Shown piece by piece: positions 1 through 64,000 of a stretch of DNA of 64,000 nt. Position 1 is the first letter of the stretch, and every line of letters begins with the position of its first letter. The stretch spans positions 186,001-250,000 of the forward strand of contig OZ025653.1 in assembly GCA_964019335.1 (NCBI GenBank), written 5' to 3'. Source of the stretch: Diplonema japonicum. Its lineage: Eukaryota > Protista > Euglenozoa: Diplonemea. The notes beneath the pieces were generated by a model. The model saw nothing but the letters and a program-made list of their open reading frames with translations, ran no database searches and was not told the origin of the DNA. The position numbers and the translations under genes are program-made.

Positions 1-1102
1 CCTTCTGCATCCTGCAGCAACGTGCTAAATACTCCGTCGCATCCTTTGCCAGGTCATAGTGGACCACTGCAGTGACGGGAAGCTGCACTCGAGGAATAGA
101 GTCGGATGCTACTAAATATGGCTGATCGCCTGCAATGAACTTGTTTGTCAAAGCGCACCTTAGGTCATGTTCTAGCCCATCGTCGACATGTGCCACCTCA
201 AACCCAGCATCTTTCAACGCCTGCTGCACTTCATACAACGAGTCCTTGCAATAAATCACCGCACGCTCGCATTTCTCTTGTAACAGATGCAACAGAGCTT
301 CGTTCTTGTCTTCGGCCTGCACGTAGAAGTGAGCCACTTTCTCTGAGGGCTTTCCAGAGAAGCACGAGATTTTCTGAACCTTGGCTAGTTTCTTCATCAT
401 TGTTTTGTTGTGCACTGCCCTTGCAAGGCCTTGGTCCGAGGCGAAGAGATTGACACCTTTGTAGTTACGACCTTCGAGAGTGGCGGTGATGTGTGTTGTC
501 GTTCCGACGCCGATTCTTACTTTGGAGTTCAGCGGCTTGGAGTTCGTCATGACAATCTCACGATCTGTGAGGGTACCAGCGGAGGCCTCTTTGAGGAAGG
601 CGATGGCCTCATCACATGCACCTTTGGTACCGACGAGTAGGAGGCACAGCGTCCCAGGGTGTGTCATGACGTAGTTCACAATTCCGATGTACATTGTAGT
701 GGTCTTCCCACTGAATGCGGCATCTGTAATGTCAATGGACACCCCGTTCATGACCTTCTCCAGCTGTGTCTGCTGCCTTAGGTAAGGCTTCTCCAATCCC
801 ATCGACATTAACGAATTCCCAACAGTCGCGTTCAGCCCGATGGAGTTGAAGAAAAACGGCGACCACTCAACCGTCATCTCCGCCCCCTTCGCAGCTTTCC
901 CTGTTCCCTTCGTGATGGGCTTCATGTCTACCCCGACCTCCCGTGCCATCTTATGTGCCTCTACGAATTCATGAGCGGCAGCATCGTTGTGCCTCCTCTT
1001 TTTTGCCCCCCCGGTTTTCCTTTCCGTCCGCTGTTCTTCTAACTTCTCAGGTAGCTCGTCGAACCGTTCCCACTTCACTCTTCCCGTGCGCCATGACACC
1101 AT
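1..1102 (-). CDS. Degenerate (probably catalytically inactive) DEAD-box RNA helicase-like protein, 3' end outside window
   Basis: Manual translation from ATG at 1102 (MVSWRTGRVKWERF...) is open to base 1. It is absent from the ORF track because it has no stop in the window. Helicase motifs occur in the expected order: Q-motif FNSIGL..SLMSMGLEKPYLRQ, motif I AAFSGKTT, Ia LLLVGTKGAC, Ib-like IGVGTTTH, II replaced by LFASDQ, IV RAVIYC, V YLVASDSIPR, VVHYDL, VI EYLARCCRMQK. Confidence 0.75.
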   Translation of the reverse strand, partial: MVSWRTGRVKWERFDELPEKLEEQRTERKTGGAKKRRHNDAAAHEFVEAHKMAREVGVDMKPITKGTGKAAKGAEMTVEWSPFFFNSIGLNATVGNSLMSMGLEKPYLRQQTQLEKVMNGVSIDITDAAFSGKTTTMYIGIVNYVMTHPGTLCLLLVGTKGACDEAIAFLKEASAGTLTDREIVMTNSKPLNSKVRIGVGTTTHITATLEGRNYKGVNLFASDQGLARAVHNKTMMKKLAKVQKISCFSGKPSEKVAHFYVQAEDKNEALLHLLQEKCERAVIYCKDSLYEVQQALKDAGFEVAHVDDGLEHDLRCALTNKFIAGDQPYLVASDSIPRVQLPVTAVVHYDLAKDATEYLARCCRMQK

Positions 1103-1224
1103 TCCTTGCACTGCCTCCAATCCTGATGAGTTTATTAAGCTGGTTTGAAAAAAGAAATTGAGGGTGGGGGTAGGCCTAGTTATGAAATGAAAGGTAAACG
1201 CCTTGGAAAAGACCTAACTGCATC

Positions 1225-4200
1225 TTATATGGTTGTCACGGATTGCACGCTCATGGATCCCAAACTGTGACACCTCTTGTTTGCCGCCACTACTCTGATC
1301 CCTTGCTGCACTTCCACGGGGTGCTCTACAATGCGCAATGCGTAATTGAGAACCGTGTCGTTGCCTCGTGCCTCGCACAACAGCCGCAGCGCGTCTGCAC
1401 TGTCGGTGGACCATGCGGTGCAAATGGCCTTCTTGCCTTCTGACCAATGTATGTCTGTCTCGCTTGGCTCAGGTGGTGGGAAATCCCACTTCCTACCAGA
1501 GGGGCTGAACTTGTACTGGAATATCTTCACCATTGTGCCGGCTTCGACACGCCACCGTGCCACAAGCCTGATATGCTCCTTCAAGCTCCCCTCCGACGCC
1601 TGGCTGGGGATGTCTGTCTCTGCGATCAAGACAAGACAACCGATCTTCTCGGCAAGCAACGCAACATTTTTGCACAGGGAAACACACCACCCCATTACAG
1701 TAAGGAACTTTCTCTTGTCACCGACATTGCCCTCAAGGGAGAATCCTGTTGACATGCCCCACGTCACGTATTCCTCCATGCTGCGCGTATGGACTTCGTG
1801 GAAGAAGGCTGTGCAGCACCTGTGATTGATGTAAGAAGAAATGTGCACACCTGAGTGAGTTTAACACGTGCTGTGTACAGGGCTTCCCTACGTTCCATGA
1901 CAGGAGCGTGCTGTTCCCGCATGTGTACATGACAAGGCCCTGTGTCCTGTCGAGCACGTCATCCAAAGCAGACAGCAAACTGTTTACCATTCTGGAGATG
2001 GTTCTTGCCTCGTTCATCATAGCAAGCCTAAAATGAAGCAATGCAACGCTCCCGAGTACTTCTCTCAGCAGTGTCTTCCCCTTTATGCTATCTTTCCGCA
2101 ATTTCCGAATCGACGCCGAGGCGGAAAGCGACGAGCTGGCCCTCCTCTTCATCGCAGGGTTCTGTACTTGATGATGCAGACCGCGGGCATACCTTCTTGA
2201 AGGACAGTGTGCTCCTGCCTGGGATGCTGGAGGGGAGGACCATCCACAGCTGCACATCCCCGACAACGCCCTTCAGTGTCTTCATGCCCTGGTTCACGAG
2301 GATGACCTTCGGGTCATTCGTGTTGATCTGTTCGTAGACAGATGCCGACACACCAATTGCACCACCTATGGACGCTGCCTCGATTCTTGCTGCTGAATTC
2401 ACCGTCTTCCCAAAGTAGTCAGTACGCCCTGTGGTGGTCATAGCATTGGCAGCGTACCTGTAACAGGATTCATCTCAGCGTCTGCTGGACCGTAATGCAC
2501 TCCCATCCTCACTCTGAAGCCGTTCCACACATATGCGCCTTTCGTCTTCTCGGGGGTGCAAGAAGGAACGGACAGCACTTCAGCCGGCCATTCACATCTC
2601 AACAAATCCTCCTGTGTTCTGCAGCAAAACGATATTGCTTGTTCACAAGTGTTGAAGGCAGCCATGAAGGCATCGCCGATCGTCTTCACCTCGTAGCCGT
2701 TAGCGGCGGTGATGTTCTTCCGCATCACTTCATTGTGCACTTTGAGGGCACGGCCCATAGCTGCGCCGCATGACTCCCACAAGGCGGTGGAGCCTTCGAT
2801 GTCAGTGAATACCAAAGCAACGTCGCCCTGTGGTGCTTGATTCCCCGCAGCAGCCTCATCTTCCTCCTCCATAACAAGGCACCCCTCCGGCATGTATGAG
2901 CGGTACTCACGCAACTTGTCGACCATCTGCATGAAAGACACTTGCATGCTGTTCACCTCAGATAACCTCGACTGCTCTTGCTCGTCGACCACCTCAAGTT
3001 CCATCGCTGTGCGTACTGTGAGTGCATACTGCATGCATACCTGCTACAGAAGCCATTTGTGCCTGCAACTTATTCAGCGGGTTTACACTCAAGTGTGCCA
3101 CGACAACCGAGAACACCATGAGGATGATGCACACGACACAGATGACCACCCACGCAGTCGTCCGCTCTTTCGTGAGGTTGTCATCTCTTCTCGTGTTCGA
3201 AGCGGCCACCTCAGCAAGGATGGCAGAGGACTCCTGGTCCAACGTCCCAAGCACTGTCTCGCGTGGCATTGCCATAACGAACCAGTACCGTAGGCCTGCG
3301 CCCTTGGTGAGGACAGACAAGCCCACCCAGTGCTCCCTGCTCCTCGTAGTGTTATCTGCATTAGACGGCCCAGTAATGTTGGAACTGTGTTCGTCAACTA
3401 TTTGCATCTTGAACGTCTTCTCCTCCCACTTGTTCTGGAAGAGGTACACAGAGCACTGCCGTACAACAAAATCCACTTCTGGGTCCCTCACGTCCACAGG
3501 ATCGTGGATACCATCGGGCTGAATACGGCGGTAAATCCCATGGCTAGTGCCGAGGAGGAAGCCTGCAAGTAGGTAAGGTGATCTGTGAAATGGGGCACAC
3601 CTATGTGAGTGTCTGAATCCTCCATCGCGTACACCCTTGCGTCTTGCGGTAGATCGAAATCTGAGAAGAAGGTGGCTAGCGACACAGACCGCGTGGCGAT
3701 CTCCACCATGTGGTTGGTCTTATAGATACGCAAGGGGAGGGACAGGGCTGGGGTACCGAGCCGTAGCCCTTGCCAAACAGTGGTGTTTATACTTTCAGCC
3801 CAGCCACTGAATCTTTGCGAGACGTCCGCAAAAACTATGTAGGGACAGAGCCCGTGCGGGAGGGGGTTGATGGTGCAGGGGGCATCGGGGTAGGAGCCGT
3901 CCCTGTTCGCAACGGAAATGTAGGTCATGTTGTTGATGAACTTCAACGTCAAGAGCTGTCCGGTTGTCTCATCGAAAAACCAGACTCTGATCTGTGATTT
4001 CTTTTTCTTTTTTTCCCCCTCCCCAAAAAAACAAAAAAAAGAAATTCAAATACAGTAAAAGGGTGCATCTTTACGTAGACGTACTCAGTGACGCCCATCT
4101 TGCTGTTAGCCTGCAGAGAAACATAGAAATACTGCGCCAGATCTGCATCGGAGACAGAGGAGCTGATCATGGCGTCAATGATACGCATGATGTACTCGGA

Positions 4201-4521
4201 GGTCGCGAAGAAGGTGCGTGCCTTGTTCATGACTACCAGCTTAAGTGAGACCATCAAGGAGTCTGCTAGCACAGATGTAGAATCGACACTCACGTCTAGT
4301 GCAGTGCGCAAGGACTTGTCGTTCGACTTCTTCCTGTCCTGTAGCGCATCATCGTGAGAAGATGTCATCAGAGTACCTGTGATGGCAACCGTCAGAACGA
4401 TCATTCCTATTGCGGTGGCCGAGAAGACATTACGTACTCCCACTGTCACCGGTTTCTCTTCTTCCTCAATATCCCAGACAGAGCTGGTTGGTGTTTGTAC
4501 ACTACCCTCAGCATCTGACAT
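1225..4521 (-). CDS. Receptor-type class III adenylate cyclase (2 TM, extracellular sensor, HAMP-like linker, active cyclase plus degenerate cyclase domain), ~1016 aa, 7 exons
   Basis: Seven ORF pieces are joined in frame by GT-AG introns 3992-4074, 3563-3600, 3007-3040, 2429-2457, 2162-2192, 1820-1850; the exon sum of 3051 nt is divisible by 3. Cyclase motifs: VFTDIEGST, GYEVKTIGDAFM, VRMGVHYG, DYFGKTVNSAARIE. TM segments at ATAIGMIVLTVAITG and WVVICVVCIILMVFSVVV. Confidence 0.9.
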
Positions 4522-4524
4522 TCC

Positions 4525-6300
4525 CCTTTTTTTCTTTTTTAGGTTTGATCTTGCTGAAGGGTAAGGCAAAGAATAAAAAAAAAAAAAGTAAAGTAAAATA
4601 GAACCAGATGAACACATAAAGAAAGATAATACGGACGAAAACAAGGGGGGGGGGTAAAAAGTTTTTTGGGGAAAAAAAAAGGCTATTTACAGTGCCACAT
4701 GATTTCTTGTTCTTTTTTTCCCTTCCTTTTTTCTTTCCACTTCTTTTTTCTTTTTTTTCTTCTCCTAATTCCCGAATTAAGATTCGCTTTAATAAAGGAG
4801 GGGGAGAGGGTGTGGGAGGGGGAGGGGGGTAGAACGAAGAAGAAATACGAAAAATAAAAAAAGAGGGAAGGGCACATTCCTTTTTTTGGTTCTTCGTGAG
4901 TTTTTTTTTTTTTTCTGCATGCACGCGGAAATAAATGGGGGGATGACACCACCGGACAGGTTAAAAATGCAAATGCAGGGGGAAAAAAAGCAAGCTTTTT
5001 TGGCAGACCGTCAGAAGAAAAAAATTCTACCTCTCGAGAAGAGGCACGGAATGTACCGGCGGCATCCTCAGTTCTTCGGGCAAATTCTTCCGCCAAAAAA
5101 AAAAAAAGAAAAACGGGGTACAGATTCTGACAGAAGGGAAATCAAAAAAAAAATAAATAAAGAAAAATAGCTTCTTACATTTATTGTCGCTTATTCTTTT
5201 TTTTTTTTTCTCTTTTCTTTCTTTTTTTCATTTTTCTTTTTTTTTTTTTTTACGGTAAAAGGAAAAACTACCGGAAGGAAAAAAAAAAAAAAAAAAAAAA
5301 TCATCCGGTGAATCGCTTTACAGTATTTTTTTTTTTTTTTTTTTTATATTTTCCTTCTTCCAAGAAAAAGGAAAAATGAGAAGAGGGGTGGGGCTATTAA
5401 AAAAAAAAAGAAACTATTGCCAATCGTATGCAGAGAACTATCAAAAGCACCTAGCGAAAGGGGGACAGTAAGAAGGGGGCTGTGCGTGCTGGCTATAACA
5501 TCACAAATGCGTTCTTGCAAAAAAAAGGGGGGGGTAAAAGGAGGGCAAAAAGAGAGCCGGCGGCCGAACTAAGATTGCAAGAAATTGAGCGGTGCATTCT
5601 TTTTTAATTTGATAGATATTTCGTTTTACAGCTTCTTTTTCTTTTTCCCTTTCTTTTAACTCCTAATAAACAGACATTTCTTCCTTTAATTCGTCAATAT
5701 AAAAAAAAAAAATTCACTATGATAGGAACGAAGTGGTTAGCAACGGCCCGCCAAAAAATAAGAAGGGGTAATTAGTATTTAAAAAAAAAAAAAGAAAGGA
5801 TGCAGAAAAGCTTCTTCCCTTGATTTATTTTTCTTTCTTTTATTTCCCTCCCTCCCCTTCGTTATAGGATACTGGAGCAGCACATTAGAAAAAAATAGTG
5901 GAAGAAATAACCATATTGCACAGAGTGCCGCCTCAAAAAAAAATTCTTAAGTTCAATACTTAACACTACTGCTTTTTTTTGGGGGGGGAGAATTTCTTCA
6001 CCTGCACCATTAAGGGACAGTCTTTCAAAAGAAAAAAATCGCCCCCCCTTCTTTTTTTCTTTCCCGTTAAATCCTGTTACCGTAAAATTCTCTAAAAAAA
6101 TGTCGAACTGACATCGGACGCGGAAGAAAGACTCGGACAGTCCACCTTTTTTTTCATTTCTTACAGCCTTTTATTCTTTTCCCTTCTTTTTTTTCTTCTT
6201 GACATGCCTGCCCACCAAAAAAAAAAACTTTTTTAGGGCAGTAGTAGTACTAAATATGAAAAAAAAACTATTTTTTTACAGAAAAAAAAAACTCAAAGTA
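4525..6300. repeat. Homopolymer-rich (poly-A/T, poly-G/C) low-complexity intergenic/UTR region
   Basis: Dense A, T, G and C runs; ORFs here translate only to poly-K/F. Confidence 0.8.
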
Positions 6301-6304
6301 CAGG

Positions 6305-6830
6305 ACAAGCCCCCCGCTAGAGGGCCGCCCTATGGGAGGGGGGGGTCTATATGTTAATACTCCCCTTCTGGAGCATTGCTTTCATTCCGATTGAGGCCGT
6401 GAGCGTCTTGCGGAGTCGTGTGATGCGGTCCCGCTTGTAGTCGGCTTTCAATTCCATTAGCTTGTCGTGCGTGGAGCGGGTGGCGAAAATAGGCCTCCTG
6501 GAGAAACCAATAGCTGCCTTTCCTCCAATGGCGATGAGGGACTTCACTCTTTTTCTCTCGTCCGCTGGGAAGGGGCGTCGCTTCTTCCGTGCCCTGCATG
6601 CTGTGTTTATCTTTACGATGAGAGATTTGATTCTGCGCGCCCTATCTTCCAGCAGGCCTCCCAAAGACTTTCCGGTCGTCCATTCGAAGTCAATGGCCAG
6701 TTCCACCGCCGACACCTCCGAGGTGGTGTCCTTCTCCACCCAGCGCAGTTGTGACAACCATTGTAGCAGCGGGTTCAGGTACTGGGACAGGACCCCGCTC
6801 ACTCCTTCGAGCTCGCCAGCTATCGGAACG
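6305..6830 (-). mobile_element. Possible 5'-truncated non-LTR retrotransposon remnant (C-terminal end of an RT-type ORF)
   Basis: GC-rich coding-like island with no upstream ATG (ORF 6347-6802 begins at GTG). It starts abruptly after a T12 run and encodes WLSQLRW...VSAVELAIDFEWTTG, which resembles C-terminal segments of protist LINE proteins as I recall them. A GC-rich stem-loop follows the stop. No RT core, poly-A tail or TSD seen. Confidence 0.35.
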
Positions 6831-6856
6831 GAAAAAAAAAAAACACCACATCAACG

Positions 6857-8824
6857 TCACACGGACACAGACCCTGCAAGTAGAACAGTGCCCCTTGATG
6901 AGACTCGCTTGTACCGAGGGGCACGCTTCGCCGCACTATCCGCAGACATAAGCGCTTCAATTGCAGTAAACTTACTCATAGAACTGGAAAGGAGAGGTGT
7001 CGAAGGGGTGAGTTCTGCTGCAGGGGACAATGGCGACACCCACTCTGCAGAGACCTCCTTGGGGTGGCCGCTTGAGGCATCATCATGCCGGATGAGGTAC
7101 GTGCCCTTCACGGGGTCGAGGATCCCAACAACGGTGCCCGGCCTTGATGGGCCGTTTCCCTTGTTCGTGGCCACCCTCTGCCCGATAAGGTACCCATCAT
7201 ACGCCTCCAGGGCATGCTCTGGCACTGTATCCACGAGCCCACTGGAGTGGTACTGTACGGTGTAGGTCTGTGTTGTAGCATTGAGGTGCGTTACCACTGC
7301 CGTCTCCACTGTCCCTGTCTCTGGGTTGTACGCTGTCACAATGTCACCCACAGCATGCTTCGGCCCCATGTTTGTTCCCAGCTTACTGTGGTGCACTTCG
7401 CGCACCCTCCCATCATCCCACTTCACACGGTAATACCCCTTTTTATCTTTTATCTTAACAACCGTCCCATGCACTGGCGTGCCTGTATAGGTAGCGACGA
7501 CCCTGTCCCCTGGGAGGAACCCGTTGTACAGGGCGATTTCGTTGTCTCGCACAACTTGCTGTTTGCCGTTGAGCCATGTCACGGTGAGGGGGTCTGTTTG
7601 CGTTACCTTCCCCGCCTTGCGTGCGCTTGTTGAGGCAACGACGTCACCGATATTGAACTGCGGCGCTGCTGTGATGATGATGGACGACGGCACTGCGTCC
7701 TTCATCAGGGCCACGCCGGGTGTTGTGCTGCCCTCACCAGGTGTGCCGTCGTAGCTTATTATGTAGGCACCCTCCTCGGGGAGGACACCCAATACAGTCC
7801 CTTTGCGTCCGGATGCTGTCTCAACCACACGGTCGCCCACCAGGAACCCGTTGTGTAGTTGGAGTGCGTGCTGCGGTACAGTGTTGAGGCCGTCTGAGTG
7901 GTACCGCACTGTGTACGTGAAGTTCCTGCCGTCTACTGTTTCAACAACGCCTGTTTCCACCCTTCCCGACTTGGGATTGTAAGCAGTCACCACGTCGCCT
8001 TCTTTGAACTCTTCCTTCGCTAGCTCCAGCTCGTCTTCTGGGATGCCCTCAAAGATGGCCCCGTCGGATTCGAACTTCACGACGTACCGCCCTGTGGCCT
8101 CGTCAGCCTGCGTCACCACCGCAACAAGGACTTGCTTTGTCGCGGGGTGCGTGCACAGCACAATGTCACCTACCTTAAACTTCATTGCCCTGGCGAGGTT
8201 TGCCTCCGGAACGCTCGCGACCTTATTCCCGTTGTCAGTGACTATGCCGTATGTGGCCCCATCCACCGATTCCACGGTTGCCCGTTCTCCATCATGTAGA
8301 ACCCTGTCGCCGACTTGGTACAAAGGTGGTGCTGCTGTCAGGTAGTCTTCCGGGTACGAATCAAGAACCATACTTCCGGAGTCCAGCTCGACAGTATAGG
8401 TGTTATCCGGGGAGAGAAGGGTGACAGTTCCCCTCTTGCCATCGCTAGTGAGGACACGATCGTTGAGTTGAAAAACATGCACACGGGGATGGAGGGGGTG
8501 CTGGCGGGGCTGGGGCGAAGGCTCAGGAGTACGCAGAATAGGAGCCTTTGCGATTTCATCACCGATGTCCCGCTGTGGGGCTGCCTTTGCCTTTCTGCGC
8601 CGAGCGTTCTTCGAGTACCAACAGTAGAGCAGCATGCCCACAATGAACAAAAACCCTACAATGACAGCGGCCACCACCTGCACAGACGCATCTTCACTGC
8701 TGTCCTCCTTAGGAGTCGGCGGTGGGGTCGGGAGAGGTGATGTCGGTGGTGTCGGTGTCGTGCTGTGGCATCCTTCCAGCACACACAACAGCAGTCCTAT
8801 CCAAGCACAGCGGGAGCCCTTCAT
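6857..8824 (-). CDS. Type I membrane protein with nine cytoplasmic Tudor/SH3/KOW-like beta-barrel repeats
   Basis: 655-aa ORF: signal peptide (MKGSRCAWIGLLLCVLEG), Pro/Thr stalk, TM (VVAAVIVGFLFIVGMLLYCWY), basic stop-transfer, then nine units of F/Y-x-V-G-D-x-V...G-T-V...Y-x-V...VPE..L. Confidence 0.85.
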   Translation of the reverse strand: MKGSRCAWIGLLLCVLEGCHSTTPTPPTSPLPTPPPTPKEDSSEDASVQVVAAVIVGFLFIVGMLLYCWYSKNARRRKAKAAPQRDIGDEIAKAPILRTPEPSPQPRQHPLHPRVHVFQLNDRVLTSDGKRGTVTLLSPDNTYTVELDSGSMVLDSYPEDYLTAAPPLYQVGDRVLHDGERATVESVDGATYGIVTDNGNKVASVPEANLARAMKFKVGDIVLCTHPATKQVLVAVVTQADEATGRYVVKFESDGAIFEGIPEDELELAKEEFKEGDVVTAYNPKSGRVETGVVETVDGRNFTYTVRYHSDGLNTVPQHALQLHNGFLVGDRVVETASGRKGTVLGVLPEEGAYIISYDGTPGEGSTTPGVALMKDAVPSSIIITAAPQFNIGDVVASTSARKAGKVTQTDPLTVTWLNGKQQVVRDNEIALYNGFLPGDRVVATYTGTPVHGTVVKIKDKKGYYRVKWDDGRVREVHHSKLGTNMGPKHAVGDIVTAYNPETGTVETAVVTHLNATTQTYTVQYHSSGLVDTVPEHALEAYDGYLIGQRVATNKGNGPSRPGTVVGILDPVKGTYLIRHDDASSGHPKEVSAEWVSPLSPAAELTPSTPLLSSSMSKFTAIEALMSADSAAKRAPRYKRVSSRGTVLLAGSVSV

Positions 8825-8998
8825 GATTCGTCATCTCAGTGCGGATCTAATTTGTGTCTCTCCTGTTTGAAATCGGGTTAAGGAATACAATCATAACAAA
8901 AATCAACTACAGCAGTAAGGGAAATACACAGAATGGGCCTTTTCTCTTTTTGCGATTCTTACCATTCATGTTCCCGTCCCTTGTCTGTATCTTCACAC

Positions 8999-9631
8999 TT
9001 AGCACCGCGCAAAAGCGAGACCATGGAAGAGGACGGCAACGAGGGCAAAGGCCGCACGCATATACGTGTCGAATTTTATAACGGCATAATTCGTGTAGAA
9101 ACCAAAAGAGAGAGCAACGACTCCAAGTACCGAGGAGGCTATCGCAAGGTAGAGGTGGAGGGGGCGGAGCATGGAACGCACACTAGGCGACAGGTTGAGC
9201 TTTGCTGGAAGCTGGTAGTACAGACTGAAGCCCAGAGTGGTCTGCAACAGCATGGCAATGCCGGCAGTGAAACCGACCTGCCCGTGCCATGATGTGAGGT
9301 GTGGCTTGTTCTTCAGTTCTTTCCCTCTGTAGATGATAGCGAACCCGACACCCACAAGTACAAAGCACAGGCTGAACACCCACATGTGGTTTTCAATCAG
9401 ATTTTTCCTTTCAACCAAGCCACGCGCCTTTGAGATCCTCCTCCCAATGCTCGTACCCTCCGCCATCAGTGCCATGTACCCTACAGTCATGCATATGGGG
9501 TGCCACTGGAACATATCCCCACTCCCCGCCCAGTACTCCCAGCAAAGATACACTACCACAACGGTGCACAGAGCCTGACGTGCGCGAAGCTTTTGTGAAT
9601 TGGTGGCCGTATCCTCGATCGGTAGGTCCAT
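8999..9631 (-). CDS. Cytochrome b561 family transmembrane protein (CYB561D-like)
   Basis: FQWHPICMTVGYMALMAEG, plus further heme-ligand His in ENHMW, PHLTSWHGQVG and RPLHLYL; about 6 TM helices. First ATG at 9631. Confidence 0.85.
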   Translation of the reverse strand: MDLPIEDTATNSQKLRARQALCTVVVVYLCWEYWAGSGDMFQWHPICMTVGYMALMAEGTSIGRRISKARGLVERKNLIENHMWVFSLCFVLVGVGFAIIYRGKELKNKPHLTSWHGQVGFTAGIAMLLQTTLGFSLYYQLPAKLNLSPSVRSMLRPLHLYLAIASSVLGVVALSFGFYTNYAVIKFDTYMRAAFALVAVLFHGLAFARC

Positions 9632-9803
9632 TTTCGTTTCTTCGTCCAGTTTTTGAGAAGCCAGCTGAATACTGAAAGAGGGTGGGGAATGTATTCTGGG
9701 GCAATTAAATTGTACTCGGCCAGTTTTGGATTCGAGTTTTGGGTGCAAGCCTTAAAACAAAAATATAATAACTACACTAGTATAAAGATCGCAGACACTT
9801 CAC

Positions 9804-11027
9804 TTAAGACAACTTCGCTAAGGTTTCCGCCCCCAGCTTCGGGTAGTACTTCTCGATGCTCGACTCGATGTACTTATGCTCAGTCGACCACGAGTCCTTG
9901 TCCATGCTGCACGTGGGGTTCAGGTGCAGGAGCCTCGCCGCACGCCAGATGTAAAGAGGGTTCCTCGAGATCCAGTACTCTTCCTCCATTCCTGCCTCAG
10001 GGTGAATGTGAAGTGCCGCGTGAGAGAGGAACTCTTCACATGTAGGAAGATTATCGCTTATAATCTCCGAAGAAGGCTCGCTCTTCAGGAAGGCATCCAG
10101 CGTGACTGTCGTTTTCAAGCTGTGCCTCGGTGCCTTGGGGAGGGTCAATGTGTTGCTGCGTGTGCTGCTGGAGGCCATGTCGAACGGCTTGTGCCCGTTG
10201 TTCTTCCGCGCCTTCCAGACGTACTCCCGCATCCCTTCGCAAACAACGTGCTCAGCACCATTGGCTCCAAGGCTCTTCGTGACACCTGCTACTGCTGCCT
10301 TCAGTAGAGACTCCGCGTTCTGCATGGTTTTGTTCTGCATGACCTGTGCCTGCTCCTTGGTGTCAAGCATGTGCCCCACTATAGACTGTCCCACAACCAT
10401 CGCCTTGAGCAGTGCCTCCGATGACTTCCTAGCATTCCACAGCATCCCCGAAGATTCTGTTTCCTGCGAAACTGAGAAGCCTTCGGATGTACTGGGGCTC
10501 TGTTGCGAATCATGCACTTTAGAGAGCGCAGCAGTAAAGTGGGGGTAGTTTGACAGCCCCTGTGCAGAGGAAGCGATGTTCCTGACTGTTCCAGTATAGT
10601 AGGGGAGGTCTTCGATGATGGCCTCCGAAGGGGGGGCACACCCAGGAGAGCATGTTGCTGCGAGGCCCACCGACGCCGGGAGCCTCAGCAGCATGCATGA
10701 TATCCGCCCCTGAGTGAGGGGGTCCACGGTCCTGCTCTTCAACGTGTTGATGGCCTCCGCCAACCACAGTGCAGCACTGTCGTCGTGCTTGTCCAGCATC
10801 TCGTTCAAGCGCTCTATGAAGCGCGGGATGTGCTCCTGTCCTACGACCTTCGCGAATTCGTACATCATCCTCATCTCCATCTCCCCCTCTTGCGCCTTGC
10901 AAAAAACAATGCCCTCCCCGTACCCCTTCACAAGTGCCTCAGCCAAGCCTCTCTTCAGCTTCTTAGCATTGATCCGCATCGCCCGTTCCTTCGAGTCGTC
11001 TGCCGCACATCTTTTGAGCCCGCCCAT
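9804..11027 (-). CDS. THOC1: Divergent THO complex subunit 1 (THOC1/Hpr1)
   Basis: LPTCEEFL...HPEAGMEEEY....NPLYIWRAARLL matches the THOC1 motif PTLEEFF...DPE.....EY...N..Y.WRALRLL. REYVWKARKNNGHKPF matches E..W..WK.EGC..F, and QGRISCML matches GRIQLFL. Confidence 0.7.
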   Translation of the reverse strand: MGGLKRCAADDSKERAMRINAKKLKRGLAEALVKGYGEGIVFCKAQEGEMEMRMMYEFAKVVGQEHIPRFIERLNEMLDKHDDSAALWLAEAINTLKSRTVDPLTQGRISCMLLRLPASVGLAATCSPGCAPPSEAIIEDLPYYTGTVRNIASSAQGLSNYPHFTAALSKVHDSQQSPSTSEGFSVSQETESSGMLWNARKSSEALLKAMVVGQSIVGHMLDTKEQAQVMQNKTMQNAESLLKAAVAGVTKSLGANGAEHVVCEGMREYVWKARKNNGHKPFDMASSSTRSNTLTLPKAPRHSLKTTVTLDAFLKSEPSSEIISDNLPTCEEFLSHAALHIHPEAGMEEEYWISRNPLYIWRAARLLHLNPTCSMDKDSWSTEHKYIESSIEKYYPKLGAETLAKLS

Positions 11028-11147
11028 ATCCTGTATTGGCTGGGGAGCAAGAAGCAGTTGCAATCTGACACATAACTGAGTAGGAACAGAAAAAAAGGAA
11101 AGAAACCAAAGCGGAAGCTTTGTGTAAACTCATGGACGAAACGGACA

Positions 11148-14100
11148 CTAAGTGTTTAAAACAAACCTTCGTATTGACTCGTTGACGTGGGTGAGGTGAT
11201 ATTGGGCATCGAAAACAACGGAGCGGCAGCCGCGCGCACGCCAAGCGGAACAGTACTCAGCCAGATGGGGTTGGTGTGGGTGCAACGCACTACAGTGAAT
11301 ATACTGTGAGCATAACGGGCCGGTGTGGTCAAAGGTGCATTTCTCGCAATCTGTCCCTTCAGCATAAGGGCTGCATGAACAAGTAGCTGTGTGCGGGACA
11401 CACTGTCCCCGTAGTCCACAAGCCGTATTAGAGAATTGATTCAAATGAGTCAATGTCTGCACGTTCCCAGACCCATGGCCAGGGATGATGCTATGCACCT
11501 CTAACCCACTGACATCTGTCCCGTTTAATGTGTACATGTAAGCTGCCGTTTGCAAGTACACAGAGCTGCCCACTGCTGTCACCATTCGGTGCTTGCCGAC
11601 TGTCACCCCTCTTCCCACATCTATCGTCCAGCTCCCGTCAACGGTAGTCCATTTCACCCACACGTACCTGAACTGCCTGCTGCTCGATATAGATGTGTAC
11701 GTAGCAGTGGCAAGGGTATTCTCGCTGCTGCCAGATAGCTGCAGGACCTTCACAGTGGACAGTCCCACCTGCACCCTCAGCGCACCGTTGCATCCATTCC
11801 AACCAAAGCGGTTATTTGAAGAGGGAACCGCTGTGTCACTGCACATACTGTTCGCGAGCCCGATGGAGAACGTCGAGAAGGTGGGTAGACCCATCATACC
11901 CGCCACAAGACTCCCCGCAAAACCGGTCGCGTCCCCTAAGCCGTGGTCACAGCCAAAGACGCCTTGCGTTGAATTTGTGAACATGCATTTCTTCTCTTTC
12001 ATTATTCCACCAATGTGATATAGCTTCCCGCTGTGCACGGTGGCCATCCCACCCATCACCGAATAACGCAGGTTAGGCAGCTTGGTGGCATCACCAGCAG
12101 TTTTTCCTGTCGCAGAGTTGTATGTCATAACCTGCAGCACACTGCTCGAGATAACATTCTTGTACCCCTCGAGCCCGCCTAGGAGCACCAGCGACCCACA
12201 AAGGTTCATAGTGTACGCACCCATCACACGCTGCCCCCACCATAGATCTTGTGATGTTGCATACAGGTCACTGTTGTCAGACCAAGATGACTTGTTGGGC
12301 TTGGAAGCCTGCGCTGTGTCTGACAACACATACAAGACATCCCCTAGCACACCTAGCAATGGAGTGCCAGTCAAAGGCTCCATCATGTTGGAAGGCTGTC
12401 GCAGACGCTGTTTTGTTCGGGTGTCAAAGCGGAGCGACACGAATTCCCCACGCCATTCTGGCACCCATGTCTTCAGCGTCGTGTCGAAAACAACTGCGCC
12501 CTGTCCCCTCAGCACTGGGGTGCCCTCCTGGAAGCCTTCGAATGCAGGAAAGCCGAGTTTTTGTGTCCACGTTGCGGTTGTAGTGTCGAATGACAGCACA
12601 ATGCCGTGAAGACAGCCGTACACAAGAACACTAGTATCTCGTGGAATACACGAGCACCCGTCAAACTGCAACCCACTGCCAGCTATACCCACCCACTTAT
12701 TGTCCTTGTACGCCATGATAGTGTTTCCTGCAAAGACGTACAGCATGTTATCAACAACGACACTGCAGCCGTAAGGCGCGCCCACTGGCAGGTCAGGTAA
12801 GTGCGTCCACCCTGGGGTGGCTGAAGACACTACTGTAAGCTCTGCACGCTGCGGGTCTGTGACTACGATTCCGGTCATGTTGAGCCGGAGGCTATCTACA
12901 ATGCACCTGACACGTGCTCTCCCAGGTCCTTCGTACTCCAATGGGATTGCTACTGCTTCACCGTACGCTCCGTGTGGTATTTCGAAAACCTGGAAACCTG
13001 TCGCTAGCCTCACAACATCTGTGTTCATAGATGTGCACTTCACGGTGATAACATCATCAGGCTCATAGTCAGGTACCGCGCCCTCCAAGCGCTCATGGTC
13101 ACCTACCAATTGCTTGCACGCCGAAGTGAAATCAGCAGTGCTACTCGTTCCTGTGCTAGTCTCTAGAGGTAAACTCTGAACTGGGAATGCTTCGCCGTAC
13201 CCTGTTGGCCGCCCCCATACACGCACCCGTCTGATGTAGCCTGTGAAGGTTCCCAGCGAGCAAGATGCCAGCTGAGCAGTTGTGTTTCCGGGTGCGTACT
13301 GGAACTGCGGGAAGACCTTGCGTTGCAGAGTGGTGCAGTTCTGGACCACGCAGTTCACGGACCCGTCATAGACCTCCGAGTAAGACGTGGTATCCCCCCC
13401 AAAGGCAGCAGCAATGTCGACACAGTTTTGTAGGCTTGTTGCGTTCGTGTTGAGTATTGTGTCGCAAGCACCAAATACCCCTTTGTATAGCTTCCAAAAG
13501 CAACCCCCTCCGACGATGAGGCCACCAGCCACGCCGTCGTCAGCGATGTGAGGTCTTACTGTGATGTTCCCGCCGCTGCTGGAGACAGCAACAAGTCTTC
13601 TGTTCACGTACAACGAAAGTGTCGCAGTGACGCTATCTTTTACAGCCAAGATATCTGTCCATTGCGTGGAATTCACTGTGGTTGCTGCTTCGACGTAGCC
13701 AGCAGGGGTCAGTACCCCAAATCTTAGCGTGGAGTCCCCACACATTGCTAACGTGACAGCTATCGCTGTCTTTGGTGTCTGCGTCCACGGTGTAGCTACG
13801 ATGGGGCAGCACTCATGTGCATACGAGGATGTCACGTCACACGCTGTTGGCAGAAACGTCACCGCAAACGTGAGGTCATTCATGCTGCTAGGAGCCTTGA
13901 CCGCAAACCCCTGGTGGACATCGAACAACATGGAGCAGCGTTCTTCAGACCACGTCGGGAGCGAGCCATTTGGCGCCAAAGTGGTGTTTGCGACAACCCA
14001 TTCTGAGATGAGGTCGGGTATCACAGTTGGCTTTGCCACATGAAGCAACGTGCCATAGAACATCGGGGTCTTGAGAGAGCCCAGGTGCAGGTGCGCATAT

Positions 14101-17100
14101 GCAGTGGTCCACTTCTGAAGCGAAATTAAATCTTCCGCAAAGCCCAACCCAGGTGTGCGTTCCACAAGGGCAGTGACTATCACTGTAAGGTTTGAGGTGG
14201 CCACGTAGTAAGGTGGGACGTCTTCGGCAACCCAGCAAGACACAGACGCTTCGCCTGGCGACTTGTATGTTACCTGAACGTAATGTGCGTGTTTCTGCCC
14301 CCTTTCATCACCCGCTGTGAAGGGTAGCAGGTGCGACGTGTCCAGCTCCACTACGCCTGCGGGGCTCACCTGGCATGCCACAGGCACCTCCACATCACCT
14401 GTGGTGTTCCACAGATCGTATTCCAAATAGAATTCAATGGCAACCCTCTCGTGCTTGCGGACTGTGACCGACTCTGTCGTCGCCTTGAGGTGTGCATCGA
14501 AGTACACCGCTGCGTCCACAACCCCACCACCCCATGTCCCAAGGTGAATGTACTGAACATGTGGCTTTGACGTGACAGGATACTGCAAAACTATATTCTC
14601 ACCATACACCTGCCCAGACCCCAGCTTCAAAGTCCTATCTGAGAACATCACCCATAGCCAAGCAGGTGATGCTGCTGCGATGAGATCCGTTTCGTGCGCC
14701 GCAATAACTGCACCGCACATCCCACGCGTCAGCTGTGTTTGCTGGATGCCCCTTACCCGCCTGTCAATGGTGAATGTGTAGGCCTCTCCATCTGAGCACT
14801 TTGACACTGACGGCTGCGCGGACAGCACGACGTGTACGTCAGCATCGCCCCTCACGAGCAGCATGAATCCGTTGGCGTCTCGCCCGATTGACTTTGTACA
14901 CGTGTACAAAGGCTGGGTAGTGGGGTTGTGCATTCCTTTGCAGTTTCCTGGTCTGAACACTGGGATTAAGGCAGTCTGCGTCAATCCAACGAGTTCGGGA
15001 ACGGGGTCAGCTTTACATGTAACTTCAACAGTCGTCCCTACATCTTTGGAAGGTGTCACGGTTACCTCTTTTGTTCCAAATGGAGCAGTTTCCCCAAAAA
15101 TCCATCCATATCCCTGGCGGCTGGAGGCATCGTGTACCAAGGTTACATATCTGCTCCCTTTTGAATCTCGAAACACTTCATTGTCAGCTTGGAAAAGCAC
15201 ACCGCCACCCATGCCCCTGCCGATCTGTAGAGTCTCAGCAGTCCACTGAACCCAAACCGAACGGATTATGCTCTTGCTGGCTTCAGGCTGGTCGATCCAA
15301 GGTTGCTCCCATCCGCCAGGAGTCGCACCTGTGGTGACCACAACACTGTATAATGTGCCTTGGCCCGGTGCTGGGCTGCACCCCGTACCGACTCCGGTAT
15401 GCAGTCTGCAAGTCCGCGAGACTGTGTCAACTGAGAACATGCTGCAGCTCTTGAGCTCGTAGCACAGCTTCTTGCAGCGTGCAACGCTGGAAAGCAACCG
15501 TGTTACGTAGCTTCTAGTGCAGGCAGTGTTTGGCTTGACACTGTAATCGACCCCATCCTGCGCAAAGCCCAAAACAGCGCCGTGATGCAGTTCAAAAAGC
15601 ACCCCAGGAGAGAGGTCTGTCAGATCTGTACCCTGCAGAGCTGTGCTGTATACACGCAAGTCGTAGTAGTACCCTACGTCAAGTGCATCGTTACTCGAGT
15701 CATGTGCATTGGCACCCAACCTGAGGGGGGAAGGGTCGAACAAGGTAGGAGGGTCCTGAGGGGTGAAGTCGATGAGGAGCACTGCGTCAACGTATAAGTG
15801 GAGCCCACCATCCCTGCGCACCAAGACGTAGTGGTGCCAGTACGAGAAGAAGTTGTACTCGACAGCCACTGTACGGTAACTACTGGGTGACGTCCACAGC
15901 TCCAGGGACGTCCCGTCTGAACCTATCCTCACCCCAACCCCTGTTTCGCTCGACCCTTTTAGCACTTTGTGCATTATGAACCCAGTTGTACGATTGCCTT
16001 TCTCAAACGTGGAAAAGTAAAACCCCACAGTAAAATCCTCGTACAGCCCAGGGTGGAAGGAGCGGTGAATATCAATCACCCTGCCAGTGCCCACCTGGAA
16101 TGCCACTAGATTCTGTTCCGGCAATAATCTACACGTACCAGTTCCTCCAAGCTTAACATCGAAACCATTCGCCCAGCTGTGCACGGTAGAGTACCCGCAG
16201 TCAGCTTTTGCAATAGGAACCCGCGGAGCTGCAATCTTGAAGAGCAGTCGTTGCAAGGTGATGTTGAAGCTATGGTGGTAACCGTCGCAGTCCGTGTTCT
16301 CGAGAGACATCTGAAAGCGTAGAGAGCTTGATGTTAGTCTCTTCAAATCAAGCGCAAAAATTGTATCAGCCTGCACTGACAAAGGCAGCTTCCTGTACCC
16401 ATCAGGGCCTCCTGTTACAGTTATCGTGGAACAGTCCAAAATCTGCCTCGACGCCTGTGTTACGTAAGAGAGAAAGAGTGTGCCGTATGATGAGGCAACA
16501 TCTGGGCAGTAGAATCCAAGCCCAGTGTCGTGGTCGTGAAGCGAGTAGCTTTGGCTGCCACCGGATGGTTCTGCCTGACGCAGCAGCATGTCGTACGCAA
16601 TATGTAAGCGTATTGAATGCACCTCACTTGTAGGCACATATTCTGAACACGTTGCTAAGATACCCAACACCATCATGTCCATCGATGCAACTACTTCACG
16701 AAGCATGCCACTGATATCCACAACCTCTTCGGTTACTGTGAGTCGTGTAACTATCTTGTCTTCCAGATCCAGTAGATACACTTCGACGTCACCGCAGCCC
16801 CACAACCTCAGCTCTTTTGGTACCTGAAGCCACGCCAAACCTGCATCCTGATGCACCCTGTCGCCAACACCAAATGTGCTCTTCAAGCTCACCTGCGCAG
16901 ACAATGATGGCCAGTCGGACACCTCAGCCACAGCAAAGCGTGAGAATTGCTGAATACCCACTACAGTGATATTCCCACGTGGGCTCATGACTAAAGAAGG
17001 CTGCGGCCACCGTGTCGAGTTCCCAGATGCTATTCTCAAGGTGCTGTTAGACACATCACAATCGGTGGTTAGGCTAATATTCAGGATCGGGCCTTTCACC

Positions 17101-20100
17101 CACAAGATAGAGCTGACATCTGCAACGATTACATCCCCTGTGGCTATCTTGCCAGGGCTGATGGTCAAGGCTGAGTTTGGTCCGGTGATGACGAGGTTGC
17201 AGGCACCCGTACGGAATAAGAACGGTGAGGAGACAATTGTGAATCGAAGCAATGCATCACCGAGTTCGGCTGCTGAAGGCAAAAACACGTCACGGGTGTC
17301 GAACGTCAGCTTTGCAGGCAGGCCTATGGTTTCGCCACCGTAGTTCCTGTTCATCGTCACAGTGCGAATGTCCTGCGTGGCGTTGGAAGTTGTGTTGTGG
17401 TACATGCAGTGCGTGGAGTACAGCGTGCAGTTTCCTGTGCTCACATCCCACTCCACACTTTTGCACCACTTGTAACTCTCGCAAGATGCCTGACAGGAAG
17501 CATAGTCCGACGCGGCACTGGAGCGCTCAGGTGTTCTAGATGTGCTGCATGGAGACGACAGGGCCTGCTGCCAGCATGTGTCACACGACGCCATGCTGAT
17601 GCCAAGCAAACTTTCACACTTCGTGATAATTGACAACTTAGGGTTTGACACTGATGTGGCTTCCCTGGAACCAAAGAGTAGCAAGGGTGCTGTGCAGTTG
17701 CGATTCGCATTTGACTCGTATTTCAGAAGCAAGTTGGGGCTGGCTTTCAGAACAGATGTGACATCAATTGTCAGAGCATTATCACTTGCGAGAACAGACG
17801 CATAGATCTTTCGCTGCACAGTGTACAACACCGAGGTCCGGTTGGCATACACTATGTCTTCATCAAAGTCGCTCACGGCGCTCACCTCCCACATGAGCTG
17901 GTCAGTGCCGCAGCCTCTGTCTGCCATCACTATTAACTCATAGTCGCTAATATCTCTTGTGAAGACCTTCACATCGTCGATAGAACCCGCAAACACCAGA
18001 GCAGTGCTGTTAACACAACCCACTCTGAGCACGGCTGTATCATCCAGTCTGAACGAGCTGATGGCAAGGCTCTTGGATGCCATCTTTGCACCGTTGTGGT
18101 AGAGAGACAGATCGGTGTACAGCGTATGTTTGCATGCCACATGTTGCCAGAGGTTGTTTGCGATTGTGTATGTACCGTTCCCCGCGGCAGTCTTCACAGT
18201 GTACGTGGCTGTGGGCGATTGCAACTCACACACCAACTCTCCGTCCTGTAAATATAACGAAATGGTCCCAGAAATAGTCACAATATGGCCTTCCCCTGCT
18301 GTTGGGTTGATCCACGCTGCAACGGCGAGTGACGTATCAGACGTACTGAGGAACGTGTTGGCCAGCGGCCCACGAAAACCAGAGCACTGGTCGTCTGCTA
18401 GTAACAGAGCACCTTGGCCAACTGCGCCAGGTGAGTTGAACCAAGAACCTATCTCAAGGGAACCATCACCGGTATTGCCTGTAGCGTCTTCTGGAGAGAA
18501 ATCAAAAGTGTACCAGAGCGCCAGGCCTGTAGATGCTCGGTACAAGGTTAGATATGCGCTGCTGATGTCGTCAGCACCCACACCTTGGGCTTCTAGATCG
18601 AACCCAACATACATAGCACCTTTACCTGCATGTAGCTCTAGGGTTGTATTTGTGCCATGACCAACATCGGGTTCGTATTCAGTAACGAAACTGTCCTTTG
18701 CAGCTGACAGCTCTATACTACCACACGTCCCTTTGATGTTCGCTGCCCCCTTGACGTAGGTATCAATGTGTTGCGAGGCAGGATCCCCGCCAGTTGGGGA
18801 TCTCGGCGTGCCATCGGAAAACAACCTGCACGTGTACGGAGTTGTTGTCGGGTTGGCCGACCTGCTCGTGGCATATTCTATGGCATTGCACCCAGAAAGG
18901 GCAGTGCAATACTCCTTACAAGTCTCGACACTCAAACCGGAGTACTCCCCGATCGAGCTCTGCCCAGCACCAGACAATGTAGATGCCTGGAACCTGTAGT
19001 ACGAAGACACAAGACCACCAGGTGCCACTGTCTCAGTCACCTCAAGGCCTTCTCGGTAGACACCGTGGACGCCCCCGTGTGGCAGGTCAGCTGCAATCAC
19101 TCGCAAGTCCTTGATGCTGCCATCTATGGTGTGCGATACTTCGTTCCCTTGGACACGGGCTCCAAGTACAAAGCGGGATGCCAGCCCAGCAGGTGCAGCA
19201 CAGCACCCATACCCACTGCGAGTGCCATCGACGTAGAAAACTACAGCACCGTCTTCATCCACTGTAGCAGCAACATGGTGCCATCCTCCCTCGCATGCCA
19301 GGGACTCGTTTCCATCGATTGTTGTTGAAGCCGACCCGTTCACCACCTCCCAACGTGGCTTCCCGTCGCTGGTGAGGGACAGCCCACTGCTGTACGTTTC
19401 TGATGTGTTGCCGAAGACTACGACTGAACTCCACATCGCCAGCGGCGCACCGTTGGTCGTCTTGTTACATGCATCCCCATTAAGGTTCACCCATGCAGTG
19501 ATAGTGAGGGGCAGGGGGGTTTCAAAAGGCCCTGTAGCCAGCGAACCGCCGTCAAATGTGCACCCAGTGCTGTTCGAGACGGCGACAGTTCCGTTACCGG
19601 GAGTGAAGTCTACATCTGCTACAAGGCAGTCAACTGCGTATGAAGAACCGTTTTGGCCAGCATCGGGGGACACCTGCCATTCGCACCTCGAACTCTCTGG
19701 CAAATATTGTACTGCATGACAGGCTGAAGGCCACGTGTCACACAACTCCATGCATTCCCTACGTGTCAGGTCCGTCCTGCCATACCCCGAGCCGCTGCTG
19801 TCCGGCCATGTGTAAACACCACTTCCCGTGCAGTATTGCATACTCAATACCTCCCATGGCCTTCCTGGAAAGGCATTAAAAGCACCCCCTAGTAGCCCGT
19901 AGTTGTCGGTGGCTGTAGTGTGGAACGTATCAGCAACGCACCACTTTCCCATCACCCCAGAACCTGCAGTCTCGGTTAGTGTTGCAGACTGGCCGTAAAC
20001 CTCGAATTCCTGCAACCCAATACCTGCCTGAGCGCAGCAGATATTCGTCGTGCATGGCCCGCCACAGTCCTCAATGGGAGTCTCTTTTTTGTTAAATCCA

Positions 20101-23100
20101 TCGTGGCAGATATAGGTGCTGCAGTTCGAGGTATAAATAGTAGGTGGCACGCTGTGAGTGGTGAGAACGCGATAGGTCAGAGTTGATGTCTGTCGGGGTG
20201 TAAAACTAAGCTGTTCCCAGTCAGCGCGGTATGGTGCCGGTGTGTAGGGGGATGCAGGCGAGAGTGTACTTTGTTCGCAACTTAGGTCATCGAAACAAAT
20301 CCTAATCTCTCGTGCGCTAGCGGCACCATATCTTCGCTGCGCAAACCTCACCCTACTCAGCAAGTAGACATTTGGGAACGTTATCGTAATCCAAGCACCC
20401 GCCTCCTCAGAATCTGTAACCCACTCTCCCATGCCAGATGCAACACGGACCCCATCGAAGGCACCGTAGCAGGTGCTGTTCCCCACAGAAGATGACGCTG
20501 CGCAGGACGTGACTGATGGCACGGGAAGCCGCTTCTGGATGGGCTGGTTTAGCTTTGCGAGTGGTCGTAGATAGCACTGCTTGCCATGTGTCGAGCGGCC
20601 TGTAGTGCCCAGGGCCTCAAGTAGTCTACACCCACTTTGTGAGTATTCAAATCCGAGACATTCTGAAATCTCATTGCACGCGACTGTGCAAGAGGCAACA
20701 GTCACGCTGGTAGACACAACACTACCAGGGCCGTCACACCCCCACTCAGCAATGTGCATGTATTCCGTACATGATACACCTGTAAGCGAAGGTGCCGTAG
20801 AGGCACCATAAGCCTGCATTTGATAAATGCCTTGCGTGTCAGACAGCGCACCATTACTGAAGGCGAATATCGCTTCTGGGACATAAGGCGGTCGTATGAA
20901 AGCACACCGCATACGGTTTATAAGCACATCGGGAGGCAGTGCTGCGTACCATGCTGCGATATTGTCAACTACCGCGGTGTGTACAGATGAACCATCGCCG
21001 ATATATAAAGTGCTGCCACTAAGTGCGCCTGTGATGTGCTCTGTGTTGGCAGATGCAGCTCTCTCACCATTCGTATACAAAAACAATTTCTTTTGATCAG
21101 CATCGAGCACGCACGCAACATGGTACCACATCCCAGGGTCGATCTGCTCACGTCCAGAGGCCATCACGGTCCACCCTGCGGAATCTGTGATGTTCGTGTA
21201 CAGGGTTCTATTTGTCCTGAGGTACAGCCCAAGACCCAGCCCAGACTCTTTGTTCGTTGACACTAGAGCCAGGCTGTTCTCTGGTGTTGTAACGCTACGT
21301 GCAAACTGACCACAATTCGTGTAGTCGTATTCATGCGGCACCACTGACCCGTTCCCCGTCACGCACTGCATCGAGTCTGCCAGAAGCAGCCACCCGAAGC
21401 CATCCCCAGCAACCCATTCCAGCACAGCACAAGATCCAGGCAAACAAAGTCCATCAAGTTCCAGTGTGAACTTGCCCTCAGATAACACTATGTGCGACCA
21501 TGTCTGGTTGCACGCACCAGGGCCGGGCTGTAAGCACTCCCCAGTTGTGATGTCTTGCAAAGTCCACTTGTTGGGATACGGCAACGGCAGCACCCAGACG
21601 TCTATTGTAAAACCTTTCAACAAGTCTGGGGCAGTTCCAGAGCGTGAGGCCGCCGCATACGCACCCCCACCTATTCGAAGAGCGCCGTTCCACGTATTAG
21701 GTGCCTCTGGAAGGTGATAGCCAGAGACAGCAGGAGAGGAGTCAGGCTCTAGCGTCGCTGTGGCGGTGGGGGAAGTTGCGTTGCTGCTGTAATCGCCAGT
21801 GGTGCATTCCCGCAACACACCTTTATGCACTCTGCACCCATCCCAGTGCGGGTACGACACGAAGCCACAACCAGTGGTGTTGAGGCATAGGTCCATGCAT
21901 TCCTCTATCCTTCCCATTACTGTTATGTAGTCATCAGAGCACTTCGCTCCTGTCCTCTTCTCCCATTTGACACCCGTGGTGCTCAGCTCGTAAGTGCCAT
22001 TCGTTCCTATCGACAGCCTCATAAACCTCTTGTCCTTGCCTTTGTAGATATCAGGTTCACTAGTGAACTCTTCGGAACTAAACAGAAGAGATGCCTGTGA
22101 TCCGGATACTGCTGCAGTAAAGTAAGAAGACTGAATAGGGAGCCAGGTCATTTCCTCGTAAGCAGAGGGGCGCGGCAGGAGGTTTCCAGCTGCAAAAGCA
22201 AACAGATCCGAAGGAGTCTCTGGAGTTTTCACAGTGATCTTCCACAGGTAGGTTTCGCAGTCTTGTGGCATAAATTCATCAGCTGAGGGAAACCCCAAGC
22301 ACGTGTCCATCCATGTTGATGCCGTGCAAACAGAGCTGCTGACATCATCGGCGATGCCCTGTACCTCTCCATCATAGCATCCCAGCCACGTGTTGGTGTT
22401 GGTATCGGACGGAGCGTACTGCACAGCTACAGAGTCGCTCAGTTCGATGGGTTGCCCTCTTGCCTTGCCTTCTGCCCATATGCGCAATACTGTGGCATTC
22501 AAGCACCCATCCGCCTCCGACGAAGTGCACGCGAAGCCACCCGTGCACCGTTCTGTTGGCGTATCACATGACACAGTAGTGTTGCTTCCCATCTCCTTTA
22601 GCACTATGCCGTCTCCAGATCGGAGATAATCCTTGCGAAGAGAATAGGGCAGTGGGTCGTCGGGCGGGCTGAACCCGTACAACACGAATGTGGATGTACG
22701 GCAGGCGTCCCATTCCCCTGGTTCGAAGGACTCTCCAGCACAGCCTGCCATCGTGCAGCCCTTACGACCTTCACAGGTAAACCACCTGCTTCCTTTGTAG
22801 ATCTTCTGCTCGCCCGTGTAGCGCAGGGACACTGTGTTGCCTGACGTTAGAAGAGCGATCGCTGGCTGTTCATCAAGAACACCGGCATAGTGCAAAATAT
22901 TTGGTTCAAGCACCGCATCTGGGCTGCTGCACACAATCCTTGTGTCGTGCATGGAGCGTCCTTTGAGACCAACGGTGATTGTTGAGGTGGACGTAAGGCT
23001 CACAGGTTGGGAAGTGATAGTCAGTTGAGAGAGATGCGCGTGCACTTCCGTAGGTACCTCCACAGTCAAAGGGAACCTGATTGCAAAAGCATCAGGGTGT

Positions 23101-24380
23101 AGGGACCAGATGCTGGACTTCACGGAATCTGGGTACCGCCCATTCCTACACTTCACAACTGCTGTGTACGCAGTAAACTGCTTAGAAAGACGTGTGACGG
23201 CGTACCACATCACAGTGGCGTTCGAAAATTCCAAAGGGGAGGGATGGAGAAGGCTGAGCCTGTTTCCGCTTGGGAGGATTTCGCAGTGTAGCTGGTGTGT
23301 GAAAGATATATCAAGCGGTGCTGTGACCTGCACGCCAAAACCAACAACAGCACGATCCTCACCGAGCACAAGGGACGTGAGGGAGTCCCCGCTGGCGTCC
23401 ACAAACCGCATCACACCACCAGGCTTTTTCACAACTGTTCCACTTACGGTGTGTGTGGTACCGAAGATGCTGCAAGTCACGTTTTCACTACCGCCACCTT
23501 CGCCATACCAACTCAAGTATATCCTCTGCGGCAGAGCATATGTCCCCTCGGTGAATAGTAAGGTCTTCGGGACGAAGAGTGAAGCAGGCGTACACCCAAC
23601 CACGACTGAACCGTCAGGGGGCGATATCAGCCTTATTTCAAGAAATGCATTCTTTTGAAAAGGATGTACATAAACAATATTCTCCGTAAGAACGATGCCT
23701 TGTTCTGGAAAGTCGTATGCTTTAACATACACAGACACAGATGTAGGTGCGCCGAGCGCTTCGCAGTGCACACGGGCCTCGCCTGGACGGGACCAGCCGA
23801 TGGAGAGCATCGCGGGGTATGACGAGGAGTGGTTGGCAGGGATGAGGACGTCTGTTGGAAGCGGTGTGAAACAAGTATCTTTCGCACAACACAGCCATCG
23901 GTACGATTCAGTGTGGTCGAGGTAAGATGCAGACCACAAGGCCTCCGCGGACTGCATTGTGCTGCATGTTCTCGAGGTGCCAATGTTGACTACACTACCG
24001 CTGTAGGTCGAGACAAGGCTCTCTGCAGTATCGGGATCACCCTTAGAGGGTTTGCCGTCAGGGCAAACTTCCATCTCCTTACAGAGCCGCATTCCTCGCC
24101 GCTTGCACAGACCAGCGGCATATGACACAGGCAACGATACATTTGCATACCCGCTCCGAACCCACGTTAGCGTGCTCTTTTCACAGTAGCTCCCCGCAGG
24201 ACCTTTCCTTCGCACCACTACCGCGCTGCTATCAGCCCTGCACCTCATCAACACCGCATCTTGAACCCGACCTGCTGCTCGTAGCTCTTTCGACACTGTT
24301 TCATACGGTCTCAACGTGAGATCGCCGCTTTGCTCGAATAGCACGCTGTGTGCGATGAAGAGGACAAGCCATGCCTGCAT
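11148..24380 (-). CDS. Giant (~4410 aa) secreted multidomain lectin/adhesion-like protein
   Basis: Single uninterrupted ORF; signal peptide MQAWLVLFIAHSVLF; no C-terminal TM. Recognisable modules: PAN/apple units (e.g. ECMDLCLNTTGCGFVSY, SCQASCESYKWCKSVEW), several LamG/ConA units (WYHVAC, WHHVAA, WQHVAC, WHHYVL), an F5/8C-like unit (AFDG...W....GAWITI), a DNRLRE-like unit (AAKDSFV..EPD..HG), FAMeT-like units, Kelch repeats and a terminal laminin-type EGF (CGLRGQC...CSCSP..EG.DCEKC). Confidence 0.88.
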   Translation of the reverse strand: MQAWLVLFIAHSVLFEQSGDLTLRPYETVSKELRAAGRVQDAVLMRCRADSSAVVVRRKGPAGSYCEKSTLTWVRSGYANVSLPVSYAAGLCKRRGMRLCKEMEVCPDGKPSKGDPDTAESLVSTYSGSVVNIGTSRTCSTMQSAEALWSASYLDHTESYRWLCCAKDTCFTPLPTDVLIPANHSSSYPAMLSIGWSRPGEARVHCEALGAPTSVSVYVKAYDFPEQGIVLTENIVYVHPFQKNAFLEIRLISPPDGSVVVGCTPASLFVPKTLLFTEGTYALPQRIYLSWYGEGGGSENVTCSIFGTTHTVSGTVVKKPGGVMRFVDASGDSLTSLVLGEDRAVVGFGVQVTAPLDISFTHQLHCEILPSGNRLSLLHPSPLEFSNATVMWYAVTRLSKQFTAYTAVVKCRNGRYPDSVKSSIWSLHPDAFAIRFPLTVEVPTEVHAHLSQLTITSQPVSLTSTSTITVGLKGRSMHDTRIVCSSPDAVLEPNILHYAGVLDEQPAIALLTSGNTVSLRYTGEQKIYKGSRWFTCEGRKGCTMAGCAGESFEPGEWDACRTSTFVLYGFSPPDDPLPYSLRKDYLRSGDGIVLKEMGSNTTVSCDTPTERCTGGFACTSSEADGCLNATVLRIWAEGKARGQPIELSDSVAVQYAPSDTNTNTWLGCYDGEVQGIADDVSSSVCTASTWMDTCLGFPSADEFMPQDCETYLWKITVKTPETPSDLFAFAAGNLLPRPSAYEEMTWLPIQSSYFTAAVSGSQASLLFSSEEFTSEPDIYKGKDKRFMRLSIGTNGTYELSTTGVKWEKRTGAKCSDDYITVMGRIEECMDLCLNTTGCGFVSYPHWDGCRVHKGVLRECTTGDYSSNATSPTATATLEPDSSPAVSGYHLPEAPNTWNGALRIGGGAYAAASRSGTAPDLLKGFTIDVWVLPLPYPNKWTLQDITTGECLQPGPGACNQTWSHIVLSEGKFTLELDGLCLPGSCAVLEWVAGDGFGWLLLADSMQCVTGNGSVVPHEYDYTNCGQFARSVTTPENSLALVSTNKESGLGLGLYLRTNRTLYTNITDSAGWTVMASGREQIDPGMWYHVACVLDADQKKLFLYTNGERAASANTEHITGALSGSTLYIGDGSSVHTAVVDNIAAWYAALPPDVLINRMRCAFIRPPYVPEAIFAFSNGALSDTQGIYQMQAYGASTAPSLTGVSCTEYMHIAEWGCDGPGSVVSTSVTVASCTVACNEISECLGFEYSQSGCRLLEALGTTGRSTHGKQCYLRPLAKLNQPIQKRLPVPSVTSCAASSSVGNSTCYGAFDGVRVASGMGEWVTDSEEAGAWITITFPNVYLLSRVRFAQRRYGAASAREIRICFDDLSCEQSTLSPASPYTPAPYRADWEQLSFTPRQTSTLTYRVLTTHSVPPTIYTSNCSTYICHDGFNKKETPIEDCGGPCTTNICCAQAGIGLQEFEVYGQSATLTETAGSGVMGKWCVADTFHTTATDNYGLLGGAFNAFPGRPWEVLSMQYCTGSGVYTWPDSSGSGYGRTDLTRRECMELCDTWPSACHAVQYLPESSRCEWQVSPDAGQNGSSYAVDCLVADVDFTPGNGTVAVSNSTGCTFDGGSLATGPFETPLPLTITAWVNLNGDACNKTTNGAPLAMWSSVVVFGNTSETYSSGLSLTSDGKPRWEVVNGSASTTIDGNESLACEGGWHHVAATVDEDGAVVFYVDGTRSGYGCCAAPAGLASRFVLGARVQGNEVSHTIDGSIKDLRVIAADLPHGGVHGVYREGLEVTETVAPGGLVSSYYRFQASTLSGAGQSSIGEYSGLSVETCKEYCTALSGCNAIEYATSRSANPTTTPYTCRLFSDGTPRSPTGGDPASQHIDTYVKGAANIKGTCGSIELSAAKDSFVTEYEPDVGHGTNTTLELHAGKGAMYVGFDLEAQGVGADDISSAYLTLYRASTGLALWYTFDFSPEDATGNTGDGSLEIGSWFNSPGAVGQGALLLADDQCSGFRGPLANTFLSTSDTSLAVAAWINPTAGEGHIVTISGTISLYLQDGELVCELQSPTATYTVKTAAGNGTYTIANNLWQHVACKHTLYTDLSLYHNGAKMASKSLAISSFRLDDTAVLRVGCVNSTALVFAGSIDDVKVFTRDISDYELIVMADRGCGTDQLMWEVSAVSDFDEDIVYANRTSVLYTVQRKIYASVLASDNALTIDVTSVLKASPNLLLKYESNANRNCTAPLLLFGSREATSVSNPKLSIITKCESLLGISMASCDTCWQQALSSPCSTSRTPERSSAASDYASCQASCESYKWCKSVEWDVSTGNCTLYSTHCMYHNTTSNATQDIRTVTMNRNYGGETIGLPAKLTFDTRDVFLPSAAELGDALLRFTIVSSPFLFRTGACNLVITGPNSALTISPGKIATGDVIVADVSSILWVKGPILNISLTTDCDVSNSTLRIASGNSTRWPQPSLVMSPRGNITVVGIQQFSRFAVAEVSDWPSLSAQVSLKSTFGVGDRVHQDAGLAWLQVPKELRLWGCGDVEVYLLDLEDKIVTRLTVTEEVVDISGMLREVVASMDMMVLGILATCSEYVPTSEVHSIRLHIAYDMLLRQAEPSGGSQSYSLHDHDTGLGFYCPDVASSYGTLFLSYVTQASRQILDCSTITVTGGPDGYRKLPLSVQADTIFALDLKRLTSSSLRFQMSLENTDCDGYHHSFNITLQRLLFKIAAPRVPIAKADCGYSTVHSWANGFDVKLGGTGTCRLLPEQNLVAFQVGTGRVIDIHRSFHPGLYEDFTVGFYFSTFEKGNRTTGFIMHKVLKGSSETGVGVRIGSDGTSLELWTSPSSYRTVAVEYNFFSYWHHYVLVRRDGGLHLYVDAVLLIDFTPQDPPTLFDPSPLRLGANAHDSSNDALDVGYYYDLRVYSTALQGTDLTDLSPGVLFELHHGAVLGFAQDGVDYSVKPNTACTRSYVTRLLSSVARCKKLCYELKSCSMFSVDTVSRTCRLHTGVGTGCSPAPGQGTLYSVVVTTGATPGGWEQPWIDQPEASKSIIRSVWVQWTAETLQIGRGMGGGVLFQADNEVFRDSKGSRYVTLVHDASSRQGYGWIFGETAPFGTKEVTVTPSKDVGTTVEVTCKADPVPELVGLTQTALIPVFRPGNCKGMHNPTTQPLYTCTKSIGRDANGFMLLVRGDADVHVVLSAQPSVSKCSDGEAYTFTIDRRVRGIQQTQLTRGMCGAVIAAHETDLIAAASPAWLWVMFSDRTLKLGSGQVYGENIVLQYPVTSKPHVQYIHLGTWGGGVVDAAVYFDAHLKATTESVTVRKHERVAIEFYLEYDLWNTTGDVEVPVACQVSPAGVVELDTSHLLPFTAGDERGQKHAHYVQVTYKSPGEASVSCWVAEDVPPYYVATSNLTVIVTALVERTPGLGFAEDLISLQKWTTAYAHLHLGSLKTPMFYGTLLHVAKPTVIPDLISEWVVANTTLAPNGSLPTWSEERCSMLFDVHQGFAVKAPSSMNDLTFAVTFLPTACDVTSSYAHECCPIVATPWTQTPKTAIAVTLAMCGDSTLRFGVLTPAGYVEAATTVNSTQWTDILAVKDSVTATLSLYVNRRLVAVSSSGGNITVRPHIADDGVAGGLIVGGGCFWKLYKGVFGACDTILNTNATSLQNCVDIAAAFGGDTTSYSEVYDGSVNCVVQNCTTLQRKVFPQFQYAPGNTTAQLASCSLGTFTGYIRRVRVWGRPTGYGEAFPVQSLPLETSTGTSSTADFTSACKQLVGDHERLEGAVPDYEPDDVITVKCTSMNTDVVRLATGFQVFEIPHGAYGEAVAIPLEYEGPGRARVRCIVDSLRLNMTGIVVTDPQRAELTVVSSATPGWTHLPDLPVGAPYGCSVVVDNMLYVFAGNTIMAYKDNKWVGIAGSGLQFDGCSCIPRDTSVLVYGCLHGIVLSFDTTTATWTQKLGFPAFEGFQEGTPVLRGQGAVVFDTTLKTWVPEWRGEFVSLRFDTRTKQRLRQPSNMMEPLTGTPLLGVLGDVLYVLSDTAQASKPNKSSWSDNSDLYATSQDLWWGQRVMGAYTMNLCGSLVLLGGLEGYKNVISSSVLQVMTYNSATGKTAGDATKLPNLRYSVMGGMATVHSGKLYHIGGIMKEKKCMFTNSTQGVFGCDHGLGDATGFAGSLVAGMMGLPTFSTFSIGLANSMCSDTAVPSSNNRFGWNGCNGALRVQVGLSTVKVLQLSGSSENTLATATYTSISSSRQFRYVWVKWTTVDGSWTIDVGRGVTVGKHRMVTAVGSSVYLQTAAYMYTLNGTDVSGLEVHSIIPGHGSGNVQTLTHLNQFSNTACGLRGQCVPHTATCSCSPYAEGTDCEKCTFDHTGPLCSQYIHCSALHPHQPHLAEYCSAWRARGCRSVVFDAQYHLTHVNESIRRFVLNT

Positions 24381-24486
24381 CCTATGGTACTTTAAGAATA
24401 ACAATTGAAGAAATTAAAAAAAGAAGAACAAGAAGAATACAAAAATTCCCGCCGTATGCAAGGCGTCTATTGTTTGCTATAGAATG

Positions 24487-25569
24487 CTATACAACACAAG
24501 GTTCATAAGTCAAGCAATCAAGAAGCTCTGGAGAAGCAGACGGAGGGCACCGCCTGATAGGGGAGCCACTAATGCTCCTAGGGTAGCCATGCTGCTTCAG
24601 CACTTCATCCGTGGTGGGTGTGTAGCTGGTAGCATCCTGTGGGATGTATCGTTTCTGGAAATGTACGGAATCATCGGGCTCAGAGGATCTCTCTAAGTTT
24701 GTACGGTTCACCCTGCGCATTGGCGGTTCTTCTTTATCCAGCTCATCAACAGGCCCATGGACGTGTGCCCGTGTCCGCACGTAAGGGGCGACCATATCAT
24801 CACCTGCAACAAGCCGTTGAGTTAGCTCGCCGCTGTGGTATCCCTGAGGGATCTGCCTCCTGCCAGGAACCTCCTTCTCTATGTTGCTTAGCGGGATGTT
24901 CTTTCTGGTTTCGTAGTATTGTGTGAATCTGCGTTTTCCAGGTGACCGGAGCCTTGCTGAGATTAACTTGACGCGTCCGTGTGTGACCGACAAGGGGCTA
25001 CTTGGGGTTGGGGGCGAATGAGTGGACCCCCAATCTAAGGTTTCTAGAAGCTCAGGCGATGCTTCTTGGGGGTATCGTCTCAAAGACGACGAGGTGACAG
25101 ACGAGGAACGTCCCCTTTGACACATGAGCTCCTGCGAAGTAGGTGTGTAAGAGAGCTCGGAATGGCTAAGCCTGCTCCTCGGCGGCGTTTCGTGCATGGA
25201 AGGGGTGTACGTTGTCGCCTCGTTCCCGCCGTGTCTCTTAGGAGGGTCTTGTACAGGCAGGACTGGGTGCCGCACAGGCTGAGACCTCAACATGTAACCA
25301 ACAGATGACGTGTTGGCCATGGTAAGTGTGAAGCTGCTGCCAGCATCCCGCACAGCCCTGGACAGTTCCCTCACGCTTGTTACCCTGTCTCCGTTTACTT
25401 CTTGAATTGTCATTCCCTTGCATATCCCTGCAGTCCAAGCAGGACTTCCATGCTCTACCTGCTGAACCACCATGTTCCTCACTTCCGCACCTAAAGGCTG
25501 ACGATGACCTCTCGTCACTTCCAACACAGCAACACCGTCGTTTCTACCAGAGTGCCTAACGGACGGCAT
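24487..25569 (-). CDS. PDZ domain protein with disordered Ser/Pro-rich C-terminus
   Basis: N-terminal PLGAEVRNMVVQQVEHGSPAWTAGICKGMTIQEVNGDRV is a typical PDZ pattern. Confidence 0.8.
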   Translation of the reverse strand: MPSVRHSGRNDGVAVLEVTRGHRQPLGAEVRNMVVQQVEHGSPAWTAGICKGMTIQEVNGDRVTSVRELSRAVRDAGSSFTLTMANTSSVGYMLRSQPVRHPVLPVQDPPKRHGGNEATTYTPSMHETPPRSRLSHSELSYTPTSQELMCQRGRSSSVTSSSLRRYPQEASPELLETLDWGSTHSPPTPSSPLSVTHGRVKLISARLRSPGKRRFTQYYETRKNIPLSNIEKEVPGRRQIPQGYHSGELTQRLVAGDDMVAPYVRTRAHVHGPVDELDKEEPPMRRVNRTNLERSSEPDDSVHFQKRYIPQDATSYTPTTDEVLKQHGYPRSISGSPIRRCPPSASPELLDCLTYEPCVV

Positions 25570-25803
25570 GGTAAGGCCTGTGATGGCTGAGGTTGAGAAA
25601 CAAGACGCACAAAGAAGAATATGTGTGAAACAGACAAGATGGATTACCTTGCATCAGTTTCAATGAGCTTAACAGGTTAGGCAATTGTAACTCAACAAAA
25701 AAGAAGAAAAGCAGCGAGAATACCTGCTTTTTAAGCTAGAACGGAAAAGTATAACGAGGAGGGAAATTTAAGAATAATCGTAACATCATTGTGGTGCATG
25801 TGT

Positions 25804-26220
25804 CTATGCGTCGTCGTCAGGCAAAGGGAGGCCAATGGCATGTGATGTCATTTCGTTCAAAGCAGCGTAGTCCTCCTCAGTGAGGTGAATGTCGCGTTTA
25901 ACTGTTACCCAATAAGGCTCCGTGGTCCCTGTGGTGAAAGTCGTGGCCCAGGGTCGGTTCTTGTTAGCATTGGCCCAAAATGCAGCAATGTCGTCGCGAG
26001 GCCTCTCGAGCCTCAGCAACCTCTGACAGTCATTTGTGACACCCTCGCACTCGACTGGGCTGCCCCATTCGATTCCGCCAATCTTCTCCATACGCGCACC
26101 CTTAATTTCCTTCTTGATAGCCCCCAACAGGTACAAGATGTACTCATCCTCTTTCTCTGCGCACATCACCTCCCCAGAGTGCTTTTTGGCAATCACAGGC
26201 AATTCTTCATACAGCAACAT
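25804..26220 (-). CDS. Hypothetical protein (138 aa)
   Basis: ORF with normal amino-acid composition, on the same strand as its neighbours, with an upstream CACAG acceptor. No family recognised. Confidence 0.6.
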   Translation of the reverse strand: MLLYEELPVIAKKHSGEVMCAEKEDEYILYLLGAIKKEIKGARMEKIGGIEWGSPVECEGVTNDCQRLLRLERPRDDIAAFWANANKNRPWATTFTTGTTEPYWVTVKRDIHLTEEDYAALNEMTSHAIGLPLPDDDA

Positions 26221-26351
26221 GTTATATTTGTGGAACTGTGGTGTTGATAATAAAATGCACATTCTTCAAAGCAAAGAGCAGTTTTTGGAGGGTGGGTTGA
26301 ATTTTGGGGGTGACGGGAGAGGGGGAATTAGGAAGAGAGGTTATTTAGGAT

Positions 26352-27808
26352 CTACTTCTTCTTGGCGATAACCTTCTCGGTGGTCTTGGTGACCTTGCCA
26401 AGCATGACAACACCGTTACCCTCCATGATGGCAACACGGGAGAGACCCTCGCAGTTCTTGAAGGTGTCCACGACAAGGGGCTGCTGGGGGGCGAAGACGA
26501 CCTCAGCCATCTCGTTGGCCTTCAGGCAGTGGGGCTCCTCAGCCTTCTTACCGCCGGTCTCCTTACCCATCTTCCACACCAGCTGGGTCATCCTCACGGC
26601 AGACCTACCGGTCCTCACGAAGCACACGGGGGTGTACCCGACCTTGAGCTCACCGGGGTGGTCCAAGATCTGCACCTGGGCGTTGAAGGTACCGGCCTCC
26701 TTCAGGGACGCGTCCTTCTTGTAGATCATCACGTCACCGGTCCTGGGCATGTTGTCCTTGTTAAGACCCTTCACGTTGAGACCCACGTTGTCACCGGCCT
26801 TGGCGTCCTCACACCTCTTGTGGTGCATCTCGCAGGTGAACACCTTACCCACGCACGCGTTGGCGGCGGTGTGGGTGGGGAGGAAGAGCACTTCCTCACC
26901 GGGCTTCACGATACCCTGCTCCACACGGCCAGTGATCACGTCACCAACACCCTTGATCTGTAGTGTGTAAGTTAGTGTTTTCATGTAAGAAATGAACATA
27001 CCTTGTACACACCCGAGACGGGCATCCTCATGGGAGCGTCGTTCTTCCTCTCAGGCATCCTCACCATCTTGTCAAGGGCGTCCACAAGGGTGTCGATGTG
27101 GAGCTTCTCGTCAGCGCCAACGAGGACGTCCTGGCCCTTCCACCAGTCCATCTTGGAGGACTTCTTGAGAAGGTTGTCACCGATCCAACCCGAGATGGGG
27201 AGGACGGGGACGTTCTTCTCGACGAAGTCCTTCTTCCAACCGGTCTTCACCAACATGCTCTTCATCTCCTCCTTGATCTCGTTGTACCTCTCCTCCTTGT
27301 ACTGGGCGACGTCGCAGTCCATCTTGTTGATACCAACGATGAGCTGCTTCACACCGAGCAGGTTGATAAGACGGGCGTGCTGCCTGGTCTGGCCCTGGAT
27401 CTCACCGGCCTTGTGGTTGCCCCTGGCGATGGCGGACACGAAGTTACCGTCAGCGGGGATCATGAGAAGGGCGACGTCGGCCTGCGAGGCACCGGTGATC
27501 ATGTTCTTGATGAAATCCCTGTGCCCGGGGGCGTCGATCACGGTGTAGTGCCACTTCTCCGTGAAGAACTCCTTGGTGGTGCAGGCGATGGTCACACCAC
27601 GCTCACGCTCCTCCTTCTGCCTGTCCATGTAGAAGGCGAAGGCGAAGGACTGCTTACCAAGACGCTCGGCCTCAGCCTTCAACTTCTCCATCTCACGCTC
27701 GGGGATTCCACCGAGCTCGAAGAGGAGACGCCCAGTGGTGGTGGACTTCCCGGAGTCGACGTGACCGCAGATCACGATCGACAAATGCTGCTTACCGTCA
27801 GTGGCCAT
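26352..27808 (-). CDS. EFL: Elongation factor-like GTPase EFL (470 aa, 2 exons)
   Basis: GHVDSGKST, DAPGHRDF and NKMD GTPase motifs, plus EFL-type sequences FAFAFYMDRQKEERERGVTI and GNHKAGEIQGQTRQHARLINLLG. 44-nt intron 26958-27001 (GTATGT...CACTAAC...TACAG). Strong C/G-ending codon bias. Confidence 0.95.
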
Positions 27809-27828
27809 TTTGATAGACAAATAACAAT

Positions 27829-27967
27829 CTGTAGGTTTTTCGAATCGCAAGAACACCTAAAGGGGGGGGGGAATAAAATTACTAACGGGCAGAGGCGTGC
27901 GAACTAAGCTATTATCTTTCTTTAAGTATCCAAAAAAAAAAGGGGGCCTCCTTTTAGTAACTCTTAC
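27829..27967 (-). other. Probable 5'-UTR intron of EFL
   Basis: GTAAGA donor at 27967 and CCTACAG acceptor at 27829, 20 nt upstream of the ATG. The AG could alternatively be the trans-splice acceptor. Confidence 0.4.
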
Positions 27968-28418
27968 CGTGAAAAGAGTTAAAAGAAGGGAACCTGCGGT
28001 CCAACACTGAGGCAAGAGGCCACCTCTCACGACCGAAAAGCTTTAAAAGCTCTGCTGGAACCTAAAGAAACCAAGGAAAGGATGATGATGCTTAACTTTA
28101 AGAGTTTGGGGGAAAAGGGGGGGGGAATATTTTTACTTTTTTCTTTTTTTTTGTTACTTCCCATTTCTGTTTAAAAAGTTTTTAGAAGGGGGAAAAAGAG
28201 AAGGAAAAAAAAAAAAAAAAAAAAAAAAAACAATACAGCAACCTGAAACCTTAGCACCCCTTGCCAAAGGTCTTATTCGCACCGGGCGTGCCCTTTTGTC
28301 GTTTGTTGCTAGGAAAATAAATCATTGGAAGCTCCTCGAACTCGCTTCGCCCGGCAGGAGGCGCGTCATCAACAGGTCAAATCATAAAGTGAATGAAGCT
28401 CGTCCCTCACCTAGGCGT

Positions 28419-31400
28419 CTAAGGAAGGTAGCTTCCATAGTCGTTCTGCGACTGGGTCTGCGAGTAGGTCTGAGCCGACAACGACATCTGAGAGATGGGA
28501 CCGTCTTGCGACTGCGAGATGTTAGGGTACCCCATCTTCTTCCTGTTGCCAGGAAGGTATTCGTCCTGCTGGTTGGAGCGTGCAGTCCTATACGCAGCCA
28601 TCTGCTGGGCGGGGGCTGTGCCCGGCTGGTACACAAAATTCCCAGCATGGGGGTGATGTGTCACATTCTTGTCTTGGACATAAGCCGTGTTGTGTGCCGG
28701 CGCCGAGTACTGTTGCCCAGCGTACATCGGAGGGGCCTGCACTTGCTCTGCAAACTGCGTCGTCAACATGGGCCCCGCAATGCCGTAGTCACCACCGTAC
28801 TTGTTGATAAACTTCCTCGGTTTGGACAGCGATACAAGCGACTGTTTCAGCCCCGTCAATGGACCTTCTACAACAAGCTGCTGCTCTTTAAAATGCACCA
28901 ACAGGTTGTTCCACAGCTGCTGCTTTGACAGCACTTTTGCATTCCCAATCACCACAAGGCCCGACCTTGCCCTCGTCAGTGCCACGTTCAGCCTCCTCGG
29001 GTCGTTCAAGAAACCAATACCCTGGTAGTCGTTGGATCTCACACAGGAAAGGATTATGAACTCCTTCTCTCTCCCCTGGAAGGAGTCTACGCTAGCCACT
29101 TCGATGGAGCTGTAGGCTTCGTTGCGAAGGGGCCCATTCCTAGACATGTAATTCGTGACGTAGCTGCGCTGCCCCTCGTAAGGAGTGATGACACCTATCT
29201 TGTCCGGTGTGACGTTGGCCTGCAGCAGAGCCGTGACGACCTTCTCAACCATGGCAGCCTCCGTTCTGTTCAGGAATGACGTGCTACTGGACGACATTTC
29301 CTCTTGCCCGATGGAGTTGTAGAAGAACATGGGCCGCGAAGGGTCCTGTAGTGCTTTACATGCGAAGACTGCATACCGGCCACGGGAAGTCAATGTTGTT
29401 CGCACGGTCGATCTGCGTAACACCGTTCTGCAGGGTGCCCTCATAAAAGGTGTTGCTGTGAGTGGTGTGGTTAACGATGCTGGCATACCTTGGGAACTCA
29501 CTGAGGCAGGGGTGCATCCTGTACTGCACCTGAAGTCTGATAGGCCTGATACCCAACATGACCAGCCTCTCGAATAGTGAACGTGCCAACCCTGCCTTAG
29601 CTGCCTGCTTGCACATGATTACGGGGCCCAGCTGGCAGTGATCACCAACAAGGACAACCTGCTTAGCACCCAGTACAAGCGGGATGAGGCACTCGGGCTC
29701 GGTCGCTTGTGTAGACTCGTCAACAAGAACCTGCTTGAAGCGCATTCTCGACAGCCTGGAGTCGCCTGAGTTCACTGTCGTGCTGCAAATCACGTCAGCA
29801 GCCGACAAAATCTCATTCTCAATGGCACGCTTGCAGCTGATGTACCTCTTCTCATCTCCCTGCGACAGCTCGCCCACTTCTTCCTTAAGCTTGTAGAGCT
29901 TGCGGATTTCAGAAGACTCAGGAGCACCTGACGCAATCAATTGCATCTGCGTTTTATGTATTTACCAAGATTGCACATACCTGGTGGTGCAGAGTCAGAT
30001 GGTCAACACTGGAGTTTTCACTCTCCCTGCTCCTTGCACACACTCTGACAACCTTCAGTCCGGTGGCGTGGATTTTCTCAGTCAAGTGGTCAACAGCGAC
30101 GTTAGAAGGGGCGCAGGCTAAAATCTGGCCTTGGCTCATCTTTGCTAGGTGGTACACAATGGTTGCCGAGGTGACCGTTTTCCCCGTACCGGGAGGGCCT
30201 TGAATCAGGGATAGGGGCTTCTGAAGTACATTCTTAACGGCAGAGACCTGAGAGTGGTTGAGCTCTGGCAAGCCTTGAACAGAGAAACGCTTGGGCAGGT
30301 TGCCCTTGATGTTCTGTGCCTCGACAGCATGACCAAGCAGTCTGTGGTACAGGAAGGCGCTCACGCTAGTCTCATCTGTTGCGAACGTGCGCAGAGCAGT
30401 CTGCATGCGTTCATATGAAGTCGGCTTCCAAGAGAACTCGATCACCCAGTTCGATGTCATATGTGTGGGCACACCGGAGGTGCGCATCTCGACAGCGACC
30501 CCCTCCCCTGTTGAGATTTTTTGTATTGTTGCGCTCCGGATCCGCTAAATGACCTATCAGAAAAAAGCAAAAAAATTTCCAATTGCTTTTTCTAGGGCTG
30601 GAATAGATTTATTTGCGTCCGGGGCCCAATGCAACAATTGGAATTTATTTTTGTGCCAAAATCGTTTTTGGTGATTTGCCTGACTTTGTACTTTGTTGTT
30701 TTTCCTCCTCTGAAGTGGCTTTATTTTGCAAAGGCGGGATTCGAACCTGCTGAGAAAAAACAACTGCGTTTAGGTACCCACGACCCTGTCCTTCGCCGTC
30801 TGCGACATTTCTTCATTCTTACACTCACTACCCGTTGTCGTTTCTGAAGAAGTAGAAGAAGAATGACTTTGGTTGCTTCGTAAACCTCCTGGCGCAAAAA
30901 TGGCCAAAACCCAAAATGTCTTCCGACAAGATACATAACCACAAAATATTCTTTTTTGGAAAATCTTTTGGAACTCCCTCGGAACTCACCGTTCTTTCAT
31001 GTGCGACACATGGATTTTCTGGAAAAATCTTTTCAGTGAACTTTTGGACACTTTTGATTTTTCGTTGTGTAGCCGCACCCCCCCCAAGGGAAACCACTAG
31101 AAACAAGGCACTTAGCGGATCCAGAACGTTACCATTGCTAACCATACCTGAGATGCCGCTACCCAGCCTCGCAACATGCCCGTACCCCCTCCATGGACCC
31201 CCAATGCTGCCGTCACCGGCATGCTTCAAAATCAGCTCATCACCTGCCACGATCCTCAAGTCGGACTCGTCGCGAGGGAAGTCGAAATACGCCACTTTGC
31301 GTTTGTTCAGCCCTGTCTCCCACTGGATCTGGATCTTCTCCTGCGAGTGCTGCTCTTTGCGCCTGCGGTCATCGTCTGTCTCGAGCTTCACGAGAGGCCC

Positions 31401-32257
31401 CAAGATGTTCTGGTAGTGGTATGCATCTTCATAGTAAAACTGCACGGGAGCAGGCTCGTCGTTCACAGCACCTGCTGTACTTGATATTCATGTCGTGGCA
31501 TACCTTGTGTCTCCAGGTCGACCAGACCCGCATTTGGGTTGACCTTCCACAGTTCTTCCATCTTTGACATCTCTGCTGTACTGATCTGTCGCACCTTACG
31601 CTGCTCGGCTTCAGACGGAGACTTGACCAACCACGACAAGAAGCGTTTATCGTCAATCAGGGGCATCCACTGCGACACGTCCCAGTCCATATCCTGAAGC
31701 TGGTTGGAGTAGAGGCAAGGCTCGCGGCAGAGGAGTACAACGACTGACTCAGACTTGGCGGGGATGAAACCGAGGAGGAAGACGTTTTTGGAGCCGCAGT
31801 TGTAGCATTCGAGGGTGGCGTCGCCGAGGGGGCTCTCAGGGTGGAGTGAAACCTCTTTGTGCTTGGACTTCACAAGGTGGAAGATGATGTGGGACACAGA
31901 GGTCTGGCCACGCCCGTTGCAGAACCATTTCTTGGTGGCGTTACACTTCGCAACGCAAGCAGGGTCGCTGATGCCACAGTAAGTGCACGCCCACTCAGGG
32001 GGCTCCTCGGGGTGCTCATCTTCGTATTCCACTTCGTCATCGAAAGTCATCTTCGGATCCCGCTGCTGAGTCGACAACAGTGTTGCATGGCTCTCCGACA
32101 CCTCCGTGTAGCTGAACTCCGCACCCCTCCCCTTGTCTCCCATGTCAAACCCACCGTCCATCCCCTGACTTGCACCATGATGCGGGTCTAGGAACGCAAA
32201 CTCCCTACTCACATCCGCCACACCTTCATCGTCTCCTTGTGAGTCAAGGAAATCCAT
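28419..32257 (-). CDS. UPF1: Nonsense-mediated decay RNA helicase UPF1 (~1022 aa, 6 exons)
   Basis: CH domain (ACTYCGI..P.CV..C...KWFCNG; [18 protein letters not shown]), [52 protein letters not shown] and an SQ-rich tail. Introns 31472-31503, 30508-31147, 29947-29980, 29456-29488, 29346-29376; exon sum 3069 nt. Confidence 0.96.
30532..31128. mobile_element. Inverted-repeat-bounded ~600-bp insert (MITE-like) inside UPF1 intron 2
   Basis: Arm 30532-30555 (cgctccggatccgctaaatgacct) is the near reverse complement of arm 31106-31128, with an 11-bp perfect core GGATCCGCTAA. The interior lacks the long homopolymers typical of the large spacers. No clear TSD and no transposase ORF. Confidence 0.5.
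30727..30797 (-). other. tRNA-like relic / Pol III B-box
   Basis: GCAGGTTCGAATCCCGC T-arm with canonical GGTTCGAATCC, and a 6-bp acceptor-like pairing GCGAAG/CTTTGC at tRNA-like spacing. The D arm is weak and there is no valid anticodon arm, so this is not a functional tRNA. Confidence 0.35.
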
Positions 32258-32500
32258 GTTTACCCTGCAATGCTTGGCGACAGATCGTTGGTTTATTGAT
32301 TACTACTTAAAACTGAGATTATAAAAAAAAAAAAAAAAAAAGTAAAAAGGAAAAGATAAAGGGCCGTAGGGCACAACTAAGGCACCGTTGTAAAGAGCAA
32401 CACAACAACAAGAAAAAGAAAGGAAAAAAAAAACAGAACTGAATGAACAATGACTCGGGGGGGGGGGGGGGGGGTATTGTGCAGGTCTAAGTTACTTTTC

Positions 32501-35500
32501 TTACCACACATCAGCATCTAAGTGGATGTGGAAGTTGAGACTTTGAATGAGGGAGAACATGGGGTCGAGTTCCTCGCGGATAGCAGCGTCCAGCATGACA
32601 GCCTGCTGGGAGTACCAGTCTTTGTTGAAGCTTTCACTGCCTTTATTGAGATCATAACAAGTTTCAAGGTAAGAAGAGAGTAGTCGCTTGTTGAGAGCTT
32701 GGATGATAAGGGCACGGAGCTTCAGATCGTTGATGGAGTGCCCGGAGCGTGTGGGGGCAGACAAAGATGCAAGCTTCATTCCTATCACATTCTTGACGGT
32801 GTCGAGATCTTCTGCAAGGGCTGACCCGCGTCCGGACTTTCCTGCAACAGTCTCGAGAAACTGCCAGAGGTGTCGTTTCCTGAATCGAGAGGTTCCCTTG
32901 TATCCATGGGACATAATGGCTATGATAGCAGGGCAAATCCTCTCCCGCACTAGTACACCAACCGCATGATGTTTGGTCTCAGCGAATGCCTCTTTCAATT
33001 TCTCGCCTCTCTTTAGATTGTGCTTCGCACGTATCGCCGTCACGTACTTCAGTAGTTGAGTTACTGCAATCTTCAACTTACCCCTCTCACATGCCGTGTT
33101 GAACTCGTGACTATTCGCTAAGATACACAGTGCCTCATCTTCTTCTGCAGCTGCGGATGCCTTCGGCGACAATGCTTCCTGACAACTGGTCACGTCAGGT
33201 TCTTCCTTTGTAATTTCTTCGCTGCCGTCCTTCTCTTTCTCTCTTTCCCTCTCCCTCTCCCTCTCCTCTTCGATTGGACCAAGAGAATCCTCCTTGCTGC
33301 TGACCTGTTCTTCATCTTTCTCGGGTTCCGGCTGTATGTCGTCCACCTTACCAACCGCAGGAGGGGCGGGAAGGACCGGCTTCGCCGGTGCTATTCTCTC
33401 GTCAATCGCCTCCAGGTATTTCAAGTCATCGTTGGAAAGGTGCAGCCCAAAGTCGAATCGCAGCTTTGTAATAACCTTCAGCAGCTTGAACAGTGCTTCC
33501 ATATCGGGCTGGAACAGGAACACTGCGCCTGTCGTGTACATTTCCAAGGCGTCGGTACTGCTTATGATATCTGTGATGACCTCGTAAAACCTCCCTGACT
33601 GCATAAGGTAGTACATGAGGAACCTGTCCAGGTCCGCTTGGGGGTTCAGCTTTTGAACGATCTTGAAGCCTTCTAGAGATCTGTGCACATTGAAAATCTT
33701 TGATTCTAGCGCTGTCAACAGGTCCATCTCAGTCCTGCTTTTTTTGCTCCACAACTTCCCCTTTTGCTTGAGGTTGTACCTCAGGAGATCCATCCATGCA
33801 GTCACGTAGGCACGTGTGTGCGGGTTGTTGGAGTGGCACCGCACGATCCCGTTGCTGTCGAGCTCTGAGGTTTCTATTAATTTCATGATAGTTTCACGCA
33901 GTTGTTGGACCTGTGCCCTTCCCCTCGGTGGGCCTACCTCGTCCAGCAGCGTTGGCTCGGCAATCTCAGAGGGTTCGGGTTCCTCGGGCTCACTTTCAGG
34001 TTGTTGGACGTCAGTTACAGTGACATCTCTGGTCTCGTTTATAAATGGGTTGGCACCTTGGAAAGACCCCGCCTGCTCGTCCTCTTCGCTGTCTATGAAG
34101 GACTTCTCTGAAGCTGCGCCGTCTTCTCCGTCGTCGCTGTCGTCCCCCTCTTCCGAGCCTTCAGGCGCTAAGTTAATAGCTGACTTCACGGTTTCGTTCA
34201 TAGCCTCAGAACGCATGTTGGGGCTTCCAGAACGAAGCTCCATGAGGAGTGTCCTTGCCTTCACAATCACTTCCTGGTCTTCGCCCACGCCCTTCAGCTC
34301 CGCTACCTTTAGTGCTGTCTCCAGCTCTGCCCCAGCCCTGTACTTCATCGCCTCCTCAACTGCTTCGCAAGCTTCAAACATTTCTTTCTTCTTACTGACC
34401 AGTGCCGAGTATGCCAAACGTATCCGCCTGAGCTCTTCCTGCGGGATGCTTCCCCCCCTCGACTTCAGGAACACCAAGTATTCCTTTGCGTCACCGTCCT
34501 CGATGATGTTGTCGACCTCCTTTGTAAGTGCCTTCTTCTCTAGTTCGTCCTTGTCGCCTAAGATGTTGTCCCACCTTCCGAGGATGTCCTCAAACCACCC
34601 GACCGCTTCCTTCAAAGACTCGTGAGAGTTGTGCTTCGCCTGGGACTTCGCGTTCTCCAGCTCAGAAGCGCAGTCTTTCCTTTGCTGCGACGCGGTCAGC
34701 AGGTCGCACTTCAATGTCCCCACCTGGCTGACGTTGTCTTCGTACTGTGCTTTCATTTTCTTCGCTTTCGAGTAGTACTTCTCCGCTATCGATTGGTCAC
34801 GTACTTGCTTCTCAACCTCTTTCTTGTCTAGGCGCTCCTGCATCATCTCGAAACGCTGTCTATTTGCCTCCTCCGCAGCTTTTTCAAAGCTGTCCTGAGC
34901 AGCCTGCCTTTCAACCGATTCGGCCTTGCCCTGAAGGAACGAACGCAAGCTGTTAAGAAGGAACACGGTCATATATCTCTCATCCTCAAGGGAAGGGAAG
35001 CGCTCAATGACGGGCCCCAGATCGACTAGGGTTTGGACAACACTGGCGACTTCTTGCTCGGATGCCTGGTTGAGGTCTTTGAACAACCTGCTAGCAGCAT
35101 TGAGGGAATTCCCTGCTTTGTTGACGACCACCTTCCGCTCTTTGTAGTCGTTCAGCTCTGCATAGGCCACATTGAAGTCCTCGTCCAGGTCACGTTCGGT
35201 GTAGCTCTGCCTCAGTTCTTCCAGGGTCCCTCTATCATTCTTGTTGACACACTCTTTTATCTGCTTCTGTACACATATGCAATGCAGGCTCTCTTGAGCC
35301 ATCATTTTGAGCTCATCTGCGTCTTCTTCCTCGGCGGCGTAGTCGCGGGACCTCCAACGTTGTTTAAACAAGCGCTCCTCGATCTGTGGTGGTACTTTCT
35401 CGTACTCGCTCAGAGCAAGGTTGAGTTCTCGGAAGTTGTCCCAATACTGCTCTTCAAGGGCTGTGTTCTCGCGTTCGCTGCATGTGTGGAAGTCAAGCAG

Positions 35501-38500
35501 GCAGTTGTGCATCGACCGTGCGAGCTTCTTGATCTTCTTGTCGCGGTAAATCTCCACAAGCGCCAAGTCAACATCGTCCCTTACCAGCTCGGTCCACGAT
35601 TGCGATAACAGGCGCGGCATCTCTCCGTAGGAAGGGGTGTCTAGCCATTCCCGAATCATCCTTCGCTGGATGGCGGCAGAAAACCTGAGCTGGTAGTCTA
35701 GAAGCAGATTGCGGTCCGTTAGCGGGAATTGTACTGCCTTCTGCTCCAAAGCCACAAGCGCACTCACCTCCATGCCACAAGACTTCCAGTTTGACCTTGC
35801 AATCAAACTACTCTTTGCCTTTATGTCCTCCAGCATCTTCTTCCTGTTTACAGCCTCTACTTTTTCTTTCTTGAGCAACTTTAATTCATCAGGCCGCTTA
35901 AGCCACGTAGTGGAGTACAGCACGTCCACCAAGGCAGAGGGGTTGGGCACGATATCCAGGGCAACCAGATCTCTCTTGTCATCGTCCTGCCCTTTGTCGA
36001 GACGGCGCTCGGGGTACTTCACAGATGTTCGGAATTTGATTTCCACTTCGCCGGTTGCGATCTCACTGCCGATGTATGTGAAGCCGACGCACTCCGGGGT
36101 GGCTTTACAGATGTCGATGGCCTCTTGCACCGTGCAATGCTTGACAGCGCAGATCAGCCCGTCCTGGTACCTAAGGCGCAAAGGGCACCCGCACAACCGC
36201 GACCACCTTTCAACCGTTCGGAATTCTGGAATAGTATTGTCATTGGATGTTGTGAGCATACCTTTATTGCAGTACGATGTCACTATCGGCTCTAGCTTGA
36301 TGTCGACGGCCTTCTCGAGCAACTCGTCAAATTTCCTGAATTTTCCCGTGTCGATGTACTTCCTGAGCTTAGACAGCAACAGATGCCGTTCATGCACAGC
36401 CGTGACCTTTGCCTTCGCGGCAATGACGCATTCACGTGTATCGTTTGCATAAGTCAACCCCAGCCTCGTGCCTCGCTCCAGCTCGTGCTGAAGGGCTGTT
36501 GGGTCGTCCACTGCGAAGGTGAGCTGCGCCTCAAACCAGGACTGCAGGTGCTGCAGGACAGGAACAGGGTTTGCGCTGAACTTACTACTTTCAACCTTGC
36601 ATCGCACTTCTTTGATGAGGTCGGGTACGTCGTTCTTACCAGGTTTCTCATTCTTTGGCTTTTTATCATTCTTGCTGTACCTGATGCTCAGCTCGTAGTC
36701 CGCATGCTGAAGGGGCGCCCATTCGTCGCGTGCTCTGTTCACTTGTGTGATGTAGTCCTCAGAGCTTTTACTGAACTTCAACCACAAATCGTTCCGCTCC
36801 TCTTTCTCTTTCATAGCAATGGGTGCCCCGTTCGAGAGCGTCGACTCCAACTTCGTCAGCGCCCTGTTCATCATCTTCTTCACTGTCCCTACCGCCACAT
36901 AGCTGGCAGGGAACACCTCGAAGACAATGTGCCCGGGTTCGCAAACGTTCAGCTTCAAAGTGTTTTTGACTTTGAATGCCTCCTCTAGAATGTTTCTTAT
37001 GGTGACTGGGTTCTTCTGGTTCTCTTCAGCTTCGTACCGCAGTGTGACCTCGTAGTCCATCACCTGTGAAGGATAACAATCAGTGCATGTTAGCATACCT
37101 GGGTCACAAGCTCCCTATTCTCATCGTCGTTGACAAGGAGCCCACTGATCTGGTGCAGGCCAATGCGGCGCTTGATCCTGAGCTCTTGACGAGACTCCTG
37201 CATCTCAACAAGCAGGTAAACAGCAGACTCAGTGACTGCCACAAAATGACCCGTCAGAATGATTTTCTGCTTGTTAAGTGCCGTCGCGACAGCAACCCCA
37301 CTGAACAACACCTCTTTATTTTTGTAAGGCTTCAGTAGCTCTAAGACCTTCTCACAGGTCGCAAGGTGTATGTAGTCAGCAGCCTGGGAGACGAGACACT
37401 CCCGTGGAAGGGGATCGCCCTCGTGCTTGCGCTGCAAGATCCTGTACATCGCCGGGTTGCCCACCGAACGCAGTCCCACAAGGCTGACGCTGTGCAGTTT
37501 TGTCTTTTTCATTAGCCTTTTCGAAAGATTCAAGATGAAGACGGTGAGCAGGAGGGCAGACCCCTTACCGGTAAAAGACACGAGGTAGTCATGCTTCTTG
37601 AAAATCAACAACAGAAGGTCCGGCTGCGAAGGGCACTCCACGAGGTACAGCAAATCGGTTATCCTCAGCTGCATGATGCGCGCCTTGGCACTGAGCTTCT
37701 CTTTTGGGCTGCCGCCACTCCCTTGCGGTACGTTGAAGAGGCTGATGTGCAGTGAAGTCAGTACTAGTAGCACCTCGGTGTCATTGAACATGCCCCATGC
37801 GGCGTACCACACTTTTTCTTGAGGGATGTCAAAGTGCTTCTGCTTGCCGCGCACTGCTACTGTGGACTCTGAAGTGTCGGGGTCCTCTGCTCGTGGGTCG
37901 TTCATGAGTTCTTTTAGATGCGTCTCCGCGACTGGTGCGAACACGGCATTTCCTCTGCTGCTTGTCAGCTTCTCTCTGTGTAGCCTGATTTCTTCACATG
38001 CCTTCAGCAGCCCGCCGTGCACCCCTGACCCCGCGGCGTCTGCGATGGAGTCCATGGCACCGATCCACATCCCTGGAAGGTCCTTCGCCATGTGCTTCAC
38101 CCCCTTTGCAACCTTCTTGACATGTTTTGCATCTAGCGTGCCACCCAGCCGTTTGATGCCTTTCCCGAGCTTCTTTCCGTGCTTTGTCAGGGCACCCGTC
38201 ATCTTCTTCGCGCCACCAAATGTCTTGGCAACTGCATCACGCTTCTCCAGCCTGGCGTTCTTCACCATGTAATCGGAGGAAGCGTACTTGACGTCCACCT
38301 GCTGCTTCTTTTCTAGCTGCCGGTACTTCGTCACCACCTGCGGGACCTGTGCTATGAACACTGTGAAGAAAGCATCAGCCCTCCCGGATAGGAGGAGGTC
38401 CCCTGCTTTGTCGCCGTAAGCTGTGCCTGCTTCGACCTGAATTAGGATGTACCGCCTGTCGCCCTTTGCCAGGCGCCTGGGGTCTAGATTGTGCAGGATG

Positions 38501-39871
38501 CCCTTGATGTCCTTGAAATCTATTCTCCGCGTGCCTTGGCTAATTTCACCAGGGGACGGGAAGTAGTAGACAGCTACGTCGGTGACAACGATGAGCTTCT
38601 CTGTCTCCTCGCCGCCCTTGTCCACCTTGCACAGCACGTCTGACATCAGGACGTGCACGTCACCGCTCGCACGCAGTTTAGGGAACAATGCGCTGTTCGT
38701 AGCAACATGCTGGTGGTCGTGCTCGCTGGCCTCGAGCGGCTCGTACCTGTAACAGTGTTGCAGTGCAGTGTTTGTACAGCATACTCATCGTTCTCGCTAC
38801 GCCTGATGGCGGAGAATATATCATTGGACCACCGGACAGTGAACCCAGGGTTCCGCTTCTTCATGACGTGGTTGAAGCAGGTCAGGTCGCTGATACGTTT
38901 GAAGGTGAGAAGGTAGTCGTGCCCCTTAGGCCAGATAATGGCTTCTTGCAGGTTGTCCTTGTTGTTTCGAATAACGTTGGTGACCTGTGTGATGGGAATG
39001 CGTTTCTTGTGGGTGGTGAGGCGGCCCTGTTCGATGATGTAGAGGTCGGAACGGGAGATCATGATGATGCGGTCCTGGTCTTTGTCTTTGGAAGAGCACT
39101 TCACCACGTCGCAGGCGAAGTCGGGGGACGCGATCTTGTAAAGAAGCTGTTTTCGCTTGTCGTCAATAAAAACATGGCTCCCACCGTGAGAAGGAGTGCC
39201 TTCGTCGATGGACTCTCCATGCCCGTGCCCGTGGGTGTCCTCTCGGCGACGGTCTTGTTGATGGTCTTCGGTGTCATCATCTTCATCCGTTTCTTCTTCA
39301 TAATACTCTTCTTCATAATCAGTTTGTGTGGAACAAGTCTCAGTTGAGGTGCTGTCATCGTCGTGTAGATAAGTAGGGATGCCGGTTTCTAAATCGGGTT
39401 CGGAAGGTTCTTCCGTGTCGTCGCTGTCGGTTTCGTCGCATTCATCACCGTCAACATGTTGGATACCTTCGTGTTCAAGGGCGGCTATCCATCGGGAGCG
39501 GCTGGATTCTCCCATGCAGGAGAACAGGTAGTTCTTTCCTTTGTGGTTTCCAGTTGTGTCGCACGTTCGAATGCCGAAACAGTCGGTCAGGATCTCGTCT
39601 GAGCCGTTGATGTCTGCCCTCATCATATCGTAGTGATACAGCTTTTCGATGTCTTCTGTGTTCAGCCGTTTTAGCGGTTGTGCTGAAGGTTCGTTGCTGT
39701 AGCATAGGTATACATTTCTCACATCTGTTACCACTTCTTCCATCCACATGTACCTCTCTTGCCACCTGTTTGTCTTCATCAGATTTCCTAGTTTCTTGAT
39801 CGTTCTCTTCTCCACCTCCGTCCCCCTTGGCTTTCGCACCCAGCCCTCGCATAATCGTTTTCTCTCAGCCA

Positions 39872-39872
<1 letters not shown>
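32501..39872 (-). CDS. Large (~2432 aa) protein: N-terminal PH domain, repeated myosin-TH1/PH-like domains, coiled coil, two C-terminal RUN-like domains
   Basis: Three ORFs are joined in frame by introns 38747-38784 and 37064-37098. PH: CEGWVRKP..WQERY..RSRWIAAL. TH1-like: DRIIMISRSDLYII..RIPI and KLIVVTDVAVYY..RRIDF. RUN: ICPAIIAIMSHG..HLWQFLE..KLRALIIQALNKRLLSSYL..WYSQQAVM. Confidence 0.85.
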
Positions 39873-39913
<41 letters not shown>

Positions 39914-40992
39914 AGGTTTTCACGTTTCAACCATTTTCTTTTTTCTTTTCTTTAGAACAAAAAAAAGTTCGTTTCTTTTCTTTCCGTCCTTTTTTTCTTT
40001 TTTTTTTTATAAACCTTGTAAAGAAAAAAAAAAAGAATAATAAAAAAAAAGGTATAAGATGAAGAAGAAAAAAGCATGGGGGAAACGAAAGAGAGAGACA
40101 ACGTGAGAGGGAAATAAAAAGGAAAAAAAAGGGGGTCAAAAAAGAAAAAAAGAAGGAAAGAAAATGAGTGTGTGGAAGTGAACAATGGAAAAGTCCCTCA
40201 ATTTCCCTTCTTTTAACTTGTTTGGAAATGGAAGAAGAATAATAAAAAAAAAGAAGAAGAAAAAAGGGGGAAGGGAGCAAAAGTAAGGCTAGATTGCCCC
40301 CTTTTTTCTTTCCCCCAAACCTTCTGAGTGCACCCGGGCGGAAAAAAATAGAGAGTGCTAAACTCCATAAGTAATAAGTGCCCCCCCTACGGGTGATCTT
40401 AGATACGAGAGTGAGAAAGGTTTTTACCAATGACATATTAATGTGCCAAAGGCGGCGCAGTATCCCTCCTACCCATGGGAAAAAAAAAACACATAAAAAT
40501 GGGTGAGAACAAAAATAACTACTGGTTATTGAACAATGGGTAGAAAAGAAAATATAATAAAAAGGGAAGGGGGATTTTAAAAAAAAAAAAAAGCAAGAAC
40601 GCCCTTTTTTTTCTCCTTTCTTCTTTCTTCCCCCCCCCCCCCCCCCTCTTCTTTTCTTTTTCCTTCTAACAAAAGGTTAGATGAAAATAAAAAGGTATAG
40701 TGTGTAAAAAAAAAAAAAAAAAAGAAGAACCCCCTGGGTGCCGCGACGCATTCTCAGGAAAATACCCTTTTTACCTTTTCATGACAACTTGTGTTCGAAC
40801 TGTGCGAAGGCCACGAAAAGAGAGGCTAAAGGGGAGGGGCGGGCAAACCAATCAGGTGGAAAACCGAAAGAAAAAATTATTTTTCAAAGAAAAAAAAAAA
40901 AGAAAAGAATATCGACAAATAAAATAAAATAAAAGGGCTTTGTATCCCTTTCCTTTTCTATCCTTATCGCACACGTATTCTCTCAAAATTAA

Positions 40993-41027
<35 letters not shown>

Positions 41028-41578
41028 AGTTTTTCTTTTTTGGCGCGAAAACGAGTGTTATTCACCTACTATAAATTACTCATTGCGCTGCCAAGAATTG
41101 TTAAAACAAGGGGAAAAAAAAGAGGAAAAAAGAAGATGGCCGTTGCACTTAGCCGGGGGGGGGGGGGGGGGAGGCAGCAAGCTAAGGAGGAGCTTATAAA
41201 CCTGTAATCATGCTTCCAGTATTCCCCCTTTTTCGGTCAAAGACAAGTCCAATTGAAAAATTAAAAATAGGGGGAAAAAGTTTTTTTTTCATCTCTCTCT
41301 TTACAAAAAACTCAAAAAAAAAAAAAAAAAAAGGCAAGGCTTTGTGCAAAAAAGTCGATGTCACATGCAAACTCCGCGCGAGAGCCGCAGGCTAAAAAAA
41401 AAAAAAAAACTCTAAAAAAAGAGTATTTTCCCCGACTCTTTTTTTTTTTTTTTTTTTTTTTGGCACAGAGGGGGCACTCAGTTAGTTTCTATTCAAAGCA
41501 AACAAATAAAAACAAAAGGGGAAGGAGCAAAAGGTAAGAAGGGGAAGGGAAAAAAAAAATTATTTTTTTCTTTTTGAT

Positions 41579-41655
41579 AGGATCAGATCGGCCCACAGAA
41601 GGCGCACCCAGCGAGTGGGTGCAACATCTATGGTCGAACGACCTATAGGGATCCT
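41579..41655. ncRNA. Candidate structured RNA element (4-way junction / cloverleaf)
   Basis: Closing stem AGGATC/GATCCT encloses hairpins GCC/GGC, GCACCCA/TGGGTGC (7 bp perfect) and CTATGGTC/GACC(T)ATAG, in a complex-sequence island within homopolymer DNA. Confidence 0.3.
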
Positions 41656-43636
41656 CCTCCTTTTCTTTAGAGGCAAGAAGCAGCTTTCGGGTTTATAATT
41701 TCAAATAAAAACTGACAGCTTCTGCCCTTTCGTGCGATAAGTGTTGTTGACACAGTTACCAAGAACCTCTTTTTTTTTCTTTTCTCCTCTTTCATAAAAG
41801 AGAAAAAAAAAAACATAAAAAAACAAAAAAAGCATAAAGGAGGGGAAGGATAAGAAAAGAAGCCCCCATCACTGGGAAAGTTCCTATTTAGGATTAAGAA
41901 CCCCCTTCTCTTGTTGTGTGTTTTTTCTTTTTTTTTTTTGTCTTGGAAGAACTGCTTCTGTCCATTTATTTCATTTCTTTTGGTCTATTTCAATTTTTTT
42001 CTTCTTCTTATTTCAATAATTTGGGTAAAAAAAAAAAAAAACAATGTTCCAGCAACTCTCCCCAAACAGGGGTGCCGGAAACATTATCTTTTTACAGTTC
42101 TTTTTTTTTTTCTCTTTTACTTTTCTCTAATGAGATCGGAAATGCGTGAAGTTGAACCCGCGGGGCGGATGGGGAGGGGAGGGGGAGGGGAATTAACGTA
42201 CCACTAGTATTTTGGCACCTTCCCAATCCTTTAGAACCTTTAGGTGGGAGGCCGTGGTATATTTAAAAAAAAAAAAAAAAAAATAGGGGGAGCAAGAAAC
42301 AGCAAAAAAGGGGGGATGGGAGCATGTGCGGATAAAAACGGGCCGATGATATATTGGCTGTCAATCGCCCCGTTTTTCTTTTCTTCTTTTTTTTTTTTTT
42401 GGTTTTTCAACTCGGCCTATGGCGGCACGATGGTGTATGTCTCGAGAATTATTAGATCCGTTCTCTTCGTTTCAACCAAATTATAAAATCGGTATTAAAA
42501 TGCAGTATTCAGGGGGAGGTGGGCTCCCCTCCCCCTCAACTTTAAATTCCTTTTTTTTGTTTTATTTCTTTTTTTTCCTTCTGAGAAGTTGAGAAGGGGA
42601 GGGCTTCTCCCCCCTCCAAAAAAAAAAAAAAAAAAAAAAAAAGCGCTTCTGGTTGGGAAATTCCTGTTCAGTACTAAAATTAAAACATCAAGCCAGATTC
42701 GACAAAAAGGGTTTGCGCGGCTCCCTGTTCCTCTTCCTTACTTCATTCTCTTTTTCCCTACGAGTCTTCTCCTTCCGCTTTCTTGCGGTTCGATGACCTG
42801 CAAAGAACTTTTCTTTTTTTTTTTCCCCCCCATATGTCAGTACAAAGTCTCAAGCAGACTGTCTAGAAAAATAAAAAAAAATAAAGGAAAAGGCGACAAA
42901 AATGTCATATTGTGTAAGAGATTGGGCTCCTCTTGGGAAAGAAAAAAAAGGGGAGTTGTATAGCTAGTCAAGGGATTATGGGGGTCAATGCACTGTATTC
43001 GTGAAGTTGATCGGAAGCAGTATTCTTTTTTTTTTTTCTTTTATAGTACTGACAAAAAAAATCAACTCTTGTCACCGCGAAACGAATATTGCACAACAAA
43101 AAAAAAAGGGGGCGATGCTTAGGGCAAATCCCACTTGAGGACCGCCCTTAAAAAAAAAAAAAAAAAAAAAAAAACAACAAATGGTTTCTATCCCCACCCC
43201 CACCTTTATTTTTTTACCTTAATTTTCGGCACAATCTAAAAAAAAAAAAAAAAAACAGAAGCTATTTCTATTCACAACGAATAATGAAAAATTCGATAAA
43301 ACTCTCTTGTCTTAATAAAGAGAGTGACATCGGGGGGAGCAAGGGAAAAAAAAAGTGTTTTTTTTTTTTTTTTTTTTTTGTTTTGTTTTGTTGTCATTTA
43401 CTATCGAAATTCTCAGTGGGGGTGAGTCACTGTACCGAAGAACTAAGGGGGAATTTTTTTTTTTTTTTTTTTTTTTTTTCCCTCATGGAAGTTCGGCAAC
43501 CAAACAGTTTCGCTGAGTTGCCCTGTGCCCTACAATGCAGTCAGTAAAAAAAAAAAAAAAAAAAAAAAAAAAGGGAAAAAAAAAAAAAAAATGGGAAAGG
43601 ATGAATTACAAGGTGTAGCAAGGGTACTGTAGGTTA

Positions 43637-43981
43637 TCACCGGGACTTCTTAAGCAAGGCCGTTGGCAGAAACTTCGACACATCTTCAAAATCGTAGCCA
43701 AAATCTTGGGACGCAGAGCCGACCTGCTCGGGGTAGACGCACTCTTCACAGAGGGCATCCAGATACTCCTCTTCATTACAGGAGGCCGCTGTCTTCTCTG
43801 TGGTGGTGGACTCACCCAGGTCACCGCCTTCGAACTCAACAAAGACGAAACTCTCAGTACTTTCGCTCCCTGTCAGCTTCCCTCTTTCGACGTCAGTTGC
43901 ACCCGTATCGCTCATAAAACCTGCCAAGAAACTTGTTGCATCAACAGCCAAGCTGTCGTGGTAATGGCCTATTACCTCCAT
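43637..43981 (-). CDS. Small acidic hypothetical protein (114 aa)
   Basis: Balanced-composition coding island inside the low-complexity spacer. ATG follows poly-T/A tracts; same strand as all other genes. Confidence 0.6.
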   Translation of the reverse strand: MEVIGHYHDSLAVDATSFLAGFMSDTGATDVERGKLTGSESTESFVFVEFEGGDLGESTTTEKTAASCNEEEYLDALCEECVYPEQVGSASQDFGYDFEDVSKFLPTALLKKSR

Positions 43982-44030
43982 TTTTTTTTTTTGTGTGTTT
44001 TCCCTTTTTTTCTTTTTATACAGTAGAAAA

Positions 44031-44062
<32 letters not shown>

Positions 44063-44724
44063 AACAGACACTCGTAGTACAAAAATGGAGAGAGCGTTTC
44101 ATTCCTCCCCCCCTTCCTTTTCGTTTTCTAGAAAAAAAAAAGGGGGGAGAGGGGAAAGAGAGAGAGAGGAAAAAAATACCATCGCTTCTTTCCCGTAAAC
44201 CCATTTTTCTTTTATCAGTCATTTTTCTTTTTTCCTAGAAAACGCAGGTCGTGTGAAAAAAAAAGAGAAGAAGGGGCCCGCACGGTATGAATATGTATTA
44301 TTATTCTTTCGTTTTTTTTTTTTTTTTTTTTTTCTAATTTTTCTTTTTCAGACTAAGTTAAAGTAAGATTGAGAGTGTGGCACAAGGAGGGACAACGGTA
44401 GTAACGGAAGTAAATGAAAGAAAAAGACAAGGGAGAAAACAAATAAAGAAGATCAACAAGCACACGGGGAGGGAGGACCAAACAAGTTTCTTCTTTATTC
44501 TTTTTTTAAATTTTCTTTTTGCCCTTCCTTTTCTTTCTTTTTTAAATTTTCTTTTTATATACTGTCACGGAAAGAAAAAAAAAAAGGAAAGAGATTTTTA
44601 AAACAAAAGACGATAGCTTTAAAAAAGAAAAAAAAAACCCCCCCCAGCCCCTTGTCAAAGTAATCTTTTCAAACGTCCCCCCACTCCCCAAAAAAAACAA
44701 CAAGCCAACTCCTTTCCTCTTTAA

Positions 44725-46338
44725 TCAGTCGGAGCTGACCACCCCCGCAATACCTAGGATGGTCATAGTGAAGGAGGTCACAGCGACGAGGGCCCCAATT
44801 GCGAAGAGAGAGTAGCACGCCCACCGACCACCTAGCGGTTCGTCTTCCAGCTTCAATGCAAAGTAAGCAGGAAACACGAATCCCAAGAGCGAGCCGAAGA
44901 CGCCCCCCACAAGATCAAGTGTGGGGCCCAAGTCGGTCACAACCAGCCCAGCACCCACAGACAAGACGAAGAGACTTGCAGTGGTCCAGGCATGGAGGCC
45001 TAAAGGGGTTTCTTCTCGAGTCCCGCCGCCTGCTGCAGACACCGCTTCGTTCCGAGGTGCCCTGTCCAACTCTGACCACACAGCAGTTGTGGGGCGTCCT
45101 TCGTGGTCGAAGCTTATGCAGCTGTTCCGTGACAGCTTTGACATGGCCGACAGTCGCTTCGAGTTCCCGATGCCGCTGTACATGGACAGCCGTGAGCGCC
45201 TGTCGCCCGCACTGCCCATCGACTGCCGCGACATCGAATGCCGCTTCTTCACGTCGTTGCTGCTTGTGTACTGCACCACCAGCACCTGCAGCGTCTCACG
45301 CGCTACACCAAAATTCATCGGAAACGAGATCAACATGTTTGCCGAGATGCACAGCCGTGCTGCGTGTGTCATGTTCTCGTAGTACGTGTCGTAGTTCTTG
45401 AAGATGTCGGACTTCACCTGGTTCCCGAAGCTGCCGTACACGATGCAGCCGAGCGACACGGAGGTGAGCACCGCGAAGGCAAGCGCGCCCCTCACGATGG
45501 GCCGCCAGTTGTCGGGCGACGCTTCCGACCCCAGTGACCTGTAGATGGAGAACTGGTTGTGGTGGCACAAGAAGGCGAAGATGCACACGCCCACTGTGTT
45601 GGCGAACTGGTCCCTTGCAACGATTTCATAGTCATCACCCTGGAAGCCCTTCTTGGCGTAGTGGTACAGGAAGATGACGATCAACGCTGCGACAAGTGTG
45701 ATGGAGAGAGCAGAGACGTGGCCGAGCTCGGCAACGCTGCGCAGGCAGCACAGCGGCAGCAGGAAGACGAAGGAGAGAATCGCAGTGTAGCCGACATCGG
45801 CATCCGACTGCAGCCCTTGGTCAGACCCGATGGAGAAGAGGCCGTCGATGGCAGTGGCGAAGGTGTCCTTGATCACCACTATGTAACCAACGAGTGCGCC
45901 AAAGCAGAAGCAGAACTGGGAGAACAGAAGTAGGTTTCTGTGAAAGCTTCCCGCTGCTAGCTCCGCGACCTCCTCGTAGGCAACACAGGAGATGGCACCG
46001 TTGCGTGCTGCAGTGTCGGCAATGGAGATGAGCAGCTCGAGACCGTAGCAGGTCAGGATGCCGGTACCTATCACCAGCACCACGCCAAGCGACAGACCGG
46101 ACTGCCCTAGCACAAAGGGCACACCTACAACACCAGCGTCTAGAATGCAGTTCAGCAGATTGAACATAGCGCCTCTCTTGTTGCTCGGCGGGTCCTCATC
46201 CACACCCCACCCCAGCCCGTCATCCTCGTCTCCTTCGTCATCTTCATAGTCTTCCTCAGGATCCTTCTTGCCACGCTTCATGTACCAAAACTTCAAATCC
46301 TCCTCATGTTCTTCAGTCTCTTCATCTTTGTCAGACAT
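44725..46338 (-). CDS. Amino acid transporter, Aa_trans (SLC38/AVT-like) family
   Basis: AMFNLLNCILDAGVVGVPF, YEEVAELA, IFAFLCHHNQFSIYRSL and LVGGVFGSLLGFVFPA motifs; about 11 TM helices. Confidence 0.92.
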   Translation of the reverse strand: MSDKDEETEEHEEDLKFWYMKRGKKDPEEDYEDDEGDEDDGLGWGVDEDPPSNKRGAMFNLLNCILDAGVVGVPFVLGQSGLSLGVVLVIGTGILTCYGLELLISIADTAARNGAISCVAYEEVAELAAGSFHRNLLLFSQFCFCFGALVGYIVVIKDTFATAIDGLFSIGSDQGLQSDADVGYTAILSFVFLLPLCCLRSVAELGHVSALSITLVAALIVIFLYHYAKKGFQGDDYEIVARDQFANTVGVCIFAFLCHHNQFSIYRSLGSEASPDNWRPIVRGALAFAVLTSVSLGCIVYGSFGNQVKSDIFKNYDTYYENMTHAARLCISANMLISFPMNFGVARETLQVLVVQYTSSNDVKKRHSMSRQSMGSAGDRRSRLSMYSGIGNSKRLSAMSKLSRNSCISFDHEGRPTTAVWSELDRAPRNEAVSAAGGGTREETPLGLHAWTTASLFVLSVGAGLVVTDLGPTLDLVGGVFGSLLGFVFPAYFALKLEDEPLGGRWACYSLFAIGALVAVTSFTMTILGIAGVVSSD

Positions 46339-46451
46339 GTCTGTAGCTGAAGCAGATGAGCGTCTTGAGCTTTAGCAGAACAAAATAGAAAAAATAAGTC
46401 TCTACAATAAACAGCTTCCCTCGCTGCGTGTTCTAGTGTCTATTCTAAGTG

Positions 46452-46640
46452 CTACATGGACATGGCATCGACCTGCCCAGCAACCAACTGTGCCGTGCTG
46501 ATGTCGTGTTGCGATTGGAAGTACTTGTTGAAGTCCAGCGCCGTGCGGAGGCGCTGCAGCGAACCCATAGAAAGCTTGGGGACTGTGGTGCGTGCCTTTA
46601 GGGCAGCAACACGTTTTGGAGACAAGTTAGCGTGTGAGAG

Positions 46641-46697
<57 letters not shown>

Positions 46698-49091
46698 GGC
46701 ATAGCAGTTGTTGACATACTGCAGTAGACTCCCTCGCGACCTTCGCAGGGTCCAGGCCCCTGTCCAGCGTGGCAAGGAGGTGCCCCACTTCACCAATATA
46801 TGTCCTTCTCAAGTTTTTCACCGCAAGCCCGATTTCTTCTATCTGCAAAACACTACTGCTCGAAGGCCCCTTCGGGACCCCCCATGAAGAGCTTCCTGCA
46901 CTCTTGCTCACGTCCACCTCGTCTTGCAAACGCTGTGTGTGCGTGCATAATTCCTGCTGTACTCATACCAACAACATGCTCTGCCCTATTTGGTGTAGCT
47001 TGCTTGACTGTGCTAGGAAATGTGAAATGACACCTAGCACCGATTCGACACACTGCCTCAGTTCAAGGTATTGCTGTGTTACGTGTTTAGGTGCTGGGTG
47101 TTTGTACATACCCCGTCAAGGAGAGCGTGCCTGTGCAGCTTGATGACGGTCTCTTGGTGCAATGAGATGATGGTGTCGAATGTCTCTGCTGCCTTGGCCT
47201 TCTCTTCAAACTCCTTCCACAGCACGTCCACGCCGTCGATCATGATGTACGAGTCAAGCGCAGCGACGAACTGCAGCATCGCGTGCGTGACGTGGCACGA
47301 GGCCTCTGACGCGTAGTGCAGCTTCATCCACCACGAGGGAGGTTCTTTCAGCATGTTCTTATGGCATCTTGCATGCAAGATTTGCTTGAAATCCCTCCTC
47401 CCATCGACAAGATCTTTCAGCAGTCTCTTCACCTTCCAAATGAACCCAAATACAGGCCTGTAATAGGCTTCTACAAGGTTCGCTTTCAAAACAGTCCTGA
47501 GAGGCTGTGGGCAGGTGTACAACAAGTAGAATCTGTCGATGCCAAAGAGACCCTCGTCGTCTGGCTGCATTCGCACGTCGATGTATCTGCAGGGATCGAT
47601 GCTCAGCCCTTGGCCTACCTGTGTTTTGACGATGCACTCCTCAATTGCAGGTATTAGCTGGTACTTCCTCTTCATTACCTCGCTGTGGTCAGATCGTAGC
47701 ATCTGACCCACACGGCCAGAATAGATGGCATCGAAGAAGTCGCCCTGCCCAAGCATGCACAAAGACTTCGCAACGTGCAGGTGCTCCGCTAGCTTGTGGT
47801 CGTCAAAAATGACTTCGATGACACGCTCGTTGACAGCATTCTTGGCGGCCTTCACAAGCTCCGCTAGGTTGTCCGGGTGCACGCCACCGTCGCCCCCTTG
47901 TGCGAGCCGCTTGACTGAGGGTGGCATGTGGAAAGGGTCTGAGCACAGCTTGCGAAGGAAGATAATCGACTTACCCGAAAGCAAAATGTCCTCAGCAAGC
48001 TTACGTGACACAAAAGGCGGCAACATGGCGTTCCTGAGGGTGTACTTCGACCCCCACCACGCGTCGGACTCGGGCGACACATCCTTCTCCCTCGCCTTTG
48101 AGATAAAGAACTCCTCGTGCGGGTCGTCGAGGATGCCTTCCGTCACCCACTGTGAGATCATGTGCAGCAGGGGCTTGAAGGCCGCGTCCCTTAAACTTTT
48201 GAACAGTCCCGGAGGTGCGGCAGCATGGTGGCTGAAAGACTCAAGCGTCCCTGTCAACGCGGACCCCTTTGCCCATGACGTCTCTGCTGCTAACTGGACC
48301 CATCTGATGAAGCCTAGGTCGACAGAGGCCTTATCCGCAGCAAGCAACAGTCTTGGAAGGGTCATCCCCGTGTTGACGCCAGCCATGAGGTCCCCCATAG
48401 ATTGGTCGAAGGACTGCATCTGTGTGCGGATGCCGTGCTGCAGCGACTGGTGCAGAAGAGACTTGCCTGCTTTTGGTGCTGACAAGTTCTCCTTGACGCG
48501 TGCTTGGACATCGCCAAGCTCGTGGAGCTGCTCTGCTGCGATCTGGCATGCGGAATGAGGTGCGTTGTGAACAGGGCCATCGGAGGGAAGGGCATCCGAT
48601 GACACGCCCTGCATCACATAGATGCCCTGGCGGATGAAAGACGTCATAGGCACCACGTGCCCGCCGAGCTGCTGTTTCGCTTGCGGTGCCGGGACAGGTG
48701 CGACATTGCTGGTATCGTTCATCTTCGTCATCATCTCTTGCTTTCTGACAGCCCTCAATGCTGCAAGAGTCGCCCCGGGCTGCACTGCGATGTTCGTGTC
48801 CTTCAACGCATGCAGCACATGCAGCACCCTTGCCTTCCCGTCCTCTTTCAGCCCGCTCTTCGCACTTTTCAACTTCGACACCAGGTTCCCCATTCTCCTC
48901 CTGCCTTCATTTTTTTTCGACCTCTCCACGAGCCCTCCCACCGCATTTAAATTAATGTTGCAGGACCCACCAAACATGCCTTTACTACAAGCCGCATTTT
49001 TTGCATTTTCCTCAGAAGCGCCCACACGCCTCAAGAGTACCTCGAGGGTCTCGATCGCCAGGTAGTTCTCACTTAAGCTAGATGCTGCCAT
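46452..49091 (-). CDS. GCP3: Gamma-tubulin complex component (GCP3/Spc98-like), ~828 aa, 4 exons
   Basis: WVTEGILDDPHEEFFI, WWGSKYTLRNAMLPPFVS..LAEDILLSGKSIIFLR, LCMLGQGDFF and terminal LRTALDFNKYF. Introns 47074-47111, 46933-46968, 46641-46719; exon sum 2487 nt. Confidence 0.85.
46642..46696. repeat. (TG/CA)27 microsatellite in the last GCP3 intron
   Basis: Perfect dinucleotide run directly abutting the acceptor AG. Confidence 0.97.
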
Positions 49092-49198
49092 AGGTTTCGG
49101 TACCTTTTGCTGTGGGGAGTTAGTTACGTGAAGAGTGAAGAGTGAAAAAAAAAGAGCTTTAAAAAACAAAGGGCGAAAGCCCCATGAGAGACGGTCTT

Positions 49199-50722
49199 CT
49201 ATTGAAGGATGACAACGTTGTTGTCACGTGTGTCAAGCCTGAGGGTGCGCTGTGACCCCGCGAGATTCACCTTGTGGGCGTGGTGCACCATGGCAGAGAA
49301 GATGAGCTGTTTAGTTACCTCCACCTTGCTGTCTTTCCTGGCCACCTCGTACACAGTGGTGAGGTCCACTGGGGCGTGCGGGTCGGCTGAAAGCAGACTG
49401 TCCAAGATTGGCCCCACTTTCGAGATATTGTACCTCTTGTTCGCTTTCACGATCTTTTGGATAGTGGTGGTCAGCTGCTTGTCAAGATCCTGGTGCCATT
49501 TACGTTTACGATTTGTAGGCTCCTCCTCATCAGATGAAGCACTCTCCTCCACCACCTCAGGGCCTTGTTCCGACTCCAGCGTCTGCACGAAGTCCCCCAC
49601 AAGGTATTCCACATCCCCCTTCTGCAACGCTTCCCTGAACTTCATCATCGCGGCCCCATCACCTAGTAACATGCCAAACCTGCCATGACGGATTTCTTCA
49701 GGATCTTGAGGGTAACCAAGGAGGGACGTGAAGCACACTGACTGTGTCTGGAGGCTTTTCAGTGCGGTCTTAGGTTGGAAGTCAGCAGAGCTGCAAGTTT
49801 GCGGCGGAATACCGCAAATGCCGCGGGGTCGCTTCATATAGATATTGTCTTCAGGCTTTGCTCGCAGCTGCACCTTTCCCGGTGGTTTGGTGCCCATCTT
49901 AACAGGCTCCACCTTCGGGTCTATACATGAGATGTATGCTCCATGCGGGAATACAGCAGGGGCGACAGAGGTGCTACGAGCAATCTTTGCCTTAGGCTTC
50001 TTTTTGGGCTTCGATGACGATTGCGCAACTGCTGTGCTTGAAGCTAGCTTGGTGGGTTCTGGTAGTTCTAAATCCTCTGCAGGCACGTATTTCAAGAAGA
50101 CCCCACCTGCACGTGCGTACAGGTTCGTCTCGACTGCCTCGGGGGTGTCAGGAACCTGCTCATGCGTGCCACCACTGAACTCCTCAAAGGCAGTAATCTG
50201 CTTTGCTAGTGCACCTTCCCACTCAGCCTCATCATTAGGAAGGCCTGCAGGGTCAAGCTCCTTCACAATCTGCTTCTTTTCACCCTCTTTATTGTCCCAG
50301 TCGGACATTGAGATGGCCTGCACAGCGATGGCGCAATCTTTGTCAAAGTCTCGCGTCTTCTGAGCGCAGTAAACCTCCAGAGGGGGACATTCCAGAGGTG
50401 TGCTGCTCTTTTCGATCAGCTTCACGACCTTGGCGTGCATCTGTTTCCACTCTTGATCATTCTTCTCTTCTATTTGACTGCTCGTCTCAGTCACCTTTCC
50501 CTCTTTCGACTTGTTCTTCTGCCGCAATCCCTTGGCCAGACACTTCTCAGCCATCTTGACCACCCTTATTTGTAGCCCCAATACTCTCGCAGCTTCTCCC
50601 GGAGCAATTTGTGTAACACCCTTGGACATGAGACATTGTGTCTTATGATGTTGCAGCACAGCATCGTCTGGCCTCTTGGCCTTGCTCAGCAGGACCTCAA
50701 CGTCGGCCAGAAGGTCGTCCAT
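49199..50722 (-). CDS. Possible divergent condensin-type kleisin (CAP-H/CAP-H2-like)
   Basis: C-terminus KANKRYNISKVGPILDSLL...LIFSAMVHHAHKVNL...LRL....VVI resembles the kleisin winged helix (K..DVK.LK..LW...F..LLHLAN..L.L...DL.I). N-terminal GEAARVL helix; disordered middle. Confidence 0.45.
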   Translation of the reverse strand: MDDLLADVEVLLSKAKRPDDAVLQHHKTQCLMSKGVTQIAPGEAARVLGLQIRVVKMAEKCLAKGLRQKNKSKEGKVTETSSQIEEKNDQEWKQMHAKVVKLIEKSSTPLECPPLEVYCAQKTRDFDKDCAIAVQAISMSDWDNKEGEKKQIVKELDPAGLPNDEAEWEGALAKQITAFEEFSGGTHEQVPDTPEAVETNLYARAGGVFLKYVPAEDLELPEPTKLASSTAVAQSSSKPKKKPKAKIARSTSVAPAVFPHGAYISCIDPKVEPVKMGTKPPGKVQLRAKPEDNIYMKRPRGICGIPPQTCSSADFQPKTALKSLQTQSVCFTSLLGYPQDPEEIRHGRFGMLLGDGAAMMKFREALQKGDVEYLVGDFVQTLESEQGPEVVEESASSDEEEPTNRKRKWHQDLDKQLTTTIQKIVKANKRYNISKVGPILDSLLSADPHAPVDLTTVYEVARKDSKVEVTKQLIFSAMVHHAHKVNLAGSQRTLRLDTRDNNVVILQ

Positions 50723-50800
50723 GTTGGCCTGTAGGTGGGACTGGCAGAGCCCGCAGCAAAAAAGAACTTTTGGCCACATGCTTTGCACGGAAATGCACAG

Positions 50801-52399
50801 TCATGTTTTGTGTGTCCTTGTCCTTTGCAACTCGTGTTTTCTCGTCTCGAACTTCCCATCTAAGTATATTCCAAGCTGCTTTGGTGTGTTCACGACGAGT
50901 CTGGCTGCTATCGGGCGGATTTCTCGAGGAGGGATAGGGGGCAACGGTGCTTCCATTAACTCAAGAACGGGGCCCTGCCAACCTCGGAGCGATGCTCGTA
51001 AGGCGTCTGTCTGCACAACAGGGGGCGGGGGCTGTGCAGTTATGAGGGTAGGCTGGATACGACGCCTCGGTGGGGGGGGAGTGACTACAAGAGGAGTTAG
51101 CAGTTCAACAGGTCGCTCACTTCGCTCTCTACGTACTTGTGAGACATGTGTCCTCTCGCTCACTGCCTCGGTAGCAACCCTTCTCTTTGCAACATCTTCT
51201 TCGTACTCAATCTTTTCCGCATTGTCCACCGCACTGTAAGAGCCGTAGTCACACACCATGGACTGGGTGATATCGCGCACCATGTCCCACCGCAACTTCC
51301 CTTCTACAGCGTGTGAAGCTTTCGATCTCGCGATCATCTGTAGCCTGTTCTGCAGGATGTTGATATCAAACATGTGCTTTGCATGCTCGGGAGGCACCCG
51401 CTTGCTTGCTATTATTGTTTCTGAGTGCTTCTTTATGGTATGGCGTTTAAGGGTTGGGGCCTTCGATGATGATGACATGGACAACGGATCGGCCTCCTCG
51501 CGTCGGGCCCTTGGCTTGGAACCCTTCTCGAATTGCTCTGGGGTATCACTGCTTTCCTTGGTTTCAAGGAACATTTTAAAATCTGCCAGATCCGCATTGC
51601 CGCTTTTAGCGATGGTTTCCATGCTGATCTCCGCACCAATCGCCCTTGCTGCGTTTAGCCAGTGCACGGCAGCGCTGTCAGGTTCCTTACCTACGTTGCT
51701 GAGGATCCTGAATGTCTCTTCTACACCAGATCGGCTTGCTTCAACTTTTCTACGCCACTTTCGGTACTTCATGATCTTGATCAATGCGTCTAAAGAGATG
51801 GCTTCTTGCCCCTCAGAGAAGTTCACTCTTTTCAACAGGCGGTTCAGCTCCCCGTCGCTGATGTAGCACATCTGGTTTGCTAAGAAGAGGCGTATGCCCG
51901 CTGCGCTGCTTAAATTAACGCCTTCTTCCGCCGCCAAGCGATACAGCCGCTCCACGTACTGCAGCTCGTCGTGCTGCAGGGAGTCAGAGACACCGCGCTG
52001 AAGCCTCACGATGGCTCTCACTGCGACGATCGACCGTTTGAACTTAGTTACAGGGTCCGCCTCTGTCAACTTGAGCAACTGGCCGAACTTAAGAACTGGT
52101 TTTATCTTTGCCCACTTGCAGCTATCTTGTGACACGAAAGTTTGTGCCTTTCGCGTGTGGCCAGCGTTCCGTACCGTGCCCCTAGTGGCAGTGCTGAGGT
52201 TTACCTTCCGCGTCATCTTCACCCTCTTCTCCTTCACAACCTCCTTCGGCTGCACGGGCTGCGTCAACAGCACTGTTTTTCTTGACTTTACCTGCTGCCC
52301 TGTCTTGTACACTTTGCTTGGCCGCAGATTTAAAGAAGCATTGTGCCGCACTTCTGCCATCCCCGCAGGTGTGTTGATGACATTGATCAGGATCGCCAT
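50801..52399 (-). CDS. Hypothetical protein with degenerate EF-hand-like region and Pro-rich C-terminus
   Basis: 532-aa ORF. IRLFLANQMCYISDGELNRLLKRVNFSEGQEAISLDALIKIM resembles a non-canonical EF-hand pair. Confidence 0.7.
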   Translation of the reverse strand: MAILINVINTPAGMAEVRHNASLNLRPSKVYKTGQQVKSRKTVLLTQPVQPKEVVKEKRVKMTRKVNLSTATRGTVRNAGHTRKAQTFVSQDSCKWAKIKPVLKFGQLLKLTEADPVTKFKRSIVAVRAIVRLQRGVSDSLQHDELQYVERLYRLAAEEGVNLSSAAGIRLFLANQMCYISDGELNRLLKRVNFSEGQEAISLDALIKIMKYRKWRRKVEASRSGVEETFRILSNVGKEPDSAAVHWLNAARAIGAEISMETIAKSGNADLADFKMFLETKESSDTPEQFEKGSKPRARREEADPLSMSSSSKAPTLKRHTIKKHSETIIASKRVPPEHAKHMFDINILQNRLQMIARSKASHAVEGKLRWDMVRDITQSMVCDYGSYSAVDNAEKIEYEEDVAKRRVATEAVSERTHVSQVRRERSERPVELLTPLVVTPPPPRRRIQPTLITAQPPPPVVQTDALRASLRGWQGPVLELMEAPLPPIPPREIRPIAARLVVNTPKQLGIYLDGKFETRKHELQRTRTHKT

Positions 52400-52478
52400 T
52401 CCTGTTGTGCGACTAGAAGGACATGTAACAGACTATAAAACTACTACTAGAAAGGTTCTATGGCAGCTTTGAAGAAAG

Positions 52479-53411
52479 CTAAAACTCAGTCAAGCCTTGC
52501 TGGCGTTTTCGGTGCGCCGATTTGACCTTCCACTGCAGCAAGCACGAGTGTTTCAGTTTGGCCTCCCGAACAGATGTGAAGGCGTTGAGCGCAGCTATGG
52601 CGTAATTCTGCTTCATACTATGCGTAATTTCAGGCATGGAGCCTGTGGAAGATGTGATTGACGTGTCCAAGACCTTCATGGGGACTATGGGGACGGGGGG
52701 GGTCTTGTCAGGGATGGGTGTGACGGTCATTTCTAGATCAGGCTTGTAGGGTGATCTTATTGGCGTTGTCATTGGATAGAGCCTGCCTGCCCGGGTGGGA
52801 GGAGGGCTCTGTTCTGGGGACATCGGCGCTACCCTTGAGACGGGTGTCATCGTGAACTCGCTCACCATGCTGCTCTCCAGCGTGACTGCCTCCCGCCACG
52901 ACAGCGATTTTCCTTCTTCACGTACCATATTCTTCTGGCGCCGTTTATTACTGTTCGACACCGTCCCCGACACCAGTGCGTACCGACGGTGGCACGCTAG
53001 TGCTGTCAGCCGTCTCCACCTAGCGAGATGTGCCTTCTGCAACATCTTTTGTTGAAACGCACGTACGGCTGCTGCCTCCTTCCAGTGTGCGAACAATCGC
53101 CGCGTCTTGTGATGTCCCTCAAGGGCGCGAGATGCTGTCAGCCACTGGTCAGCCGATGCTCGCACCTCCCAACCAATGACAGACTCCGTGTGATGCAGCA
53201 TCGTAGGCACCGCATTGTCACCATCCAAGTACAGCGACGAAGCCTCTGAATACGCCCCGTGTCCTGCCCCACCACACTTGCTGACCTGCGTTACCGCATC
53301 ATCGATGGCATCGCGCACTTCAATGGCATCTGAGGCCAGCTGTTCAAAGCTCGTCTTCCCTGTCACTCTTTTGCGACGCTGCATGTTGGCAAATGCCTCT
53401 TCAATCGACAT
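52479..53411 (-). CDS. Hypothetical protein with a few Sfi1-like Trp repeats
   Basis: ORF from MSIEEAF. Segments RRLFAHWK, KAHLARWR and LKHSCLLQWK; S/T-P-rich middle region. Confidence 0.65.
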   Translation of the reverse strand: MSIEEAFANMQRRKRVTGKTSFEQLASDAIEVRDAIDDAVTQVSKCGGAGHGAYSEASSLYLDGDNAVPTMLHHTESVIGWEVRASADQWLTASRALEGHHKTRRLFAHWKEAAAVRAFQQKMLQKAHLARWRRLTALACHRRYALVSGTVSNSNKRRQKNMVREEGKSLSWREAVTLESSMVSEFTMTPVSRVAPMSPEQSPPPTRAGRLYPMTTPIRSPYKPDLEMTVTPIPDKTPPVPIVPMKVLDTSITSSTGSMPEITHSMKQNYAIAALNAFTSVREAKLKHSCLLQWKVKSAHRKRQQGLTEF

Positions 53412-53473
53412 TTTCTGCTTACCCTTTGTATGTACTTGTGTGTGTACCAACAAAGAGGTATACAGTCTACGGC

Positions 53474-55012
53474 TTATGAGAACCACATCTTTTTGTGCTT
53501 CATTTTCTCTTGTGCAGCTTGTTTCCCCTTCAAAAAAGCATTCATCAAGTGTGACACGGGCACATTGCTGGCGAGTCGAGATATAAACCGAACGAACTCC
53601 TCCCTGTCGAGCTCCCCAGACTCATCGACGTCGACCTCTTTAAACATGGTGCGGATGTCTTCGTGCGAGTAGTTCATTTTGATGTTCAGTTTCCGCAGCG
53701 CATAGATCTGTGAACAGTCCAGCTGCAGCGTCCTCACAAGCCCCGAGATCTCGTTGATGGACAAGGCCTTGTCACCGTCCGTGTCCAGCAGGTCGAAGAG
53801 CTTCCCCATGCAATGGAGACGGAAGTGCTTCATCATCTGTCTCGCTGAGATCTTCAAGGCGCTCTCGAGCTGCTTCAAGAGAGCAAGGAATTCCTCGTTC
53901 TCAATAGTACCCGAACCATCCTTGTCGCACACCTTGAACATGGTTGACAGCTTTATATCTGAAGGCGGGTCGGGCAACGTGCCTGTGAACGCCTTCACCT
54001 CTTGGAAGTCGATGTTGCCGTCGTTGTTCACATCGATGAACATGAACACCTCATCCATGATGCGCGCCAGCTCCAGCTCGCTCGACACAGCAGTGAGCTC
54101 CTCCTCCTCTTCCTCCGCACCGAAGTTCCCTACCAGAGGTGCACCAGGCGTGAAGGGCGACGAGATGGGCGACACGGTGCACTCGCTCTTCATCGGGGAC
54201 ACCGGTGATGCAGGGCTCTCAACGATGTCCTCATTGTGCCCGTGGAACCTGTTTCGGCCCCGCGGCACGTGGCTCCGCATTACTGTGTATTGCATAATGT
54301 CAGGGTCCCGTTCGCGCAAGGGGCGCATCGGGAGCATCAGATCCGATGCCTGTGCTTCGCCGCGCAGTGTTTCGTTCGCCAGCACTGTCTGCGCGGTCTC
54401 TTGGATGCGCTCACGCTGCGTCCCTATTTCAAGCTTCCGTTTCACCTCAGCAGAAATGGCATCCTTGAAACGTACAGACCTGCGCACCTCAGCAGCTAGC
54501 CCACGTACCTTTTGCAAATTTGTCATGCACCGTTTCTCCTTCATCGCACTCAGCTTCTGCAGCCTTTCCCTCTCGACTTCGATGGCACGCTCGAGCTCTT
54601 GATTCTCTTGCGTCAACAGTTTGTCATAAGCAGAGGTCTCCTCCGACTCCAGGCCATCGCACAGGGTGCCCAGCGTGTCGAGGACGCCACCCAACTTCTC
54701 GGCGTTCTGCATGGCGCTGCTGTCCATGCAGATGTTGTACCCATCGTGCACGCCGTCCTGGAAGTGGTACGCCACTGTCCCCCCGTGGTCGGGGAAGAGC
54801 TCCACCGTGTGCAGCGGCACATGCACCACAGTCGCTATCTCTGTTTCGGACTCCTCGGCATACTGCGGCACCGCAATGGGCTGCAGCTTGGGGGGCGGCA
54901 CACGCAACGGCTGCCTGGTAGTCACACCGCCTGCAGGTGCGCTGTATCGCCTCTTGTCAACAGCACGCTCGGAGGGCGACGTGGACCCTGCGCTCACAGT
55001 GTTGAGCTGCAT
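53474..55012 (-). CDS. Coiled-coil protein with four canonical EF-hands
   Basis: Loops DVNNDGNIDFQE, DKDGSGTIENEE, DTDGDKALSINE and DVDESGELDREE. Confidence 0.88.
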   Translation of the reverse strand: MQLNTVSAGSTSPSERAVDKRRYSAPAGGVTTRQPLRVPPPKLQPIAVPQYAEESETEIATVVHVPLHTVELFPDHGGTVAYHFQDGVHDGYNICMDSSAMQNAEKLGGVLDTLGTLCDGLESEETSAYDKLLTQENQELERAIEVERERLQKLSAMKEKRCMTNLQKVRGLAAEVRRSVRFKDAISAEVKRKLEIGTQRERIQETAQTVLANETLRGEAQASDLMLPMRPLRERDPDIMQYTVMRSHVPRGRNRFHGHNEDIVESPASPVSPMKSECTVSPISSPFTPGAPLVGNFGAEEEEEELTAVSSELELARIMDEVFMFIDVNNDGNIDFQEVKAFTGTLPDPPSDIKLSTMFKVCDKDGSGTIENEEFLALLKQLESALKISARQMMKHFRLHCMGKLFDLLDTDGDKALSINEISGLVRTLQLDCSQIYALRKLNIKMNYSHEDIRTMFKEVDVDESGELDREEFVRFISRLASNVPVSHLMNAFLKGKQAAQEKMKHKKMWFS

Positions 55013-55070
55013 CTGTCCTGTGGTGCGGTGTCATGGAACTTATTCAATTTTCATTCTTTTCTCAAATAGT

Positions 55071-55682
55071 CTATAGCTTTTCACGCTGAGCCTTGACGAA
55101 CTCCTTGAGGCTCTTTCTCACGGGGGCGAAGGAGGGCATGAGGTGCCCACCTTCATGCACGACGGTAGTGGGGTTGACGAAGGTGTCGGCTACCATCTTG
55201 CTGCGCTCGGCAGGGATGATGGCGTCGGAGGTGCCGTAGCAGTGGAAGGAAGGGATGTCGATAGGCCCGTTGATAGTGAAGGCCGGGTCTTTGGAGGAAG
55301 GGGCACTGAAGAGGATAGCGAAGTTGAAGGTGACGAAGGGGGGGAGGGCGCCTTTGGATACCTGTTCAGCGAGAAGGTGTGCCATCACAGCACCCATGGA
55401 GAATCCCCACACTCCATCGAAAGGCCCTTCCTCTTCAAAGACCTTCACAATGTTTGCGAGACCACGCTCAACACCAGAGTACTTACTCACGTCACTCGTG
55501 ACTGCTTCAAAATCATAATGAGTCTGCTCTCCTTTTGCATTCTTAATAGGGCTTTCATATTTATGGAATTCCGCCATTTTCTTTATCTCGGATCTCAGGG
55601 CACCACATTTCATTGCCATTTCTTCCCCCGTCTGAGCATGGCCGTGAAGCATCAGTAGGCGAAGCTTCCGAGGAACAGACAT
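55071..55682 (-). CDS. FSH1/OVCA2-family serine hydrolase
   Basis: LRLLMLHGHAQT, GPFDGVWGFSMGA (nucleophile elbow), HCYGTSDAII and HEGGHLMP. True start is MSVPRK at 55682; the upstream ORF extension is poly-F/K noise. Confidence 0.92.
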   Translation of the reverse strand: MSVPRKLRLLMLHGHAQTGEEMAMKCGALRSEIKKMAEFHKYESPIKNAKGEQTHYDFEAVTSDVSKYSGVERGLANIVKVFEEEGPFDGVWGFSMGAVMAHLLAEQVSKGALPPFVTFNFAILFSAPSSKDPAFTINGPIDIPSFHCYGTSDAIIPAERSKMVADTFVNPTTVVHEGGHLMPSFAPVRKSLKEFVKAQREKL

Positions 55683-56385
55683 GTTGTTGTTGTCTTTTCT
55701 TTTTTTTTTTTTTATTTCTCGCTTTTTTGGGGGAATGAAAAAAAAGAAAATTAAAAATAAAAATTGAGGGGGGGGAGGGGGGAAGAAAAAAAAAAGACGG
55801 AGGATAATAGTAATAGAAGAATTTTGGTATAATGAAAAAAAAAGGAACCAAAGGGGGATCATCGATACAAGAGAACAAAGAAGGGGCGTTTCAAAGAGCA
55901 GAAGAACGGAGAATAAAAACAAAAAATTATAAAAAAAAAAAAAAAAAAAAAACCTATTCTGTCTGCGTCGCCCGCCTTCCACGTAGGTTCAAAAAGGAGG
56001 GAAATGAAAAAATTGGAAGAAAAAAAAAATGAAGGGGGAAAAAAAAAGGGGGGGGGGAAAAAATATGAGTTAAAGGAGGCCGGTGTTGGCGGCGCCCAGC
56101 ACAAGAACTGTCTACTTGATTACAGGGCGCACCGCGGCCGAGTTGTAGCTTCTTCTGCGTTCCGCGTCGTGTCCTTAATGCGTCTGGTGTACAGCTCAAC
56201 CCCAGCCGGTGCGTCCCGGGTAACCAAGATTCTGCGCTCGTGCAGTTTGCTGCCTGTTCGTCACCCTGAGCATCTGCATTATGTTCTTCCACTCGGGCGC
56301 TACCGGTGATGACCGACGAGGAGGTCAACAGCGAACAACACATCTGATGTTTTTCTTATATTTTCATGTTATCCCCACCACCTGG

Positions 56386-56419
<34 letters not shown>

Positions 56420-56927
56420 AGGACCAAAACTAAGGAGAAAAAAAAAGGAAAAAAAAAGGGAGGCAGAGAAAAGTTTAAAAGTAAAAAAAAAAAAAAAAAA
56501 ATTGATTCTTCATTTTTTTTTCCCTCCCTTATTTTTTCCCCTCCCACTCTGCCCCCCCATTTTCTTTTTTTTTTTTTCTTTTTCTATTTCTCTTTTTTTT
56601 TATTATTTATATATTTCTTTCTGTAACTACATAGAAGTAAGCCACCCCCTACCCCCCCCAAAAAAATAATAAAAATTGGGATTCCCTTGTTTGAACACAG
56701 GGTTCAACTTGATAGTTATTCGCGGTGTGATATATATATTATCACAGAAAAACACATCTCAACGTAAAAACAACACCCACTTTGAAGACAACCTCCCGGT
56801 GGTGTGAGTCCTATCTATTAATGCTGCTTACTGGTTTTCATTTCTTGCAGAATTCTTTATTTTTTATTTTTTTTAAAAAAAAAACTCCTCCCTCCCCCCC
56901 CCCCCCCCCCCATTCCCCTTTTTTTTC

Positions 56928-57438
56928 TCAGCTACAAAGATCGTCATCACCAGTGGAGTTTAAGTGGCTGTGCTCCATCATATACCGAGTATGGAGCATT
57001 TCTACGTAGATCACTGCATCCATCTGGGAAAAAAAACTTTTTTTTTTTTTTTTTTTTTTTAACGTGTACCTCCTTGTCCCTTGGCAAGCCGAGCCGTGTA
57101 TCATCAGGTATGAAGGCGGTTGGGGAATACCGGGGAGGTGAGCATGGCATGGCAAGGGGAGATCCTTTTTCATCATCAGTACATTCGTCGATACCGTCCA
57201 GCCGCTTCGGAGTGCTTCCTAGGGAGCTTGACTCTTCGCCTTCTGTCTCGACTTCCACCACCCTGACTGGTGTGGGCTCGCCTTCAGTCCTTGCGACATC
57301 TTTTTCACTTTCCGCTTCTCGTTTTTCGCTCGTTTTTGCAATACTCGCTTGCGCTTTTGGTGTGCTGGATTGTTTAGCAGTCTGCTTCTTCGGTGGTTGC
57401 TGAACTGAACTATGCGGTGACGATGAGCAGCAACCCAT
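56928..57438 (-). CDS. Small protein with N-terminal dual acylation signal (MGCCSS), 154 aa, 2 exons
   Basis: MGCC myristoylation/palmitoylation motif. Removing intron 57024-57069 (GTACAC..A-run/T-run..CCCAG) eliminates the poly-K/F stretch and joins KE to MDAVIYVEML in frame. Confidence 0.65.
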
Positions 57439-57439
57439 C

Positions 57440-57976
57440 AACCCTTCCTGAAGGGCCTTGACCCACTTTCTCCCCCTCCCCCCTCCCCCCTTTCCCTCTC
57501 CTTTTTTTTTTTGTAATGTTAAGCATGATTGGTGTTAAGGGGAGTGGTGGTGATTGAAAAAAAAAAAAAAATGCAAAATTTTTATTGCGGGTGTCTTTTT
57601 TTTTTTTTTTTTTTTTTAAATTCGAAAGACAAAAAAAAAAAAAAAAAAGGAGGTAGCATTGGGGTTTAAAAAAAAAATGAATAAAAAAGAGAGAAAAGAG
57701 AAAAAAAGAGAGAGATTTTTTAGTAAAAAAAAAAAAAAAATACAAAAAAAAAAAAACAAAAAAAAAGGGGGAGATGTACTTGGATGGAGGGGTGATCAGT
57801 CAGTGCCTGGTACACTCCTCACCCCCTCTCCTCTTTTCTTTTGTTGTTTTTGTTTTTTTTTTCCTTCTTCCATCTGTTTCTTTCATTTATTTGTTTATCC
57901 TTCCTTTTAATTTCTTCATGTTTTCGGTGAATTCTCAGGAATTTCTTTTTTTTTTTGATCCCCGCTTTCTACAGCG

Positions 57977-58011
<35 letters not shown>

Positions 58012-58749
58012 GTGGGATATGGGCAAGGATGCTGGAAGAAAGCACCTACGGGGCGGAAGGTGAATGGGAAAATAACACTAGAAACCAAATGTCTTCTTTT
58101 TTTTTGGGGAAAAAAAAAAAAGAATAAAATTTCTCATTATTCTGTACCCCTCTTAATGCTATGCCTATATAGTTAAATAAAGAAGATCCGGAGAGAAAAC
58201 AAAGATGAAGGAAGGCTGAAAGAAGAACCTATTCTTTAGCATCAAGCACTGCTAGTGGTCACGGAATATAAAAAGGGGGTGAACGGGGGGGGTGGGGAGA
58301 AACGAAAAAAAAAAGAAAAAGGAAAACACTGCTAACTTGACCCCTCAGACCTGCTTTTTGTACCTTCTGACCCAGGCTCCCCAACAGATCCTGGTTACCC
58401 AGGGGGGGGTTTTCCCCCCCTCTTTTCTGCCGAATTGTTAAGGAAGATGGTGCATTGGTGACTTAAAGCGGGCATTTAAAAAAAAACCGGGAGTCAAAGT
58501 TAGCACTCCACTCTCCCCCCCCCCCTTTTTTTCTACTCGGCTTTATTATTCTGTCGGTTGTAAAATAACAAATCTCGCCCTTTATTCCTATTTTTTCCTC
58601 CTCCTTTAAAAAAAAATCTCTTCTCTCTCTCTCTCTCATTAAAAAAAAAAAAAAGAGAATCTTTCGCAAAAAAAAAAAAAAAATCGGAGCTAGATAGGAG
58701 GGTGAGGTAAACCTCTTTTATTCTCTCTTTTTTTTTTTATTTCCTAGGT

Positions 58750-58789
<40 letters not shown>

Positions 58790-60967
58790 TTTATAAGGGT
58801 TGAAGGGAGGGAATGGGAAGTATAAAAGAAGAAAAAAAAAAACAACATTTTCGCATCTTTAGCATTAAAAACTCCTAATTCTTTCTTAAATCCTTGTATG
58901 CTTTTTATCACTTTTATCAAAAGAAGCGCTTGTAGTCTATGTATACCCCAAGCATGCGGCTTCTTTTTTTTTTTAAATCCAAAAATTACACCTTTTTTTT
59001 AAAAAAAGAACGAAAACGAGATGCGTTAAATGGAAAAAAAAAAACCCCCCTCGACTTTAGATGTATCCAAAAGAACGGCGGTGTAAACACATTTCCTTAA
59101 ATTAAATAGGACTCCTTTTCCAAATGAATGAAAAAAAAAAGAAAAAGACATTTAAAGGTACCTGCGGTATGTGGCAGGACGCCTGAATAAAAAAGGGGAG
59201 GGGAGGGGAGGGGAGGGGAGGGTGAAAGGAGTGGTGGAATCTTGTTCTAAAAAAAAAAAAAAAGGGGGGGGATGCCTACACCTATTACCTTCCCTGCCCC
59301 CTTCTTCTGCTTTTTTCTTTTTCTTTTTTACCGTTTTGTGGTAAAAGGTACATAGTTTCGATGGATGGCTCCAGTGACTAACTAACCTCTTCCTAAACAA
59401 ATAGAGAGAAAACCCCCTTTACAATGTTTAAAAAAAAAAAAAAGGAAGGGACAAAAAAAAAAGGGGGAAATTCCTTTCCCCCCCTTCCTCTTTTGTTTTC
59501 TTTTTTTGAAAAAAGAAAAAAAAAATATAAAACCCACTCACCTTCCCTTTAACTCTACCCTTCTTACCCAAGCATTTAAGGGACAAGAGAGCGGAAGAGG
59601 AAAAGGGGGAAGAGGCAGGGGGAAAAGGGGAGGGAGGGAATAAAAAAAAAATGAAATATTTTGCCACAGCCATAACATACATACTTTTCTTTTTTTTTTT
59701 TGGGAAAAAAATTTAAAACCATTTATGAAAAAAAAGGGGGGGGGAAACTCTCACTTTAACCCTGCCAATATAGGCAATCTGACATACAGATGTGGCAAGT
59801 GTTTGGCTGTCACATGTTTGCACGAATGCCCGGGCATGGATCATACTCGAAAAGAAAAAAATAAAAAGGAAAAAAGAGAAATCCAGAGCCGCAAAGGATA
59901 AAGATGAAAAAAAATATAAATGCAATCTAATTTTTCTTCTTTTTGCAGTCTTGTATTTCTTTTCTTTTACCGCCAATCCGCATGCTGCCAACCTTTAATT
60001 ACCTCCTTGTCTGCTGACCTAAGGTTTTTTCTCAATAAGTGGGTCATACAGCAAAAAAAGGGGAAATAAAAAATAAAAAAAAAGGTTGGTTCGCAAAAAA
60101 AGTTGTTATTTCTTTCTCTTTTTTTTTTCTTCTTTCTTTTTTCTTTTTTTCCCGAGAGAATAAAAAAAAAAAAAAGAAAGAATAAAAAAAGAAAAAACGG
60201 TGGGGTCCTGTTAACTTTTTTTTTTCGTTCTGTTTTCTTTTCTTTTTTTCCTTCTTTCTTTTCTTTTTTTCTTTTTTTTTTTTGTTTCCCTTGAGAAGTA
60301 CACGCATCACCAGTAATAAATAACCATTCCATTGTTGAGGTGGTTTCAAGACACACATTTAAACGATCGGGGCGTGGAGGGGGCATGGGGGTGGAGGAAG
60401 ATGGGGAGGAAGCACGTTAAGAGGATTCCTGGAAGCAAAAGGCAGAGTAACTTTTTTTCTTTTTCTTTTTCTTTTTCTTTTTTTTGTACTCAAAAAACAG
60501 ACCGTATTGTTAAAAGAAAAAAAAAATACGGTAAGTGGGGCTTCCAACGTATTTCCCCCGTGCGCGATATCATTAACAGAAAATTCTTGGTTTTTTTGAT
60601 TTTGAATTTGCTTGAAAAAATAGTTTTTCGCAAAAAAGATTTTTTTTTTTCTTCCTGCCGAATAAGGAATTATATAAAGAGGGGAGGGAGGAGGGGAGGG
60701 AGGGTGATAAGTGAGGATGTAATGAAGAAATATACCCAGCTAGCTCTTTTTTTTTCTTTTTTTTTCTTTTCCTCTTCTTCGTTTCTCTTCTTTCGTTGTT
60801 CTCATTAAATACAGTACACACCCAAATACACACCAGTTTGTTTAAAGCTGCATACATTCGCTGTTTTCTTTTTTTGAAAGGGGGGAGAGGCGTTTTCCTT
60901 TCTGAAAAGCCTTTTTTTTTTTTGAAAACGATATAATTTCAGGTTGATCACATAATACTTATAATAA

Positions 60968-61007
<40 letters not shown>

Positions 61008-62317
61008 AAAAAACCTTCCAGGAGCGGAGGAAGATCGCAAAAAACTTCAATTTACAAGAAAAAAAAAAAACCCCCCTTTTACTACAAAAAAAAAAACTGC
61101 TAGAAATGGGGGAAATCGCAAAAATTTCATTACAAAAGGCTTTTAGGGACTCTTTTTTGTTCACACAATCCTCGAGGGATGGAACTTGCAAACAACGGCA
61201 GTTCCCCCCCCCTTTTTTTTGCCTTTCGTGCGTAGGTTGCTTGGGTCCCTTGGTACAAGTAGTCAACAAGAAGAGATTTTGTTTTAAATAAATAAAGAAA
61301 TGTAAGATGCTGGGGGAAAATGAGGGGGGGGATAATAATTCTTTAGAACTATATGTTGTTGTTCGCTTTTAAAACGCTGCGAAAGTCTTTATTACAACTC
61401 GCATACAGTTATAAAAAAAAATATTTTTCTGAAAGATAACAAAAAAAAAAAAAGCTAGCTCACGGCAGTGAGAGAGAGAGAGAGAGAGCCCTCATTTGAA
61501 CATCTCTGTCCTCTGTCTCGGCTTATCTACCCCCTTGCCCCCCCCCAAAAAAATGTATATGAGGAACTAGTACACAATGAAACGGGAGAGGAAGTAACAC
61601 AGAGAAGTAAAAAATACAAAAAAAAATCTTTTTTTGTTTGCCAACAACAAGCAATAAAGTACTCATCAAGAAAGCCCTTTAGTAACCAAACAATGAGCTA
61701 TGGGGTTGTGCAGCACTATGGATAAAAAAAGCAGGAAGCCTTCTTTGTTTTGCTAGTCTGCATTAAATTTATGAAGTAACATGAGGGGAGAGAGGAGGGA
61801 CGTAATAAAAAAAAATCTTTCTTTTTTTCTCATTTTTTTCTTTTTTTACAAGTCATGGGTAAGAAATAAAGAAAAAGAGGGCTCTGGCAAGATAAGGGAA
61901 AAACCTTACAAAAAAGAAAAGGGGGAGGGGGGGGGAATTTCTTCCCTGCCCTCATTCTTCTTTTTTTTTTCTTTTTCTTTTTACCCCCTACTAACCGTTG
62001 CCACTCTCCTGTCCCTCTTTTTAAATTTCTTTCTTTTGTTCCCCGCCCCACAAACGACGGTTTAAAAAGCTATTTTTTTCCAAAAAAAAAAATACTTGTG
62101 AGGGGTCGAACCCGGTTTAAAAAAACTTTTTTTTTCTTCTTTTTTTTTTGCACGCAACTACCTAATAAAGAGATTGCTGTTAACCAAGAAATCAAAAATC
62201 ACTCGGATCAAAAGATTTCACTCCTCAAGAATAATCATATTGTTTTTTGTTTTTTTGTTTTTTTGTTTTTTTTTTTTTTTTTTTTTTTTTTGTTTGTGCA
62301 TCACTATTTTCAGGTTA

Positions 62318-62352
<35 letters not shown>

Positions 62353-64000
62353 ATTGCCTTTTAACCCGAAGCAAGTGTTGCCGTAAGAGAAAAAAAAAAA
62401 AAAAAATATCATTATTAATTTCGCGTGCAAAATGTTGTTTTTTTTTTCCCCTTAATTCTTCCTTTTTTTTTTGCTTGAAAAAGAATGTAAATATATCAAC
62501 GCAATTAAATAAAAAATTAAATGTATGAATTAGAATAGATTTTTTGCCCTCTTACTTGTTGGGATTTAAAAGGGAAAAAGTGGGCGGCCTTGTGTGACTT
62601 AACAAGACTACAAAGAAATAAGGGGGCAAAATAAAAAGGGGGGAAAAAAAACTTTAATTTTTTAATAAAAAAGCAGAGGGGTAAAACATTATTTCTTTTT
62701 TTTTTTTTGCAAGCCGCGTTATAAAAGTAATTCCGCGATTTGAGGATCTCTTTCTTCTTTCTTTCTTTTTTCTTTTTTACCCCGTGGGTGACACCCCCCC
62801 CCCCCCCCCCCCTACCCCAAAAGACATCGCATTTATCTCAATTGTACTCTTTTTTCTTTAGAGATATATATATATATATATTTTTTTTTTAAAAAAAATA
62901 AAAAGGCCAAATCCAAACTAAAGGTGGCCTATCAGGGCAGGAACAAAGGAGTCACGTTATTTTTCTGATTTCTTTTTGCAACCCCTTCGCCTTTTACATA
63001 ATGACCCATGAACACTGTCGAAAATTCAAGGTATATAACGACCCTCTTACCACCAACTGACAATTTCAACCCCCCGTTTCCGTTTTAAGAAAAATCGGAA
63101 CTTCAGTTCAGTTTTGTGCTCATTATTGGTCGGTAAGAAAATAGCTATTTCTCCCTTTTTTTTTTCCTTTTTTTTTTTCTTCTTTTTTTTCCCCCTCTTT
63201 TTCCCATCATGCATTTCCAAAAAAAAGAAAGGGGAAAAAGAAAGTCATGTTGTAAAAAAAAAAAAAAAAAAGATGAATTTTCAGTTTCTTTTTTCTTTCG
63301 AATAAAAAAGAATTTACGGAGGGGGAGGAAGAAAAAAAAAAGGAAATTGAAGGCTATAACAAGAACACCATGGATGAGGAGAGGGAGAAAAGAAAGAAAA
63401 GAGGGAAGGGAGGAAGGATGGAAGGAAGAAGAGAAAAGAAAGAATAGAAGAAAGTAAAGGGAAAAAAAAACTATAGCTCTCAATCAAGAGGGCAGGTGCA
63501 CCAACCGGCGTTTTTTTTTCTTTCTTTTTTTTCGCTTGCTTTCTTTCATTTATTTTTTTGTTTGCTGAACAGTTTAGATCTAAAAAAAAAAAAAATCTCA
63601 CTTCTGACTGTCTTGAAGAAGAGTAGCCAAAGTTGAAAATATAAGCTTTCTTCATGTTTTTTATTTTATTTTTTATTTTAGTTCATTTTTGCTTGATTTT
63701 CTTTTTTGAAACTCCTGTTTAACAGAAAGAAAAATCGCTTCGAATTTCCTTTTTTTTTTTTTAAATTGCATTTTCTTTTTTTTTTGATAAAAAAAAATAT
63801 TTTTCTTTCTAAACAGGAGACTACCTTTTGGAGAAAAGGGTAAAAAAAATCTTTTTTGAGGCTCGCAATATCTTTTTTTTTTTTTTTTTCCTTCTTGCAA
63901 CTTGTATTATTTCTCTCCCGCCCCCCACCTCCCCCCCCCTTTCCCCCTCTGTACCTCAACTCAAAGAAAAATGCACATTTCTTTAAAAAAAGAGGAAAAC
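57440..64000. repeat. Gene-free homopolymer-rich low-complexity region
   Basis: >6.5 kb of A/T/G/C runs with no credible ORF on either strand. Confidence 0.8.
59195..59222 (+). repeat. (GGGGA)5 tandem repeat, G-quadruplex-capable
   Basis: Five GGGGA units plus GGG. Confidence 0.7.

What the first reader, a model, noticed from the sequence alone, without database searches (positions are those of the whole stretch)
30508..31147. The only long intron is clamped by an RNA helix that restores mini-intron length
Seen: on the transcribed strand the 5' arm CGUUCUGGAUCCGCUAAGUG pairs with the 3' arm CAUUUAGCGGAUCCGGAGCG for 20 contiguous pairs. All three non-Watson-Crick positions are G.U wobbles on this strand and would be A.C mismatches on the other. 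Only 19 nt (donor side) plus 24 nt (acceptor side), about 43 nt, lie outside the helix, which is within the 29-46 nt range of most other introns here. Established: euglenid non-conventional introns use end-pairing stems. Inference: a spliceosome tuned to ~35-nt introns may tolerate large insertions only if they loop out, giving a GT-AG 'stem-shortened' intron class, possibly born from a TIR element.
Basis: partly seen in the sequence, partly recalled or inferred. Interest (0 to 1): 0.8.

Follow-up and report, generated by a model that had tools for sequence, protein, structure and literature searches.

The report
Transposon-like insert inside a tiny intron
A 640-base intron in the UPF1 gene of a marine Diplonema flagellate is spliced at the proposed sites and is likely an ordinary tiny intron with a repeat element inserted into it, whose matching ends are predicted to pair and would hide the insert from the splicing machinery, an arrangement already described for long introns of Giardia, Trichomonas and yeast.

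Summary
The GT-AG intron 31147-30508 of UPF1 is skipped in transcript-type contigs of 3 of 4 runs. A 20-bp helix with three G.U pairs leaves 19+24 nt outside; 0 of 150 shuffles reach 20 bp. New here: the interior is patched with a dispersed high-copy genomic repeat, and contigs of other loci share each arm and stop matching at or near its outer end. So the arms behave like the ends of an inserted non-coding element, which by itself explains why a mini-intron length is left over. No clean target-site duplication or empty site was found. That the helix is needed is not shown. For it: all 16 internal YAG acceptors lie inside the clamp, while 7 of 8 confirmed short introns use the first YAG beyond nt 25. 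Against a strict length rule: a transcript-confirmed 79-nt intron has no predicted structure, and relatives splice kilobase introns. Stem-shortened long introns are published for diplomonads and Trichomonas (PMC6679479) and yeast (PMC12350175), so this is no new intron class. Look-ups of earlier scan notes found no report of this element.

The parts
31148..31471 (-). UPF1 exon upstream of the long intron (1B domain)
   Evidence: translation; Pfam PF18141 E 6e-16; contigs
30508..31147 (-). 640-nt GT-AG phase-1 intron, 42% G+C
   Evidence: joint skipping 640 nt in X8, X9, X12; ends; G+C
31129..31147 (-). donor-side tail, 19 nt, GTATG donor as in the sibling UPF1 introns; likely remnant of the host mini-intron
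   Evidence: at single-copy depth
31109..31128 (-). 5' arm of the helix; likely left terminal inverted repeat
   Evidence: contigs X4 record 24 and X5 record 32 match 31055-31122 and then depart; only the two arms match the arm pattern in the window
31055..31108 (-). low-copy segment shared with the loci that also carry the 5' arm
   Evidence: tables 2, 4, 8
30966..31027 (.). high-copy repeat module
   Evidence: summed depth 3748 against 17 for the flanks in X1
30861..30894 (.). high-copy repeat module, next to an A-rich run in other copies and a pyrimidine tract plus CAG (30844) here
   Evidence: summed depth 3038 against 17 in X1; loose ends; cryptic acceptor picked by my gene finder
30727..30803 (-). 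single-copy segment ending in a T-arm / B-box-like motif (GGTTCGAATCC); possibly a decayed tRNA piece (likeness judged by eye from recalled consensus)
   Evidence: sequence; no gene at default ARAGORN threshold, no Rfam match, only implausible pseudogene calls at relaxed thresholds; depth 17 in X1
30632..30692 (.). diverged medium-copy module resembling about 31000-31075; forms a local hairpin with the next module
   Evidence: 7 of 2000 shuffles reach the alignment score; fold
30569..30631 (.). high-copy repeat module, joined directly to 30966-31028 in other copies
   Evidence: summed depth 3128 against 17 in X1; 9 of 12 listed joints
30552..30568 (.). linker, about 12 nt shorter than in other copies
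   Evidence: 12 gaps in X1 record 2; loose-end consensus at 30569
30532..30551 (-). 3' arm of the helix; likely right terminal inverted repeat
   Evidence: X1 record 2, X4 record 18, X5 record 25 match 30531-30600 with 4 other letters and no further out
30508..30531 (-). acceptor-side tail, 24 nt, A-rich and ending in CAG like the short introns
29981..30507 (-). UPF1 exon downstream of the long intron (helicase start)

Best explanation
The 640-nt UPF1 intron is spliced at its GT-AG ends and is likely an ordinary 35-43-nt intron into which a non-coding repeat element with 20-nt terminal inverted repeats inserted; the two repeats are predicted to pair in the pre-mRNA and would loop the insert out. 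Shown: the splice sites, the complementarity, the repeat nature of the interior, and arms shared with other loci. Inferred: that the arms are the element's ends, that the U2 spliceosome does the work, and that the helix forms in the cell. Also inferred: that it helps mainly by hiding 16 internal YAG acceptors, so that the first accessible CAG after the donor is the correct one. On this reading the helix is why the insertion was tolerated in an essential gene, not a purpose-built device.
For: Spliced joint in 3 of 4 runs. Helix beyond shuffles and stable in the ensemble. In DNA-type runs 73 (X1), 436 (X4) and 246 (X5) contigs lay on 851 nt; four interior modules have summed depth 616-3748 against 17 in X1, and the listed variant contigs have about single-copy depth (5-23 in X1), as dispersed nuclear copies would. 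9 of 12 listed joints link the module at 30593-30631 straight to 30966-31028, so shorter family members exist. A 593-nt contig matches through the 3' arm to 30531 and no further; a 296-nt contig matches the 5' side to 31122, one base before the first position where the two window arms differ. The tails outside the arms look like the short introns (GTATG, A-rich, CAG) and match the D. japonicum description in PMC12621601. All 16 internal YAGs (11 CAG, 5 TAG; intron positions 51-603) lie within the helix span, and use of any would reach a stop within 8-89 codons. 7 of 8 confirmed short or mid introns use the first YAG beyond nt 25; the eighth uses the second of two tandem CAGs. The confirmed 79-nt intron needs no stem and has no internal YAG.
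Against: No clean target-site duplication: the best is 5 of 9 identities, which random 9-mers of short introns reach 7.6% of the time, and I scanned 33 length and boundary combinations. No empty-site allele among the 12 listed joints. The arms show only about 1.5-4 extra single-copy equivalents of depth (my arithmetic), and none for the 5' arm in X1, against over 100-fold for the interior. The tool warns that summed depth is no copy number. I saw only 30 letters of the other copies' flanks, so whether most copies carry the arms is open. The G.U bias is weak evidence of selection: 1/8 if all three changes are transitions, and about 0.3 if the A.C pair just outside the helix is counted (arithmetic). 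C-to-T change on the non-template strand would give the same bias without selection (recalled). No orthologous intron was obtained, so no covariation test was possible. One intron is one case.
Confidence: 0.45

Rival explanations
1. Same origin, but the helix is a by-product with no effect: the diplonemid spliceosome finds the right acceptor of a 640-nt intron without it.
For: D. papillatum introns have a median below 1 kb, reach 72 kb and often hold transposons (PMC10161547). L. lanifica and R. humris medians are 107 and 74 nt (PMC12621601). The unstructured 79-nt intron is spliced. The arms differ at 3 of 20 positions, about what two copies each 6-14% from their relatives would show. Folding is not strand-specific.
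Against: 16 internal YAGs, one behind a strong pyrimidine tract, must be skipped in a genome window where the first eligible YAG is almost always used. All three changes keep pairing on the transcribed strand.
Confidence: 0.3
2. The whole intron, splice sites included, is the mobile unit (an introner), and other copies are introns too.
For: Repeat interior with inverted ends. Introners are common in aquatic protists (PMC11282704, passages). Exon and intron both end in ATCTCA..CAG, and 4 letters fit either side of the joint.
Against: Homology with other loci stops at the arms; the 19- and 24-nt tails stay at single-copy depth. No second copy among the window's other introns.
Confidence: 0.1
3. 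The intron hosts a structured non-coding RNA whose closing stem is the helix.
For: Fold z -3.5; a B-box-like motif; intron-matching contigs are deeper than the UPF1 exons in transcript-type runs (126 vs 30 in X8, 315 vs 21 in X9).
Against: No Rfam family at gathering score, best E 2.2. No tRNA. The extra depth comes with variant contigs and internal joints, as from other repeat copies. The opposite strand folds almost as well.
Confidence: 0.08
4. The interior is a piece of the repetitive constant region of mitochondrial chromosomes inserted in the nucleus (NUMT).
For: Diplonemid mtDNA is very high-copy with repetitive constant regions (PMC7049700, passages). About 20% of D. papillatum NUMTs lie in introns and UTRs (PMC10161547 section). 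The depth ratio differs between runs.
Against: Many distinct variant contigs at nuclear single-copy depth with long differing flanks, patchy 30-60-nt modules, and inverted ends shared with other low-copy loci.
Confidence: 0.07

Closest known systems
Long cis-spliced introns of Giardia lamblia, Spironucleus spp. and Trichomonas vaginalis with internal stems (PMC6679479; passages seen)
   Same: Uniformly short introns, with the few long ones predicted to fold so that donor-acceptor single-stranded distance falls to 35-45 nt (25-44 nt in Trichomonas); canonical ends; prediction only.
   Different: Different supergroup (recalled). The loop here is about 560 nt and made of a dispersed repeat, the arms are shared with other loci, and the passages seen name no mobile-element origin for those stems.
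Zipper stems of Saccharomyces cerevisiae introns, e.g. RPS17B (PMC12350175; passages seen)
   Same: A helix between donor and branch point shortens a long intron; shown in vivo by probing and needed for efficient splicing in RPS17B.
   Different: Yeast needs a 42-85-nt linker from donor to branch point and 20 nt between stem and branch point. Here only 43 nt remain to the acceptor itself. No probing or mutant data here.
MITE-type non-autonomous DNA elements and introners (PMC11282704; passages seen)
   Same: Short, non-coding, A+T-rich, repeated, bounded by inverted repeats.
   Different: No clean target-site duplication; the inverted repeats sit 19 and 24 nt inside the splice sites and do not supply them; no superfamily could be assigned.
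Euglenid nonconventional and intermediate introns, and hemistasiid noncanonical introns (PMC4770533 passages; PMC12621601 parts 1-4 of 8)
   Same: Euglenozoan intron with end-proximal pairing; a MITE origin has been proposed for those too.
   Different: Those pair the last few nucleotides (+4..+6 with -8..-6, mostly CAG/CTG) and mostly lack GT-AG. Here both ends are canonical and largely free, and the helix starts at +20 / -25.

Membership tests
U2-type spliceosomal intron | GT-AG ends with lineage consensus, removed from mRNA | tested here: met
   GTATG...CAG; joint in X8, X9, X12; consensus as in PMC12621601
U2-type spliceosomal intron | lariat formation at a branch point | not testable with these tools
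   only assembled contigs were available
Stem-shortened long intron (diplomonad/parabasalid type) | predicted stem leaves a single-stranded distance equal to the short-intron length | tested here: met
   43 nt outside the 20-bp helix, 35 nt in the constrained fold; short introns 29-46 nt
Stem-shortened long intron (diplomonad/parabasalid type) | holds for long introns of the genome generally | tested here: inconclusive
   no genome held. In the window: 640 nt stem, 62 nt (predicted only) stem, 79 nt (confirmed) none
Stem-shortened long intron (diplomonad/parabasalid type) | stem needed for splicing, or compensatory changes in orthologues | not testable with these tools
   no orthologous intron found: 19 metagenome UPF1 loci, best segments 55-86% identical, none matching the intron DNA
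MITE | terminal inverted repeats that bound the repeated unit | tested here: inconclusive
   arms shared with a few other loci whose match ends at or 6 nt short of the arm ends; flanks of most copies not visible
MITE | many dispersed copies | tested here: met
   met for interior modules: over 100-fold summed depth, variant contigs at single-copy depth; not a copy number
MITE | short and non-coding | tested here: met
   597 nt; six-frame translation shows only short open frames; the 105-aa frame tested has no Pfam match
MITE | target-site duplication | tested here: not met
   best 5 of 9 identities, 7.6% by chance; could have decayed in an old copy
MITE | autonomous partner with the same ends | not testable with these tools
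   no genome held; the arm pattern gave one lone match each in viral and prokaryote collections, without an inverted partner within 1.5 kb
Introner | repeat homology reaches the splice sites | tested here: not met
   tails outside the arms are at single-copy depth
Euglenid nonconventional / intermediate intron | pairing of +4..+6 with -8..-6 (CAG/CTG) in a terminal helix | tested here: not met
   +4..+6 is TGG and -8..-6 is CTC; the last 15 nt are unpaired in the fold
Known structured RNA or tRNA gene | match to a covariance model or tRNA finder | tested here: not met

The most novel reading that the evidence does not exclude
In this mini-intron genome a family of non-autonomous inverted-repeat elements can sit inside tiny introns of essential genes because its ends pair in the pre-mRNA and make the insert invisible to a first-AG-scanning spliceosome. 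After the element dies, selection keeps the pairing, so transposon ends become permanent splicing aids. That would give a concrete mutational origin for stem-shortened introns and a genome-wide test: long introns with internal AGs have stems, long introns without them do not.
Probability: 0.3. Interest if true: 0.55.

Novelty: new member of a known kind. Interest (0 to 1): 0.32.

Why it matters
If the helix is needed, it extends structure-assisted splicing of long introns to canonical introns of diplonemids. The diplonemid intron survey I read (PMC12621601, parts 1-4 of 8) measured pairing only over the 9 terminal nucleotides and would not have seen a helix starting at +20. It would also tie that structure to an insertion event, which shows how intron-size constraints and mobile DNA coexist. 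As a single locus without functional or comparative data it is a good example, not a new mechanism.

Tried and rejected
Genome-wide test: no assembly is held for this window. Second copy in the window: none by BLAST or pattern. The repeat finder on the whole window was swamped by poly-A/T runs. tRNA or Rfam RNA: none; relaxed ARAGORN gave only implausible pseudogene calls. Repeat module in JGI metagenomes: 0 matches. UPF1 relatives in metagenomes: 19 loci, none with DNA similar to the intron; of the five best, three (L001, L002, L004) are uninterrupted at this position and two give no clear answer. Arm pattern in viral and prokaryote collections: one lone match each, taken as chance. Target-site duplication: not significant. 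First gene finder was too strict. The second predicted 31 introns: 4 equal read-supported ones, 2 are wrong variants of read-supported ones, 17 were carried into, and 8 were dropped by eye as joining separate genes or lying at gene ends. Of the 17, 24637-24666 is contradicted, and 11065-11166 and 1123-1265 (GTTTG donors) are doubtful and not used as evidence. A protein search to confirm the 62-nt intron found nothing. No RNA holder was listed as such; X8, X9 and X12 are treated as transcript-type only because their contigs skip introns. Holes in X5 and X11 cover are not used as evidence. Supplements of PMC12621601 could not be read and may hold intron-length data that bear on this; a search of 7 supplementary files of PMC10161547 for MITE, inverted repeat, MULE, intron length, intron size and hairpin gave no hit. 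Literature searches for a prior report of this element or of inverted-repeat looping in diplonemid canonical introns listed none; the library lacks most subscription papers. Earlier scan notes: nothing by sequence or near this place.

Full report
Setting. The window is gene-dense eukaryotic DNA with its genes on the minus strand. The closest named relative of a window protein is a Diplonema papillatum protein at 57% identity, and a transcriptome-derived protein is 100% identical. Introns start GTATG and end in an A-rich tract plus CAG, as described for D. japonicum with a median of 41 nt (PMC12621601, parts 1-4 of 8 read). Loose ends at the 5' end of the elongation-factor gene resemble the diplonemid spliced leader (recalled). 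Earlier scan notes also call this genome a Diplonema. I take it as a Diplonema species; the species is not established.

The intron is real. The exons encode UPF1. Contigs of X8, X9 and X12 skip exactly 640 nt at 30508-31147; X11 has no such joint (15 of 26 joints shown). The other UPF1 introns are 31, 33, 34 and 32 nt, and the elongation-factor intron is 44 nt. X1 and X4 carry the intron unspliced with no differences, and X5 does so where it has cover.

The helix is real as complementarity. It has 20 contiguous pairs with 3 G.U, at -34.0 kcal/mol against -22.1 for the other strand. 0 of 150 shuffles reach 20 pairs and 0 of 2000 reach the end-duplex energy. Against uniqueness, 35 of 3168 sliding windows have an end duplex as strong. 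The pairs are near-certain in the ensemble, with or without exon flanks. Outside lie 19+24 nt, or 35 nt if a few weak outer pairs form. The unconstrained fold pairs the donor weakly, at a gain of only 1 kcal/mol.

What the interior is. On 851 nt around the intron, 73, 436, 246 and 50 contigs of X1, X4, X5 and X11 were laid. In X1 the exons and several intron parts have depth 17, while four modules reach 3128 (30574-30602), 616 (30661-30689), 3038 (30864-30892) and 3748 (30980-31008). X4 and X5 show the same profile. Summed contig depth is no copy number, but the listed variant contigs each have about single-copy depth, which points to many dispersed nuclear copies. Nine of 12 listed joints connect 30593-30631 directly to 30966-31028, so other members are 340-420 nt shorter and this copy is a composite. 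One module resembles another part of the intron (7 of 2000 shuffles). The loose-end consensus before 30569 begins with GACC, which aligns with the inner end of the 3' arm, so the family reaches at least to that arm. A 593-nt contig (X1 record 2; equivalents in X4 and X5) matches 30531-30600 with 4 other letters and goes no further out. A 296-nt contig (X4 record 24; equivalent in X5, none in X1) matches 31055-31122 and has 62 further letters that do not fit. The tails outside the arms stay single-copy. The arms therefore behave as ends of a repeated element and the tails as host intron. What is missing: a clean target-site duplication, an empty site, a view of most copies' ends, and any autonomous partner. 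I call it MITE-like, not a MITE.

How it likely works. Insertion of an inverted-repeat element into a 35-43-nt intron gives this anatomy automatically. Whether the helix matters is the open point. For: 7 of 8 confirmed short or mid introns use the first YAG beyond nt 25, and the eighth uses the second of a tandem pair. The long intron has 16 internal YAGs, all inside the clamp, each leading to a stop within 89 codons. A predicted but unconfirmed 62-nt intron also folds into a stem. Against: the 79-nt intron 46641-46719 is confirmed, since removing it and two short introns gives exactly the transcriptome protein P0003, and it has no predicted structure. Length alone therefore does not demand a stem up to 79 nt; that intron has no internal YAG, which fits acceptor masking better than length measuring. 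Relatives splice long GT-AG introns routinely (PMC10161547; PMC12621601). The 3-of-3 G.U bias is weak (1/8 given transitions; about 0.3 with the adjacent A.C pair; arithmetic), and strand-biased C-to-T mutation could produce it (recalled). No orthologue could be fetched for covariation.

Comparison with what is known. Long introns folding down to the 35-45-nt length of short ones are described for Giardia, Spironucleus and Trichomonas (PMC6679479, passages; PMC10711314, passages). Zipper stems are shown in vivo in yeast (PMC12350175, passages). Euglenid and hemistasiid noncanonical introns pair their very ends and differ in the defining positions (PMC4770533, passages; PMC12621601). Introners carry homology to the splice sites (PMC11282704, passages), which is not seen here. 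D. papillatum introns often hold transposons, and its genome has MULE, TATE and Helitron genes and intronic NUMTs (PMC10161547, passages and one section). A mitochondrial origin of the modules is unlikely but untested (PMC7049700, passages). My searches listed no report of this element or of such stems in canonical diplonemid introns.

Verdict. It works like a stem-shortened intron and is a new member of that known kind, with evidence of origin from a repeat insertion as the added value. Function is untested and rests on one locus. Interest 0.32. The bolder reading, inverted-repeat elements made invisible to splicing and later kept as splicing aids, has about 0.3 probability and would merit about 0.55.

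Noticed in passing
window 30828-31147 (-): If the intron is retained, the UPF1 frame stays open for 106 codons into it (39 of 3000 shuffles do as well); no Pfam match. A retained form would carry a premature stop in the mRNA of the decay helicase itself, a possible feedback; no evidence of retention was seen.
   Followed up: partly
window 46641-46719 (-): 79-nt intron made mostly of a CA repeat, with no predicted structure and no internal YAG, in a gamma-tubulin complex gene; confirmed by identity with transcriptome protein P0003.
   Followed up: yes
window 3992-4053 (-): Predicted 62-nt intron whose U-rich and A-rich halves form an 18-bp hairpin (-11.5 kcal/mol) leaving 21 nt; not confirmed.
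   Followed up: partly
window 31472-31503 (-): UPF1 intron ends in tandem CAGCAG; contigs of all four runs use the distal one (32 nt, not 29).
   Followed up: yes
window 30727-30803 (-): Single-copy segment with a T-arm / B-box-like motif and a possible decayed acceptor stem; below tRNA and Rfam thresholds. Earlier notes describe tRNA-targeting retrotransposons in this genome.
   Followed up: partly
window 26352-27808 (-): Elongation-factor gene that looks like EF-like rather than EF-1alpha (label recalled), with many near-identical variants and very deep cover in transcript-type runs, and spliced-leader-like loose ends at 27808-27829.
   Followed up: no
window 11151-24413 (-): A 4421-codon open frame with no contig cover over 17000-23973 in the four runs laid; not annotated here.
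   Followed up: no
window 31148-31154 and 30508-30517 (-): The upstream exon ends ATCTCAG and the intron ends ATCTCAACAG; a 6-nt repeat that may be chance or a trace of how the host intron arose.
   Followed up: no
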